Source: Marsupella aquatica (taxonomy: Eukaryota; Plantae; Marchantiophyta). From it: a stretch of DNA of 64,000 nucleotides. This document shows, piece by piece, positions 1 through 64,000 of this stretch. Numbering within the stretch: position 1 is the first letter of the stretch; each line of letters opens with the position of its first letter. The stretch is from positions 21,244,262-21,308,261 of the forward strand of contig OZ316898.1 of NCBI GenBank assembly GCA_973895155.1, written 5' to 3'. Below the pieces are notes generated by a model that saw only the letters and a list, made by a program, of their open reading frames with translations, was not told the origin of the DNA and did no database searches. The position numbers were made by a program, and so were the translations under genes.

Positions 1-99
1 CGCTAAGCCGCGGAAACGGCCTCGCCAAGCACGAAACCTGCGGGAATCGGCTTGAGCTGGGGGGTTTCTTGGGTTTAGGGAGCCATGGGACGCACCACA
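1..99 (+). mobile_element. 3' end of a family-A Ty3/Gypsy LTR (rest of element lies left of the window), inserted into another family-A LTR
   Basis: Matches the last ~99 nt of the LTRs ending at 41398 and 52272 (…gggagccatgggacgcaccaca). It is followed not by the PBS but by minus-strand family-A LTR sequence (acaagtgttgctcc). Confidence 0.92.
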
Positions 100-3000
100 A
101 CAAGTGTTGCTCCTACCAGTGGAACCGCAATCCCACTAAGCTAAGTGTCAGGGCTGCTCCTGGTCCTGATCCTAATCCTAAACTTGGAGATCAGCGCCCA
201 CCCTGCCCACTCACGCCTCCTCCCTCCACGTCCGCCCTCCCTAAAAGGAACGGCACCCTTGCACCGTCACGACACCGGTGGAGGATCCTTAATGGACACC
301 CCCAACGCTTCCTCCTCAGCCACTGCCGTAGGTTCATTCTCTGACAGATTACCTGCCCTTGACTGAGTCAACTCTCCATCGGCCTGACTGGGTCCACCAT
401 CGGCGTCGGCATCGGCTCGGGAATCGGTTACGGCCTCAGCCTCGGCTATGGTCTCCCCGGCCTGCTCAAGAGGCGGATCTGGAATACCGGCCTCATTACT
501 GAGTAGTTCGGCTTGGGCCGCACCACCCCCACCTGTGATGATAGGGGGATCTATTGCCGTATTCATGCCGGAGGATGGTGCTGGTTCTACCTCCTTGGTC
601 ACCACGGCTTGTGGAGTCGGATTACTCCTTGACCCTGAAGGTTTCCGCTTTTTCTTCTTTTCTAGTTCGGCAGCTGGTCCCTTCCCCTTCCCACCTACTT
701 CCGGCATTGGTGCAGGTGGCGCGGCTTTTTCTTCGGCCAGTACCACTCCTGGTAACTTGGTTGCCCCAATTGGAGTTGGGCCTGATGAAGACAAGCACTT
801 AAATACTGCGGCTTGTTTCTTCAGCCGCTCCGTTTGGTTGTCGGCCCGCCGCTGGAGGTTCTCCATCTTCCTCGTGATTTCCTCCAACTCCTCCTGGGTC
901 TCATCCAGGTCCTTGCATGCCTCCTCTAGTTCCTTCTGGGCTTCCTCCCATTCTTGTTTCAAGGTAGTCCTCTCCTCCCGGGTTGCTCTTAGCTCCTTGT
1001 CGAGCTCTGCAATGATGACAGACTCCATCTGGTTCATCTTGGCGTAAGTCTGATCGAGCATCTCGTCCTTCTCCCTTAGGTCGGCCTTGAAGCTAGCCGT
1101 CAGGGACGCAAGCTCCTGCTGCAGCGCCATAATCCCTTGATAGGATTTCCCTAACTCGGCCTCCTTCTGCTCAAGGGCTCCGCGGATTTTCTCGAGCTCC
1201 CCCTTCAACGCCCATTCCTTTCTTTGGGTCTCCGCCATGGCCTGGTTGTTGGCTGTTATGTGGGCCTCCTCTGTATTCTTCAGCTCTTGCTTCCACTTCT
1301 CCCTCTCTTTGATCGTGTCGGCCAACTCTCCCTGCGTCTGAGTCAATTTATCCTTGATATTCTGATTATCAGCCTGCGCGGTGCCCAACTGCCCCTGCAT
1401 GATGTTCAACTCATGCCGTTTAATCCGCAGTTCATCTTGGGCTTTCTTGGCCGCCCTTAGATCTTCAATCTCGGCTTCCATCCTCCTAAGCCGCCGAATG
1501 ACCTCGTCCTTCTTGCTTCTCTCTAAAGCCACCGCTTCTTCTAATTGGTGCTTCTCCAACTGCTCCCTATGGAAAAAGGGTCCTACCTCCAACTCCTCTC
1601 CAAAGATGCCGAGCGCAAGTTCCCCACACATCTCACCATACTCCATGGCTCTATTCTTAGCATAGGTGGAGTAAGTAGAAGTGATCGGCATCGCCCATCG
1701 CGGCCTCTGCTCCCAAGCCGTCTTGCGGATCTCTTCAATCGTGGCTAGAGGTTTGCTTCCTTTTTTGGCTAGCCGCCTGATGTCCTCCGGCCAATCTCCT
1801 CCTGGTAAATCATTTTCCCTAGCCAGGGCTGCCTCCTCTTCCTGCCTGATTCGCTCCTGAAATTCCTGCACCGTCTGTTTTATGCCGTCAAAGCTCGGGG
1901 GAGCAACATCTGGTGGGGGAGACTCAGGGCTACTCTACTGGTTGGGGTCCCCTCGCACTACCCTTGGAAGTGTGGGGACAAACCGGCCACAGGTCCTTAC
2001 TCCTGGAACGTGATGGTCCGACCCATAGCCAAAATTATCATGGCTGTAGTCCTCCACTGCCTCCTCTACTTCTTGGACGTCCGGCTTCTCCCTCTCCTCT
2101 TTGTCGGTAGGAGCTTCAGGCAATTCTGCCTCTGATTCGGAGCTTGAGATTCCCACATACATTCGAACACCTGGCTTGGATTCCGGCCTGATTCTCTCCT
2201 TGTCTCCAGCAAAGGGGTTTTCTCTTGTGAGCAGGTGTAGGCCTACCTCTGTAGTAGTGTCCTGCATTGTTGCCGTTGCCGTTGTTGTTGCCGATGCCGA
2301 TCTCTTTTCTTTCTCCAGTAGTTTCAGCAGACTCTGCATGCCTGGTTGCTGCATCGGCAAGTCCTCCTTCTTGGGTCTAAACACCTTCTCGATCGTAGGG
2401 CTAACAGGTGGTTGAGGCTTCTCAGCCAACGGCCTCGGTGTTGGAGCTTCCTCGGGTGCCCTTACCTGTAGGGGAAGTACTGGGGCAAAAGTCTGACCTC
2501 TAGCATACCGGCACAACAGCGGCATGTGATAGCCAAGCCGCGACACGCTCCCCATACCGATTACCTACTGCTCCTCCTTTAAGATCTTCTTCAATTGGTT
2601 GAGGAGGTACCCGTTGTAGTCCCGGCTTGGGTCTGGCCTTTCTGCCAGATAGACCTGTGCCTTGCCGATCTCTGCCCTCGGCAAGTTACAATGCATGGTC
2701 ACCCGCAAGAAGTCGATCATCTCTCCTATGTGCGGGTTGGTGCAGGTGTTCCGGAAGAAGCCATTCTTCGTTGATGGCCCGGGGAACGACCGGAACTCCT
2801 TGTCAGGCAAGGTCTTCCTGGTATCAACTTTGGTCTTATTGCCTATCGGCAAGCCAAACACTTCGGCAATTACCTTGGGAGTAAGATAGAAATCCTTCCC
2901 ATATATCCTCGTGCAATTGGTCTCGGGTTCCCATGACCCCACGAATTCTAATAGGTCTGACTCTGGTACCTCCGGCTTCAGCCATGGTAATCTTACAAAG

Positions 3001-4017
3001 GCCTCTAAGCCGGATCCGGCCATGAAGCCTTGGTACTTCTTGGTCTGCATGGCCGTAAAGCATGCATCCTCCTCCCGTGCAAAATGTAGTTGCACCTCCA
3101 CCGGTAGGGTTGCCGCCCAGCCCTTCCAGGTGTCATCCCTGGTTGGAATGGCCTTGATGGGATCGACCTCCTCCTCTTCGGCTTCTCCCTGCCTCCTGCT
3201 CTGCTGCTCGGCTGGCTTCTTTGGTGCCGCCGACCTCATTCTTTTTGCCGGGGTGGCTTCATCGTTGACAGCTCCCTTCCTCTTCATCTCTGCTGCCGTG
3301 GAGGTTTCTCCTAGCACCGTTGCCTGGGTCCACCTTTCCGTGCTACCCTTTAATTCCCAGTGTATGTCGTTGCAGTTCTTGATGGCCTCTTGGATGCCGA
3401 CGACGCTGTCTTTGCAAAACAGAAGATCGTCGAGTTGATTGGAAGTAGGCGTCCACAGGAACTCGTCCTTGATGAGTTCGCCTCCTAAGAAAGCCGTCTT
3501 CTGCAGCTCCCACAATCGAGCGAGCTCCTGCCGTTCTTGAGCTGCCCTTTCTGATTCCTCGTCCTCGTAAGTCTTGATGTACTCAGTTGCCCGTTCGAAC
3601 AGGCATCCCCAGAAATGTGTCGCTTGATTGACGTTGCTCATACCCTCCTTAGGTCGATCGTCGGTATCTACTCTCTCCCCGAGTGCTTGCCTAAGCAGCT
3701 GACAGTAGTTGGCCTCCCGTAGTCGTCTACCTAGTTCGTGCTCGCAAATGAGCCACCATCTCCTGCAAGCGCTCCTTACCCCTCTCCTCTGCCGGTCCTT
3801 CTTCCCGTTGATCCTTCCTAGCCGCCGACGCTTAATGCGCCCTAACCCTAATCGAGTTTTCACCCTCAGCATCCTTACCTCCGGCCTCGGCCCTGGTTCC
3901 ATGGTTGCCCCTAATGGTTTATATTTTCCTTGTTTTGTCCCTATACTAAGGTGTTCCTAGGGTGCCTTCCTGCTTTACCCACTTAACTGGCCGAGTGATT
4001 CCTGTCTAGGCATCACA
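100..4017 (-). mobile_element. Family-A giant LTR copy (5' LTR or solo LTR), interrupted at 99/100
   Basis: Reverse complement of 36738-~40640. It ends …ctaggcatcaca at 4017 (= tgtgatgcctag LTR start). No PPT beyond 4017; the flank there is family-B gag sequence. Confidence 0.92.
267..3902 (-). pseudogene. LTR-encoded ~1211-codon ORF, broken by two in-frame TAG stops
   Basis: ORFs 2565..3902, 1935..2555 and 267..1871 are in one frame. The stops at 2565 and 1935 correspond to CAG in the other copies. Highly similar to the 36853-40476 protein. Confidence 0.88.
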
Positions 4018-7000
4018 GTGGCAGAGCACCCTAATCCATCTGACGAGGCTGAGTGCTACCGAGTGTCAAGAGCCGAACGGAAGGAAGAGAAGCAGGAGGA
4101 GAAACGCAGGAAAAAGCAAGATACTACTCCGGTGTAGCCAGAAATAGACATACCCCCGGAGAAGGACGATGACTACCATCGGGATGACCTGAAGCTATTC
4201 TACCCCCGCATCAAAGAACTGGTAAAGAAACAGTTGGAGGCCTACGAAGCTCGGGAATACCAGAAGGCAATCGATAAGGACATCAAAGCAGCCGAGACCG
4301 CCCGGCGACAGGAGCAAGAAAAGCAAGAGGAAGTCAAGCAGCAGCCAAAGGAAGAAAAGAAGGAGGACTATGATATTAAGGAAGACGTGAAGAGTTTCCC
4401 GGTTACAGCGACGGTGGGGCAACTACTGTAGAACATCCCATAGTACAGACGGCAACTAAGGGAGTTGCTCACGGGTCGCCAATAGAGGAGACTACCCCAA
4501 GTCGGGATCGCGGACTGCAACATGATATGCGAGGACCTGGGAGCACCGGACATCTTGATTGAAATTAATAATTGTACCATCAAGATGGTTCTCGTAGACG
4601 GAGGAGCGAGAGTCAACATCATGACTGAAGAAACATCAGTCAAGTTAGGATACCTCACGTATCAACCCACAGCCCGAGCTATCAGATTAGCAAACGGGGC
4701 AAGGGTCCTTCCATTGGGCACGCTCACACGGGTACTCACTCTGGTAGGAAGGGTGGAGTTCTATCTCAACTTCCTAGTCATGAGGCCGGTTCAGCCCTCC
4801 TCTTATCCGGTCCTCCTAGGCAGGCCGTGGCTGTACGGTGGCTGTGTAGTCACGGATTGGGGAAAGAAGGAGCTACGGTTCGGGACACCCACAGTACGGG
4901 TATCATGGGCAATGGACGATTACCAGGGCAAAACTCCACAGGGACCCGAGGAATATGATTTGGAGACCTCGGAGGAAGAGGAACTCAATATGATCGAACT
5001 CATCTCGTCCCTGTCCGAGGAAGATGTCTTCGGTGTTGAGGCAACCCGGGAAACACATCTCCTGAATTACCCGAAGGCTGCTATTGAGTCCACCCCAAGC
5101 ACCTCTACTGCCTGGGCTGAGGAAACGCAAAAACGATTCATCGATACGGAGGACACGGCTCCAGCTAAGCAGGGAGCCGATGCTGCTTCTACCAGTGCAG
5201 AGCCTCGTGACCATGAACCAGCTAAACAACCGCCCAAAGCCAAAACCCGAGGCCGAGACATAAGAAACGAGTCTCCTGGGATCCGTCCATCCCGCAATTG
5301 GAGGAAGTAACTCCAATCCCAAAACCAATCCCGGTTCCACCCATGTACGGAGGAGTTTGGTTAGCTGAACTTGATGCGAGCCTGGACCCGAGCTTGCGGA
5401 ACCAGGTTGAAGTCATCAGGAAGGAGCACTACCGGAAGTACACCATTGGGATGGATAAGTCTTTTAACCTGGGCCACGCTCTGACAAGGGAGGCGGAAAA
5501 ATCTATCCAGGCTTTGCTCAAGGAATATGAAGATGTGTTTGCATGGAGTCATCACAATTTAACAGGAGTCTCCCCCGAGTTGGGAGAACACACGATCGAT
5601 CTGAACCTAGGAGCCCATGCAGTACGGCAACGACAATGTCGCATGAACCCGAGGTACTCCATCTTAGTGAAGGAGGAAATTGATTGTCTCCTTGCCGCAG
5701 ATATCATCTACCCGGTTATGGCCAGCGAATGGGTCTCTCCCATCGTCATTGTACCAAAAAAGGGAGGTACAGACGGAAAACCTAAGATCCGGATCTGTCA
5801 GGACTATCGTAAGCTGAACGACGCGACCCAAAAAGACCATTACCCGTTACCATTCACGGACATGGTTCTAGATATGGTAGCCCGAAATGAAATTTATACA
5901 TTCCTTGATGGGTATTTGGATTATAACCAAATCTGGATTCGCTTCTCGGATCAGCTCAAAACAACGTTCACTACAGAATGGGGGACTTTCGCATTTTGGA
6001 GAATGCCGTTCGGACTGTGTAACGCTCCGGCCATGTTTCAGCGACTCATGATGAATATCTTCCACGATTTCCTACGGGAATTTCTGGAGATATTTATCGA
6101 CGATTTTGCCATCTTTGGAACCGTCGCCATGCACCCCGAACACCTAAGGCGTACGTTGCAACGATGCCGAGAGGTTAACCTCAAACTACATCCCGCCAAA
6201 TGCTTTTTTGGGGTAGAGGAGGGAGTGTTACTCGGGCATCGTGTGTCCAAATGGGGTATCGAGGTGGACCAAGAGAAGGTCGCGGCCTGGATGGCGATGG
6301 TGTTTCCCGTGGATCAAAAAGTGGTACGATCCTTCTTGGGCTGTGTAGGGTACTACCGCCGGTTCATTAAAGACTGCTAAAATTGCGTTGCCCTTAATTG
6401 AGATGATGAAGAAGGACGCGGTGATCGAGGAGACACCCCGAAGATGGATTGCTTTCGAAGAACTCCGTAAACGACTCACCACCGCACCTATCATGGTCAC
6501 TCCAGACTGGAATAAGGAGTTCCACGTGTATGTCGATGTGTCAGGGTTCTGTATTGGGTCCGTACTTAGTCAGCTAGATGAGGATGGACGTGATCACCCC
6601 ATCTATTTTGCTAGCCGTCAACTATTTGCAGCCAAAAAGAATTATTCCCCCACTGATTGAGAAGCTCTGGGAATAATCTACTCGTGTAAAAAGTTCCGAC
6701 ACTATCTGCTCGGCTACAAGGTCATATTCCACACGGATCATGATAGCCTGAAGTACATGGTCAACAAAGCGGACGTGACGGGACGGATAGCCCGGTGGGT
6801 GCTACTTCTCCAGGAATTTAACTACGAAGTTTGGGTTCGGCTAGGAAAGATACACCTCAACACCAATTTCTTTTCAAGGCTAGACGGCGTACCAGTCGAT
6901 CAGCCAATTAATGATATTTTTCCGGATGAGGATTTGTTCCACGTAAGGGCGGGGACGACAACGTGGTATGGTTCAATAATCACCTTCCTCTTAATGGGCC

Positions 7001-8247
7001 GCATCCCTGACAGCATCAATCAGGAAGCTGCCACTGTGTTTTTAAGGAAAGCCGGGCCTTATGTCATGATACAGGGCCACCTACATAAGGAAGGAGCTAA
7101 TGGGAAAGTACAACGCTGCTTAGAGTATAAGGAAACGCTTATCGTGATGCGGGCCCTACATGAAGAAGAAGCGGGAGGCCATTTCGCGGCTATCACGACA
7201 TCCCGAAAGATTCTGGACTCGGGATATTGGTGGCCTACGTTGCATCGGGATGTACAACGCTTCATCAAAGGGTGTGACCTGTGTCAGCGGGCTGGGGCCC
7301 CGAGACGAGCTCATCATCACCCTCTCACGTCCGTGCTTCCATTAGCACAGTTTGAAAAGTGGGGTATTGATTATATCGGGCCGTTTACTCCCGTTACCCG
7401 AAGGCAAAGATGCAGGTACATCCTGCTGGCTATAGATTACTCCACCAAGTGGGTAGAAGTGCGGGCTATGGTAAAGGACGACGCCGCAACCAGCGCCAGG
7501 TTCTTATATGAACAGATTTCCACCCGGTTTGGACCGCCCTTAGAGTTGGTAAGCGACCGTGGAACACACTTCCTCAATGACACTATAGCCCAGCTTACGG
7601 AGCGTTACCTAGTCAAGCACCGCAAGACTACCCCTAAAGCCAACAGGATGGCAAAGAGAGCCAATGGTATCATTGGGAAGATCCTCAACAAAATTGTAGC
7701 TGCGCACAAAACGGATTGGGATGATAAGTTGTACGCAGCGGTGTACTCGTATAATTTAGCTTACAAAACTACTACGAGTCGCAGCCTGTACTTTCTCGTG
7801 TTCGGACAACATTCGTTGGTGCCCGTCGAGTTTGAAGTACGCACTCCACGGGTCAGCATTCGGGATCGCTTGCCCGAACCTGAAAGTTTGTCAGACCGAG
7901 CCTATCAGATTGAAGCCTTAGAAGAAGCACGGCTACTAGCATCTCGACATGCCGTACACCAGCAAGAAACTTCTAAGAAGCAGCACGACAAAGGACTACG
8001 GAAGGCTGATGTCGTGACAGGCGATCTGGTCCTTCTGTACAATAGTAGGTACATGCAGTTTCCAGGGAAGCTTCATACTCATTGGTTAGGGCCCTTCCTA
8101 GTCAATCAGATCTACCCTAACGGATCTTTGGAGCTTGCGACGTACGCCGGCGATTTACCCCCCACGCAAGTCAGTTACGATCGTGTAAAGAAGTATCACC
8201 ATCAAGACGACAACGCCAAAAGTGATGTTCGCGAGGACGCTTCATAG
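4018..8247 (+). pseudogene. Degraded gag-pol: aspartic protease, reverse transcriptase, RNase H, integrase
   Basis: Motifs LVDGGARVNI (PR); CQDYRKLN, FGLCNAP, FIDDFAI (RT); VDVSGFCIG..QLD..HPIYFASR (RH); GHF..CDLC, WGIDYIGP, SDRGTHF, WLGPF (IN). Several stops and frameshifts. Confidence 0.92.
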
Positions 8248-8249
8248 TT

Positions 8250-8262
8250 AAGCAGGGAGCTA
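8250..8262 (+). other. Polypurine tract of family-B element
   Basis: aagcagggagcta lies immediately before LTR start TGTGA, homologous to 47610-47622. Confidence 0.8.
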
Positions 8263-8621
8263 TGTGACGCCGCCGATACGGCGAGTAATGAGTAATTCAG
8301 TCTAGACCGCGCTTAGCACGCGCGTTAGGGGTATCTTAGACCGCTATTATTAGCATAACGACAGTATTTAGGTAACCATTATGAGTAGGAAATCATTAGT
8401 CAATAAGGGGAATTCATGTTCGGACTGGCAGCGTGTCGCCACTCGCATGCCCGGGTTGCGAGCGTGGAGAGGCCCCTCCCTCGGGTCCGTATAACGAACT
8501 TAGGGAAGTGGCCACTGACACGCGCTGACTCAAACTGACGGAGTGGCCGGTACACTACAAGCGTGAACGGTTCAGCCCATAGGCAAGGAGGAGACGTCGG
8601 GCGATCGACAAGCCCTCAAGG

Positions 8622-8628
8622 TATAAAA
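8622..8628 (+). promoter_or_regulatory. Candidate TATA box upstream of the family-B LTR ORF
   Basis: TATAAAA ~100 nt upstream of ATG 8730, followed by a CT-rich leader. Confidence 0.5.
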
Positions 8629-8729
8629 AGGGAGCCGACCCTTTGTAGTGCACCAGTCCATCAGTCCACGCGCTAGCTTCAACCCCAGCTCTCTCGTTCT
8701 CTCTTAGTCGCCACTGCTATCTCCTCTGA

Positions 8730-11403
8730 ATGTCGCACATGATTCTCTCCAGTTCGGCCATTCAATTCTGGACTCAGTTCCTATCTACCGGAAGACACTT
8801 GGCCGACTCATTGAAACACGCCAACCCGCGCCGATACAAAATCAAACGCGAGTACGAGAGAGCCATCCGCCTAGCAAGATGACACCACTATATCCTTAAC
8901 TTTGACTACCCGTCTCAGAGCGAGCTCTACCGACCAGCAGAGGTATCTAGGTACTTCTTCAACGGAGACAAATATATCGGTTTCTGGGAAGCATTGCTTC
9001 GGCTTCCGGATGAGGTCTTCAATATCCCGGGTACGATCGACTTGCAACGACATCACTTCAACCAAATCCCTGCTCAGGTTCGGGCTATCATCAACAGTGA
9101 GTCCAGCACTACCCGTTTGACAAGGCCATCTGCACTTGCTTCAAAGAACTTCTACCAGCACCTATAGAGCTTCATGGGAACTAGACCCTCAACCGCCAGC
9201 GCCGGCCTAGTCGACCCCATACCCATACCCGCACCAATGCAGACTCAGGCTCAGCTTTAGTCTCAGCCTCAGCCTCAGCCTCAGCCTAGCCAACCCCCAC
9301 CGCCGATCGCCCCGCCTGTACGAGTACGCTCCGTCATCAATGTTGTGGACCTTAGCGACGACGACAAGGCTACCCCACCCTTGCTCAGGCGGCCCAGAGG
9401 AGCAAACACTCAGGGGGCCAATACTACATCGTCCCCTCCCCATGCTTGGACCCAAGGAGCGGCTCCAGCAGACAACACGGTGACCATGGCCGCCCCGGGC
9501 CCAATACTAACGGCGGTAGCACTACCTATGCCCGATCGAGAGGATGGGGAGGTGTCACCCTCCCCAAGCCAGTCACGGGGGAAGAAGAGGAAGGAACCCG
9601 CCGCTGCATCCGGGTTACCATTGGCCACGGTAGCCGCGGCCAAGGTGACAATGCACCGAATGGGGGAAAACATGCATAAAAACATCCTCCATCCCAAGCA
9701 TGCGGTGTACCTGAAGACTCAAGGATTCGAGCACCTCGCTTCTCTCCCCTAGAACACTTGCACGTACTACGGGGAGGACATGACGGAATTCGTCAAGAAT
9801 TATGATGACGCACGTCAACATACTCGGCTGCGGGGAAGGAATATGTCCCTCGTGGAAGAACGGCTCAAGATGATCTTTGAGTTACCCGAAGGTGACCACC
9901 GAGTCAAATCACGGGCTCTCGGGGGTAAGGGAGCCAAGTACCAATCCTCCAGTTTTCCCTCCGAGGGAGCAGTGGACAACGGGTTCGTGATGAGGACCTG
10001 CCTCATCCCCAAGATAGCTGAGCGACTGGAGTTCCAAAGATACCCCCTCCACATGATGGAACCCCGGGGGGAGATCTCCGCTGCCCAGGTTATCCATGTC
10101 GAGAACTATTGACCTAGGAAGTGGGCGTCGTACTTTGCTAAAACATTCCATGAAGAGATGGAGCGGCAAAGAAAGACGCTATACATTGGCGGGAAGGCGT
10201 ATTTTGCTAGCCACATCGAGATCATTCTCAAGTGGTACGCTCAGTTTGATCGACGAACCCTTCCCCATGTCAACGTTACAAACCTGGTCCCAACTAGGTG
10301 GGTTTTCCCAGCCTTGGAGAGACGGCCCCAACCCGAGGCCCAAAGTCCAGCAGACACGCAGGCTTCACCCACCCCACCTCCACAAGTAGCTATAGTCGTG
10401 ACCGAGGAGGTACCGGATGGGTCGGTAATCGCAACCGTAGATGCGATCCAACAGGCCGGGCCAAGTACAGAAGTCGGTACAACGGAGGCCTTACTCGAGC
10501 CCGGGTCTCCCAAAGACCCACCGGTGGCTATTCCAAAGAACCAAACATTGCTGCAAGAGGACACTCCAACCCCTTCCAACACTACGTCCCCAGGGCTAGA
10601 TGTCACTGCCCCGGCCCCCGCGTGTGTTGACGTTTGCCCATGCCCAACTCCGGACAGGCACAACCTAGAATACCCGGAACTCTTCGTACCGGGCACATTT
10701 CTGAACGGGCTTCTGGGAGATTTCTCTCATCAAAATGCCCGGGATACCAGGGAGTTCATGGCCCGGAAGGTAGCCTGTTTCTTCAATCAGGAGTTGGTTG
10801 CCGCAATAAAGGCAGGTCGGGCCCAGTCAGAGGCCCTTCAGAGGATAGAGCGGTACCGAGGAGTCCGTATACTTAAAGAACAAAGTTGCAGCTCAAGAGG
10901 CTGAGCTTTTGCAACTACGACCCAAAGTTGCAACCGCCGATGAGTTGTTAGCGAAGGCGCACGACCTTACCGCCCTAGCCGAACAGGCCAAAGCCGGGAA
11001 GGAAGCCGAGATTGCACGACTCCGAAACCAGATTGACAGTTTGAAGAATCAAACTGTCATCTGGCAGAAAGACCTGGAGGAGGTCGAAGAACGGGCCCAA
11101 CGGGACACTGCGGAGATAGCCACGCTACAGGCCGAAGTGGCACGGCTCCAAACTGAAGCCGAGAAGCAGGACCAGCTGGTGGGCAAGCTGACGAGCAACG
11201 CCTAGCAACTGGAGGAGGCATGCCAGGAGGCAGCGGAGGAGACGGACGCGGCAAAGCAAGAGAACAAATCTCTGCTGGACCAGGTCCAGCTCCTCAAGGC
11301 GGACAATGACAGACTTGTAAGCAGCGGGATGGCCGCTCCCACTCGAGCGGCTTTGGCAAGCGTGCCAGGCATTAGCGGCGGAGTACGAATAGAACAGGGT
11401 TAG
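8730..11403 (+). pseudogene. Family-B LTR-encoded ORF (~890 codons), homologue of the family-A LTR ORF
   Basis: ATG 8730 and ORFs 9345, 9780 and 10158 share one frame (separated by point stops). A frameshift near 10900 leads into a coiled-coil tail. The segment GFEHLASLP..EFVKNYD..RGRNMSL..IFELPEG..SFP..NGF..TC..LEF.R..H..PRGEI..AQV aligns by eye to family A. Confidence 0.78.
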
Positions 11404-14400
11404 GAATAGCTAAATCAGGCTATGGGGACAGGAACCTACCTTAGTTAGAGGAGCATTGCCATGTTGTCCAGCCTGCGTAGGTTAGGATCTTCTAATAAGA
11501 CACAGCTGTTTTTCAGCTTGACAGTCAGATTAGTTAGGACGTAAGTCAGCAAATCTTCAGGCCGGAGGACACTCCGTTCCTTGGCCCTTAGTATTTAGTG
11601 CACCCCTCGGTAGAGGCAGGGGGGTTTTAGTCTCAGAGTCGGACATCCATGGTATGTGCGGGGAGTCTTGGCCTCTGGGAGTGAAAGGGTACCAAGGGGA
11701 GGGGGTAGGACTAAGCTCGTCGGGCAAGTGCGGAGCCGGGCTCCATTGTAGTGTACACCCTCGGCCTTGAACCTGTTCATTCCGGAGTTGTTGGGTCAAC
11801 CAAGTGTACGCATATGTCCCCTGTGTAGTAAAATCCTTTCCCATTATTTCCTTCGTGTAAATTGAGATTGTATGCTTGTGCGCGTGTATGTGTGTGTGAA
11901 TCTCGTGTATAGGTGACAACGCCGGGCTGAACGCACTACCTGAGTCATGCACAGGATGCAACTTGCGGGTATGTGGTTGCAAGCACGGGTTGAGGACCTG
12001 TATCATTGAATCCGGATCAAGGGCGGACAGCACGAAGGCTTAGAAGTCCTTAAGCCGGGGTCGGTCCTGCTATCGACTAAGGTACGTTCCGGCGGCGGAA
12101 CACAAACCATACCTAGGAGGTGTCCGTATCTCACAGTAGGCGCACTTAGCGCTAGTTTACGTGAATTAGGTGCATTACGTTCTTCCCTCCCTGCCCAAAC
12201 CCTCATATTTACGAAGGTTGTGCCCATTTAAAGCTAAAGCCCGAGTTAAGGCCAAGGCTGATGACGTGACATAGGGCTTCCCTTGTATTCCTCTCCTGGT
12301 CTTCCATTAGGTATGTTTGGATTTTGCCACCAAAATGATCCCCAATTGGCTTGGTTACGCCGCTAAGATCTCTCTCAGCTCGACACATCCAACTCTCACT
12401 CCCTTGCTATTTCCCTTCCGTTGATGTGGGCACTCTTCACACAAGTTAATGCGACACACAAATAGCAAAATGACTCCTTCTGTCTGCGTTATACCATGCA
12501 CTTGCCATACAAACAGTACATCTCATACACAAGCTCTGCGAACTAAGCCGTGAGGCCAACTCTATTCAGTTCTTAGGCATGAGGAAACATGAATATACAC
12601 AAGGGTCACTGTATAACTAACCGAGAGCTTCTCTTACTACTTGATCCCAGCCCTGCTGGTGCAACTAAAAACTTGCTAAAGAAGAGGCCTTGGACTCCTC
12701 GCTGCCCAGGTATTTATCCTGGCAGTGGATCTGTCCAGAACTTTGCTGCGTAAGCTTAATCTATCCTACCTGTAATCTACCTAACTATACAGCGAGGCAG
12801 GAGCACAAGTGTTGCTCCTACCAGTGGATCCGCCATCCCACTAATCTAAGTGTCAGGGCCGTCTCCTGGTCTTGATCCTAATCCTAAACTTGGAGATCTG
12901 AGCCCGCCCTGCCCACTCACGCCTCCGACCTCCACGTCCGCCCTTCCTAAAAGGAACGACGCCCTTGCACCGTCACGACACCGGTGGTGGATCCTCAATG
13001 GACGCCCCCAATGCTTCCACCGCAGCCACTGCCGTCGGTCCGTCCTCTGACAGATTACCTGCCCCGGAATGAGTCAACTCTTCATCGGCTTGACTGGGTC
13101 CACCCTCGGCTTCGGCCTCAGCATCGGTCACGGCCTTTGATACTGCTTTGGCGTCCCCGGCATGTTCTAGTGGAGGATCCGGTACCTCGGCTTCATCAAT
13201 AGCTGTCCCGGCCTCGGGCCTGCCATCTATACCTTCTTCAACAGGTGGATCTACTGCCGTGGCCATGCCAGTAGTTGGTGCCGGGTTGACCTCCTGGGTC
13301 ACAACCGCTTAGTAAGCCGTATAACTCCCAGACCCAGAAGGTTTCCGCTTCTTCTTCTTCCCTGTTTTGGTAGCTGGTCCCTTCCCTTTGCTACCTACCT
13401 CTAGCACCGGGGCTTGTGTCTCGGCTTGTCCTTTGGCCAGTACCCCTCCTGGTAACGGAGTTCCCACAATTGGATTTGGACCAGATGAAGCTAAGCACTT
13501 AAATACTGCGGCCTGTTTCTTCAGCCGCTCCGTTTGGTTGTCGGCCCGTTGCTGTAAGTTCTCCATCTTCCTGGTGGTTTCCTCCAACTCCTCTTAGGCT
13601 TCCTCCCGGTCCTTTCGTCCCTCCTACAGCTCCTTTCTGGCTTCCTCCAATTCCAATTTTAAGGTAGCCCTCTCCTCCTGGGTTGCTCTTAGCTCCCTGT
13701 CGAGCTTTGCTACGACCTCAGACTCCATCTTATTCATCTTGGCATAAGTCTGGTCGAGCTGGTTGTCCTTCTCACACAGGTCGGCCTTGAAGCTGGCCGT
13801 CAGGGATGCAAGCTCCTATTGTAGCGCAATAATCCCTTGATAGGATTTCCCTAACTCGGCCTCCTTGTGCTCAAGGGCTCCGCGGATATCCTTGAGCTCT
13901 CCTTTCAATGCCCTCTCCCTTCTCTGAGTCTCCGCCATGGCCCGGTTGTTGGCGGTTATGTGGGCCTCCTCTGCGTCCTTTAGCTCATGCTTCCACTTCT
14001 CCCTGTCCTTGACCGCGCCGGCCAACTCTCCTTGGGTCCGAGTCAGTTTATCTTTGATAATCTGATTGCCAGACTGAGCGGCATCCAATTGTCCTTGCAT
14101 GATGTTTAGCTCATGCCGCTTAATCCGCAACTCATCTTGGGCTTTCTTGGCCGCCTGCAGGTCTTCCACCTCGGCTTCCATCTCCCTAAGCCGCTCGATG
14201 ACCTTGTCCTTCTTGCTTCTCTCCAAAGCCACCGCTTCTTCTAATCGGTGCTTCTCCAACAACTCCCTCTGGAAAAAGGGTCCCTGCTCCAACTCCTCCC
14301 CAAAGATGCTCAGCGAAAGATCCCCACACATTTCCCCATACTGCATGGCTCTATCTTTAGCATAGGTGGAGTAAGTAGAAGTCATCGGCATCAACCACCA

Positions 14401-15349
14401 CGGCCTCTGTTCCCAAGCCGCCTTGCGGATTTCTTCTATGGTGGCAAGAGGGTTGCTTCTTTTTTTGGCAAGCCGCCTGATGTCCTCCGTCCAATCTCCT
14501 CCTGGTAAATCTTTCTCCCGTGCCAGGGCTGCTTTCTCTTCCTCCCTAAATCGCTCCTGAAACTCTTGTGCCGTCTGCTTTATGCCATCAAAGCTTGGGG
14601 GAGCAACCTCTGGTGGGGGAGACTCGGGGCTATTTTGCTGGGTGGGGTCCCCTCAAACTACTTATGGAAGCGTGGGGATAAACCGGCCACATGTCCTTAC
14701 TCCTGGAACATGATGATCCGACCCATAGCCGGAGTTATCATTGCTGTAGTCCTCCACCGCCTCCTCCACTGCTTGGACTCTTGGCTTCCCCCTCTGTTCC
14801 CCTGGTCCTGCCGTGAAAACTACCTCATAGATCACGGGCTCTGGTTCCTCCTCTGGTTTCCAAGCTGTCCTCTCCCTCTGCTTTCCGTGGGAAGGAGCCT
14901 TAGGCTGCTCTGCCTCCGATTCGGGGCTTGAGGCTCCCACATACATTCAAACTCCCGGCTTGTGTTCCGGCCTCCTTCTCTCCTTGGCTCCGATAAAGGG
15001 GTTTTCCCTCCTGATTTGGCTTAGGCCGGCCTCTGGGGCAGTGTCTTGTACCGGTGCTGTTGTCGTTGTCGGTGCCGTTCTCTCCTTCTCCAGCAATTTC
15101 AGCAGATTCTGCATGCCTGATTGCTGCATCGGCAACTCTTCTTTCCTTGGCCGAAACACCTGCTCGATTGTAGGATTGGCAGGCTGGTTGGGTTCTTCTA
15201 TTGCCGGCCTCTGCTCCGGAACCTCCTCCAGTGCCCTTGCCGATAGGGGAAGTACTGGGGCAAAGATTTGACTTCAGGCATACCGGCACAATAGTGGCAT
15301 GTGATAGCCAAGCTGGGACACGCTTCCCACGCCAATCACCTGCTGTTCC

Positions 15350-17312
15350 TGTCAAACACTTGTCAAGGAGCTTAAGCGGCTTTTCTCCCCAAAAGACTAC
15401 CTAATACCTGCTCCATATCATACCAGGGTCACAAAGGATTGACAAAACTTCTGAAATGTGCCTACAATGACTAATCACTCCATACATAAGTAGTTTCAAC
15501 TCTCCACTTCTAGAGAGGTAGTCCCTTGACTACTTTTGTACTCACATCCTTCCCCTCTCCTCTACTCCAAGGATCAGCAAGGGGGATCTCCGCTCCAAGC
15601 TGTCACCTTAGAGAAGAGTCTCACACAAACACCCAAGAACCAAAGTACTTTCCTCTTCAAGCTTAAGTCTCCTCAAGACCCTCAAAGTTGTGTTACCCCT
15701 CAACCTTGCCCCCTGGCCTTGGTTTGGGTCCACACATCCCCTTTGAGCTCTAGAGAAGGCTCCTCTATCTAAGGACTCTTCCTCTTGTTCTTACTTCTTG
15801 TTAACACCATACACCAAGCAAAATACTTTCCACCCTCAAGCTATAATCCTCTCTAAGTCTTAAAGTAGTGCTCTACCTTAACCTTGCCTCTTGGCCTTGG
15901 TTTTGTACTAGCACATCCCCTTCAAGCTTAGACCAAGATTACATCATAGCATGGACTCTTCTCTTGCTCTCATATGCTTCAAATACACTCACACTTAATG
16001 GTCACAATGAAGATTGGCAAGTCTCCTTTTATTGCATCACCTTTACAACAAAAGTCACTACACATTCTCCACACTAAGCATGGACCACCTCTCCCTTCTC
16101 AAGCTTAGCCCTACCTTGGCAAGGTAGAGATTCCACTTAAGAGATGAGACTCCCGGTCCCTAACAAATGAAAACTTCCTCCTTATATACTATTCTCCTTC
16201 CACACCACACCAAGGTAGCCCACCAAGGACCAAGGACCAAGGACCAAAGTAGAGGACCAAGGACCAAGGTAGAGGACCAAAGTAGCCCACCAAGGACCAA
16301 GGACCAAGGTAGCCCACCAAGGACCAAGGACCAAAGTAGCTCACCAAGGACCAAGGACCAAAGTAGCCAACCAAGGACCAAGGACCAAAGTCCTCCTAAC
16401 TACCTAAGTCACACTACAACAAAAGTCCAACTAACTATCACTCCCACTCAAGCTCCTTCACCTTGTGATTGCCTGGTCTATTCAACCATCTCCTAGCCGC
16501 CCTTGTGCTTGACTTATTCCTGCCTTGTGGTAGCCTCGTCGAAGCGTTTTTACACTTAGTCGGATTTCGTTATTTGGGAAAAACTATAATTCCCCGGCCC
16601 ATATTGTACCCACCACCAAAAATCACCCATAAGGCCAAAAGGACTTTTGAGTAGATCCATAGATTCTCTTGACATAGGGCTATGTCCTGGTTTACTAAGA
16701 TCTAAACAAAACCCTATAACCAATTTTCTAAAATTAGATAAAGAGGGTTAATTCTTATGTTTTCCAAAATTCTTCTCAACTTTGAGATGCTCCCAAAAAG
16801 TAACCAAAGGTAACCAAGTTCTCCCACAAGTTTCCAGGGATAGAGTGGACCATATTTAACCTATTTTTCAACTTGGAATCCCTACCTTTTCCCATCAGCT
16901 ATTTTTCCCGAGACCCGCTATTTGGTAACTTTAAGTTTTGCCAAAATACTTACAACTCCTAGGTTAAGACCCCACTTGACTTTGTGACTTTTATGTGTGG
17001 TCTAGGGACTACCTAGCACCTATAGGGTGAGTCTTAGCAAAACTTATCACTCAAAAGTATCGGTCATGCCTTCGGCCCGACTTGCCGACTACCGTAACTT
17101 TTTTCCGCCCTTACCAAATAACTTACTCAACTCTTGATACTTCTTAGATAAACATGTCCTCTCCCTCAATTTATTTCCCTACTCTACTTTCCTAGTTATT
17201 AAGTTACCTTAAACCTAACAACTCCGCTAATCACTAAACTATGTAATTACTACTCCTTGAAAGCAAAAAACTGACGCATTTCCTACTCAAGCCTCCCTTG
17301 AGCCATTCCACA
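15350..17312. mobile_element. Solo LTR of an unrelated family (1963 bp), probably minus orientation
   Basis: Starts TGTCAAAC and ends TTCCACA, flanked by the 5-bp TSD GTTCC (15345-15349 and 17313-17317). Removing it restores the host ORF. No coding domains inside. Confidence 0.88.
16209..16391. repeat. Tandem array built from CCAAGGA heptamers in ~27-nt higher-order units
   Basis: Repeated ccaaggaccaaggaccaaagtag(c/a) inside the solo LTR, adjacent to a minus-strand TATATAA at ~16182-16188. Confidence 0.85.
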
Positions 17313-18753
17313 GTTCCTCCTTCAAGATCTTCTTCAGTTGGTTGAGGAGGTACCCATTGTAATCTCGGCTTGGGTCTGGCCTTTTTGCCAGGTAGACCTG
17401 AGCCTTGCCGATCTCTGCCCTCGGCAAGTTACAATGCATGGTCACCCGCAATAAATCGATCATCTATCCGATGTGCGGGTTGGTGCAGGTATTCCGGAAG
17501 AAGCCATTCTTCGTTGATGATCCTGGGAACGACCGGAACTCCTTGTCAAGTAAGGTCTTTCTGGTATCAACCTTGGTCTTATTACCCATCGGCAAGCCAA
17601 ACACCTCGGCAATCACCCGGGGAGTGAGATATCCTTCCCATACACCCTCGTGGAGTTGGTCTCGGGTTCCCATGATCCCACGAATTCTATTAAGTCTGAG
17701 TCCGACACCTCCGGCTTCAGCCATTGTAATCTTACAAAGGCTTCCAAGCTGGATCTGGCCATGAAACCCTGGTACTTCTTGGTCTGCATGGCCGTAAAGC
17801 ATGCATCCTCCTCCCGTGCAAAATGTAATTGCACTTCCTCTGGTAGGGTCGCCGCCCAGCCTTTCCAGGTGTCATCCTTTGTTGGAATGGCATTAATGGG
17901 ATCGACCTCCTCCTCTTTGGCTTCTCCCCGCCTCTTCTGCTGCTCTGCTGGCTTCCTTGGTGCCGCCGACCTTGTTCTTTTTGCCGGGGTGGCCTCTTTG
18001 GTGTTGTTTCCTTTCCTCTTCATCTCGACTGTCGTGGATGTTTCTCCTAGCACAGTTGCTTTCGTCCACCCCTCCGTGCTACCCTTCAACTCCCAGTGCG
18101 CGTCATTGCAGCGGTTGATGGCTTCCCGAATGCCAACAATTCTGTCTTCGCAAAACAGAATGTCATCGAGCTGATTGGTAGTAGGAGTCCACAAGAACTC
18201 GGCCTTGATGAGTTCTCCTCCTAAGAAGGCAGACTTCTGCAGCTCCCACAGTCGAGCAAGCTCCTGCCATTCTCGAGCTGCTCTTCCGATTCTTCATCCT
18301 CGTAAGTCCTAACGTACTCAGTTGCCCGTTCAAACAGGCATCCCCAAAAATGTGTTGCTTGATTGACGTTGCTCATACCCTCTTTGAGTTGATCATTGGT
18401 ATTTGCTCCCGCCCAGAGTGCTTGCCTAAGCAGCTGACAGTAGTTCGCCTTCTGTAGTCGTCTGCCCCGTTCGTGCTTGCAAATGAACCACCATTCCTCG
18501 CGAGCGGTCCTTACCCCTCTCCTCCTCTGGTCTTTCCTCCCATTGATTACCCCTAGCCGCCGATGCTTAGCGCGCCCTAACCCTAATCGTGTTCTCTTCC
18601 CCGACGTCCTTACCTCCGGCCTCGGCCCGGGTTCCATAGTCACCCTTAATTGTTTATATTTTCCTTGTTTTTGTTACTATACTAATATGTTTATAGGGTA
18701 CACCTCCGTTTTCCCCACTTAACTGGCCTAGTAATTCCTGGCTAGGCATCACA

Positions 18754-19095
18754 TATGGCATGTGTGACAATAAACAGGAAACAAGTTTACTGGTACCAAC
18801 AAATTTTTTTCTGTTACCAGCAAAAAGTTACTGTTACCAGGAAAAATAACCATGTCAAAATATTTTCTAAATAGCCAGATTTTCCAAAAAAAATTCAATT
18901 ACAACATTTTTTGGCTAGCTTTGGGCGCTAGCATTACCAGCGCCAGGCGCTAGAAAAAAATTGAAAAAATTGAAAAAAAAACTTTCTTTTTCAAAAAAAA
19001 ACATATCTCAAAACAAAATCTCAAAAAAATCTCAAAAAAAATTACCACCATTTTCCTGTTACCAGTTTTTGTTTGCTATTATTGTTTGCTGTTTC
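18754..19095. repeat. AT-rich segment with recurring motifs; possible MITE/DNA-transposon remnant
   Basis: ctgttaccag x3, ggcgctag x2, and poly-A/T tracts. It truncates the adjacent Ty3 integrase. No clean TIR/TSD found. Confidence 0.3.
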
Positions 19096-22000
19096 CTATC
19101 GTTTGTAAATACCCCGTGCCAGGCTTGGATCTACTATACCATCAATGTTGGGAAGGTGACATGGTGCACAATTGTGCACATGATCCTTCCAAACCATACC
19201 ATCACGTCCCTCCAACATCAGGACACCAGAAGGCAACACTTCACGCACACGTAAGATTGTCCGGCCTGTAGTCACATCAAGTGTTGTGGGTGCTGTCTGC
19301 TGCAAATAAACATAGTCACCAGGATGAAATCGTCCAATGCTTGCATGGTAACCTCCTCCACAAATAGTGGCATACCCCAAAGTATTACAATGTTGGGCAA
19401 TGGCAAGGTTGTCAAAAGCCATAGGCATCACTCTCTGAAATACCCGTGCTCTCTCTGAACACACCTTGACCCAAACATCAGGATCATCCAAGTTCACAAG
19501 TGGTGCAGCATCACGACGAATAGCTGCTGGAAAATCTGGCTCTCTACCATAGAGCAAAAAGTAAGGTGAGAAGGATGCAAGTGATGCTTGCCAACTAAAA
19601 TGGTAGCCCATAGCTAACCAAGGTAGCTAGAGATCCCAATCTCCCAAATGACCAACCTGCAAACTATACTTACGCAATCTTCTCTTCATAGTTTGCACAA
19701 CTCTCTCAGCTAATCCATCTGCCTCAGGATGATCACGAGAGGTAGTACGATGATCAATCAGAGCTTGCTCACACAAATTCTCAAACTCTCCACGGAACTC
19801 AGTTCCTTGATCAATCAACACCTTAGTTGGTACTCCAAAATGATTGAGTACACAATCCAAAAATGTAGCAGCAACTCCTCCACTGGCTTTATTTGGCAAC
19901 GCCACTAGCTCAATCCACTTGGAGAAGTACTCCACCATGACCAAAACATACCAATTATGACGTTGGGTAAGAGGTAATGGACCAACAAAATCCAAACTCC
20001 AACGTTATCCCAAACCCATGATCGGCAACGGGTGCAACTGTGGAGTGGGAGCATTAAATGATGCTCTCACTCTATCACATACCACACACTTAGCTATCAA
20101 CTGCTGGACATGAGTGTGCATACCACGCCACCAATACTGTGTTTGCAGCAAGTTGCGCTTCACAACAAAGTGACCCAACTCCTTGTGCGCATGTCACACC
20201 AAATGTACTCGTTGTGATGGTTTTGGTACCACCAACACCCTACCATCATGCAGTACTCTCAAAAGATGGTTTCCCTCCCATCAAAACCTCTTGGCTCTCT
20301 GTAGAACCCTGTCATGTTCCTTGGTATCAACACTGCCAACAATAGAACCATTGCGTAGATATTCCAACACTCTCACATCATTGTGAATATCTTGTTGTCC
20401 AGAAGTTACCTCACCAACATCCACATCTGAAGACTCATCATCCACTCCATCCAATGAGGTAGAGTCCACAGATCCACTGTATGCTGGCACCCAACAAAGA
20501 AAGGCAGATGCATGCCATCCTGGCACCATCTCCTTATCTGACTCATCATGCCATCTGGCTCCAGTCTCATTCTGTTGACTGGTACATGGGTTGCGGCTCA
20601 ACCCATCTATATCCAAGTTCACCTTTCCAGGTCTATGTACAATCTGGAAATCATACTCTTGCAACAACAATGCCCATCGTGCAAGCTTCCCAATAAGCTT
20701 GTCAAACTCCATTAACCACTTGAGAGGCTAATGATCAGTGATCAAAGTGAAAGGATTACCAAACAAGCAACAGCGGAAGTGTGCCACAGCCCGCACTGCT
20801 GCCAAACACTCTTCCTCATAAGAGCTATACTTAGCCTCTATTGAATTGTTTGATCTACTGGCATATGCCACAACAAACTCATGCCCTTCATTATCTTTCT
20901 GAGTCAGCACTGCTCCAAGTCCTACTCCACTCCAATCAGTATGTAGCTAAAACAGTCTGCCTGAAATGGGTCTTCTCAAAATAGGGGATGATGCCAACCT
21001 TTGCTTCAACTCCTAAAAGGCATGCTCCTGGTCATCACCCCAAGTCCATTCTTGATCCAACTTAGTAGTATGGTTAAAGGTCTGGCAAGCTGGCTAAATC
21101 CTTTAACATACCTTCTGTAGTAGCTCGCCAATCCAAGGATGCACGAACTCTACTCACATCAGTAGGACGAGGAATCTGTGTAATGGCCTCCACTTTAGTC
21201 TGTTGTACACCCAATCCCGTTCGGTATATAGTGTGGCCCAAATACTCAATCTGGTCTTGGAAGAACTTACACTTGCTAGGATGGAGCTTCAACCCATGTG
21301 CTCTCAATCTCTCCAACACAATCTGCAAGTGCTGCTGATGTTCTTCCACAGTAGAAGAATAGACCAAAATATCATCAATATAACATTTGACAAAATCCAA
21401 ACTTGCAAGGATTCGATCCATGACTCTCTAGAACTCAGCTGGTGCATTCTTCAACCCAAATGGTAAGAACAACCACTGATACAAACGATCTTTGCCATAA
21501 GAATCAATCCCCCAGATGTTGTCTTGGACCTGTCAGCATGCCTAATTGGAAGCTGATGGTACCCTGCCCTCAGATCAATGAACTAAAAACCTTTGCATGC
21601 CCCACAGCATCAAAGATCTCCTCATGTGTGGGCATGGCATATCGATCAGATTTTGTCTAGCGATTAATAGGTCTATAATCACCACACATGCGCCTGTCTG
21701 TGTAATTGCCATGCACATCTTTCTTGGCTGGCATCACTGTGGCAGATGCATACTCCCCATATGAAATCTCCACCAATCCAGCCTTTAACAAATCTTGAGT
21801 TCTGCTTTAAATCAGAGCTCTCTCCATGTCACTATAACGGTATGGTCTACGAAAGATTAGCGCATCACTAGCCAATTCAATCTGAATACCAGGGCCCTTC
21901 AATGTCCCCAAATCCTTCATGCTGAATGCAAAACAATTCTAGTAACTCTTAAGGAATCGATGCATGTGACGTCTCTCCTCCCCTATCAACTTAGGACCAA

Positions 22001-22360
22001 TCTGTGGCTCCCAACTCTCCACCAAATCCCTAATATCTTTTTGTAGGGTAGAAGAGATAGCCGATGATTGCTATTTAGCAGTAGATTGAGCAGTCCCTTC
22101 CTGCTCAACAATCTGTCCAGCCTTGGCCAATCCTACCATAGGTCCATGGACTGTCTGCTCGCCCCCAGCTGTGGTCGTCACTATCTCAGTGGACCGCAAG
22201 CTCACTAATGGACGATCAGTAACACCAGTAGAGCGCATCCGCAACTATTCAGCTATTCCCAAGCTGACAATCCAAGTCAAGCAATTCAAATCCATTTCTT
22301 GACCAAGGACCTGGCGGCGTGAACTCTCTGATACCGAGGCAACTGCAGTGGTGCCTGTCA
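19096..22360 (-). pseudogene. Degraded Ty3/Gypsy pol (RT-RNaseH-integrase) of a third family
   Basis: YIDDILVYS (RT); VVAYASRSNN..YSSYEEECLA..TDH (RH); DFVGPLP, DQGTEF, HPEADGLAER (IN). Many stops. No LTRs identified. Confidence 0.9.
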
Positions 22361-23548
22361 AAAATCCCATAGCAGGGGAGTTAATAGAATTGACGGAGCT
22401 GTGAGAACTGATGGAGCTGTGAGAACTAGGGTTTGGGGTTTTTGGGTGTTCCGGAGGGTGAGGCATTCAATCTTTGTGGATTGTGTGATGTTTGTGATGA
22501 TTATCGAGATAATGGCAAGGATTACTACGGAATAAGACAACTTTGAATGGATTTGACCATCAGAATGATGGTCCACGGACAAGCTATCTAAACTTTGCTT
22601 ACTCTGATGCACGACAAAAGCTGAAGCTGTAGGTTCAAAATTTTTCTCCAAAGATTCTAACATCTAAATGACGGGAATGTATTTGGGAGCAGACAAGGGG
22701 TCCAACCGTGCTCGTGTTGTGGACTGAATATCTGGGTAGGGTGAAATTGCGTCACTGTCGGAAGGAGTCGCGGGGCTAATCTCTCTGGCCTTTATGCTGA
22801 AAGCACTTTCATCTTTACTGGCATTCCAACAACGTTACGACATCTTTGATTTGGTAGTGCGGACACTGCCCACTGGTGTACTGCATTGCATGCGATCACT
22901 AGTACTGGTTTATGTTGCATATTCCTTGAGGCGTTGCTCTTGCGGCTTCTCATTTTTTACTCCAATTCCTGGGGTGACTCCACCATCCCTTCGGCTCACT
23001 CGGTGATTCTTGCAAAATTGGCTTGCTGGTGACTCCCTAGACCGCCTTTGGGGATCTGGGTGCTGGTCTCTGTGCTGGTGGACATTCTCCTCTCTGGTGA
23101 CCAGGATTTTAGGTGAGATATTGTCCACATCTTGTGCTAATAATTTAGGCCTCCCTTTCACAAGTTCATGCATAAGTGACTGGGAATCGCCTGCTTCATC
23201 TTCGAGGTGCGTGCTCATTGTATCCCGGGTGCTGGACTGGTGGCCCCTGCCATTTACCTTTCTTTTATTTTGTCTTGATCAACTTGATATCTATGTCGAT
23301 ATATTGGAGGAACACTTCGAGACACGGAGGACGCGGGGCTCTCATGGCGGGACCTGCCTTTCTACACGACGGGGCTGCACAGAGGGATGCGGCACGGAGG
23401 GATGTGGAAGGAGGTGCTGGCCATTGGCATCATGTGGATTCTGATGGCCCTCGCGAGCGCGAGTCTTCTGCCCCTAGCAGGGGTCGTTATGTCAGCAATT
23501 TTTTGGGACAAGACGCCCGATCCGATTTGATAAGAAACCAATGTCCAC

Positions 23549-25296
23549 TTGATAGGGAGGCAATCACTGCTCTTTCCTCTGATCAACCATTGTAGAGTTG
23601 GTTTGGTTTTGAAACCTTCTGGTGATAATGTTGATGGATTCGCAAGATGGGAAGCTCATCGTGCCCTTGACACTATTTCTATGGATGTTTTGGAAGGTCG
23701 CGAGCAGCCCTCCTACAGTGAAACCTTTCAAGATGACATTGGTGAACGATTTGGTAGGGAAGACATGAATGTGGACGGAGTGTCTGAGCAGGATTGCAGT
23801 GGTCGTAGCCAATTTCACTCGGTTGGGCCTGCTGGTCCTCCAACTTTGGGTGCAATGGGAGAGGGCGCACAATCCTCAGCTGAGGCAAGGGGTGAGGAAG
23901 CTGAGGCTTGCATTCCGCTTTTGAGAAGGATCTCAGATCTCACGATACAAAATTGGCCCTCCCAGCTTCACACTACAATTACTTGGTCCCTTGAAGAGGC
24001 GGCTGAGACTGTTCGGGGGCTATTCAACTGCTCCATGATGTGTTATTTCACTGATCGTGCACCTATGCTTCCGACATTTAAATTATGGGTGGAGAAGACT
24101 TTTGTTAACAAAAGGAAGTGGCCAGTAACACAAGTGAAATTTGTGGGAAAGAGCTTCTACATGGTGGCCTTCAAAAATCCTGAGCACCGGGACCTGGCGT
24201 TAGTAGAGGCACCCTGGTTTTTGGAACGAAAGTATGTTTTTACCTTTCCCTGGGACCCATCCTTTGATATCATGAATGAGTCCTACACTCTCTTACCTGT
24301 TTGGATTGAAATCCCTTTTTGCGCATTGCTATTGGAACCCTGTCATCGGAAGCTAGCTGCTTCTCTGGGAGATATTTTGCATTATATCCAGGGTGATGAT
24401 TTAAGCTCCTACCCCCATGATCGTGTTTGTATACTCTGGGACACTCAGCGGGAGGTCCCGCGCAGTGTTGAAGTCCAAATTCAGGCTGATCTCTCCATCT
24501 GGCAACCAGTCATTTTCAAAAATATACCCTTCCACTATTTTATCTGTAATTGCAAAGGCCACTTGGCCGGGGATTGTCGATCACACGAGGAGCAGGCACA
24601 GGAGGCCCCCCTGGCCACTCCTCCTCTTAATACTGATCTGGGTGAGGTTATCCCTGCGGAAATTGTTATTGCTGTTGACATGCCTGCCCCTCTTGAGTCT
24701 GGAACCATGGCGGCTCCTTCTCCTCCCGAGGCATCCCCGGAACTACAACTGCTGCTAAAGATGATCCTGGAGGGAGCTCTTTATTTGGCGCTGCACTGAT
24801 GCTGGCTATTGATTCCTGGCCAGTTGTGATTGCATCGGCGGTGGATGAATCTGCTGAACTGGGTCCCCAAAACCCTCTGGTTAACTCTGTTTCTGTGGAG
24901 AACGAGGTTCCTAGGATTTTTCAAGATCTACAAGCTATGAATGATGAGCCTAAGCTTCTGTTGGCAGCACCTGAGATTACTCTAATGCCTTCTAGGGAAC
25001 TTGAGCCCCTTTTGGCACCTTCGCCTGCCGAAGGGACTCGACTGGTTGTTGTTGGGGAGGGATCTGAGGAAATGGTGGACGACCCCTCTAGCTCTGAAAT
25101 ACCTTCTGATATGGAGCTATCCGAATATGAGGGATTTATATCCCGCTCTGCTCAAAAGAAACACCGAGCTAGGAAACTGGCACGCAAATCCCCACCTGAG
25201 GAGAAAAAGAAGGATAAAGGCAAAAAGAAAGCCAAGAATCAACAATTCTTACTTTTCTCCCTTGATTCTACTGTGCAAGATGCTAAGGCTGGGTGA
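23549..25296 (+). pseudogene. LINE ORF1 (DUF4283-like + CCHC knuckle), disrupted
   Basis: FYMVAF..RDLALVEAPWF..FPWDPSF..PVWIEIP and ICNCKGHLAGDC. Confidence 0.8.
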
Positions 25297-25534
25297 CTCC
25301 AGGACGGAAGCTGACTCGAGAGCAGAATCGCTCCATTGCTGTGCTCCTTGTCCCTGTGGTGGAGGTGCAGCCTATTGCTGAACGGGATCCCCCGCCCATC
25401 CTTACAGGTGGGGCGGTGGGGGTGGTTGGTGGGAATGCTGCTCCCTCTGACCTGCTGAATGTTGAGGCATAATTTTGGCTATTTGTTGCTTCTCCTGAAG
25501 CTGCTTTGCTGGCCCCTTGGAGAAGTGGAGCGAT

Positions 25535-28279
25535 ATGACACTCCTCAATTTTGCATTGTGGAATGTCTGCGGCTTATGTAATCCGGATAGAAAGCATGTG
25601 GTGTTGAAATGGGCTTCTTCAATCCGATCTCCGCTCGACGCCCTGGCTTTGCAAGAAGTAAAGGCTGATGAATTTTGATTGGATAATGCACTGAAGATCA
25701 TCCTACCCGATTATCAGCATGTTTACTCGACCCCCGTTGATGGCAGGGGAGGCACAGCTATTTTACTGCACCCGTCACTTAAGGTACTGTCATTGGGTAC
25801 GTTGGACCTGGGCAGAGCTGTTTGGGCCCAACTTGAACACGCCGAGGGAACCTTTGGGCTAATGAGTGTGTACGCGCCCAACTCTCCAGGAGAATGAGCT
25901 ATTCTCTGGAATGATTTGAAAAACGAATTGCCTCAAGGTTGATGGGTGATCACTGGAGATTTTAACATGATTGAACTCCGATACGATTCCACTGGCTTGA
26001 CCCCGTTGATCCGCGGGAGGGAGTTGGAATTCTGGAGGTTTTTGAAGGTTCGACTTGACCTGCAAGATGCACTCTCTATTCTTGGTCAGGTATCGGGATC
26101 CAGGTTTACCTGGCGCCGGATACAAAATGGCGTGTTGACTCAATCTTGCCTTGATAGGTTCTATTTCAGTGAGAAAGGCCAGTGGACGGAGAAACTGGTG
26201 GAACTCAAACATGATGGCACATCGGCACTATCGGACCATGACCCTATGCTGATCTCTTTCCGCATTGTCCCCTTGCTCACGTCTGCTTCTGATCAATGAC
26301 GCACTTCTTACTTCAAAGCTAACCCTTCTGTGGTCAGGAACTCTGCAAACTTGGGACTTTTGGAGGCTGCCTGGATTGGGGATGCCGCTCCCCTTGCTGA
26401 ACCTCATCTGCAATTTTCTTTGGCGTATCAGCGTCTCCGCCAATGCTACATGACGCTACAATCTTCACCACTGCCCAAGGCTGAAGAGGCTGCACTACTG
26501 CGTGACAAACTTTGACTTCTAAAGGTTGCTATTATGGAGGATTACTCCACTGACAGTATCACACAGTTTATGGATACTGAAGATAATGTACGTTCAATGG
26601 AACTTGAAGATGCTCACCACTGTGGCCGACTATCTAGGATTAAATGGCTGGGCCAGGGTGACGAACCCTCTAAGTTCTATTTCTCCACTGTTAAGGCCAA
26701 ACGGCTCAGAGAAAAGATGGAATATCTTGTGATTGATGGTGGCACGGAATTAAGGGAGGAGCGACTCATTGTTGGAGAGGTACAATGTTTTTGTGAGGAG
26801 CTGTACTCATCGCCATTACTGGAAGGAGAAGAATTGAGGAAGCAGCGAACAGCACGCAGGACTCTAAGTAGGAACACACATTTTGCCCCTACTACGGCTG
26901 AGGTTAGAATGCTTGAAGAGCTGCCTTCTATACGTGAACTGCATGACACTTTGTTACTTCTTCCCAGTGACAAAGCTCCTGGTATTGATGGCATGACTGC
27001 GGAGACCTTCAGGGCTTGCTGGGAATTCATGAAGAATGACTTTCATGACATGATCTGTGATTTCTGGAGGACAGGACATCTGGCTTTCAATATCAAAGAT
27101 GGGGTTATTCATTTTATTCCTAAGAAAACTGATAAGCGAAGACCCGGGGACTGGAGAGCATTAACCATGTTAACCATTGTATACAAGCTCTTGGCTAAGC
27201 TACTAGCCCTTCGTCTAAAAATGTTACTACCTAAGTTGATCTGTCCACAATAGACAGGCTTTATCCCTGGGCGGCACATTTTGGAAAATATCTCTCACCT
27301 GGCTGGTTAAAGACTGGATTAACTATACTAGGACCCCGGCTCTTTTCTTGAAACTGGATTTTGAGAAGGCCTTTGACAGAGTGGATCACTCTTACATATG
27401 GGAAACTATGAACCTGTTAGGCCTTGGCTCACATTTTATTTTTCTAGTAAAGTCTCTGATCAGCAATGCCTGCTCTAAGGCTCTCGTCAATGGCATCTGG
27501 ACTGAGGATGTGAAGATGTCCAGGGGTGTGAGACAAGGCTGCCCTCTCTCACCTCTTCTCTTTGTCATATCTACTCAGCCCTTGATGGATTTTCTTACAT
27601 CGGAGATTAATGCTGGTAGATTACAGGGTTTGCAGATTTCCAGCTCTCTACACATATGTTTTAGACTTTTTGCAGATGACTTAGGGTTGTTCATCCCGGC
27701 CTCAGCGGCCGCCTTTGAGCAAGCCAGGAGTGCTCTCACTTGCTACAAAGATGCCACAGGTGCTAAATTGAACTTAAACAAGTCAGTTGTTATTCCCCTT
27801 GCTGTGGAGGTGATCCCGAGCTGGCTTTTGGCTACTAGATGTCTAATTAGTGAAAGAGGAGTGGTACAGAAATATTTGGGTGCTCCCTTTGGCTTGGATC
27901 TTACTGAAGCACAGCTGCATGACTTTTGCCTCGACCGGATTGGAGCCAGACTATCATCTTGGTCTACCCGTTTTCTATCTTTCACTGGAAGGGTGTTGCT
28001 GATCAAACATGTTTTACTTGCCATTCCTGTATATCACATGATGTTTCTGCGATCCTCTGCTTCTCTGGCAAAGAAGCTGATTGCACTCAGTCGTGTTTTT
28101 CTTTGGGGGATTAACAATCAGGGGGGGAGCGAATTCCACTGGTGGCCTGGGAGAAGCTGGCACGACCTAAGGTGGATGGTGGCCTGGGATTGAAGGACTT
28201 CCGTAGTCATTCTGACGCTCTACTAAGTAAATGGTTTATTGGGGCGCTTGATAGACCGGAATCGGAATGGGCAAGGATG
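25535..28279 (+). pseudogene. LINE ORF2 (APE endonuclease + reverse transcriptase), disrupted
   Basis: WNVCGL, LQE, VYAPN, GDFN, SDHDP (EN); KAPGIDG, LDFEKAFDRV, RQGCPLSP, LFADD, KYLG (RT). Confidence 0.92.
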
Positions 28280-29801
28280 GAATGGATGAAGAAACTTTGT
28301 GAGTTTTGGCACTATCGGGGACTGTACAAGATTTGCATCCCCAAAGGAATTTCAAGCAAATGGTTGGTTGATCCACTTCATGGGTTCTGCTCAGCACATT
28401 GTCTGGAACATTACAAATAAGAAAACGAATGTTGTCTAATGCGGTTTCTTTGATCCTTTGACGGATAGATTAGATGGCTGTCACCTGATCGGGTCTTTAA
28501 GGCAGATGAAATTATTCTGGGTCTTGGACGTGTCTCCTATGTCATGAAGCAGTTGGAATATGTTATCTCTCGGACACGAGAGGTGGATCGCATAATGCGG
28601 ATGAAGATCCCAGACGATGACTAGAGGAGAAAGATGACTATTTCTCCGAATGTTGTGTTCATGAAACTTTTCAATGAGAGACAAAGGTGGAGGAATGGAT
28701 TCGAGGGCATCCAGTAATCCATGACTGGATGTGCCCAAAGAAGAAAGAAGCTAGTGGAAAGGAGATGATTAGGATTGTCGATGATCATGAGGAGGATGAT
28801 GAGCCCGCATCTGGAGAGAAAAAGTCCCATGAAACAATTTCTGTATATGAGTCAGGAAATGAGGATGATGGAGAGAAGGGAAATGTCCAAGAAGAGAGCA
28901 AGAAGACTATTCAGAATCAGGCGGAGTCAGAGACAGAGTCAGAGTCGACTGGTTCAGAGGGTGGGGTTCAGCCAACCGACGAAGATGTTGAGAGCGGGGA
29001 AATTCAGCAGAATGAGGTCATCCCCACACCAAAGCCTACAAAACAGAAGCGATACACAAAGACTTCAAACAAAGCTAGGCAGTAACCGCAATCATGGGGA
29101 TTTGGGATGTAACAACCATGGATCTAGAGCCGGCCCTTGAAGCCAAGGACTCTTCCCCCATTGACATGACCCCGGAGCAGGCCGGTTTCTCACCACCATA
29201 GTTGACCAGACCTTGGCAAGCCTATCCGGGTGACAAAGGCAAGAAGTGCAGGGCCAAGTTCACCGTCAGGAGGAACAGGCAATTCCTGGAAAGTTTCTCA
29301 TCGACTTGCTGGGAAACGTCGCCAGGAATGTCTGCCTCGAGATGGGTTTGCTCTTGACAATGAAAAAGGATGGTATCCTTGAGGGACATCTTCACTGCCA
29401 CCGAAGCCGAGTACCAGGCTTGCTAATATCAGTGGGAGGATACAGAAGACCGACGCTACACTGAGACTACCGAGGCAATCAAAGCACATGTAAAAGAGGC
29501 CATCGACAAAATAAATGAGTATGTGGCTTGCTCATTCATCACGACCATGGACAAGGACGATCATTGTCCTCTCGAGCCCGAGGTTGATTGCCTTAGGCGA
29601 GAGGTCAACGAGCAAGGCCAGCTAGCAGACATGCTGACGAGTAACGTCCATGACTTGGAGGACGCCTCTGAGGATGTGGCGGAGGAGGTCACCAGATCCA
29701 GATCCGGGTCCTACAAGAGGACAATGATCGTCTGCGGGGTCATCCGGACTGGCGGTCCGGATCTAGTTCGGGGTGGGACTAGCAAGCATGCCAAGCATTA
29801 G
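28280..29801 (+). pseudogene. Degenerate unidentified coding remnant (acidic low-complexity + coiled-coil-like), probably TE-derived
   Basis: Plus-strand ORF fragments 28687..29085, 29246..29464 and 29523..29801 with protein-like composition. No recognisable domain. Confidence 0.35.
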
Positions 29802-30887
29802 GCGGCGGGATTCACGGAAGATGGAAGCACCAGCGTCCGGGCGACACTGGCTAAGATTAGGTTGGGATTACACCGCTGGCTTAGCTCAGGCCGCAGGTAT
29901 TAGTGTAGGGCGTCTCAAACCCCCTCAAACCCCTACACGTTGTCGAACTCCTTTGGGTCACCTGGATGCCTCTGGTCCCCGCCTGCCCGATATTGAACAC
30001 CGGTACCCAAAATTGGACTATCAAGTCCTCCCATTTTAATTATGCCTCGCTTTGTTCGCAGTTACAATCGTTTCCGGGACGCCAGGAGATTGGTACCTAT
30101 AAGCTTTTCTAACATCAGTTGCTATTTTCAAGGTTCGCACACAATGCGATAATCAAATAGTTCAACATTTGGTTACGCAACTTGTTTTCCAACCTTGTAA
30201 TAGAATGAAGAGAATTCTGCAAGTGTTTGTATTTCTGTGAAAGCTCGTGATGAGGAACGGAATGAGGAGAGCAAACCCGACCACCTACCTAACCCGGGCA
30301 GCCCACGCCAGTGAAATACCGGGTGCCAAACTGTATTACTAAAAACATAAGTTTCAGTCAGTAGCCCTAGTGCGTAGTGGTAGACTTAGTAGTAGTAGCG
30401 GTAGTAGTAGGGAGGCAAAGTTTTAGCCGGGGCACAAGCACGAACGGTCGTGGGTTTAGCATGGGTTATGACTACCCCGCCCACTAAACCCTTTACCCAC
30501 CCCTCAACCCTGCATGACAGTCATGTGGGGGCATCTTTGCCATGCATTAGGTTGGTTTAGTGGTTGAGTGGTTGAGTGGTTTCCACAATTTTCCTATTTT
30601 GAGTCGGGTCAGTGTATCACCTTGGTCAGCTAGCACGCCCTATTCCTTTCCTAGGGTGGGAAGACGTCTCGCACAGGCCTGCTGCACTAAACTGAGCTTC
30701 TTTTGCATTCGACATAGTCTCTGGTCTGCAACAAGGATAGAGCAAGCTCACTTCATTCTTCTGATGATGGTTTCATCCTCATCACAGCGGCCGCCACACG
30801 CACAAAATTGTTCAGCATTCTCTCCGTGTCCTTTGAAAGTAGCCAAGGCTCAAATTTACGGTCATCCAATGGCATGTCAGGAAACAA

Positions 30888-33800
30888 CTACCTGAGTCGT
30901 CTGCGCGAGTCGTCATTCCTATATGCATGCCAAATTAGAATTTGTATCCTCTCTCCGGACAGATCGTTGCAGGTGCTGCTCTTGGATTCCCCCCACTTGT
31001 GCACCTGGGTTTGCCCGATTTGATCAAACGGAAAGAAGCACTTGAAGCAAGCATTATTATGGCATTCTTGACTCTTCACATTACAGTTGGAAACCCGATG
31101 GCGATTGGACAGACACCGCAGGCATAACCCTCTCATTACGCCACACTCCCTTATTCCATGATTTATGTGAGTCCTCCCAACACAGGAGACATCGCCTCCC
31201 ATCACCCCCATGCCGGCGAACATAATTGAGATCGATGATATCTTTGCGCATGTTTGCCTCTATCCTTATGCTTTCCGGTCTCGGAATATATACATCCTGA
31301 ACAGCTGCTCCGTCTGGCCTTGTGTGCGAGTGGTGTCTCGGGTGATTGCCTCCACTTCGGCTTGGCGTGGTAGCCGCGGCTTCCAGGCACACGTCACATG
31401 CCAAGCCGTCGGGGAGCAGGGCACAAACCTGTGCCTTCCCGTCCATCTCAAGGTGAAGGTTGTATCACCGACAAATGGTACTGTTCGTGATCCATTGGTG
31501 CGCAATCTTCATGCTCTCCTGGTTGACTCCTTCAATTTGCACGGATGGCGCGGACAACGCCCAGGCACGATAGTCCTTGTGTGAAACCACCATGCACACT
31601 CCGGGCCGGCCGTCCCGTCCACATCTGCCCGACTCTTGGTGGTACTCTTCCATTGACCCATAAAAGCCTCCCCGATGCACGACCAAGAGAATGTTGGGAT
31701 AGTTATATCCGCAGGAGATCACTGAGGTTGCCACCATGACTTTAGGCGTGCCAGCCTCCCAACTTCGTAGCTTGCTAAGTCTATCTGCCTTCACGATGTC
31801 GGAGGTTAAGAAGCAACTTTGGACATGATGTTGTCGCAGAGTTTGATCCAAATCCACAGCTTCACTCTTCGTCATAGTGTATACCAGGGCTCTGTCCTCT
31901 GTGCCGGCAGTGGCCATCCAATCACGTAGAAGTTCCACGATTTTCAAATCCAGCCTGGCCTCATCGTCCACAACTTTGTACTTGAGGTTAGGTCGTGTTG
32001 TACAGGACCGAATCACCTTCCATGGACTTCCCAACTTCCACCATAATGCTGCTTCCTTGCGGGGTGGTAGAGAGGCCGTCAATCCAATCAGCTGACAATG
32101 AAGTCGGGAAAGCCAGAGAAGCTGTGCCATGGATTGACGGTAGGGACACAACACCTGATGCACCTCGTCTATGACGATTGAATGCAATTTGCCGGCGCAA
32201 ATGAGTTGTCTGGCCCAACTTTGGAAACTCTCTTGGATGGCAATCTCGACAGGGACAAACACGAGCAGAGGCGCCTCTGCCACAGGGATACAGCTCACCC
32301 TGAACTCCAAACAATCAAAACCTGCGGCCCTGCACTCCGCCAGCTGAGTGTGGATCAACACATACAGAGGAACGATGACAACCACCGTCTTCCCGCTACT
32401 CCGAGCGGTTGCCATGAAAACGGCCGATTTCCCAGAACCCGTGGGTAGGATGGCTACAAAATTCTGCATGTTGTCCACCGCCGTGGCAACTGCAATTGCC
32501 TGCTCACGCGTCTTCCAATCCCTGTGACCAAGGCTGAAAAGTGCAATCCGTGCTTCATACATCGCAGCAGGGTCCAGGCCCTCAAGTTCATTGCCGTGAT
32601 CGGTGTTTGATCCATCATCACATCTGTGCAGGATCCGGATTCGCTTTGAGGGCGGAGCGAACTCAACTTCCACACCTGGGTGAAGCCGGACCACTTCTGT
32701 GCCTGGCCACAGCTCAGGCTCAGGCTCGGCCTTGGCCTCGGCCTCCGGGTGTCTCCTAAGGTCTGTGGGCAGCCGCAGTAAATGGTGAAGCTTCTTTGCG
32801 ACAAACCTAAAGTTCCTCCACTCATGTTGATCAACAACTCTTAAATCCTGGCTATTCTGTGCATAGTTATGGCCAGTGGTGGACACCGAATGGCCTGCAG
32901 ATGCATCCAGCCGCTCATTAGCCAGTGATATCTGCAGCTGGAACCGAATGGGCTCGGAAAAGAACGTTATAATGTGCCGATGAGGCCTAATCCCAAATGG
33001 GGCCTTGAATCGTTTCAAAAACTCCCTCTCCACACCTGCACTCACATGCCGTGTTGAACGCCTTTTTCCGGTTTCAACTAACCAACAATCCGTGTACACC
33101 GCTACTTTCTCTCCACCCCACAATTGACTCGCAACGAACACCTGCACAAGCCTCACCACGCTAAGGTACTGGAGGAAGGCTAGCCTCAAACATAGGGGTA
33201 AGAACCGAATGATGTGCTTTGAGCGTTTCCGACCACACGTTTTGTTATATGTTTGGTGTATCACCAAGGTCCCTTCTGCCCACAGGAACGTCCGTTGGTT
33301 GGTTGTTGTGTTGCGGATCAAGACTCTGCTGTACTCCGCTGCCCTAGCTGGCTGACCCGATGTAAAATGCAGCAACCAAGTGAGCCGGTCGTTCAATCTA
33401 TCGGCGGCGGCCAGCCACTCGCGTAGGGCCTTCTTGTTCCACATCTGGATGTCGTTCTCGTCGTAGCGATGGACAAAATGTGATGATCTCATGTCATCGG
33501 AGAACAGATGCTGGTGCAATCGTGCCTGTGCTCGTGGAACGGGTTTCTTTCTTTGGTGAGGAACGAGTATCCGTTCCTATCTTTGTTGAGCTCGTCCACA
33601 ATTACGCTGCCCCCGGGTACCAACAGTTGCTCCAACCAATCCGTGTCCAGACCTAGAAGAACTTGTTCCCGCATGAGGACGGTGCATTCACTAATCACCG
33701 CCATCACCATTTCTCTATAGCCATCCAGTGTGATCGGGTAACCGTTCACTTCGCATTCTATGTAACCGGGCTTTGATGCAACGAGATCCGGTCTTTTCGG

Positions 33801-35490
33801 CTTTTCGCCGACGAGCGAGCAGATAAGGGTCTGCCAAGAAGAAATGTAGCCAAATGGTGTCTCTATTAGCCTGGGTTTATCCTCCACGTACGCCAGAATT
33901 GCTCTCGCATCTTCGACATCCAGGTCATCCGCTGCCGCTCGATTCCAAAGAGTGCGACATAACTCCATTTTGATTGCCGCTCGGCACCAGAATTTCATCA
34001 TTGACAACATTGGGGTGACATCTGTGGATTCCTTCCATGCATAACCACTGGAGAGCACGCACGCTTTGAGCGAGGACAAGATCAAAAACTGCAAAAAAAA
34101 ATTGTCCGTCAATTTCCGGGCTACCACCTTCGTCAGATGTGGGAGGGTCCACAAACCGAGCAACAGGTCGTGTAGGACAGTGTAGTCAAAGTGGTCCGGG
34201 TCTATGGGACCCTCTGAAAGGGACTCCAACTGGATCTTTAGGGCTTGGAGAAGGACCTTCAAGCGGTCGGGAGCCTTCACAACGAGGAGCACATGGGAGC
34301 CTGGAGGATCACATGCAGAGAGCAATAAAGTGAACAGGAAATTTGTCATGACCGAGCAATACTTCTCTATCGTGGACTCCTGGAGGAACTCGATGAATCC
34401 CTGTGGAGAGTCAGGACTCACAACCAATGTCCTCACTCGGAAATCCACCTCGACCACGACTTTTTGCACAAGCGTGGCATACGAGAGCACAACATCCGGG
34501 ACCCGTGCATATGGGGAACCTTCCCGGCGAGCCAAACGCATGGGACCACTGATATCGTTGTACGTTGAATTCTCTGGTATGAGTCCTGCTGCAACCTTCA
34601 CCCATCCAGTGGCTCGCAGCCACGCGGATAGATCTCGAGGGGGAGGATCGTTCTGTGCGGGGAGCGTCCACTCCATCTCAAGAATTGCCTTGGACAGCGC
34701 GGACTTCAGGCTTTGGTTGCTACGTCGGGCTCGGTCGGCTGGACATCGGACTGCAAAGTACTTCTTCCCGACACCTTGAACAAGACATTGAACACTACTA
34801 CTGCAACGCATGGTCATATCGGTAACTTCGGCATGCACTCGTATCGTGTGATTACGCATAGTCTTCCTACTTGTGCTGTGGTAGGTAGTGCAAAAGGGGC
34901 ACGAGTAGCCTCTGCGGACAACGATACCGAGGACTGGGGAGAATAATCCCCGAATATAATGATCCCACACTGCACTGGGGGGGTTAATTGCATCCCTGTG
35001 ATGGCCATCGACAGCTGTCGCTCATCTTGTCGGCTCCATAAGCTTCTTCCCCCATTCCTATGGAGGGCGCGAAATCCTTCCAGACATGCCTGCAAACCGT
35101 CCCCACGCTGGAACCATCCAGGATAACATTGCAGGTAACGCACAAGAGCAATGCCATGCCCTCGTACTTCACCACAGACAAATCTGCTCGACTTAACACA
35201 TCTGGGGTGTCCACAAATTCTGAGATTGTCGCCACCCGGGGACTTTCATTACTGGGAACCGAATCACCCGAATCACCTGCTGGGACCGATGCACGACTAT
35301 GGGTTGTCCCTTGGATGTGTTCTCTGGCATAATGGTTCTGCAAGCGGTCCGGTTGACGGAAGCGAGACAAGCAAGAACGGTGAGGGCACGGCCAATCACG
35401 AGCTACGGATATGCGGACTGAAGATCTCGTGCCATCAGCCTCGACAACATTGCAAATCGACTGATGAACTGTGCCTGGCAGCTGGCGGCA
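30888..35490 (-). pseudogene. Zn-finger/DUF3505-like + tyrosine-recombinase-like + RecQ-family helicase fusion gene (telomere-linked-helicase-like architecture), disrupted
   Basis: C2H2 finger CPHRSC..F..L..H....H. Motifs LLLCVTC..H, GYSCPFC..MRNH....H..VQCL..YFAV and SAWLRATGW. YR-like TSGQPARAAE / YNKT / RPHRH / AGHS..NYA. Helicase LPTGSGKS, DEVH, TAS, TTRPNL, ATSV, QESGRCGRDG. Zn-binding CR*..DG..C..CDVC and a Cys-rich tail. Frameshifts near 34980, 33500 and 31170; in-frame TGA at 31465. Confidence 0.85.
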
Positions 35491-36831
35491 GGACTAATCA
35501 ATGCAACCTATCATTTACTACCCTTGTCAGAGTCATTTGCCCTTATTTGGAAAGACGGTCCATCGCAATTCAATGGGCCGACGGCTGTACCCGTGAGTGT
35601 CATCATAATAATAAGGACCCTAAACCGGCCCCCACCGTTGTTAGTGCATACAACATTATTGTATCGCTACCGTAGGGGCAGTATTGTGAACAACAACAAC
35701 AATGCTACTACTGTTGCAAGAAATTCCTTTTTGCAAACTCTCAAATACCAGGCCCATGACCGAAGGGTAGTAGTAGTAGATGAAGTGTTAAAGTAAACTG
35801 TTGAAATATTCTACGCTCGATTACGCGGATGAAAGTCATGTTTCAGATATGACTGATGACATTTTTCAAGTATTGATTAAAAACCAGGAGTTATCTTGAA
35901 GTGAGTGATACATCATGATAAAGAATTCATCTAATATCTCTCTGCATCAAAAACATGTGTAAAACTCTTCCTCTAACAACTTGTTTTGTGGTTCTCTCAG
36001 GGACGGGGCCAAATTGACTAATTAGAGAGCGACACCAAGTTCGGAACGCACATCTTTATTGTCCTCTTTCATCTTCCAATTTTATATTTGACATGGTAAT
36101 AATTCACAACCATGTAAACAATTAATTAAACCATGTAAACCATGTAACGTTAGAAATACTGGGCAGCGGGCAGTCACGTACTGGGTTAATAAAGGCTAAT
36201 GGCATTCATTAGCCTCGATCTTGCCTTTCGTTCTTAGTAACAATCAGCACATAATAGGATGTGATCATGGATTGCATTCTTGAAGGTATCATGTACCCAA
36301 ACTACCCTTGCCTATGCAAAAATTAAAACCTGGTTGGGCCCGTTGCGGGGACAGAGTGTAGGCCTTGTATTTTTGTGAGGAAAGTATGCAAAGAAAAGAG
36401 CTTGGAATCCACTTGCCATGATATTAGGATAATGATGAGAATTTTCTTTTACTAGTATGTATTAACAAATTGAATCTTCAAACTAAGTTGCCCAAGATCA
36501 AATTACAGATAGTTATAACTAATGGCTCAATCCAAGCCATCATTTTTCTTATGGCATAATCTTGTTATTGTAGATGAGCTTTGATGTCATTCTTATAAAT
36601 TTAATTTAATGCACATAAATTTAATACAAATTTACAACACTACTCTGAATGTACTTTGGCTATATAAATTACGTGAAAGAATTGAGTTTGGACCCACATA
36701 CTAGTTCAGCACCTTGGAAAGAGTGTCACAGGTGACCTGTGATGCCTAGACAGGAATCACTCGGCCGGTTAAGTGGGTAAAGCAGGAAGGCACCCTAGGA
36801 ACACCTTAGTATAGTGACAAAACAAGGAAAA

Positions 36832-36837
36832 TATAAA
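36832..36837 (+). promoter_or_regulatory. Candidate TATA box near the LTR 5' end
   Basis: TATAAA is conserved in all four family-A copies that include this region, upstream of the LTR ORF. Confidence 0.4.
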
Positions 36838-36852
36838 CAATTAGGGGCAACC

Positions 36853-39800
36853 ATGGAACCCGGGCCGAGGCCGGAGGTAAGGCTAAGGGTGAAAACCCGA
36901 TTAGGGTTAGGGCGCGTTAAGCGTCGGCGGCTAGGAAGGATCAACGGGAAGAAGGACCGGCAGAGGAGAGGGGTAAGGAGCGCTTGCAGGAGATGGTGGC
37001 TCATTTGCGAGCACGAACTAGGCAGACGACTACGGGAGGCCAACTACTGTCAGCTGCTTAGGCAAGCACTCGGGGAGAGAGTAGATACCGACGATCGACC
37101 TAAGGAGGGTATGAGCAACGTCAATCAAGCGGCACATTTCTGGGGATGCCTGTTCGAACGGGCAACTGAGTACATCAAGACTTACGAGGACGAGGAGTCA
37201 GAAAGGGCAGCTCGAGAACGGTAGGAGCTCGCTCAATTGTGGGAGCTGCAGAAGACGGCTTTCTTAGGAGGCGAACTCATCAAGGATGAGTTCCTGTGGA
37301 CGCCTACTTCCAATCAACTCGACGATCTTCTGTTTTGCAAAGACAGCGTCGTCGGCATCCGAGAGGCCATCAAGAACTGCAACGACATACACTGGGAATT
37401 AAAGGGTAGCACGGAAAGGTGGACCCAGGCAACGGTGCTAGGAGAAACCTCCACGGCAGCAGAGATGAAGAGGAAGGGAGCCGTCAACGATGAAGCCACC
37501 CCGGCAAAAAGAACGAGGTCGGCGGCACCAAAGAAGCCAGCCGAGCAGCAGAGCAGGAGGCAGGGAGAAGCCGAAGAGGAGGAGGTCGATCCCATCAAGG
37601 CCATTCCAACCAGGGATGACACCTGGAAGGGCTGGGCAGCAACCCTACCGGTGGAGGTGCAACTACATTTTGCACGGGAGGAGGATGCATGCTTTACGGC
37701 CATGCAGACCAAGAAGTACCAAGGCTTCATGGCCGGATCCGGCTTGGAGGCCTTTGTAAGATTACCATGGCTGAAGCCGGAGGTACCGGAGTCAGACCTA
37801 TTAGAATTCGTGGGGTCATGGGAACCCGAGACCAATTGCACGAGGATATATGGGAAGGATTTCTATCTTACTCCCAAGGTAATTGCCGAAGTGTTTGGCC
37901 TGCCGATAGGCAATAAGACCAAAGTTGATACCAGGAAGACCTTGCCTGACAAGGAGTTCCGGTCGTTCCCCGGGCCATCAACGAAGAATGGCTTCTTCCG
38001 GAACACCTGCACCAACCCGCACATAGGAGAGATGATCGACTTCTTGCGGGTGACCATGCATTGTAACTTGCCGAGGGCAGAGATCGGCAAGGCACAGGTC
38101 TATATGGCAGAAAGGCCAGACCCAAGCCGGGACTACAACGGGTACCTCCTCAACCAATTGAAGAAGATCTTAAAGGAGGAGCAGCAGGTAATCGGCATGG
38201 GGAGCGTGTCGCGGCTTGGCTATCACATGCCGCTGTTGTGCCGGTATGCCAGAGGTCAGACTTTTGCCCCGGTACTTCCCCTGCAGGTAAGGGCACCCAA
38301 GGAAGCTCCAACGCCGAGGCCGTTGGCTGAGAAGCCTCAACCACCTGTTAGTCCTACGATCGAGCAGGTGTTTAGGCCCAGGAAGGAAGACTTGCCGATG
38401 CAGCAACCAGGCATGCAGAGTCTGCTGAAACTACTGGAGAAAGAAAAGAAATCGGCATCGGCAACAACAACGGCAACGGCAACAATGCAGGACACTACTA
38501 CAGAGGTAGGCCTACACCGGCTCACAAGAGAAAACCCCTTTGCTGGAGACAAGGAGAGAATCAGGCCGGAATCCAAGCCAGGTGTTCGAATGTACGTGGG
38601 AACCTCAAGCTCCGAATCTGAGGCAGAATTGCCTGAAGCTCCTACCGACGAAGAGGAGAGGGAGAAGCCGGACGTCCAAGAGGTAGAGGAGGCAGTGGAG
38701 GACTGCAGCCATGATAATTCCGGCTATGGGTCGGACCATCACGTTCCAGGAGTAAGGACCTGTGGCCGGTTTGTCCCCACACTTCCAAGGGTAGTGCGAG
38801 GGGACCCCAACCAGCAGAGTAGCCCTGAGTCTCCCCCACCAGATGTTGCTCCCCCGAGCTTCGACGGCATAAAACAGACGGTGCAGGAATTTCAGGAGCG
38901 AATCAAGCAGGAGGAAGAGGCCGCCCTGGCTAAGGAAAAGGATTTACCAGGAGGAGATTGGCCGGAGGACATCAGGCGGCTAGCCGAAAAAGGAAGCAAA
39001 CCTCTAGCCACGATTGAAGAGATCCGCAGGACGGCTTGGGAGCAGAGGCCACGATGGGCGATGCCGATCACTTCTACTTACTCCACCTACGCTAAGAATA
39101 GAGCCATGGAGTATGGTGAGATGTGTGGGGAACTTGCGCTCGGCATCTTTGGAGAGGAGTTGGAGGAAGGACCCTTTTTCCATAGGGAGCAGTTGGAGAA
39201 GCACCAATTAGAAGAAGCGGTGGCTTTAGAGAGAAGCAAGAAGGACGAGGTCATTCGGCGGCTTAGGAGGATGGAAGCCGAGATTGAAGATCTAAGGGCG
39301 GCCAAGAAAGCCCAAGATGAACTACGGATTAAACGACATGAGCTGAACATCATGCAGGGGCAGTTGGACACCGCGCAGGCTGATAATCAGAATATCAAGG
39401 ATAAACTGACTCAGACGCAGGAAGAGTTGGCCGACACGATCAAAGAGAGGGAGAAGTGGAAGCAAGAGCTGAAGAATACAGAGGAGGCCCACATAACAGC
39501 CAACAGCCGGGCCATGGCGGAGACCCAAAGAAAGGAATGGGCGTTAAAGGGGGAGCTCGAGAAAATCCGCGGAGCCCTTGAACAGAAGGAGGTCGAGTTA
39601 GGGAAATCCTATCAAGGGATTATGGCGCTACAGCAGGAGTTTGCGTCCCTGACGGCCAGCTTCAAGGCCGACCTAAGGGAGAAGGACGAGATGCTCGAAC
39701 AGACTTACGCCAAGATGAACCAGATGGAGTCTGTCATCATTGCAGAGCTCGACAAGGAGCTAAGAGCAACCCAGGAGGAGAGGGCTACCTTGAAGAAGGA

Positions 39801-40476
39801 ATTGGAGGAAGCCCACAGGGAGCAGGAGGAGGCCAAAAATGAGCTGGAGGGGGCACGTAAGGACCTGGATGAAACCCAAGAGGAGTTGGAGGAAATCACG
39901 AGGAAGATGGAGAACCTACAGCGGCGGGCCGACAACCAAACAGAGCGGCTGAAGAAACAAGCCGCAGTATTTAAATGCTTAGCTGCAGCAGGTCCATCTC
40001 CCGTTGGGACAAACCAGTTACCAGGGGTGGTAATTGCCGAAGGACAAGCCGCGCCAACTGCACCAGTGCCGGAAGTAAGTGGGAAGGGGAAGGGACCAGC
40101 TGCCGAGCCACCAACGAAGAAGAAGCGGAAACCTTCAGGGTCAAGGAGTAATACGACTTCACAGGCCGTGGTGATCAAGGAGGTAGACCCAGCACCGACC
40201 CCAGACAGGGTCACGGCTAAGGATCCAACTACCCTAGGGGAAGGGGAGGCCGAAGCCGAGGGAGTGGCTGAAGCCGAAGCCGTGGGAGTGGCTGAGGCCA
40301 AAGCCGTGGGTATTGCCGAGGCCGGTGTCGAGGCTGAAGCCGAAGGTGGACCCAGTCAGGCCGATGGAGAGTTGACTCGGTCAAGGGCAGGTAATCTGTC
40401 AGTAGGCGGGCCAACGGCAGTGGCTGAGGAGGAAGTGTTGGGGGCGTCCATTGAGGATCCACCACCGGTGTCGTGA
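36853..40476 (+). pseudogene. LTR-encoded ORF, 1207 codons, single premature TAG at 37222-37224 (1079-aa open segment remains)
   Basis: 36814..37224 and 37237..40476 are in the same frame; the TAG is CAG in the 3' LTR. Central PMD/plant-transposon-like domain, long heptad coiled coil and KKKRK basic motif. Confidence 0.9.
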
Positions 40477-41402
40477 CGGTGCAAGGGCGCCGTTCCTTTT
40501 AGGGAGGGCGGACGTGGAGGGAGGAGGCGTGAGTGGGCAGGGCGGGCACGGATCTCCACGTTTAGGATTAGGATCAGAACCAGGAGCGGCCCTGACACTT
40601 AGCTTAGTGGGATTGCGGTCCCACTGGTAGGAGCAACACTTGTGCTCCTGCCTTGCTGTACATAGGTAGATTCGGGCAAGTAGATTACTGTCAGGTAGAT
40701 TAGGCTTACGATGCAAAGAATGGCGGATCCACTACCAGGATAAGTACCTGGGCAGCGGGGAGCTCAGGGCCTCTTCTTTAGCAAGTTTTTAGTTTGCACC
40801 AGCCGGGCTGGGATCAAGTAGTACGAGAAGCTCTCGGTTAGTCATACAGTGACCCTTGTGTATATTCATGTTTCCTCATGCCTAAGAGCTGAATAGAGTT
40901 GGCCTCACGGCTTAGTTCGCAGAACTTGTGTATGAGATGTACTGTTTGTATGGCAAGTGCATGGTATGACTCAGTCAGAATGAGTCATTTTGCTATTTGT
41001 GTGTCGCATTAACTTGTGTGAAGAGTGCCCACATCAACAGAAGGAAGGAAAGTAAGCAGGGGAGTGAGAGTTGGATGTGTCGAGCTGAGAGAGGTCTTAG
41101 CGGCTTAACCAAGCCTATTGGGGATCATTCCGGCGGCGGAATCCAAACATACCTAACAAGACGGAGGGGAAGACAGGGGAAGACAGGGGAAGGCCTATAT
41201 TAGGCCGGCTACGTATCTCATGACCCGATGAAGGATCTGTCCAGTATATGTGTGTAAAATGTTAATAGTAGTAGTAGAAGGTTAGCAGCGTCCCATGCCG
41301 CTAAGCCACGGAAACGGCCTCGCCAAGCATGAAACCTGCGGGAATCGGCTTGAGCTGGGGGGGTTTCTTGGGTTTAGGGAGCCATGGGACGCACCACATT
41401 TT

Positions 41403-41420
41403 TGGCGCTAGATGGAGGGG
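41403..41420 (+). other. Primer binding site
   Basis: TGGCGCTAGATGGAGGGG, 4 nt after the 5' LTR. TGG is complementary to tRNA CCA; the cognate tRNA is not identified. Confidence 0.8.
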
Positions 41421-41467
41421 GCATTTCTTAAGCCGTGAGATATGAAGTTAGAACGGAAGCGTAGGTA

Positions 41468-44461
41468 ATGACTGACCTTACGCCGAGGGAAGAAAGAGTG
41501 ATTCAACGGGAGAGAGCTCGACTGCAGCAGCTCGCCGGGTGGCATGATACACAGCGACTGAGAGGGGCAGAAAGAGCTGGTAGCTCCGAAACTGGAAGTG
41601 GCGTCGAAGAAGACATACCAAAAGAAGAGTCGGTAAGGAGAAGTGAGTCTCCAACCGACATGGGGGAACCAGAGGCACGGCCAGACGAGAGGCCAGGGAC
41701 CAGATTGAGCCAGCGGTCGCGCATACATTACAAGGCATTTCATGGGAGAGGAGATGAGGATCCGGACGAATGGTTGGATGATTTCGAGGGAACCGCTGCA
41801 GCAAATGGAGAATCGGCCATCAAGATGCAGATTCTTCCCGGCCTGTTCAAGGGTGAGGCTAGGCCTTGGTACAGAGCATTAGATGTGGAAGATCAAGCCA
41901 TCTGGGATATCTTCAAAACACTCTTTGTTAAGGAGTTTCGACCCATTGGAACTTCAGAACTAGCAGTGCTGAAGTTGGGACAACTTCGGTTCAAGGAGAA
42001 CAAATCCTTCAGGAAGTTCTTGCAACGCTTTCAGAAACTGGTAAGACGTACAAAGACCAATGCATCTGAAGGTATGCAACTTCAATGGTTGGTGAATGCT
42101 TTGCCACAGAAGATGAGTTTTGCAATTAGGAAGGAGAACCCGGAGACCTTAGCCGAAGCAATTAAGGATATTCAATTATACATTAATGCAGATATCACAA
42201 GCCGGAAGAAACAGCTTAAGTCTGAGAGTTCCTCATCAGAGGAGGGATCACCCCATAAGAAAAAAGATAAGAAGAAGAAACATTCCAAGAAGTCTAGAAG
42301 TGATAAGTCAAGCTCGGATAGTGGGAGTAGCAAGAGTGAGTCATCTTCTAGTTCTGAAGAAGAAAAAACTAGGAAAAGGAAGGGCAGAAGGAGAGGGAAG
42401 ACGAAAGTCAAGATGGAGGCTAAGCCACCAGATAACATCGTAGCCCTTACCGAGCAACTTAAGGCTATCATTGCAGAGGTAAAACCAAAGAAGAAGGTAG
42501 TACAGGAGGATAGCTCTGTATGGTGTGCCTTATGTTATAAAACCGGACACCATAAAGATGCGTGTCCTAAGCTTAATACTAATCATGTTCGGCATGTGGC
42601 CAAGATCAGACCATGTCAGGGAGAAGTAGAGTACTTTTTGGGAGATGCCGCTGATAGTGTTTTCGGCATCAGTGAGACTGGAGCACGAGACCTATCCAAC
42701 AGACCTGCATCTCTGTGGTCAGGGTTAAGGAACAATCCAAGAGAGATGTATCCTCGGATTATTCAGAACCCGTCAGTACCTCCTAGGCCGAATGTGCAAA
42801 GATTTGCGGCGTGCTATAATTGTGGTCAACCTGGCCATTTTGCTAGAGAATGCCCGAATGCACGCAAACAGGGTGATGGACAACCAGCTCAGCTATGTAT
42901 GGGATGCCGACAGGAAGGTCATATGCTAGGGCAATGTCCTACTTGGTTGGCAGGCCTGGCCGCAAATCATAAGCTTTTGCCGATCAAGATCTTACCGCCA
43001 GGTACTACCCCCGGAGGAGTTCAAATCAACCACATCGAACTAGGATGGCAAGAGGATGCCGAGGCAGAGTTCGTACCATCTGATGATGAGGCCGAAGCCC
43101 TATCAACCTTCTCAGAGGAGGATTTAGATCATGATTGCTACCGGGTCTCTACTCGATCTACCAGAAGGAAGGAAAGGTGGGATGGGCTGGCCAAAAATAA
43201 AGGGAAGGTTACGGAGGAAAGGATCGACTCTTCGTCAACATCAACAGAAGGAGAAGGGAGGGCTCCGGCAATACAGGTAAGCCATGAGCCCACCAGTGAA
43301 ACCAATCCTTCACAAGATAGCGACTTCAATCGAGATCATCCTAAGTTGTTCTACCCCTCTGTTACGGCTAGTGTTAAGGAACAACTAAGAGAATTAGAAA
43401 CCCTGGAGAATACCGAAGCCATTGCCAAGGATGTAAAACGAGCAAAAGCATTGTTTGCTTCGGAAGACCCAACAGCTGTGGAGACTAGCGTGGCAAAACT
43501 GGCCGAATCCAAGACGGAAACACCACCAGAAGAGAAGCCGATTGTTCCCTATGACCTGGCTAAAGATGTACTAGAATCTAGAGTCTCGGCAACAGTAGGT
43601 CAACTATTGAAAAATAGCCCGTACTTCCGGAAGCAATTAAGGAAGGCTATTCTCGGCAAGCCGAGATTACCCAAGGTAGCAACCAGATCCGACGTACTAA
43701 TGATAGAAGAAGATCAAGGAGCCCCAGCATTACCATTAATGATTCAAGGAGAATTATTACTACGGGTACCCATCGATGGAGGATCAGGGGTATGTATTAT
43801 GATTGATTCAACAGCAAAAGGGTGGGGTCTAACACCGGAGATGACTGGAAGAGTGTTGAACATGGCCAATGGATATCAGGTCATTCCGACGGGAGTGTTA
43901 ACCGGCATCAAGACAGAGATAGGAGGTATCTTCTTTAGCATTAACTATGTAGTAATGAAGCCGGTAAATCCTACGTCATTCCGGCTATTGATTGGTAGGC
44001 CATGGCTGTACCTAGCCGAGGTAATAGAAGATTGGGGTAAAAAGCAGTTCACTTTCGGGACCCCCTCTATCACGGTATCCTGGGACACTAAGGATGACCG
44101 TAGGAAAAGCATAAGGGAAGTAGATGGGTACGACAGTGGACTGGAGTCAGCCGATGAAGTACGTTGGTTAGAATGCCTCACTAACCTAACCGAAGAAGGT
44201 GTCTTTGGACCAGAGGTACCCCCCAACGGATTATGGCAAGAACCAATGGAAGGTGACTTGGAAGAAGAAGACGAAGAGGTCGAGGACTGCTTTACAATAG
44301 AATCCACCTTTTTAGCTGCAATTCCGGAGGAAGTAAAGGATGTAGACCAATTGGATGAAACGGCTAAGTGGGGAGCAGTAGCAGGGACAGTGGATTTTCT
44401 GCAGGCGTTGTGGCAGAGCCGACGGGGTCCACAACGCCATCGATCATCGGCAAGGAATTAA
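41468..44461 (+). CDS. gag: Gag-protease polyprotein (capsid-like domain, three CCHC zinc knuckles, aspartic protease)
   Basis: 997-aa ORF: FHGRGDEDPDEWLDDF..ARPWY; CALCYKTGHHKDAC, CYNCGQPGHFAREC, CMGCRQEGHMLGQC; IDGGSGVCI and LLIGRPWL. Confidence 0.93.
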   Translation: MTDLTPREERVIQRERARLQQLAGWHDTQRLRGAERAGSSETGSGVEEDIPKEESVRRSESPTDMGEPEARPDERPGTRLSQRSRIHYKAFHGRGDEDPDEWLDDFEGTAAANGESAIKMQILPGLFKGEARPWYRALDVEDQAIWDIFKTLFVKEFRPIGTSELAVLKLGQLRFKENKSFRKFLQRFQKLVRRTKTNASEGMQLQWLVNALPQKMSFAIRKENPETLAEAIKDIQLYINADITSRKKQLKSESSSSEEGSPHKKKDKKKKHSKKSRSDKSSSDSGSSKSESSSSSEEEKTRKRKGRRRGKTKVKMEAKPPDNIVALTEQLKAIIAEVKPKKKVVQEDSSVWCALCYKTGHHKDACPKLNTNHVRHVAKIRPCQGEVEYFLGDAADSVFGISETGARDLSNRPASLWSGLRNNPREMYPRIIQNPSVPPRPNVQRFAACYNCGQPGHFARECPNARKQGDGQPAQLCMGCRQEGHMLGQCPTWLAGLAANHKLLPIKILPPGTTPGGVQINHIELGWQEDAEAEFVPSDDEAEALSTFSEEDLDHDCYRVSTRSTRRKERWDGLAKNKGKVTEERIDSSSTSTEGEGRAPAIQVSHEPTSETNPSQDSDFNRDHPKLFYPSVTASVKEQLRELETLENTEAIAKDVKRAKALFASEDPTAVETSVAKLAESKTETPPEEKPIVPYDLAKDVLESRVSATVGQLLKNSPYFRKQLRKAILGKPRLPKVATRSDVLMIEEDQGAPALPLMIQGELLLRVPIDGGSGVCIMIDSTAKGWGLTPEMTGRVLNMANGYQVIPTGVLTGIKTEIGGIFFSINYVVMKPVNPTSFRLLIGRPWLYLAEVIEDWGKKQFTFGTPSITVSWDTKDDRRKSIREVDGYDSGLESADEVRWLECLTNLTEEGVFGPEVPPNGLWQEPMEGDLEEEDEEVEDCFTIESTFLAAIPEEVKDVDQLDETAKWGAVAGTVDFLQALWQSRRGPQRHRSSARN

Positions 44462-47400
44462 ATACCAAGGGATCGGCATACAAGCCGATTACGAGGGCAG
44501 AACAAATTGAGGCCCTATTAGAAGCCGAGAGAGCACAGCGGCCTAACTCTCAGGAGCAAGAGGTGGATGAGATGGACAGACACGATCTAGAGCCAAGGCA
44601 GGAAGGGGAGCCGACCACTAATTCAAAACCGAATAGACCGGTAAGGGGACAATCTATGGACACCAAGGAAGGGACCGACTCGGCTAGTCCAGCCGAGATC
44701 CCAGTTTATGGAGGTATGAGATTAGAGAGACTGGAAGCCGAACTGGACCCGAATTTGAAGAAGCAGATTAATATGATCCAAGCACGGCAATATCGGAAGC
44801 TCGACTTAGGAGAGGGAAGAGAACTGAACTTAGGGAGAAACCTAGCACCTGAGCTCGAGAAAGAGATCAGTGACTTATTGATTGAATTTCAGGATGTGTT
44901 TGCATGGAGTCACCAAGATCTAAAGGGAGTAGATCCAACACTAGGGGAACATCGAATTGATCTCATGTTAGGAGCCAAATCATTTCGACAACCAATTCGA
45001 AGGATGAACCCGAAGTATTCCCTGCTGGTCAAAACAGAAATCGACAAACTAGTGGAAGCTGGATTCATCACTCCAGTCTTGCATTCAGACTGGGTGTCTC
45101 CAATTGTGATAGTTCCCAAGAAAGCTGGACCCGATGGTAAACCCAAGATCCGGGTTTGTCAGGATTACAGGAAGCTGAATGAAGCAACATTAAAAGACCA
45201 TTTTCCTTTACCGTTTACTGATATGGTACTAGACATGGTAGCCAATCATGAACTATATTCATTCATGGATGGATACTCTGGTTATAACCAAATCAGGATT
45301 CGGCAGGAAGACCAAATCAAGACGGCCTTCATCACGGAATGGGGGATCTATGTCTTCAATCGTATGTCGTTTGGACTCTGCAACGCACCAGCTATGTTCC
45401 AACGATTAATGGTGAACATTTTTCATGATTACTTGAGAAAGTTCATGGAAATCTTCATTGATGACTTTGCAGTATTCGGGAAGGCATCGAAACATGCTAA
45501 ATACCTCAGGAAAACCTTCATGAGATGTAGAGAGGTGGGTCTCAAGTTACACCCAGATAAATGTTTTTTTGCAGTAACCGAGGGGGTGCTACTAGGTCAC
45601 AAGGTATCAAGGAAGGGCATTGAGATTGACAAAGGTAAGCTAGCAGTATGGCTAGATATCATGCAACCTAAGAACATAAAGGATGTAAGATCCTTCTTGG
45701 GATGCATTGGTTACTATCGCCGGTTCATCAAGGATTTTGCCAAGCTGGCTTTACCATTAACCAATATGCTCAAGGCAGGAGCAGACTTCGAACCCACACC
45801 CGAACGAGTCACAGCGGTGGTAGAATTGAAGCAGATGTTAGTAGAGGCCCCAGTCATGATAGCACCGGACTGGAACAAAGATTTTCATGTTTTTGTAGAT
45901 GTCTCGGGCTTCTGTATTGGCTCAGTACTAAGTCAGTTGGATGAGAAAGGAAGGGACCATCCCATATACTTCGCAAGCCGTCAGCTTGCCGATGCCGAAC
46001 GGAACTACTCTACCACGGAAAGAGAAGCATTAGGAGTCATTTATTCTTGTAAAAAGTTTAGGCATTATTTACTAGGGTACAAGGTAATCTTTCATACTGA
46101 TCATGAAAGTTTGAAGTACCTAGTCAATAAGCCGGACCTTACAGGCAGAGTAGCAAGATGGATTTTGCTATTACAGGAGTTTGACTATGAGCTGAGGATC
46201 AAGCCGGGAAAGTTACATGCCAATGCCGACTTCTTTTCAAGGATCACAGGTAAACCTGCCACGGATTGCATCGATGATCGATTCCCCGACGAGGAGCTAT
46301 TCATTGTGGAAATAGCTGATACATGGTACCCTAAGATTTTACAATTTCTCAGCACTTCCAGATTACAGCCAGGATTAAGCCGAGAGCAAGCCGCAGTCTT
46401 TGTGCGGAAGGTCAGACAGTATCAGTGCATTAAAGGCATACTGCACAAGCATGGAATCAACGGCACGATTCAAAGGTGTTTGGAAAAGAGAGAGGTAAAA
46501 CGAGTCCTACGGGCCATGCATGGAGAGGAGGCCAGAGGACATTCTGCCCCAGTAACCACGTCTAAGAAGATATTAAATGTCGGTTACTGGTGGCCCACCT
46601 TGCACAAAGATGTCTATCAGTTTATCAAACAATGCGATCCTTGTCAACGAGCGGGAGGACCAAGGGCGTCCACCAGGCATCCACTGCACCCTATTCTACC
46701 TCTGGCACCATTCGAGAAGTGGGGTATTGATTACATTGGACCTCTGAAACCACTAACCCACCCTCGACGGAACAAGTACATAATCCTGGCTACGGATTAT
46801 GCAACTAAATGGGTAGAGGCCAGACCAACAACGAAGGATGATGCAATTACTACGGCTAGATTCATGTATGAGCAGATCTTCACCAGGTATGGAGCACCCC
46901 TAGAATTAGTTAGTGATAGAGGAACCCATTTTTTGAATGATATAATTAGTCGTTTAAATGAGCAGTATTTAGTTAAACATAGGCCTACTACTCCCTACCA
47001 TCCAAAGGCAAACGGGTTGACAGAACGAGCAAACGGAATCATAGGAAAGATATTGAACAAGACAGTAGCTCAGAACAAACTCGATTGGGATGATAAATTG
47101 TTTGCTGCTGTTTTTGCTTACAATCTTGCCTATAAATCCACTACCGGTCATACACCCTTCTTCTTAACCTTTGGACAAGAAGCCCTGGTACCCATGCAAC
47201 TTGAGATACCGACATTTCAAGTTACAATTGAGGAAAGAGCCTCAGCGGAGGAGAGCCTAAAGGAGCGAGAATATAGGTTAGAAGCTTTAGAGGAAGCGAG
47301 AATGATTTCAGCCGAGAGAGTAGAATATAGACAGAATATCATGAAGCAGCAGTATGATAAAAGGTTAAAAGTAGTTAGTATTCATACCGGTGATCTTGTG

Positions 47401-47634
47401 CTACTTTATGACAGTAGGTATAGTAGGTTTCCAGGAAAGCTTTACACTCGCTGGTTAGGACCCTTTAGAGTAACCATGATGTTCCCCAATGGCTCCGTAC
47501 AATTGGCCAACATTACGGGAGAGGTATATCCAGTTCGCATCCATTATGACCGCCTCAAGAAATACTATATGGACGAAGATGAAGTTGTTCGCGAGGATGC
47601 TTCACAATTAAGTGGGGAGCTATGTGATGCCTAG
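44368..47634 (+). CDS. pol: Pol: reverse transcriptase, RNase H, integrase (-1 frame relative to gag-pro)
   Basis: Uninterrupted 1088-codon ORF: CQDYRKLN, FMDGYSGYNQI, FIDDFAV, VDVSG..TEREAL..TDH, H..GH..CDPC, WGIDYIGP, SDRGTHF, NGLTERAN, WLGPF. No chromodomain. Confidence 0.95.
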   Translation: MGSSSRDSGFSAGVVAEPTGSTTPSIIGKELNTKGSAYKPITRAEQIEALLEAERAQRPNSQEQEVDEMDRHDLEPRQEGEPTTNSKPNRPVRGQSMDTKEGTDSASPAEIPVYGGMRLERLEAELDPNLKKQINMIQARQYRKLDLGEGRELNLGRNLAPELEKEISDLLIEFQDVFAWSHQDLKGVDPTLGEHRIDLMLGAKSFRQPIRRMNPKYSLLVKTEIDKLVEAGFITPVLHSDWVSPIVIVPKKAGPDGKPKIRVCQDYRKLNEATLKDHFPLPFTDMVLDMVANHELYSFMDGYSGYNQIRIRQEDQIKTAFITEWGIYVFNRMSFGLCNAPAMFQRLMVNIFHDYLRKFMEIFIDDFAVFGKASKHAKYLRKTFMRCREVGLKLHPDKCFFAVTEGVLLGHKVSRKGIEIDKGKLAVWLDIMQPKNIKDVRSFLGCIGYYRRFIKDFAKLALPLTNMLKAGADFEPTPERVTAVVELKQMLVEAPVMIAPDWNKDFHVFVDVSGFCIGSVLSQLDEKGRDHPIYFASRQLADAERNYSTTEREALGVIYSCKKFRHYLLGYKVIFHTDHESLKYLVNKPDLTGRVARWILLLQEFDYELRIKPGKLHANADFFSRITGKPATDCIDDRFPDEELFIVEIADTWYPKILQFLSTSRLQPGLSREQAAVFVRKVRQYQCIKGILHKHGINGTIQRCLEKREVKRVLRAMHGEEARGHSAPVTTSKKILNVGYWWPTLHKDVYQFIKQCDPCQRAGGPRASTRHPLHPILPLAPFEKWGIDYIGPLKPLTHPRRNKYIILATDYATKWVEARPTTKDDAITTARFMYEQIFTRYGAPLELVSDRGTHFLNDIISRLNEQYLVKHRPTTPYHPKANGLTERANGIIGKILNKTVAQNKLDWDDKLFAAVFAYNLAYKSTTGHTPFFLTFGQEALVPMQLEIPTFQVTIEERASAEESLKEREYRLEALEEARMISAERVEYRQNIMKQQYDKRLKVVSIHTGDLVLLYDSRYSRFPGKLYTRWLGPFRVTMMFPNGSVQLANITGEVYPVRIHYDRLKKYYMDEDEVVREDASQLSGELCDA
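44392..44451 (+). promoter_or_regulatory. Candidate -1 programmed ribosomal frameshift signal (slippery heptamer + stem/pseudoknot)
   Basis: G GAT TTT in gag phase at 44392-44398, a 5-nt spacer, then a perfect 10-bp stem ggcgttgtgg/ccacaacgcc. Loop gccga is complementary to downstream tcggc. Pol is in the -1 frame. Confidence 0.72.
47610..47622 (+). other. Polypurine tract
   Basis: aagtggggagcta lies directly before the 3' LTR and within the last pol codons. Confidence 0.85.
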
Positions 47635-50600
47635 ACAGGAATCACTCGGCCGGTTAAGTGGGTAAAGCAGGAAGGCACCCTAGGAACACCTTAGTATAGT
47701 GACAAAACAAGGAAAATATAAACAGTTAGGGGCAACCATGGAACCCGGGCCGAGGCCGGAGGTAAGGCTAAGGGTGAAAACCCGATTAGGGTTAGGGCGC
47801 GTTAAGCGTCGGCGGCTAGGAAGGATCAACGGGAAGAAGGACCGGCAGAGGAGAGGGGTAAGGAGCGCTTGCAGGAGATGGTGGCTCATTTGCGAGCACA
47901 AACTAGGCAGACGACTACGGGAGGCCAACTACTGTCAGTTGCTTAGGCAAGCACTCGGGGAGAGAGTAGATACCGACGATCGACCTAAGGAGGGTATGAG
48001 CAACGTCAATCAAGCGACACATTTCTAGGGATGCCTGTTCGAACGGGCAACTGAGTACATCAAGACTTACGAGGACGAGGAGTCAGAAAGGGCAGCTCGA
48101 GAACGGCAGGAGCTCGCTCGATTGTGGGAGCTGCAGAAGACGGCTTTCTTAGGAGGCGAACTCATCAAGGACGAGTTCCTGTGGACGCCTACTTCCAATC
48201 AACTCGACGATCTTCTGTTTTGCAAAGACAGCGTCGTCGGCATCCGAGAGGCCATCAAGAACTGCAATGACATACACTGGGAATTAAAGGGTAGCACGGA
48301 AAGGTGGACCCAGGCAACGGTGCTAGGAGAAACCTCCACGGCAGCAGAGATGAAGAGGAAGGGAGCCGTCAACGATGAAGCCACCCCGGCAAAAAGAACG
48401 AGGTCGGCGGCACCAAAGAAGCCAGCCGAGCAGCAGAGCAGGAGGCAGGGAGAAGCCGAACAGGAGGAGGTCGATCCCATCAAGGCCATTCCAACCAGGG
48501 ATGACACCTGGAAGGGCTGGGCGGCAACCCTACCGGTGGAGGTGCAACTACATTTTGCACGGGAGGAGGATGCATGCTTTACGGCCATGCAGACCAAGAA
48601 GTACCAAGGCTTCATGGCCGGATCCGGCTTGGAGGCCTTTGTAAGATTACCATGGCTGAAGCCGGAGGTACCGGAGTCAGACCTATTAGAATTCGTGGGG
48701 TCATGGGAACCCGAGACCAATTGCACGAGGATATATGGGAAGGATTTCTATCTTACTCCCAAGGTAATTGCCGAAGTGTTTGGCCTGCCGATAGGCAATA
48801 AGACCAAAGTTGATACCAGGAAGACCTTGCCTGACAAGGAGTTCTGGTCGTTCCCCGGGCCATCAACGAAGAATGGCTTCTTCCGGAACACCTGCACCAA
48901 CCCGTACATAGGAGAGATGATCGACTTCTTGCGGGTGACCATGCATTGTAACTTGCCGAGGGCAGAGATCGGCAAGGCACAGGTCTATCTGGCAGAAAGG
49001 CCAAACCCAAGCCGGGACTACAACGGGTACCTCCTCAACCAATTGAAGAAGATCTTAAAGGAGGAGCAGCAGGTAATCGGCATGGGGAGCGTGTCGCGGC
49101 TTGGCTATCACATGCCGCTGTTGTGCCGGTATGCCAGAGGTCAGACTTTTGCCCCGGTACTTCCCCTGCAGGTAAGGGCACCCGAGGAAGCTCCAACGCC
49201 GAGGCCGTTGGCTGAGAAGCCTCAACCACCTGTTAGTCCTACGATCGAGCAGGTGTTTAGGCCCAGGAAGGAAGACTTGCCGATGCAGCAACCAGGCATG
49301 CAGAGTCTGCTGAAACTACTAGAGAAAGAAAAGAAATCAGCATCGGCAACAACAACGGCAACGGCAACAATGCAGGACACTACTACAGAGGTAGGCCTAC
49401 ACCGGCTCACAAGAGAAAACCCCTTTGCTGGAGACAAGGAGAGAATCAGGCCGGAATCCAAGCCAGGTGTTCGAATGTACGTGGGAACCTCAAGCTCCGA
49501 ATCTGAGGCAGAATTGCCTGAAGCTCCTACCGACGAAGAGGAGAGGGAGAAGCCGGACGTCCAAGAGGTAGAGGAGGCAGTGGAGGACTGCAGCCATGAT
49601 AATTCCGGCTATGGGTCGGACCATCACGTTCCAGGAGTAAGGACCTATGGCCGGTTTGTCCCCACACTTCCAAGGGTAGTGCGAGGGGACCCCAACCAGC
49701 AGAGTAGCCCTAAGTCTCCCCCACCAGATGTTGCTCCCCCGAGCTTCGACGGCATAAAACAGACGGTGCAGGAATTTCAGGAGCGAATCAAGCAGGAGGA
49801 AGAGGCCGCCCTGGCTAAGGAAATGGATTTACCAGGAGGAGATTGGCCGGAGGACATCAGGCGGCTAACCGAAAAAGGAAGCAAACCTCTAGCCACGATT
49901 GAAGAGATCCGCAGGACGGCTTGGGAGCAGAGGCCACGATGGGCGATGCCGATCACTTCTACTTACTCCACCTACGCTAAGAATAGAGCCATGGAGTATG
50001 GTGAGATGTGTGGGGAACTTGCGCTCGGCATCTTTGGAGAGGAGTTGGAGGAAGGACCCTTTTTCCATAGGGAGTAGTTGGAGAAGCACCAATTAGAAGA
50101 AGCGGTGGCTTTAGAGAGAAGCAAGAAGGACGAGGTCATTCGGCGGCTTAGGAGGATGGAAGCCGAGATTGAAGATCTAAGGGCGGCCAAGAAAGCCCAA
50201 GATGAACTGCGGATTAAACGACATGAGCTGAACATCATGCAGGGGCAGTTGGACACCGCGCAGGCTGATAATCAGAATATCAAGGATAAACTGACTCAGA
50301 CGCAGGAAGAGTTGGCCGACACGATCAAAGAGAGGGAGAAGTGGAAGCAAGAGCTGAAGAATACAGAGGAGGCCCACATAACAGCCAACAGCCGGGCCAT
50401 GGCGGAGACCCAAAGAAAGGAATGGGCGTTGAAAGGGGAGCTCGAGAAAATCCGCGGAGCCCTTGAACAGAAGGAGGTCGAGTTAGGGAAATCCTATAAA
50501 GGGATTATGGCGCTACAGCAGGAGCTTGCGTCCCTGACGGCCAGCTTCAAGGCCGACCTAAGGGAGAAGGACGAGATGCTCGAACAGACTTACGCCAAGA

Positions 50601-52272
50601 TGAACCAGATGGAGTTTGTCATCATTGCAGAGCTCGACAAGGAGCTAAGAGCAACCCAGGAGGAGAGGGCTACCTTGAAGAAGGAATTGGAGGAAGCCCA
50701 CAGGGAGCAGGAGGAGGCCAAAAACGAGCTGGAGGGGGCACGTAAGGACCTGGATGAAACCCAAGAGGAGTTGGAGGAAATCACGAGGAAGATGGAGAAC
50801 CTACAGCGGCGGGCCGACAACCAAACAGAGCGGCTGAAGAAACAAGCCGCAGTATTTAAATGCTTAGCTGCAGCAGGTCCATCTCCCGTTGGGACAAACC
50901 AGTTACCAGGGGTGGTAATTGCCGAAGGACAAGCCGCGCCAACTGCACCAGTGCCGGAAGTAAGTGGGAAGGGGAAGGGACCAGCTGCCGAGCCACCAAC
51001 GAAGAAGAAGCGGAAACCTTCAGGGTCAAGGAGTAATACGACTTCACAGGCCGTGGTGATCAAGGAGGTAGACCCAGCACCGACCCCAGACAGGGTCACG
51101 GCTAAGGATCCAACTACCCTAGGGGAAGGGGAGGCCGAAGCCGAGGGAGTGGCTGAAGCCGAAGCCGTGGGAGTGGCTGAGGCCGAAGCCGTGGGTATTG
51201 CCGAGGCCGGTGTCGAGGCTGAAGCCGAAGGTGGACCCAGTCAGGCCGATGGAGAGTTGACTCGGTCAAGGGCAGGTAATCTGTCAGTAGGCGGGCCAAC
51301 GGCAGTGGCTGAGGAGGAAGTGTTGGGGGCGTCCATTGAGGATCCACCACCGGTGTCGTGACGGTGCAAGGGCACCGTTCCTTTTAGGGAGGGCGGACGT
51401 GGAGGGAGGAGGCGTGAGTGGGCAGGGCGGGCGCGGATCTCCACGTTTAGGATTAGGATCAGAACCAGGAGCGGCCCTGACACTTAGCTTAGTGGGATTG
51501 CGGTCCCACTGGTAGGAGCAACACTTGTGCTCCTGCCTTGCTGTACATAGGTAGATTCGGGCAAGTAGATTACTGTCAGGTAGATTAGGCTTACGATGCA
51601 AAGAATGGCGGATCCACTACCAGGATAAGTACCTGGGCAGCGGGGAGCTCAGGGCCTCTTCTTTAGCAAGTTTTTAGTTTGCACCAGCCGGGCTGGGATC
51701 AAGTAGTACGAGAAGCTCTCGGTTAGTCATACAGTGACCCTTGTGTATATTCATGTTTCCTCATGCCTAAGAGCTGAATAGAGTTGGCCTCACGGCTTAG
51801 TTCGCAGAACTTGTGTATGAGATGTACTGTTTGTATGGCAAGTGCATGGTATGACTCAGTCAGAATGAGTCATTTTGCTATTTGTGTGTCGCATTAACTT
51901 GTGTGAAGAGTGCCCACATCAACAGAAGGAAGGAAAGTAAGCAGGGGAGTGAGAGTTGGATGTGTCGAGCTGAGAGAGGTCTTAGCGGCTTAACCAAGCC
52001 TATTGGGGATCATTCCGGCGGCGGAATCCAAACATACCTAACAAGACAGAGGGGAAGACAGGGGAAGGCCTATATTAGGCCGGCTACGTATCTCATGACC
52101 CGATGAAGGATCTGTCCAGTATATGTGTGTAAAATGTTAATAGTAGTAGTAGAAGGTTAGCAGCGTCCCATGCCGCTAAGCCGCGGAAACGGCCTCGCCA
52201 AGCACGAAACCTGCGGGAATCGGCTTGAGCTGGGGGGTTTCTTGGGTTTAGGGAGCCATGGGACGCACCACA
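47623..52272 (+). repeat. 3' LTR (4650 bp)
   Basis: Direct repeat of 36738-41398 with scattered substitutions and a ~10-bp repeat-unit indel (ggggaagaca). Followed by TSD TGACC. Confidence 0.96.
47738..51361 (+). pseudogene. LTR-encoded ORF, 3' LTR copy; premature TAGs at 48026-48028 and 50075-50077
   Basis: Same length (3624 nt) and frame as the 5' copy. Both stops are sense codons (TGG, CAG) in the 5' LTR. Confidence 0.9.
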
Positions 52273-52584
52273 TGACCCATCTCTCACCCATAGGAAAACA
52301 GAAATTAAAAAAGAGAAAGAAGAAAAAAGAAGAAAAAACAAACACATTGAAAGTGAGTTAGGAGAGAATAAAGATAGAGGGAGCCATTGATGATAGTATA
52401 TTGTATAATTCTATACCTAACAAGAACTAACGAGTGTTTGTAGACGGTACCCAAATAGTATGCGGAGAAACTCAAAGTTCTACGGTACCCCCACGACCGA
52501 GCTTGTATCCTCTGGGATACGGATCGGGAAGTACCGGCTAGTGTAAGGATTCGAATCAGAGCTGACATTGTAATCTGGCAACCA

Positions 52585-53571
52585 GTGACATTTAAAAACA
52601 TTCCTTATCATTGCTTTAGGTGCAACCAAAGAGGACACCTGGCGCGCAACTGCCAAGAGAATTTAGAGACGGCAGATAAGACTCAGAAGGAAGTTGACCC
52701 ACCAGAAGAGAAGGACGATGAGCACCACTCGGAGGCTGACCCCGAGGAAATCCGAAGAGCAGAGGCTAATACTGAGGCTAGAGCGTTGTTTCGTGCTGCT
52801 AAGGTGCCCCCACCAAGGCCGGTGACTGTATCGGTTGAAGATGATAGCGAGCAGGTGGAGTTATTGCTTAATCCTGTGCCCTTAGAGACGGTGGCTCGTG
52901 ACAAGGACACGGTGCAGCAAGTAGACAAGGACCCTTTGAGCATCACTACAAACGTGGATGTGGGTGTAAGTGACTTGTGCCCCCCTACGGAGACAGCTGC
53001 GTTACAGTCTGAAATGATTAGATTGGATCACCCATCTGATATGCTGAGGAATGAGTTTGACAGGGACCCTCCTTTGGACGCGAATGCGCCCTGCTTTGGG
53101 CCGGCTCTTTCCCTCACTGTGGCTCCGATCGTGATGGCAGGATGTACCCCTACTTCCAATCTGTGTGCTGGAGGAGACGAGACCTTCTCCTTTCATGAGG
53201 AATCGGATGCTGAGATGTCTGAGTATGAAGCGTATATCTCCCATAGTAAATTCAAGGCCAGAGCTAGGAAGCAAGAGCTACGTACCCCCCCTAATGATAA
53301 GACTGAGAAAGCCAAAGGAGAAGCAAAGAAGCAAAGATCTCTAAGGTTCTCACGTGGTTTCATGTCTGATGCAGAGGGAGAGGGAATTCCTACTCGGAGT
53401 TCGAACGAGGGGGAGACGGTGGGCCAATTGTCTGCCCTGCGTGGTAGGGAGAAGATGGAGACTGTTTTGCGAGTTAGAGTCTCGCCTGCTCGCTCTTTAA
53501 GTGGATACATAAGTGGACCCACGGGACACCTGGGAGCGGGGATGTCTCCGGGAGGGAGAAATAGGTTGTGA
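52585..53571 (+). pseudogene. LINE ORF1 3' part (CCHC knuckle + disordered tail)
   Basis: FKNIPYHCFRCNQRGHLARNC. Confidence 0.8.
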
Positions 53572-53631
53572 ACTCCTTGTCACCAAGGGGAGCGGTGCTG
53601 TGCCATGAATTAAGCAAGGCTGAGTGGGAGG

Positions 53632-56600
53632 ATGGAAGGCACTTTAAGATTAGCATCGTGGAATGTCTGCGGCCTGTGTGAGCCAAATCGTAAACATGTG
53701 ATTAAAAATTGGGTGAGATCGCTGAAGACTCCCCTTGGAATTCTAGCATTACAAGAAGTGAAAGGGGATCAATTTCGACTCGACATGGCTCTCAGGGCAA
53801 TTCTTCCTACGTATGAGCATTTCTCTGCAGCACCAGACGATGGACGGGGCGGAACCGCGCTACTGGTACACCCGGAGCTGAAGGTGGTGCGAATGGGGGT
53901 GTTGGACTTGGGCAGGGCGGTATGGGTGGAGGTGGAGGCGGGATCCGGGAGTTTTGGGATTGCTAGTATCTACGCCCCCAACTCTGCACGATTAAGGGCT
54001 CTACTTTGGAATGACCTGAAAACTCTGCTCCCTCATAACGACTGGATTGTATGTGGGGATTTTAACATGACGGAACGCAGAACTGACTCCACGGGCAATT
54101 CACCATTGATTCGAGGAAGGGAGGCGGAATTCTGGAGATTCTTTAAAATGAGATTCAATTTGATCGATGCTTGGGAGATCAGAGGTGGTGCAGTGGGCCC
54201 TCCTTTCACGTGGAGAAGAAACAGGAATGGGGAGATAGTACAATCTAGGCTCGACAGGTTCTACTTAAGTGAAATGGGATGGTGGTTGAATGAGGTAGTG
54301 GAGCTTCTACATGAGGGAGGTTCTGCGTTGTCGGATCACGACCCTGTGTTACTAAGTGTTAAGCTTGCAGGGGAAGAAGAGATGAACGAGAAAGGGAAAG
54401 TGAGACTGTTTATGGCAAACCCGGCGCTTTTGCGATGCAGAGAGGATTTGCTACTGCTTGAAGAGGCCTGGGTGGAGGGACGTGGGGACTGTGTAGAGCC
54501 TCTCAGAAGTTTTTGAAATGGGAGCTGGAAAATGCGCCACACATACAAAACTATTCAAGCCAAACCAAGGACGGCGGGGGTGGAGATGGCTTTTCTTCGG
54601 GCACGACTTTGTTCGCTCAAGTTGGCCATTTTAGAAGCTCACTCAGAAGTTGATATTGCAGATTATATGGAGGCAGAAGATACTCTACATGCAACGGAGA
54701 TAGAGGAAGCTCACAGGGGTCGCAGGCTAGCCAGAATAAAGTGGTTAGGTGAGGGAGATGAATCGACTAAATTCTTCTTTGCCACTGTGAAAGCTAAGCG
54801 ATCTCGTGAAGCGATGACTTCTCTGATCGGGAGGGACGGTAGATCTATCTTGGACCCCCAGTTAATCCTTAAAGAAGTTGAAGATTTTTGTGTGAACCTG
54901 TACGCACCTACTGCCTCTACAGTGGACGAGACGGAGGTGAGGAGAGCTGCCAGAGCAAGATTGCTGAGGAATACTCAATTTGCGCTCTCTGGAGAGGAGA
55001 TCCTTCAGATGGACAGGCTACCAACCTACCAAGAGATAAAGGATGTGTTGTGGCTACTACCAAATGACAAATCCCCTGGCCCAAATGGATTGACTGCTGA
55101 GGTCTACAGAGCTTGTTGGGGATTTCTGGGACAAGACCTGGTGGATATGATTCAGGAATTTTGGCTTTCTGGGGCTCTAGATGCTGGAATTTGTGAGGGG
55201 ATAATTAAATTTATACCTAAGAAACCTGATAAGCGCTTTTTAAAAGATTGGAGACCATTAACCATGTTAAACACGATTTACAAGCTGATTGCAAAGATCC
55301 TTGCGCTGCGGTTGAAACCTATTCTTAACAGGATCATTAGCCCCCAACAGACTGGATTTATCCCGGGGCGACATATTCTGGAGAACATCTCTCTTGCTTG
55401 GCTTACATGTGATTGGGTGCACAACCGAAAGAGAGAAGCCTTGTTCCTGAAGCTTGATTTTGAAAAGGCGTTTGACAGAGTTTGTCATGAGTACATTTGG
55501 GATTGCATGCACTTGTTAGGGATTAGTGGACGATTTATTATGCTAGTAAAAGCGTTGCTGGCACAGGCTTCTTCTCGTGCTCTGGTGAATGGCTTCCTCT
55601 CTAACTCCTTTGAGCTGAAGCGTGGTGTTCGACAGGGCTGCCCCCTGTCGCCGCTGCTGTTTGTGATTTCCACTCAGCCAACTCATGGATTTTCTTGCTG
55701 CGGAGATGGAAGGAGGACGATTAAATGGTTTGCAGATTACAGAGGATTTCAAGATTTGCTATAGACTCTTTGCGGATGACGTGGGGATGTTTATCCCGGC
55801 TACAGAACAGGATTTTGAGGATACAAAAACTGCCCTGGAATGCTATGAGACAGCCACCGGTGCGAAGCTGAATTTGGAGAAATCAGTGGTGATTCCCTTG
55901 GCTATGGAGATTGTAACAGAGTGGCTCAGAAAAACAGGTTGCCTTATTAGCGGGAGAGGGGAGATTCAGAAGTACCTTGGTGCTCCATTGGGCGTGGGGC
56001 TGCTTACAGAGCAACTCCACAAGTTCTGCCTCGAGAAGATCAGCTCTAGGCTGTCAGCATGGTCAAACAAATTACTCTCTTTCACCGGACGCTCCCTGCT
56101 TGTGAAGCAAGTCTTGCTTGCTATCCCTATTTATCATGTTATGTACTGCAAAGCCTCTGCTGGATTAGCAAAGAAGGTAATTGCTCTCAGCAGAGACTTT
56201 TTATGGGGTTATAATGCGGTTGGAGGCAAGAAAATTCCTCTGGTGGCTTGGGATAGGATGGCACGTCCAAGGGTGGAGGGTGGACTTGGATTCAGGGATT
56301 TTCGCAGCCACTGTGATGCTCTTCTTTCACAATGGTTCACTAAGGCACTTAACTTCCCGGAGCTGGAATGGTCTCGGATGTTGGCAGCAAACTTATCGTT
56401 GATGGGATGGATGAACTATAAGGTTATTAGAAGAAATGGCTATTCCTTCCAAGACCAGCTCTTACTCTGTTCACCTCGTTCATTTAGTGGTCTACCTTAC
56501 ACGACAGGTTTGTGGAAGAGTTGGGAACTGGTTAGGGCTCATCTTTCATTTGAACCTGGACGAATGGGACCGCCAGCGAGATGGAGCATCTCTGACACTC

Positions 56601-56864
56601 TTAGATGCATGGTTGGCTTCAATTCGCTGCCCAATGCGACAATTACGACTATTGCTGCGATTTGTGGCAGACTGGGAATGAGGACTGTTGGGGATGGATG
56701 GTCGACGGAGGACAGATGCTGGAAGGACCTTCCTTTGAGATGGCACAACATTCAAAGTATTTCGGCTGAGCATCGGCTGTTGGCCAGGTCATTCTTGGAG
56801 CGTCTGTGGAGCACAGATTTCTGTTGTACTGAATACTTCCTGTATGCCAAGCAATGGCGCTGGA
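53632..56864 (+). pseudogene. LINE ORF2 (endonuclease + RT) with a stop at 54514, a frameshift at ~55680 and a Copia insertion
   Basis: ASWNVCGL, LQE, IYAPN, GDFN, SRLDRF, SDHDP; KSPGPNG, LDFEKAFDRV, RQGCPLSP, LFADD, KYLG. Confidence 0.93.
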
Positions 56865-57249
56865 TGTTGAGCATAGACGACGATCGCAACGGCAAGCCCA
56901 TGAACCATCCAACGCACAATAGTCGACACAAGAGATACGTGGTTCACCTCCTTGAGGCTACGTCCACGGGAACACACAAGAGAGCTTTACTGAACTCTAA
57001 GCCCGTCGGCTATACCGAGTCTCCACAGTGTAAGCTCTCCCTATCTCTCAAGTGGCTCCATAACAATGAGCCTTGGTTCTACCTCTCCAAGCACACATGC
57101 CTCTTATGATATAGTGTGCAACTTAGTTGTACCTAACCACATAGTTGTACCTAATCACGTAGTTGTACCTAACCACGTAGTTGTACCAACCCACGTTGTT
57201 GTACCAACCACGTCATACCTAACCTAGACGTAAGAGTAAATACCCAACA
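56865..57249 (-). repeat. Copia 3' LTR (385 bp)
   Basis: TGTTG…CAACA. A purine tract (minus strand) is adjacent at ~57250-57262. Confidence 0.95.
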
Positions 57250-57440
57250 ATCTTCCTCTTGACTCTGGTCTAGGGGAGAGTAATACTGCCAATGTATATG
57301 ATCCCTCAGCGGGAAGTTCTGGACAGAAACCAAACCGGTTTCCCTCTCTAACTAGAGCAAACCAGAACTAAGCCGTAGCCTAATACACAGGAATGAGGAA
57401 GAGCATATATCAGTAATTACAATGAATGTTTAAGAAAACT

Positions 57441-60400
57441 CTACTTGTGATGCAATTGCAAAACCTGCAATACGTCACGGTGTCTAGAGAAACTCTCCAA
57501 AGGAATCACTTTGGTAAATGCGTCAGCCGGGTTGAGTTTACCATCAATCTTGACTAGCTCAAACAAATTATCAGACACAGTCTGCCTGATAAAATGGTAC
57601 CTGACGTCAATGTGCTTCACTCTGCTGTCCATCACTTGGTTCACAGCAAGGTGGAGCGCACTTTGACTATCACAATGGAGCTTCACATTCCCCTGTGGCA
57701 ATCCCATTTCAGTGATAAGTCTATCCAACCAAATCGCTTCCTTTGCTGCTTCCGCAGCTGCAACATACTCCGCTTCTGTAGTAGACTGAGCAATACACTT
57801 CTGCAAAGTAGACCTCCAACTTATGCATCCACCGCCAAGTGTGAACACGTATCCTGTTGTTGATCTCCTTCGGTCCAAATCTTGTCCATAGTCAGAATCT
57901 ACATAGCCAATCAATGATCTAGCATTCTTTGCATTCGCATCAAATAAAAGACCATGATCCACGGTACCCTTCAAGTACCTGATAATCCACTTCACTGCTT
58001 CCCAGTGTACCTTCCCTGGATTCGACATGTACCTGCTCACCTTGCCCATAGCCATGGCAAGATCAGGTCTAGTGCAAGTCATCAAATACATGAGACTCCC
58101 CACTGCCTTGTCATATGGAACCTTTGACATCAACCCCTTCTCTGTGTCATCCGTAGGACAGAACGCTGATGATAACTTGAAGTGTGGAGCCAACGGGGTA
58201 CTTACTGGCTTGCTATTCTCCATGTTGAACCTTGCAATTACCTTCCTCGCATAACTGCTCTGCGTCAACCATAGCTTGCCAGCCTCCAAGTCCCTAGTGA
58301 TCTCCATACCCAAAATCCTCTTAGCTGGCCCTAAGTCTTTCATCTTAAACTCTGCACTAAGCAGTGCCTTGAGCTTAACAATCTCAGACCTATCCTTGGC
58401 TGCAATTAGCATGTCATCCACATAAAGTACTAAAACAATGAACCCAAAGACAACATTCTTCACCGGTTTCAAATACACACAAGGGTCAAATACACTTCTG
58501 TGAAAATCTTGTGACCGAATCCAATCGTCAAACCGCTTGTTCCACTGTCTTGGTGACTGCTTCAACCCATACAAGGATTTCAGCAATCTGCAAACCAATT
58601 CCTCCTGTCCTCTCTTCACAAAACCTAGCGGTTGTCTCATGAAGATCACCTCTTCCAATGTGCCATAGAGGAAAGCTGTGACAACATCCATCTGATCTAG
58701 GAGCAGACCAAACATTACAACAAGTACACACAATAGTCGTATTATAGAGTACTTAGCAACTGGTGAGAAGACCTCATTGTAATCCACACCTTTCTCTTGT
58801 GTGAATCCCTTTGCTACCAATCTAGCCTTGTAGACCTTCGATCCACCTCCTATGGAATTATCCTTCAGCTTGTAAATCCACTTGCTGTCCACCACTTGCT
58901 GACCCTTAGGCAGCTTAACAAGCTCCCAAGTTTTGTTGTCCTTTAGTGACTGCATCTCCGTTTGCATTGCTGCAGTCCACTTCTGCTTCTCTTTTGAAGC
59001 ACTTGCCTCATGAAATGAAGAAGGTTCTCCTTCTTCCAAAATTAACGCATCACCCTCATCATCAGCTGTAAAATCATCCTCTTGCAGTTGAGATGAATCA
59101 ACCCACTGTCCATACCTTGATGGAGCGCGTACAGTGCGACCAGATGTTCTTCTAGCCGATGACTCCGGTTGATCTGCGTGTGCTGGTACAATTTGAAGCT
59201 CAACAGCATCCACTTGTTGCTCACCAGCATCAACAAACTCCTCTGGTTCCTCTGGCATAGGAACCAGCTCCATAATTGGAGCAACTCCTTCTCTCCGGTC
59301 ATGCACCTCATAACCAATCTCCCCCTCAACGAGATCCGGGATAGGAGATTTTCCTTTGTCAGTACGGGAGACCTGAGTATTCTCCCCCTCCTTCAATAAT
59401 CTGGATTCATTGAAGGAAACATCCCTACTAACAACGAGCTTACAGGCAATAGGATCCCATAGCCTATAGGCTTTCACACCACTCTGGTACCCAAGAAAAA
59501 CACATTTCCTGGAGGTAGGATCCAACTTGGTCCTATTCTGCTTTGGTGTGAGAGCATATGCATCACTTCCAAAAACTACCAAGCCATGATAGTCTGCTTG
59601 CCGCTTATAGCGCATCTCAAACGGCGTTTTGAAATTGATAGCACTAGAAGGAGAAAGATTTACCAAATAAGTTGCGGTATTGACAGCTTCTGCCCAAAAT
59701 TCTTGTGGTAAACCTGATTGGCTCAACATACTCCGTGACCGCTCCAACAGTGTCCGATTGAGCCTCTCAGCGACACCATTCTGCTGCGGAGTATAAACTA
59801 TGGTGAGATGGCGAGTTATCCCCTGTTCTGAACAGTACTCTTCAAATTCCATTGAAGTGTACTCCCCGCCGTTGTTTGACCTCAGACTCTTCACCCTTGT
59901 ATCCAAACACTTGATCGTGTTTCCAGTCTGATTCTCCACCTAGGCCTTCCACTTCTTAAAAATGGACAAGACATCAGACTTATGCGTCATGAAATAAATC
60001 CACACAAATCTTGAGTAATCATCAATAAATGATACATAGTACAACTTTCCAGAGTATGAGGGAGTCGGGGATGGACCCCACACGTCACTATGTATGTACT
60101 CAAGAACCGCTTTGGAACGATGAGTTCCAACACCAAAAGCACGACGATGCTGCTTTCCAAGAATGCAATGCTCACAAAACTCTAATTTACAAGATTGCAA
60201 ATCAGAAATGAGTCCATTCTTCCGTAAGATAGCCAAACCCTTCTCACTCATGTGGCCTAGCCGTGAATGCCACAGTTGAGTCATCTCCTCGTGAGACTTG
60301 GTTACATTGGCCTCTCCACATACAGTATTGCCCTGTAACACATACAAATTCTTTTGTCTACTCCCCTTCAAAATCACTGTCTCTCCCGACCTGACTTGAA

Positions 60401-61748
60401 GTTCACCATCAATAACGTTCCATTGATGACCATTTGAATCCAACACACCGAGTGAAATCAGATTCTTACGCATGCCAGGTACATACCTGACTCCGGATAC
60501 TGTGCGCACAGCGCCATCAAACATTTGAATCTTCACAGACCCAATTCCCTCAATTTGACAGGAGTGATCATTTCCCATCAGAACTGAACCGTTTGAAACA
60601 GAGTAAGAACTGAAAAACTCACGAATGTAACAAATATGAAAAGAGCAAGCACAATCAAGAATCCACACATCATCTGCTCTCCTAGATGACGTGCACAGGG
60701 CATACCCCCGGCTTCATAAAACATACTCATCATTGAGTAAATCAGCTTCTCCATCAGCCACATTTGCCGATGAAGTTTTCGCTGCCTTTCCCTTACAGTC
60801 TTGCTTGAAGTGTCCAACTTGGTTGCACTTCCAACATGTCACCTGCCTCCTCTGAGGGGATTTACCCTTGGACTTAGATCTGGATTTAGATCTAAACTGG
60901 GTTCTACGGTCCCCAGTTGGTCGCTGCATACTCCTCCCACGGTTAACATTGAGGGCAGCACCAGATGATGAAGGCTGTGACGTGATGTGCATCTTCTGCT
61001 GAAGATCATCACTAAGCAGAGAACTTACCACGTCATTGTATGAAATGGTATCCCTATCACGATGCAACAACACTCGTGATAGGGACTGGTAAGATGGAGG
61101 CAATGAACTAAGAAGCTACAGAGCCTTCGTCTCATTATTCAAAGTCTCCCCAAGGTTTTCCAAGTCAACGACCATGTCGTTGAAAGCATCCACATGGTCT
61201 TGCAACTTCGTACCAGATTCCTTCATCCTGAAACTCATCAGTTTGTAGGAAGTGTAGAGCCGGTTCGACAACTCCTTGCGGTGATACTTGCTCTGCAATT
61301 CCGCAAACAAGGACATGCAATCCTTATGTGCACCTAACTGCTTGATGATGGGAGGCATGAGATAGAGTGTAACACACCACACTCCCTGCTCCTGCATGCG
61401 GTCCCATTGTTTCTCATCAACATCGTCTTCACGAGTGCTCAGCAGTTGGCCCATCCCTGACGCATAGAGCACTCCCTTCACCTGCTTCTCCCATAGCAAG
61501 TAGTCAGAGCGCCCATCATACTTTGTCACTTCATACTTGGGTCCCCCAAGCTTGAAAGTCCCCATCTTCTTCTTTGGCACTACCGTGAGCTCCGGTAGTA
61601 GTACTGCTTCCTCCACCACACGCCGCACCGGTGATGGTATCGGTGTCACGTGCTCTTCCTCCTGCTCCTCTCTCTGCCCCTGAAACCGCCGCGGTGATCC
61701 TCGTGCTTCAAGTTCCACGTCTTCAAAAAATTCCTCCGAATCACTCAT
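57441..61748 (-). pseudogene. Copia gag-pol, single frame with three in-frame stops (61116, 60714, 59940)
   Basis: CWKCNQVGHFKQDC; WILDCACSFH (PR); WHSRLGH..CEHC, HSDVWGP, QQNGVAER (IN); KARLVAKG, LYGLKQSPRQW, LYVDDML (RT); YVDSD, STTEAEY, CDSQSA (RH). Confidence 0.95.
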
Positions 61749-62885
61749 ATGAGAAAATCACAAAAATTGTTGTTTTTCACAACTTCTCAAAAAACTCGAA
61801 ACTCAACACCGCCGCGTAGCCCACAAAGCTAGGAGTCCAATACTGAAAACCGAAATCAAAATCGAAATTTGACGGAAAAGTTATTCAAATTTCGGTCGAG
61901 GTGGGTAAAACCTTGGGAAACTCCCCCGTTTTGACCACCTCAGGGAATAACCGAAATACCAAGTACAACCCGTTGTCGGAATTACGATGTGATTGGTGCG
62001 CCGCGTTGCCAACTTCAATGGCTACGACCTCGCCAAAAAATAACCAAAAAAGTTACCGTTCGACGGATGAAATCTTTGTCGGACGGTCAAAAAATAGCTC
62101 TCTGGTTTTTTGGAATATTCTATGACCCTTGTACAGGCCCTGTGGGAATTTTGGAAGAACAATCGAGGGGCTGACATGTGTCCTCGAACCCCCAAAACCC
62201 CCTACCACCCTTCATCGTCGAAATCTGGTCGCGCGCGCAGAAAATACACACGGCAGAATGTACCTCTCGACACCAAACGCAAGATATCTCACTCGGGTTT
62301 TGACGAAATCAAGATCTGATTTCAGATTTGGAAACTAGACTTCGAGGCGGTGAAGATCGATATAAGAAGCACCCAAAACGAGGAAAGAACAAGGGAGAAA
62401 AAAATTGGTAAAGATGACAGATTTCTCTCAATTGCCATAGCCAATTTCGAATCAGTTTTTCAAAGAGAAAAAATGGTACCTTGTCAACAACGAATGTTGA
62501 TCAATTGCACTTGGTGCCGTCACCAATCCAACAAGGTAATTGATTTTGCTTAGCCTTCCTCTTTGCATCAAAGAGCCAATCCCGGACTCAAAACAATCGT
62601 CTTGCCTCAATCTCTCCGTTGAGTCAAAACACTTGACGCTTCTCCCTCCGAGTCGATTGCCAACTTTCTTCACAAAATCCAGAATGACAAAAACTTAGAT
62701 CTCTTTGCACCACGAGCTCCGTTCAGCGATTTCTTCACACCGTTAGAAAGCTCTTGCCCCGATCTATCCGTTGAGCCCATAAACTCCAAGTTCCATGCGA
62801 CGGAACTCCGGGAAATCCACCGACACTCAACGCTGGAAAAACCATAATGAAATCCCGTCACGAACACACGTCACCTCCCAAGCAT

Positions 62886-62897
62886 GCTCTGATACCA
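62886..62897 (-). other. Primer binding site, tRNA-iMet
   Basis: The minus strand reads TGGTATCAGAGC, 2 nt inside the 5' LTR boundary. Confidence 0.93.
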
Positions 62898-62899
62898 AT

Positions 62900-63320
62900 T
62901 GTTGAGCATAGACGACGATCGCAACGGCAAGCCCATGAACCATCCAACGCACAATAGTCGACACAAGAGATACGTGGTTCACCTCCTTGAGGCTACGTCC
63001 ACGGGAACACACAAGAGAGCTTTACTGAACTCTAAGCCCGTCGGCTATACCGAGTCTCCACAGTGTAAGCTCTCCCTATCTCTCAAGTGGCTCCATAACA
63101 ATGAGCCTTGGTTCTACCTCTCCAAGCACACATGCCTCTTATGATATAGTGTGCAACTTAGTTGTACCTAACCACATAGTTGTACCTAATCACGTAGTTG
63201 TACCTAACCACATAGTTGTACCTAATCACGTAGTTGTACCTAACCACGTAGTTGTACCAACCCACGTTGTTGTACCAACCACGTCATACCTAACCTAGAC
63301 GTAAGAGTAAATACCCAACA
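62900..63320 (-). repeat. Copia 5' LTR (421 bp)
   Basis: Appears identical to 56865-57249 except for two extra 18-bp units. Confidence 0.95.
63157..63285. repeat. 18-bp tandem repeat (cacRtagttgtacctaaY) in Copia LTR U3; shorter copy at ~57122-57213
   Basis: Directly visible tandem units. Confidence 0.9.
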
Positions 63321-64000
63321 CTGGAGTGACAATGCGGGAGCTGGTCTGAGGAACTTCAGGATTGAGAACTGTCGAGTATATGATTTTTTGAGACCCAAAA
63401 CCTCTACTCATGAGAGGCTGAACAGGATTTGGTCTCTCTCCCAACCGGAGCTGGTTTGGAATGTGGGATGGACCAAGCTATGGAGCTCTGATTTGCCAGT
63501 CAGAGGCAAGACCTTTATATGGAGGATTATTGTAGGGGGTCTTTTCTCTGGAGAGCGTGCGCTCAGAATCGATGTAAGCAATGGAGACTGCAAACTTTGC
63601 TGCGGGGTATTGGAGACTATTCCCCATATTTTTTTCAGATGTACACATGCAGTTAGAAGCTGGAGCATATGTCAGGCCTTTCTTAGTGGATTGGGTATGC
63701 CATTCGGACAAGGTCTGAATGTCTTGTTGGAGGCTGCTTGTGGGAAAGATCAGAAACAAGTTGCACAACTTTTTGTTTTGCATCAGATTCTGTGGCGACT
63801 TTGGATGGGGCGGAACACACAAATGTTCCATTTGCATGGCAGACGCTCATTTGATTTGGGCCTGGTTCTTACTGAGGCGGCTGAGAATCTGTATGCGGTT
63901 AGTCACCGTTCTCTTCCGGGTAGGAAATGCACCAGACTTCTTAGGGCCAAAACCTGGATTGATGAGAGACGTAGGGGTTGGCTCTCTTTTGGCAGCGGCT
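63321..64000 (+). pseudogene. Continuation of LINE ORF2 (C-terminal zf-RVT-like region), disrupted
   Basis: Resumes after the TSD. Trp-rich LW..L..R.K.F.WR and C..C....ET..H.F..C style sequence. Confidence 0.7.

Follow-up and report, generated by a model that had tools for sequence, protein, structure and literature searches.

A decayed TLH-type RecQ helicase gene with a predicted tyrosine-recombinase fold in a liverwort genome

What kind of gene joins zinc fingers, a recombinase-like segment and a RecQ helicase in one intron-free reading frame among the transposable elements of a plant, and could such a gene move itself? The locus lies in a 64-kb stretch of Marsupella aquatica DNA (the window), in which a sequence-only reading had proposed an unrecognised, self-mobilising element.

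We traced the frame path by reading the minus strand in three frames, and each open piece was searched separately, with broken frames left unmended. The path (35493-34987, 35021-33492, 33576-31468, 31464-31084 and 31259-30891) makes up a single co-linear gene of about 1,580 codons, from about 35,514 to 30,759. In tblastn, residues 30-1650 of an intact relative, P0024 (1654 aa), are co-linear with positions 35400-30771, and the alignment breaks only where the frame changes, so the gene is intron-free. This co-linearity, together with the Pfam and PDB matches given below, bears out the sequence-only reading of an intron-free multi-domain gene among plant transposable elements. Its span of 30888-35490 fell short at both ends. 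Translation probably began with the ATG at 35514-35512, and because P0024 homology continues to about 30771, beyond the stop codon at 30890-30888, the original gene end is near 30759 and not at 30888. Rfam families were searched between 28000 and 37500, and none was found.

The encoded parts follow in the order C2H2/OrsD zinc motifs, helical region, conserved domain of 250 residues, RecQ-like SF2 helicase, Zn-binding motif and Cys-rich tail (Table 1). One C2H2 motif, Cx4Cx12Hx4H, is in the piece 35493-34987 and another, Cx2Cx13Hx4H, in the piece 35021-33492. The Pfam match to OrsD (formerly DUF3505) is weak in this copy (0.017) and clear in relatives (down to 5e-12). Helicase motifs I (GSGKS), II (DEVH), III (TAS) and VI (QESGRCGRDG) are intact; Pfam found DEAD at 8e-14 and Helicase_C at 1e-13, and RECQ5 and RECQ1 matched at about 5e-16 in a PDB sequence search. 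A four-Cys motif, CR(R)...C...CDxC, was found in the family consensus as well as in this copy, in which the Pfam models RecQ_Zn_bind, RQC and HRDC gave no match. The tail holds a CCHC knuckle (31124-31083).

Table 1. Positions in the window of the gene's parts, its frameshifts and the nearby microsatellites
Feature	Position	Strand	Basis or remark
(CTA)n microsatellite, ~255 bp upstream of start	35768..35786	- (gene's strand)	
N-terminal piece: candidate start ATG, C2H2, first CxxC of OrsD-like zinc module	34987..35514	-	tblastn, P0024 residues 30-222
First frameshift zone	34987..35065	-	frame change between 35021 and 34987, not placed to one base
Second open piece: second C2H2 (OrsD match) and long helical region	33519..35021	-	
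Helical part, weak structural matches to recombinase N-terminal (core-binding) domains	33813..34505	-	model pLDDT 79.2
Second frameshift	33517..33518	-	frame arithmetic fits; one extra base in most contigs of other copies
Tyrosine-recombinase-like catalytic domain ('TLH domain')	32767..33411	-	fold, conserved residues, spacing
RecQ-like SF2 helicase core	31609..32508	-	Pfam, PDB sequence search
RecQ-type Zn-binding motif (CR-stop ... C ... CDVC)	31387..31473	-	
Third frameshift	31155..31170	-	8 extra bases behind 31163 in other copies
Cys-rich tail	30759..31259	-	P0024 homology continues to 30771
(CTA)n microsatellite, ~350 bp downstream of gene end	30374..30410	- (gene's strand)	

TLH proteins are defined by two C2H2 motifs, a TLH domain of about 250 aa upstream of the helicase, and RecQ motifs; the C2H2 patterns are Cx2-3Cx8-14Hx3-5H and Cx2-5Cx11-16Hx4-5H (10.1101/2024.02.27.582403). 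All three are present here: two C2H2 motifs, a conserved stretch of about 250 residues immediately before the helicase, and RecQ-type motifs. Judged by this architecture, as described for TLH, the gene is a member of the known TLH family, and the sequence-only view of a RecQ fusion of the fungal TLH type is supported by the part order. The papers that we found describe TLH only from fungi and one choanoflagellate (Monosiga brevicollis), the fungal genes being subtelomeric families, and our literature search found none that connects TLH with tyrosine recombinases. Thus "unrecognised" does not hold for the gene family itself, but the recombinase domain of TLH and the occurrence of TLH in liverworts seem to be unreported.

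To which fold does the conserved domain belong? Family members were found by exhaustive HMMER search. Word-indexed protein searches with a 684-aa piece, the P0024 domain or a 26-sequence profile recovered hardly any of the family, and neither they nor the HMMER search turned up a named TLH. In the open frame from 33576, residues 20-275 show conservation across 88 relatives, all of which also bear the helicase. The residues that the sequence-only reading had picked out were all placed correctly: Arg I in GQPARAAE (33345-33343), Arg II-His (32979-32974) in RPHRH (32988-32974), His II (32892-32890) in GH (32895-32890) and the Tyr of NYA (32865-32863). The Lys of its YNKT motif is at 33243-33241. 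R78 and K112 are kept in 88/88 relatives, R200 in 86/88, and H229 and Y238 in 87/88, so the residue pattern is not due to chance. The R-K-R-H-Y spacing is 34/88/29/9, compared with 28/91/23/9 in Cre and 24/75/23/9 in XerD. His I of HxxR is not conserved: position 197, an Arg in this copy, is S in 27, R in 19, Q in 10, A in 10, N in 7 and K in 6 relatives.

A structure model of the domain (pLDDT 84.6, pTM 0.81) was compared with 48,161 solved chains. The best nine were all tyrosine recombinases, with Z of 8.1-11.0 over model residues 56-270 (XerH 11.0, rmsd 2.5 over 126 residues; XerA 10.7; XerD 10.1; Cre 8.7), and type IB topoisomerases ranked next (Z 6.7-7.4). Recombinases also topped the Foldseek list against the PDB, with E of only 0.15-0.4; no hit reached E 0.001. 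Searched alone with E up to 10, the domain matched neither Pfam (including Phage_integrase) nor PDB sequences. Alignment by hhalign with four recombinases gave P 0.011 and placed R78, E81, H229 and Y238 on R148, E151, H270 and Y279 of XerD. For the helical part, nine of the 13 best rows were recombinase N-domains or relatives of the same fold (Brujita Int, XerA, XerD, IntI, SroF and Ndc10), at Z of 4.1-5.3, which is within helical-bundle noise. The suspected recombinase fold was thus recovered by the structural ranking but not by Foldseek significance or a sequence-profile match. Taken together, the model supports for the middle domain a catalytic fold of the tyrosine-recombinase type, in which the active-site set is conserved.

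This gene copy is dead, a pseudogene, as the sequence-only reading had noticed. Its reading frame is shifted at least three times and interrupted by two or three stop codons: an in-frame TAG just after the candidate start (35496-35494), a TGA at the position of the second Arg of the family's CRR (31467-31465), and a TAG in the Cys-rich tail (30890-30888). The breaks number at least five, and other genomic copies are unbroken at these places; they have an extra G behind 35064 in the first frameshift zone, and their read contigs show the unbroken state at 33517, 31163, 31467 and 30890. Public RNA runs gave no match to this copy. In public read sets the contigs fall into identity classes of 99+, 95-99 and 90-95%, indicating many copies; with many copies at 90-99% similarity, the gene is not a host gene present once in conserved synteny. 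Two loci of the liverwort Calypogeia fissa are the nearest relatives with a name, and among fungi the named relatives are hypothetical proteins from Ceratobasidium and Aspergillus. In a tree in which few rows carry an organism label, the plant copies form their own clade with full support, apart from the Ceratobasidium clade. On this tree the family may be either ancient or horizontally acquired. The nearest atlas clusters are fungal.

The neighbours of the gene are plant LTR retrotransposons and LINE elements, and the telomere repeat TTTAGGG is absent from the 64-kb window. This copy is interstitial, away from a telomere. Fungal TLH families also have stray copies, so the non-telomeric site concerns this copy and not the family. 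Element ends and empty sites were not found: there are no inverted terminal repeats around the gene, its flanks match nothing elsewhere in the window, and no target duplication, empty site or circle junction was found for this copy. The relatives in L002, L003, L013 and L014 are too diverged in DNA for flank alignment. With a (CTA)n tract on either side, the gene may have inserted into such a microsatellite. However, about 200 bp at single-copy depth separate the gene from the 3' tract, and one other copy is still similar 106 bp past the 5' one; relative L002 lacks the (CTA)n repeat, and in L003 it is internal. For one relative, five metagenome contigs all proved to be a single locus. Loose ends in read contigs were mostly indels within continuing homology and not borders, and two single-contig joints (skips of 774-775 and 3003 bases) were not trusted because their sides are only 30 letters long.

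We favour, with a probability of about 60%, the reading that the gene represents a recombinase-helicase unit that copies or moves itself by means of a predicted DNA-cutting enzyme. Intact members would break and reseal DNA by way of a covalent 3'-phosphotyrosine link formed by the recombinase domain, while the helicase would unwind or branch-migrate the substrate. In this way a compact, gene-sized unit could duplicate or relocate itself within a chromosome end or from one end to another, and occasionally to internal sites such as that of this copy. Against self-movement stand the lack of termini, the non-conserved HxxR His, the missing recombinase sequence match, the non-telomeric position of this copy and the lack of an RNA match. 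Only tentatively would we extend the idea to all TLH genes, as autonomous tyrosine-recombinase and helicase DNA elements of a superfamily mechanistically akin to Cryptons and common to fungi, choanoflagellates and bryophytes; such elements would integrate at chromosome ends or copy themselves onto them and, more rarely, use internal sites, which might be simple repeats like (CTA)n.

The same gene could instead belong to a host family for chromosome-end upkeep, its domain acting like a Holliday-junction resolvase or type IB topoisomerase on intermediates fed by the RecQ helicase. The copies would then have multiplied passively, through recombination in subtelomeres and through segmental duplication, and the present one would be a stray duplicate. 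Such a role would suit the description of fungal TLH genes as subtelomeric families and the failure to find transposon ends, as well as the fold shared with type IB topoisomerases (Z 6.7-7.4) and the variable first-His position, as in topoisomerases. Topoisomerases have Lys at the place of the recombinase first His. However, this copy is surrounded by LTR retrotransposons and the 64 kb contain no telomere repeat, many copies are decayed, the gene is intron-free in a plant, and recombinases clearly outscore topoisomerases in structure. We regard a host-upkeep function as possible but doubtful. Loss of catalysis, leaving a DNA-binding module like Ndc10 or the Crypton-derived QRICH1, seems a good deal less probable: Ndc10 (Z 5.3), QRICH1 (Z 6.7) and NDC10_II (atlas score 0.87) are among the matches and the first His is lost, but active recombinases score far above Ndc10, and near-invariant Arg, Lys, Arg, His and nucleophile Tyr in 88 diverged relatives would be unexpected if catalysis had gone.

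A fungal contaminant or misassembled chimera would account for a family described from fungi and for the fungal affinity of the closest atlas clusters. We consider it highly improbable, since three public runs, from two studies and under two organism labels, yield contigs that are identical to the window at 30218-30503, 30474-30824 and 30320-30709 and bridge the 3' end of the gene and the left flank, although the best-matching run may be the source sample, so that they are not fully independent. The gene copy also lies between plant LTR and LINE elements, and its closest relatives are in a liverwort assembly, in a clade of their own.

For more than 25 years, TLH genes at the chromosome ends of fungi have been known without a mechanism of spread or a function for the family-specific domain. 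A conserved recombinase active site in the TLH domain provides a direct, testable hypothesis, namely that TLH proteins cut and rejoin DNA, and may explain the spread of TLH-type genes. A decaying multi-copy family in liverworts extends the TLH host range well beyond fungi. This copy is itself a fossil, one more interstitial and independently decayed member of a family long present in this plant genome and not confined to telomeres.

Among known systems, the gene has the same part order as the TLHs of fungi (S. pombe Tlh1/2, M. oryzae TLH1, U. maydis UTASa, and those of F. oxysporum and B. cinerea) and Monosiga brevicollis. It also shares with them a large intron-free ORF, C-terminal Cys motifs and a multi-copy state with many decayed copies. 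Unlike them, it is an interstitial copy in a liverwort-like plant host, and its TLH domain, of unknown function in the papers found, is here assigned a predicted tyrosine-recombinase fold, TLH having been compared by description. With XerC/D, XerH, XerA, Cre and phage integrases the domain shares the catalytic fold at Z of 8-11, and its Arg-Lys-Arg-His-Tyr spacing resembles that of Cre, XerD and lambda Int. Box I reads G-x-P-A-R-x-x-E here versus T-G-L-R-x-S-E in tyrosine recombinases, and box II A-G-H-S-x-x-T-x-x-x-Y versus L-G-H-S-x-x-x-T-x-x-Y. It differs from tyrosine recombinases in having no family match by sequence, in lacking the first His of HxxR, in an aromatic residue before Arg II, and in being fused, within a protein of about 1600 residues, with zinc fingers and a helicase.

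Cryptons are likewise compact: they have one gene that encodes a recombinase and lack terminal inverted repeats, and QRICH1 is among the fold matches noted above. Cryptons have defined ends with short direct repeats and show insertion polymorphism; for this copy no ends were found. To our knowledge Cryptons carry no RecQ helicase, and our literature search found no RecQ-bearing Crypton. Starships, too, are giant eukaryotic (fungal) elements moved by a tyrosine recombinase, a DUF3435 captain, whereas here DUF3435 gave no match (E up to 10) and the unit has the size of a gene (about 5 kb) and showed no cargo. Helicases are paired with a DNA-cutting and rejoining enzyme, a type IA topoisomerase, in the "dissolvasome" of RecQ and topoisomerase III and in reverse gyrase. 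The analogy with these systems is functional only, as the predicted partner here has a recombinase/type IB fold and lies in the same chain as the helicase.

Three-frame reading resolved one long gene on the minus strand, from about 35,514 to 30,759, split over five open pieces (see the table). In an exhaustive HMMER search, P0024, an intact relative of 1654 residues, showed 48% identity over the best piece, and its residues 30-1650 were co-linear with window positions 35400-30771, the alignment being interrupted at frame changes only. Therefore, this TLH-type (telomere-linked helicase) gene has no introns, as the sequence-only reading had proposed, and originally extended about 130 bp beyond the end assigned there (30888). 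A likely start ATG (35514-35512) has an in-frame TAG soon behind it (35496-35494). The copy is broken by three frameshifts as well as two clear in-frame stops. Other copies in public-run contigs have one additional base behind 33517, eight additional bases behind 31163, and G rather than A at both 31467 and 30890, with consistent frame arithmetic at all four places. These differences indicate that the breaks belong to the window copy and not to the family, in line with the earlier view that the copy is pseudogenised. The window's letter at 31467 is absent from every contig, and an assembly reading error is possible at that position alone. Searches were run either with single open pieces of the broken gene or with an intact relative.

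Coordinates of the broken TLH-type gene, its flanking repeats and neighbouring elements
Feature	Position	Strand	Remark
Open piece 1	35493-34987	minus	
Open piece 2	35021-33492	minus	
Open piece 3	33576-31468	minus	
Open piece 4	31464-31084	minus	
Open piece 5	31259-30891	minus	
Frameshift 1	near 35021-34987	minus	
Frameshift 2	33517/33518	minus	
Frameshift 3	~31163	minus	
In-frame stop	31467-31465	minus	TGA
In-frame stop	30890-30888	minus	TAG
(CTA)4 or longer	35786-35768	minus	gene's strand
(CTA)4 or longer	30410-30374	minus	gene's strand
Ty3-type LTR retrotransposon	36738-52283		young, very long LTRs
Ty3-type LTRs	36738-41398 and 47623-52283		97-99% alike
Ty1/copia element	56865-63340	minus	RVT_2 at 57441-59939
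Ty1/copia end repeats	56865-57164 and 62900-63199		direct, 100% identical
LINE-like stretch	23549-28193	plus	
LINE-like ORF	23549-24799	plus	plant-specific DUF4283
LINE-like reverse-transcriptase ORFs	26534-28193	plus	

The first two pieces carry two C2H2 motifs (Cx4Cx12Hx4H and Cx2Cx13Hx4H). The match to OrsD (former DUF3505) is weak here (0.017) but clear in relatives (5e-12 to 4e-10), which bears out the DUF3505-like zinc motifs noticed earlier. The third piece holds a RecQ-like helicase (DEAD 8e-14, Helicase_C 1e-13; about 5e-16 against RECQ5 and RECQ1 in a PDB sequence search) with motifs I, II (DEVH), III and VI intact. A RecQ-type four-Cys motif follows, with the TGA stop in place of the family's second Arg in 'CRR', and the gene's tail is Cys-rich with a CCHC knuckle.

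A domain of about 250 residues, which nearly all relatives conserve, separates a helical region from the helicase. Counting along the open frame from 33576, R78 and K112 are invariant over 88 relatives, R200 is kept in 86, H229 and Y238 are each kept in 87, and E81, N89, R95 and Y110 are likewise near-invariant. The positions first given for the active-site-type residues were exact. The R-K-R-H-Y spacings are 34/88/29/9, compared with 28/91/23/9 in Cre, 24/75/23/9 in XerD and 23/76/22/9 in lambda Int. A structure model of the domain (pLDDT 84.6, pTM 0.81; 69-sequence alignment) was searched all-against-all over 48,161 solved chains, and the nine best matches were all tyrosine recombinases, including XerH (Z 11.0, rmsd 2.5 over 126 residues), XerA (Z 10.7), XerD (Z 10.1) and Cre (Z 8.7). 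Type IB topoisomerases ranked below them (Z 6.7-7.4), then Crypton-derived QRICH1, Ndc10 and Flp. By the structural alignment ranges, R78 lies at most 2 residues away from Arg I in both Cre and XerD, and R200 coincides with Arg II in XerH and in Cre. A weak profile match to four recombinases (P 0.011) aligns R78, E81, H229 and Y238 exactly with XerD R148, E151, H270 and Y279. Against this, Foldseek gave only E 0.15-0.4, and the relatives do not conserve the first His of the HxxR motif; Pfam and PDB sequence searches returned no match to the domain. On balance, the model and the alignment support a predicted catalytic fold and active-site residue set of a tyrosine recombinase. The upstream helical region (model pLDDT 79.2) best matches N-terminal core-binding domains of recombinases at Z 4.1-5.3, within helical-bundle noise, a hint that it may be the recombinase N-domain.

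Around the gene, the window carries Ty3, Ty1/copia and LINE-like elements of plant type, one of them with DUF4283. The long ORF in each giant LTR (37237-40476, 1079 aa) has no Pfam match, and an inverted copy of the LTR sequence, 96% similar, lies at 825-3870. Each Ty1/copia end repeat is followed by an 18-bp tandem-repeat array (57103-57267, 63138-63338). Among named relatives, the gene's closest come from the leafy liverwort Calypogeia fissa (two loci), whose DNA differs too much from the window for that species to be its source. A 125-row tree pairs the window copy with P0024 (support 96), and both next join the Calypogeia protein and P0026, another family member, in a fully supported clade separate from the Ceratobasidium clade. 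Two full-architecture members filed at NCBI as bacterial and cyanobacterial metagenome bins (P0035, P0189) adjoin the plant clade and are probably wrongly binned eukaryotic contigs. On an ENA metagenome contig (L004, 1-10089), a relative's intact 1549-aa gene is followed after 1.7 kb by a second gene, also with an OrsD module at its start and unrelated at the DNA level; both contig ends enter (TACATATA)n-like simple repeats.

Five public runs from three studies contain the window stretch wholly or partly. Contigs fall into identity classes of 99+, 95-99 and 90-95% (62/63/49 in one run), and the gene's summed contig depth is several times that of contigs matching the flank without difference. 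Therefore, the lineage is multi-copy, and the further copies that the sequence-only reading had suggested looking for do exist. In a single run, one contig connects 31858 directly with 34862 and omits 3003 bases; it may be an internally deleted copy, although the joint's shorter side has just 30 letters. A chimeric join of gene and flank is spoken against by zero-difference contigs in three runs (30218-30503, 30474-30824, 30320-30709), which span the flank and the gene end, although the source sample itself may be among these runs.

About 0.09 (CTA)4+ sites are expected per window; apart from the two flanking the gene, such sites occur only in the paired LTRs of a single element. Both giant LTRs carry their (CTA)n tract close to the 3' end (41263-41280, 52138-52155), on the same strand as the gene-flanking ones. 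Bin 30498-30696 is at single-copy depth in the public-run contigs, so the repeat unit shared at 90% or more stops short of the 3' (CTA)n. Similarity to one of the other copies persists as far as 35892, 106 bp past the 5' (CTA)n. These depth and similarity data do not fit a simple (CTA)n insertion model. The 3' part of the LINE-like stretch may run toward (TAG)n at 30374-30410, which could be that element's tail, not connected with the helicase gene. Neither inverted terminal repeats nor target duplications were found at the TLH-type copy, and no empty site was seen. The most parsimonious proposal for the family's spread is that the protein would itself cut and join DNA and so move or copy the gene-sized unit, with its helicase assisting. 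The chief alternative is that the family serves the host at chromosome ends and is duplicated passively. No telomere repeat occurs anywhere in the 64-kb window.

We read the window gene, with good support and a probability of roughly 0.85, as the fossil of a TLH-type gene in which the domain specific to the family is, by fold and active site, a tyrosine recombinase. Our confidence in the overall reading, with the mode of spread included, is lower, somewhat better than even, because we infer that spread. Our literature search found no paper linking TLH to a tyrosine recombinase, and none pairing Crypton with RecQ in the sense meant here. Membership in the TLH family rests on architecture: the two C2H2 motifs, the TLH domain upstream of the helicase and the RecQ motifs, features reported from fungi and Monosiga (10.1101/2024.02.27.582403; 10.1101/2022.03.07.483234), are all three present in the window gene.

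Follow-up and report, generated by a model that had tools for sequence, protein, structure and literature searches.

The long terminal repeats (LTRs) of retrotransposons are usually regarded as non-coding, and recombination between the two LTRs of an element is taken as its inactivation. Some retroviral LTRs carry accessory genes, such as MMTV sag and HIV nef, which are duplicated together with the LTR, as was found at the locus described here. Those genes differ from the present one in being a few hundred codons long, lying in U3, belonging to vertebrate retroviruses and having unrelated functions.

The extra ORFs of OTA Ty3/gypsy elements are, in the accessible parts of the published accounts, Athila ORF-1 (PF03078), Transposase_32 (PF20167) and the Ogre PMD (PF10536) (PMC6317226, PMC7264820, PMC11728184). 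As far as the available text of the respective reports goes, VANC proteins bind non-coding sequence of transposable elements (TEs) and strip silent marks (PMC10398659), VANC and the PMD protein MAIN are structurally similar (PMC13547354), and PMD-C proteins counter Polycomb at DNA motifs (10.1101/2024.09.27.615353). In Marchantia, H3K27me3 is present on about 40% of TEs, according to the consulted portion of another study (10.1101/2022.10.21.513199).

Here, a stretch of 64,000 nt from the liverwort Marsupella aquatica (contig OZ316898.1, positions 21,244,262 to 21,308,261; hereafter the window) was analyzed, in which giant LTRs of two families each carry a large gene.

Results

The repeats at 36738-41398 and 47623-52272 were 99% identical (36 substitutions in 4650 columns of a pairwise alignment, K2P 0.0078) and are true LTRs of a Ty3/gypsy element. 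Both run from TG to CA (4661 bp for the 5′ LTR), a 5-bp target site duplication (TSD), TGACC, occupies 36733-36737 and 52273-52277, a tRNA-type primer binding site (PBS) of the TGG type (41403-41420) lies 4 nt past the 5′ LTR's end, and a polypurine tract (PPT, 47608-47622) directly precedes the 3′ LTR. The giant, TSD-bounded LTRs claimed in a preliminary description of this DNA were thus confirmed. A complement of the PBS, as expected for self-priming, was sought within the LTR and none was found. A gag-protease ORF (41468-44461) with Retrotrans_gag, three CCHC knuckles and a protease-type motif is overlapped, in a different frame, by a pol ORF (44368-47634) with RT, RNase H, integrase and a GPF motif, giving the gag-PR-RT-RH-INT order of Ty3/gypsy. 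The stop of pol falls 12 nt into the 3′ LTR. All these features are on the plus strand.

The great length of the repeat and the nest of insertions that forms the window could also suggest something other than true LTRs: a block that was duplicated, or an independent ORF-bearing element flanking gag-pol twice. This explanation was largely refuted and is hardly credible: the TSD stands at the outer ends, the inner ends carry the PBS and PPT, the block lacks a short LTR repeated at both of its ends, two further copies begin at the same base within unrelated flanks, and a second family shows the same PPT/TG border.

The third copy of the first-family LTR (100-4017, minus strand, 93.7% identical, ORF 3902-267) is inserted in the gag of the second family and is interrupted at 100 by the end of another first-family LTR (1-99, plus strand). 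A diverged copy (12272-18753, minus strand, 83-86% identical) contains nine stops, two frameshifts and a 1968-bp insertion, and is cut at 12272 by an LTR end of the second family.

The second family, absent from the preliminary description, is distantly related to the first and is organised likewise, with a homologous gene in a probable LTR of ~4.0 kb. Its gag-pro remnant and pol (4138-8247, plus strand; 61-65% amino acid identity to the first-family pol) are followed by a PPT near-identical to that of the first family and by a 3′ LTR of 4009 bp (8263-12271, plus strand) bounded by TG and CA. In each of the two families, the stop of pol falls at the PPT/LTR border. The LTR ORF (8739-11402, plus strand) has several stops and one frameshift and encodes an N-terminal domain, a globular domain (9585-10355, 24% identical to that of the first family) and a coiled coil. 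All five copies of the globular domain in the window sit within giant LTRs. The PPT, TG..CA termini and end motif suggest that the second-family repeat is an LTR; the 5′ end of the element is outside the window, and no partner LTR, TSD or PBS occurs for it within the window. No PBS was seen at the second-family LTR end among the 18 of 138 related-contig matches listed.

The first-family LTR ORF (36853-40476, plus strand; 3624 nt, 1207 codons) begins 115 nt into the 5′ LTR and ends 922 nt short of its end, in agreement with the coordinates first described. Stops occur at 37222 in the 5′ LTR, at 48026 and 50075 in the 3′ LTR (ORF copy 47738-51361) and at 2565-2567 and 1935-1937 in the minus-strand third copy. 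All five had been reported at these positions as differing between copies, and each proved to be a TAG private to a single copy. The reported lack of frameshifts in these three copies also held: no indels were found in the 3′ LTR ORF, and all four indels in the ORF of the third copy were in frame, as were 8 of 10 in the diverged copy, compared with 2 of 8 outside the ORF. All four first-family copies in the window are broken. The longest open stretch was 1083 codons, whereas the maximum in 200 shuffles of the LTR was 371.

The true start of the ORF is probably codon 87 (37111), 86 codons further in. Codons 1-86 may be a 5′ UTR or intron, in which case the gene would comprise ~1121 codons. The earlier estimate that ~78% of the LTR is coding therefore stands for the 1207-codon frame and is lowered to ~72% if these codons are non-coding. 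Two observations count against the codon-87 start: the first ATG is kept in all four copies, and codons 1-86 gave a dN/dS of 0.08 against the third copy (four synonymous changes and one non-synonymous).

The LTR gene is under purifying selection. The dN/dS of the ORF was 0.38 (bootstrap 0.28-0.51) and 0.29 (0.25-0.35) against two other copies, the diverged one included, and hence not near 1, when the shifted sense frames used as a control gave 0.94-1.37. For the globular domain the values were 0.04 and 0.14. Codon-position bias in the ORF also backs selection. Together with the in-frame indels and the similar second family, these data support the proposal that an accessory gene maintained by selection is housed in the LTR. 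Alternatively, the frame could be a passenger that is functionless today, either a piece of a host gene that was captured or a product of the purine-rich composition. Stops are present in all copies in the window, and the dN/dS between the 5′ and 3′ LTR ORFs (0.51, bootstrap 0.25-1.12) is compatible with neutral decay after insertion. As regards the history of the lineage, such a very improbable passenger was refuted by the dN/dS between insertions, by the shuffle control and by the homologous gene in a family whose domain is 24% identical.

The predicted protein consists of a small N-terminal domain, a basic linker, a globular domain, a disordered spacer and a coiled coil. The globular domain (37660-38262, aa ~270-470) is its most constrained part, is uninterrupted in the 5′ LTR and has a predicted, weakly matching PMD/VANC-like fold. 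The predicted coiled coil (39253-39987, aa 801-1045), a fifth of the protein, was assigned from composition and a weak match to the ATG16 coiled coil. A KKKRK stretch (40117-40131) is a candidate nuclear localisation signal, and a further basic motif lies at aa 219. No transmembrane helix of an env-like protein was found, the highest 19-residue hydropathy mean being 0.96.

A fold search with the globular-domain model (pLDDT 68.5, pTM 0.60) over 48,161 PDB chains placed the VANC21-DNA structure 9lnk_A first, a weak match with a Z of 4.6, below 8 (rmsd 5.3, 171 of 201 residues aligned, 8% identity); the runner-up reached a Z of 3.3 over 55 residues. Foldseek returned no match for a first model (pLDDT 54.7); for a second, neither the PDB nor the viral libraries gave a match with E ≤ 0.001. 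In a language-model Atlas, the window protein and its homolog P0009 had Transposase_32 and ATHILA clusters as their named neighbours, with scores of 0.84-0.88, all below 0.9 for named families. Pfam, including Transposase_32, ATHILA and PMD, matched the domain in none of 4 window rows, 20 search matches and 9 further proteins. A PDB sequence search gave no matches and word-based searches no homologs; in metagenome contigs there were no motif matches and no confirmed loci. HMMER gave 20 matches, P0008 included, which was dropped as spurious (eight short stretches, an Ig-repeat protein). The relatives in NCBI are unnamed Calypogeia fissa proteins. On balance, the predicted domains point to a PMD/VANC/Athila-ORF1-type protein; a shared fold alone shows no function.

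The signals described next were assigned from motifs and conservation and were picked post hoc. In each family, the only TATAAA of the LTR lies upstream of the gene: at 36832-36837 in the first, kept in all four copies and a candidate promoter of the LTR gene, and at 8622 (TATAAAA) in the second. A candidate splice donor (36875-36881, GT at 36877) lies in a 25-nt block with no differences from the diverged copy, and a candidate acceptor block (37038-37067, AG at 37060-37061) shows one difference in 30. A non-coding UG-rich block (40797-41046) has diverged at 11 of 250 sites, compared with 280 of 1106 third codon positions, and is a candidate 3′-end or strand-transfer signal. A hairpin-forming motif (41128-41153 and 52013-52038) is common to the second-family LTR, where the 27-nt motif occupies 12087-12113. 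What looked like compensatory changes in the hairpin was not counted as evidence, since each was a C>T or G>A change at a methylatable site. An Rfam search gave no matches.

With TATAAA upstream of the gene and the UG-rich tract and common motif downstream, each LTR resembles a complete gene. We proposed that each is a whole transcription unit, which in the first family would include a short spliced leader ahead of the ORF. This would place the gene downstream of the point where transcription starts, in R or U5 and not in U3; an LTR-contained mRNA would come from each of the two LTRs and from any solo LTR. Relative to the internal median, contig depth over the ORF was 3.1-3.5-fold in X1 and X2; such depth is no copy number, and the excess was therefore not taken to prove solo LTRs. 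The comparison omits X3 and X6, in which the internal bins are spiked by other families.

The same gene could instead lie in U3, as a former Athila-type ORF between pol and the 3′ LTR that was taken into U3 when plus-strand priming shifted to the PPT at the pol end. It would keep its own promoter, and genomic RNA would start from a second promoter near the LTR 3′ end. We regard this as a tentative possibility, below even chance yet a substantial one. Both families have the stop of pol at the PPT/LTR border, which leaves no internal room, the interval 41165-41202 holds a TATA-like word and a purine-rich tract resembling a PPT, and Athila Transposase_32 ORFs lie 3′ of pol in the accessible part of one report (PMC11728184). 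However, the TATA-like word at 41196 is missing from the second LTR and differs in related first-family contigs (loose ends), and the purine tract, with 25 of 140 sites diverged, belongs to the most poorly conserved stretches of the LTR.

Discussion

We lean, by a modest degree, towards a non-chromovirus Ty3/gypsy element with a selected LTR accessory gene, the product of which is likely a nuclear, oligomeric, DNA-binding anti-silencing factor of the PMD/VANC/Athila-ORF1 type. The targets of such a protein would be conserved non-coding stretches of the LTR, the common hairpin motif being a candidate site, and the protein would shield the element from host silencing and act in trans on gag-pol-competent copies. 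A bolder and rather doubtful proposal is that the LTR has turned into a self-contained anti-silencing gene, with a VANC-like protein made from a ~4-kb R/U5 and recognising its own LTR motif, and with solo LTRs as a standing counter-defence in trans. Counting against an anti-silencing role, Arabidopsis PMD proteins also promote TE silencing, according to the available part of one report (PMC5418596).

It is also conceivable, if rather unlikely, that the protein serves particle or integration biology as a coiled-coil scaffold, a chaperone or a chromatin tether of the integration complex. The extent of the predicted coiled coil and an element without a chromodomain would suit such a role, and the accessible text of one study predicts a pentameric Athila domain held by coiled coils, but it also predicts that VANC oligomerises likewise (PMC13547354), and the most constrained part of the LTR protein is the domain that weakly matches the DNA-bound VANC structure.

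Should the LTR be a gene, a solo LTR would still have an active function, and such genes would be overlooked or wrongly labelled by annotation pipelines. The weak structural link to VANC21 suggests a function, open to testing, for the extra ORFs of Athila and Ogre type, which have long gone unexplained. If true, an anti-silencing LTR protein would be the retrotransposon counterpart of VANC and would tie the Athila, Transposase_32 and PMD extra ORFs of plant gypsy elements to anti-silencing. The layout also raises the question of reverse transcription with a 4-kb LTR whose promoter may sit at its 5′ end.

Concerning placement, no chromodomain of a chromovirus was matched in Pfam, and pol ends less than 60 aa past the GPF motif. 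No additional RNase H, typical of Tat in the REXdb sense, was found in the Pfam scan; since liverwort Tat Z2 elements also lack it in the accessible part of their description (PMC13468544), that clade stays possible. By the consulted portion of a further report (PMC6317226), the element differs from the short Phygy/Selgy elements with a 4-bp TSD and no extra ORF in its 5-bp TSD, 15.5-kb length and extra ORF, and shares with Athila the 5-bp TSD and the lack of an additional RNase H and a chromodomain; the Athila ORF between pol and the 3′ LTR has no internal counterpart here, given the position of the pol stop. In the titles, abstracts and passages covered by the literature search, no description of this gene-in-LTR layout was found.

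Going by the available accounts, the element resembles OTA elements in its non-chromovirus Ty3/gypsy backbone, 5-bp TSD, length of ~15.5 kb, LTRs near 5 kb and sense accessory ORF with basic motifs, and its nearest named Atlas clusters are OTA ORF families. Whereas those ORFs are described internally, 5′ of gag or in the space separating pol from the 3′ LTR, the present one fills 72-78% of the LTR, occurs twice per element, exceeds the 487-aa sunflower Athila ORF more than twofold in length and has no Pfam match. Retrosat2, RIRE3 and FRetro3 (Tekay) likewise combine very long LTRs (>3 kb) with an extra ORF under selection; in the accessible text, however, they are chromoviruses and their ORF0 lies upstream of gag-pol, separate from the LTR, with no kinship to the LTR protein seen (PMC3485330). 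Maize LTR retrotransposons have LTRs that act as their own, often spliced, transcription units, as proposed here, but their LTR-contained RNAs are reported, in the part consulted, as non-coding and on average below 1 kb (PMC13192763), whereas the present LTR carries a large ORF. VANC21 of the VANDAL DNA transposons (PDB 9lnk) and the host PMD proteins MAIN/MAIL1 are the best, though weak, structural match of the globular domain, and combine a globular domain with a coiled coil and, for VANC, a TE-encoded accessory role that is predicted here. VANC proteins have been described from Mutator-type DNA transposons of dicots and target fast-diverging tandem repeats, whereas the present protein is encoded by an LTR retrotransposon and its candidate motif is single and common to both families.

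Structure of the element and its LTRs

In a self-comparison of the window, 36738-41398 and 47623-52272 formed a single repeat of 99% identity with TG..CA termini, and its outer ends were bounded by a 5-bp TSD. A TGG-type PBS followed the first repeat and a PPT preceded the second. The region between them encoded gag-protease (41468-44461) and RT-RNase H-integrase (44368-47634); neither a chromodomain nor an additional RNase H was found there. The 94-nt overlap of the two frames (44368-44461), which differ in phase, suggests that pol may be expressed by a frameshift or a splice. The repeats were taken as the true LTRs of this Ty3/gypsy element (family 1), since no short LTR was present in repeated form inside the block and two further family-1 LTRs, the minus-strand copy (100-4017) and the diverged copy (12272-18753, minus strand), had the identical start base and unrelated flanks. 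The LTR pair differed by 32 transitions and 4 transversions over 4650 columns. The diverged copy contained a 1968-bp insertion at 15351-17314, with short tandem repeats at 16209-16391.

Selection on the LTR-borne gene

The preliminary description had placed a 3624-nt reading frame within the LTR (36853-40476) and had proposed that it was an accessory gene maintained by selection. The frame, its position and five stops private to copies were recovered as described; all five were TAG and each occurred in a single copy. The longest open stretch was 1083 codons, against a maximum of 371 among 200 shuffles.

The dN/dS values, which that description had suggested computing with the diverged copy included, were those of a selected gene. 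Pairwise Nei-Gojobori estimates (bootstrap ranges in brackets) were 0.38 (0.28-0.51) against the minus-strand copy and 0.29 (0.25-0.35) against the diverged copy, and 0.94-1.37 in both shifted sense frames. One antisense frame was likewise low (0.35-0.36), as expected from the third codon position it has in common with the ORF. Third positions had diverged about twice as much as first and second ones. The constraint was strongest at residues 246-480 (0.04 and 0.14) and weakest in the C-terminal tail (0.61-0.71). Indels within the ORF kept the frame in 4 of 4 cases in the minus-strand copy and 8 of 10 in the diverged copy, against 2 of 8 outside it. In public-DNA contigs from four runs, the ORF held only one compensating pair among the 12 indels listed of 13. 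Between the element's own two LTRs the value was 0.51 (0.25-1.12), consistent with decay since insertion.

Low dN/dS, frame-keeping indels and a homolog in a second family supported the proposal. The gene is copied along with the LTR and has been retained by selection in two families. Readings of the ORF as an artefact or a passenger are, taken jointly, very improbable.

The second family

The pol of an element at 4138-8247 was 61-65% identical to family-1 pol. A near-identical PPT marked its end, and beyond this lay a 4009-bp segment with TG..CA termini (8263-12271). The segment encoded a homolog of the LTR-borne protein (24% identity, 229 columns, E 4e-15) with a coiled coil after the homologous domain. 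It ended at its point of insertion into the diverged family-1 LTR, the relatives of which ran on normally across that point. The segment is likely, rather than proven, to be the LTR of a second family, because its partner lies beyond the window and no PBS was found among the 18 of 138 matches listed. The domain profile detected five copies in the whole window, all within giant LTRs. Four nested layers of giant-LTR elements, mutually inserted and alternating in orientation, occupied 1-18753.

The LTR as a putative transcription unit

Judged from its sequence, each LTR resembles a complete gene. A single TATAAA lay upstream of the ORF (LTR position 95 in the first family, 360 in the second). A location of the ORF in U3, a separate question of position rather than role, is possible but somewhat doubtful. 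Two conserved blocks of the family-1 LTR held splice-like sites: a donor-like one some 45 nt past the TATA, in a block with 0 of 25 differences, and an acceptor-like one ahead of codon 87, in a block with 1 of 30, the yardstick being a third-position divergence of 25%; both blocks were picked after inspection of the data. Codon 87 is probably the true start of the family-1 ORF: codons 1-86 gave a dN/dS of 0.89 against the diverged copy, where they were open (P ~0.17, neutral simulation), and the opening segment of P0017, a Calypogeia homolog from the profile search, matched the start of the second-family ORF (E 0.008). Retention of the first ATG in all four copies counts against this start.

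Past the stop codon, LTRs of both families carried a UG-rich tract (diverged at only 4.4%, 11/250, in family 1). Beyond the tract lay a hairpin motif of 26-27 nt common to both families, which occurred three times in the window and in none of 100 shuffles. Contig depth rose to a peak at this motif (12080-12124), far exceeding adjacent bins, so other host LTR families probably carry it as well. The leader of the LTR also contained a tandem pair of telomere-like TTAGGG units (~36897-36908), retained in 4 of 4 copies; telobox-type words are described as Polycomb response elements in Arabidopsis (10.1101/2024.09.27.615353).

The encoded protein and its proposed role

The protein opened with a small N-terminal domain, from which a basic linker led to a globular domain of ~200 residues and a disordered spacer. 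A predicted coiled coil of ~245 residues came next, and the low-complexity tail bore a KKKRK motif. No transmembrane helix was found in it. A HMMER search of 1.84 billion representatives gave 20 matches, of which one was discarded as spurious; of the 19 kept, organism names were attached to two, in each case Calypogeia fissa, a liverwort, and these two were the sole basis for assigning the host to a likely liverwort. No Pfam family matched the globular domain. In the Atlas, a protein-cluster language-model resource, the top match was an unnamed cluster (0.92), and the named neighbours from two separate queries were Transposase_32 and ATHILA (0.84-0.88).

A domain model built on 27 alignment rows (pLDDT 68.5, pTM 0.60) gave no Foldseek match at E<=0.001 in the PDB and viral libraries. 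The top hit of an exhaustive search of 48,161 chains was VANC21 on its target DNA, a weak match (Z 4.6, rmsd 5.3; runner-up Z 3.3) over 171 of 201 residues. It was given weight because it covered the whole domain and because PMD-type proteins were already the leading candidates before the search; a resemblance between VANC and MAIN, a PMD protein, is reported (10.1101/2024.04.02.587720; PMC13547354).

It was proposed that the LTR promoter would yield an LTR-contained mRNA, and that the protein would enter the nucleus, oligomerize through its coiled coil, bind LTR DNA and counteract silencing; the gene would survive in solo LTRs. Such a nuclear, oligomeric, LTR-binding factor against silencing is the somewhat favoured reading; a structural or targeting role is rather unlikely. 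VANCs are described as opposing silencing on VANDAL elements (PMC10398659) and PMD-C proteins as countering Polycomb (10.1101/2024.09.27.615353), and many liverwort TEs are reported under H3K27me3 (10.1101/2022.10.21.513199).

Other elements in the window

Within the nest of TEs, a disrupted gene encoding DEAD and Helicase_C domains (31465-35021, minus strand) may represent a RecQ-like helicase that is mobile; the ORF ahead of it had a weak OrsD-like match (E 0.017). An old Ty3/gypsy pol remnant (19174-22028, minus strand) was 27-33% identical to family-1 pol. Two LINE-like elements with DUF4283, endonuclease and RT (23534-28279 and 52459-57249, plus strand) and a Ty1/copia element (57441-60713, minus strand) were also present. 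The stretch 56865-57249 recurred at 62900-63320, adjoining an 18-bp tandem array.

Comparison with known systems

Giant LTRs carrying a gene are a real feature, made surprising and testable by how large the gene is, by its presence as a conserved gene in two families and by the VANC link. No published match to the layout was met in the literature searched, a scope outside which lie Repbase, GyDB and Steinbauerova 2011; the bryophyte LTR elements of PMC12885004 and PMC7466625 are described there without it. Maize LTRs are reported to yield LTR-contained spliced RNAs, described as non-coding (PMC13192763). Retrosat2 differs in that its long LTRs are accompanied by an ORF0 upstream of gag (PMC3485330). 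LTRs reaching ~5 kb are already known, and in Ogre, Retand and Athila additional ORFs encode a PMD, Transposase_28, Transposase_32 or Athila ORF-1 domain (PMC6317226; PMC7264820; PMC11728184). Those ORFs are described in the internal region, whereas here the ORF sits within the LTR.
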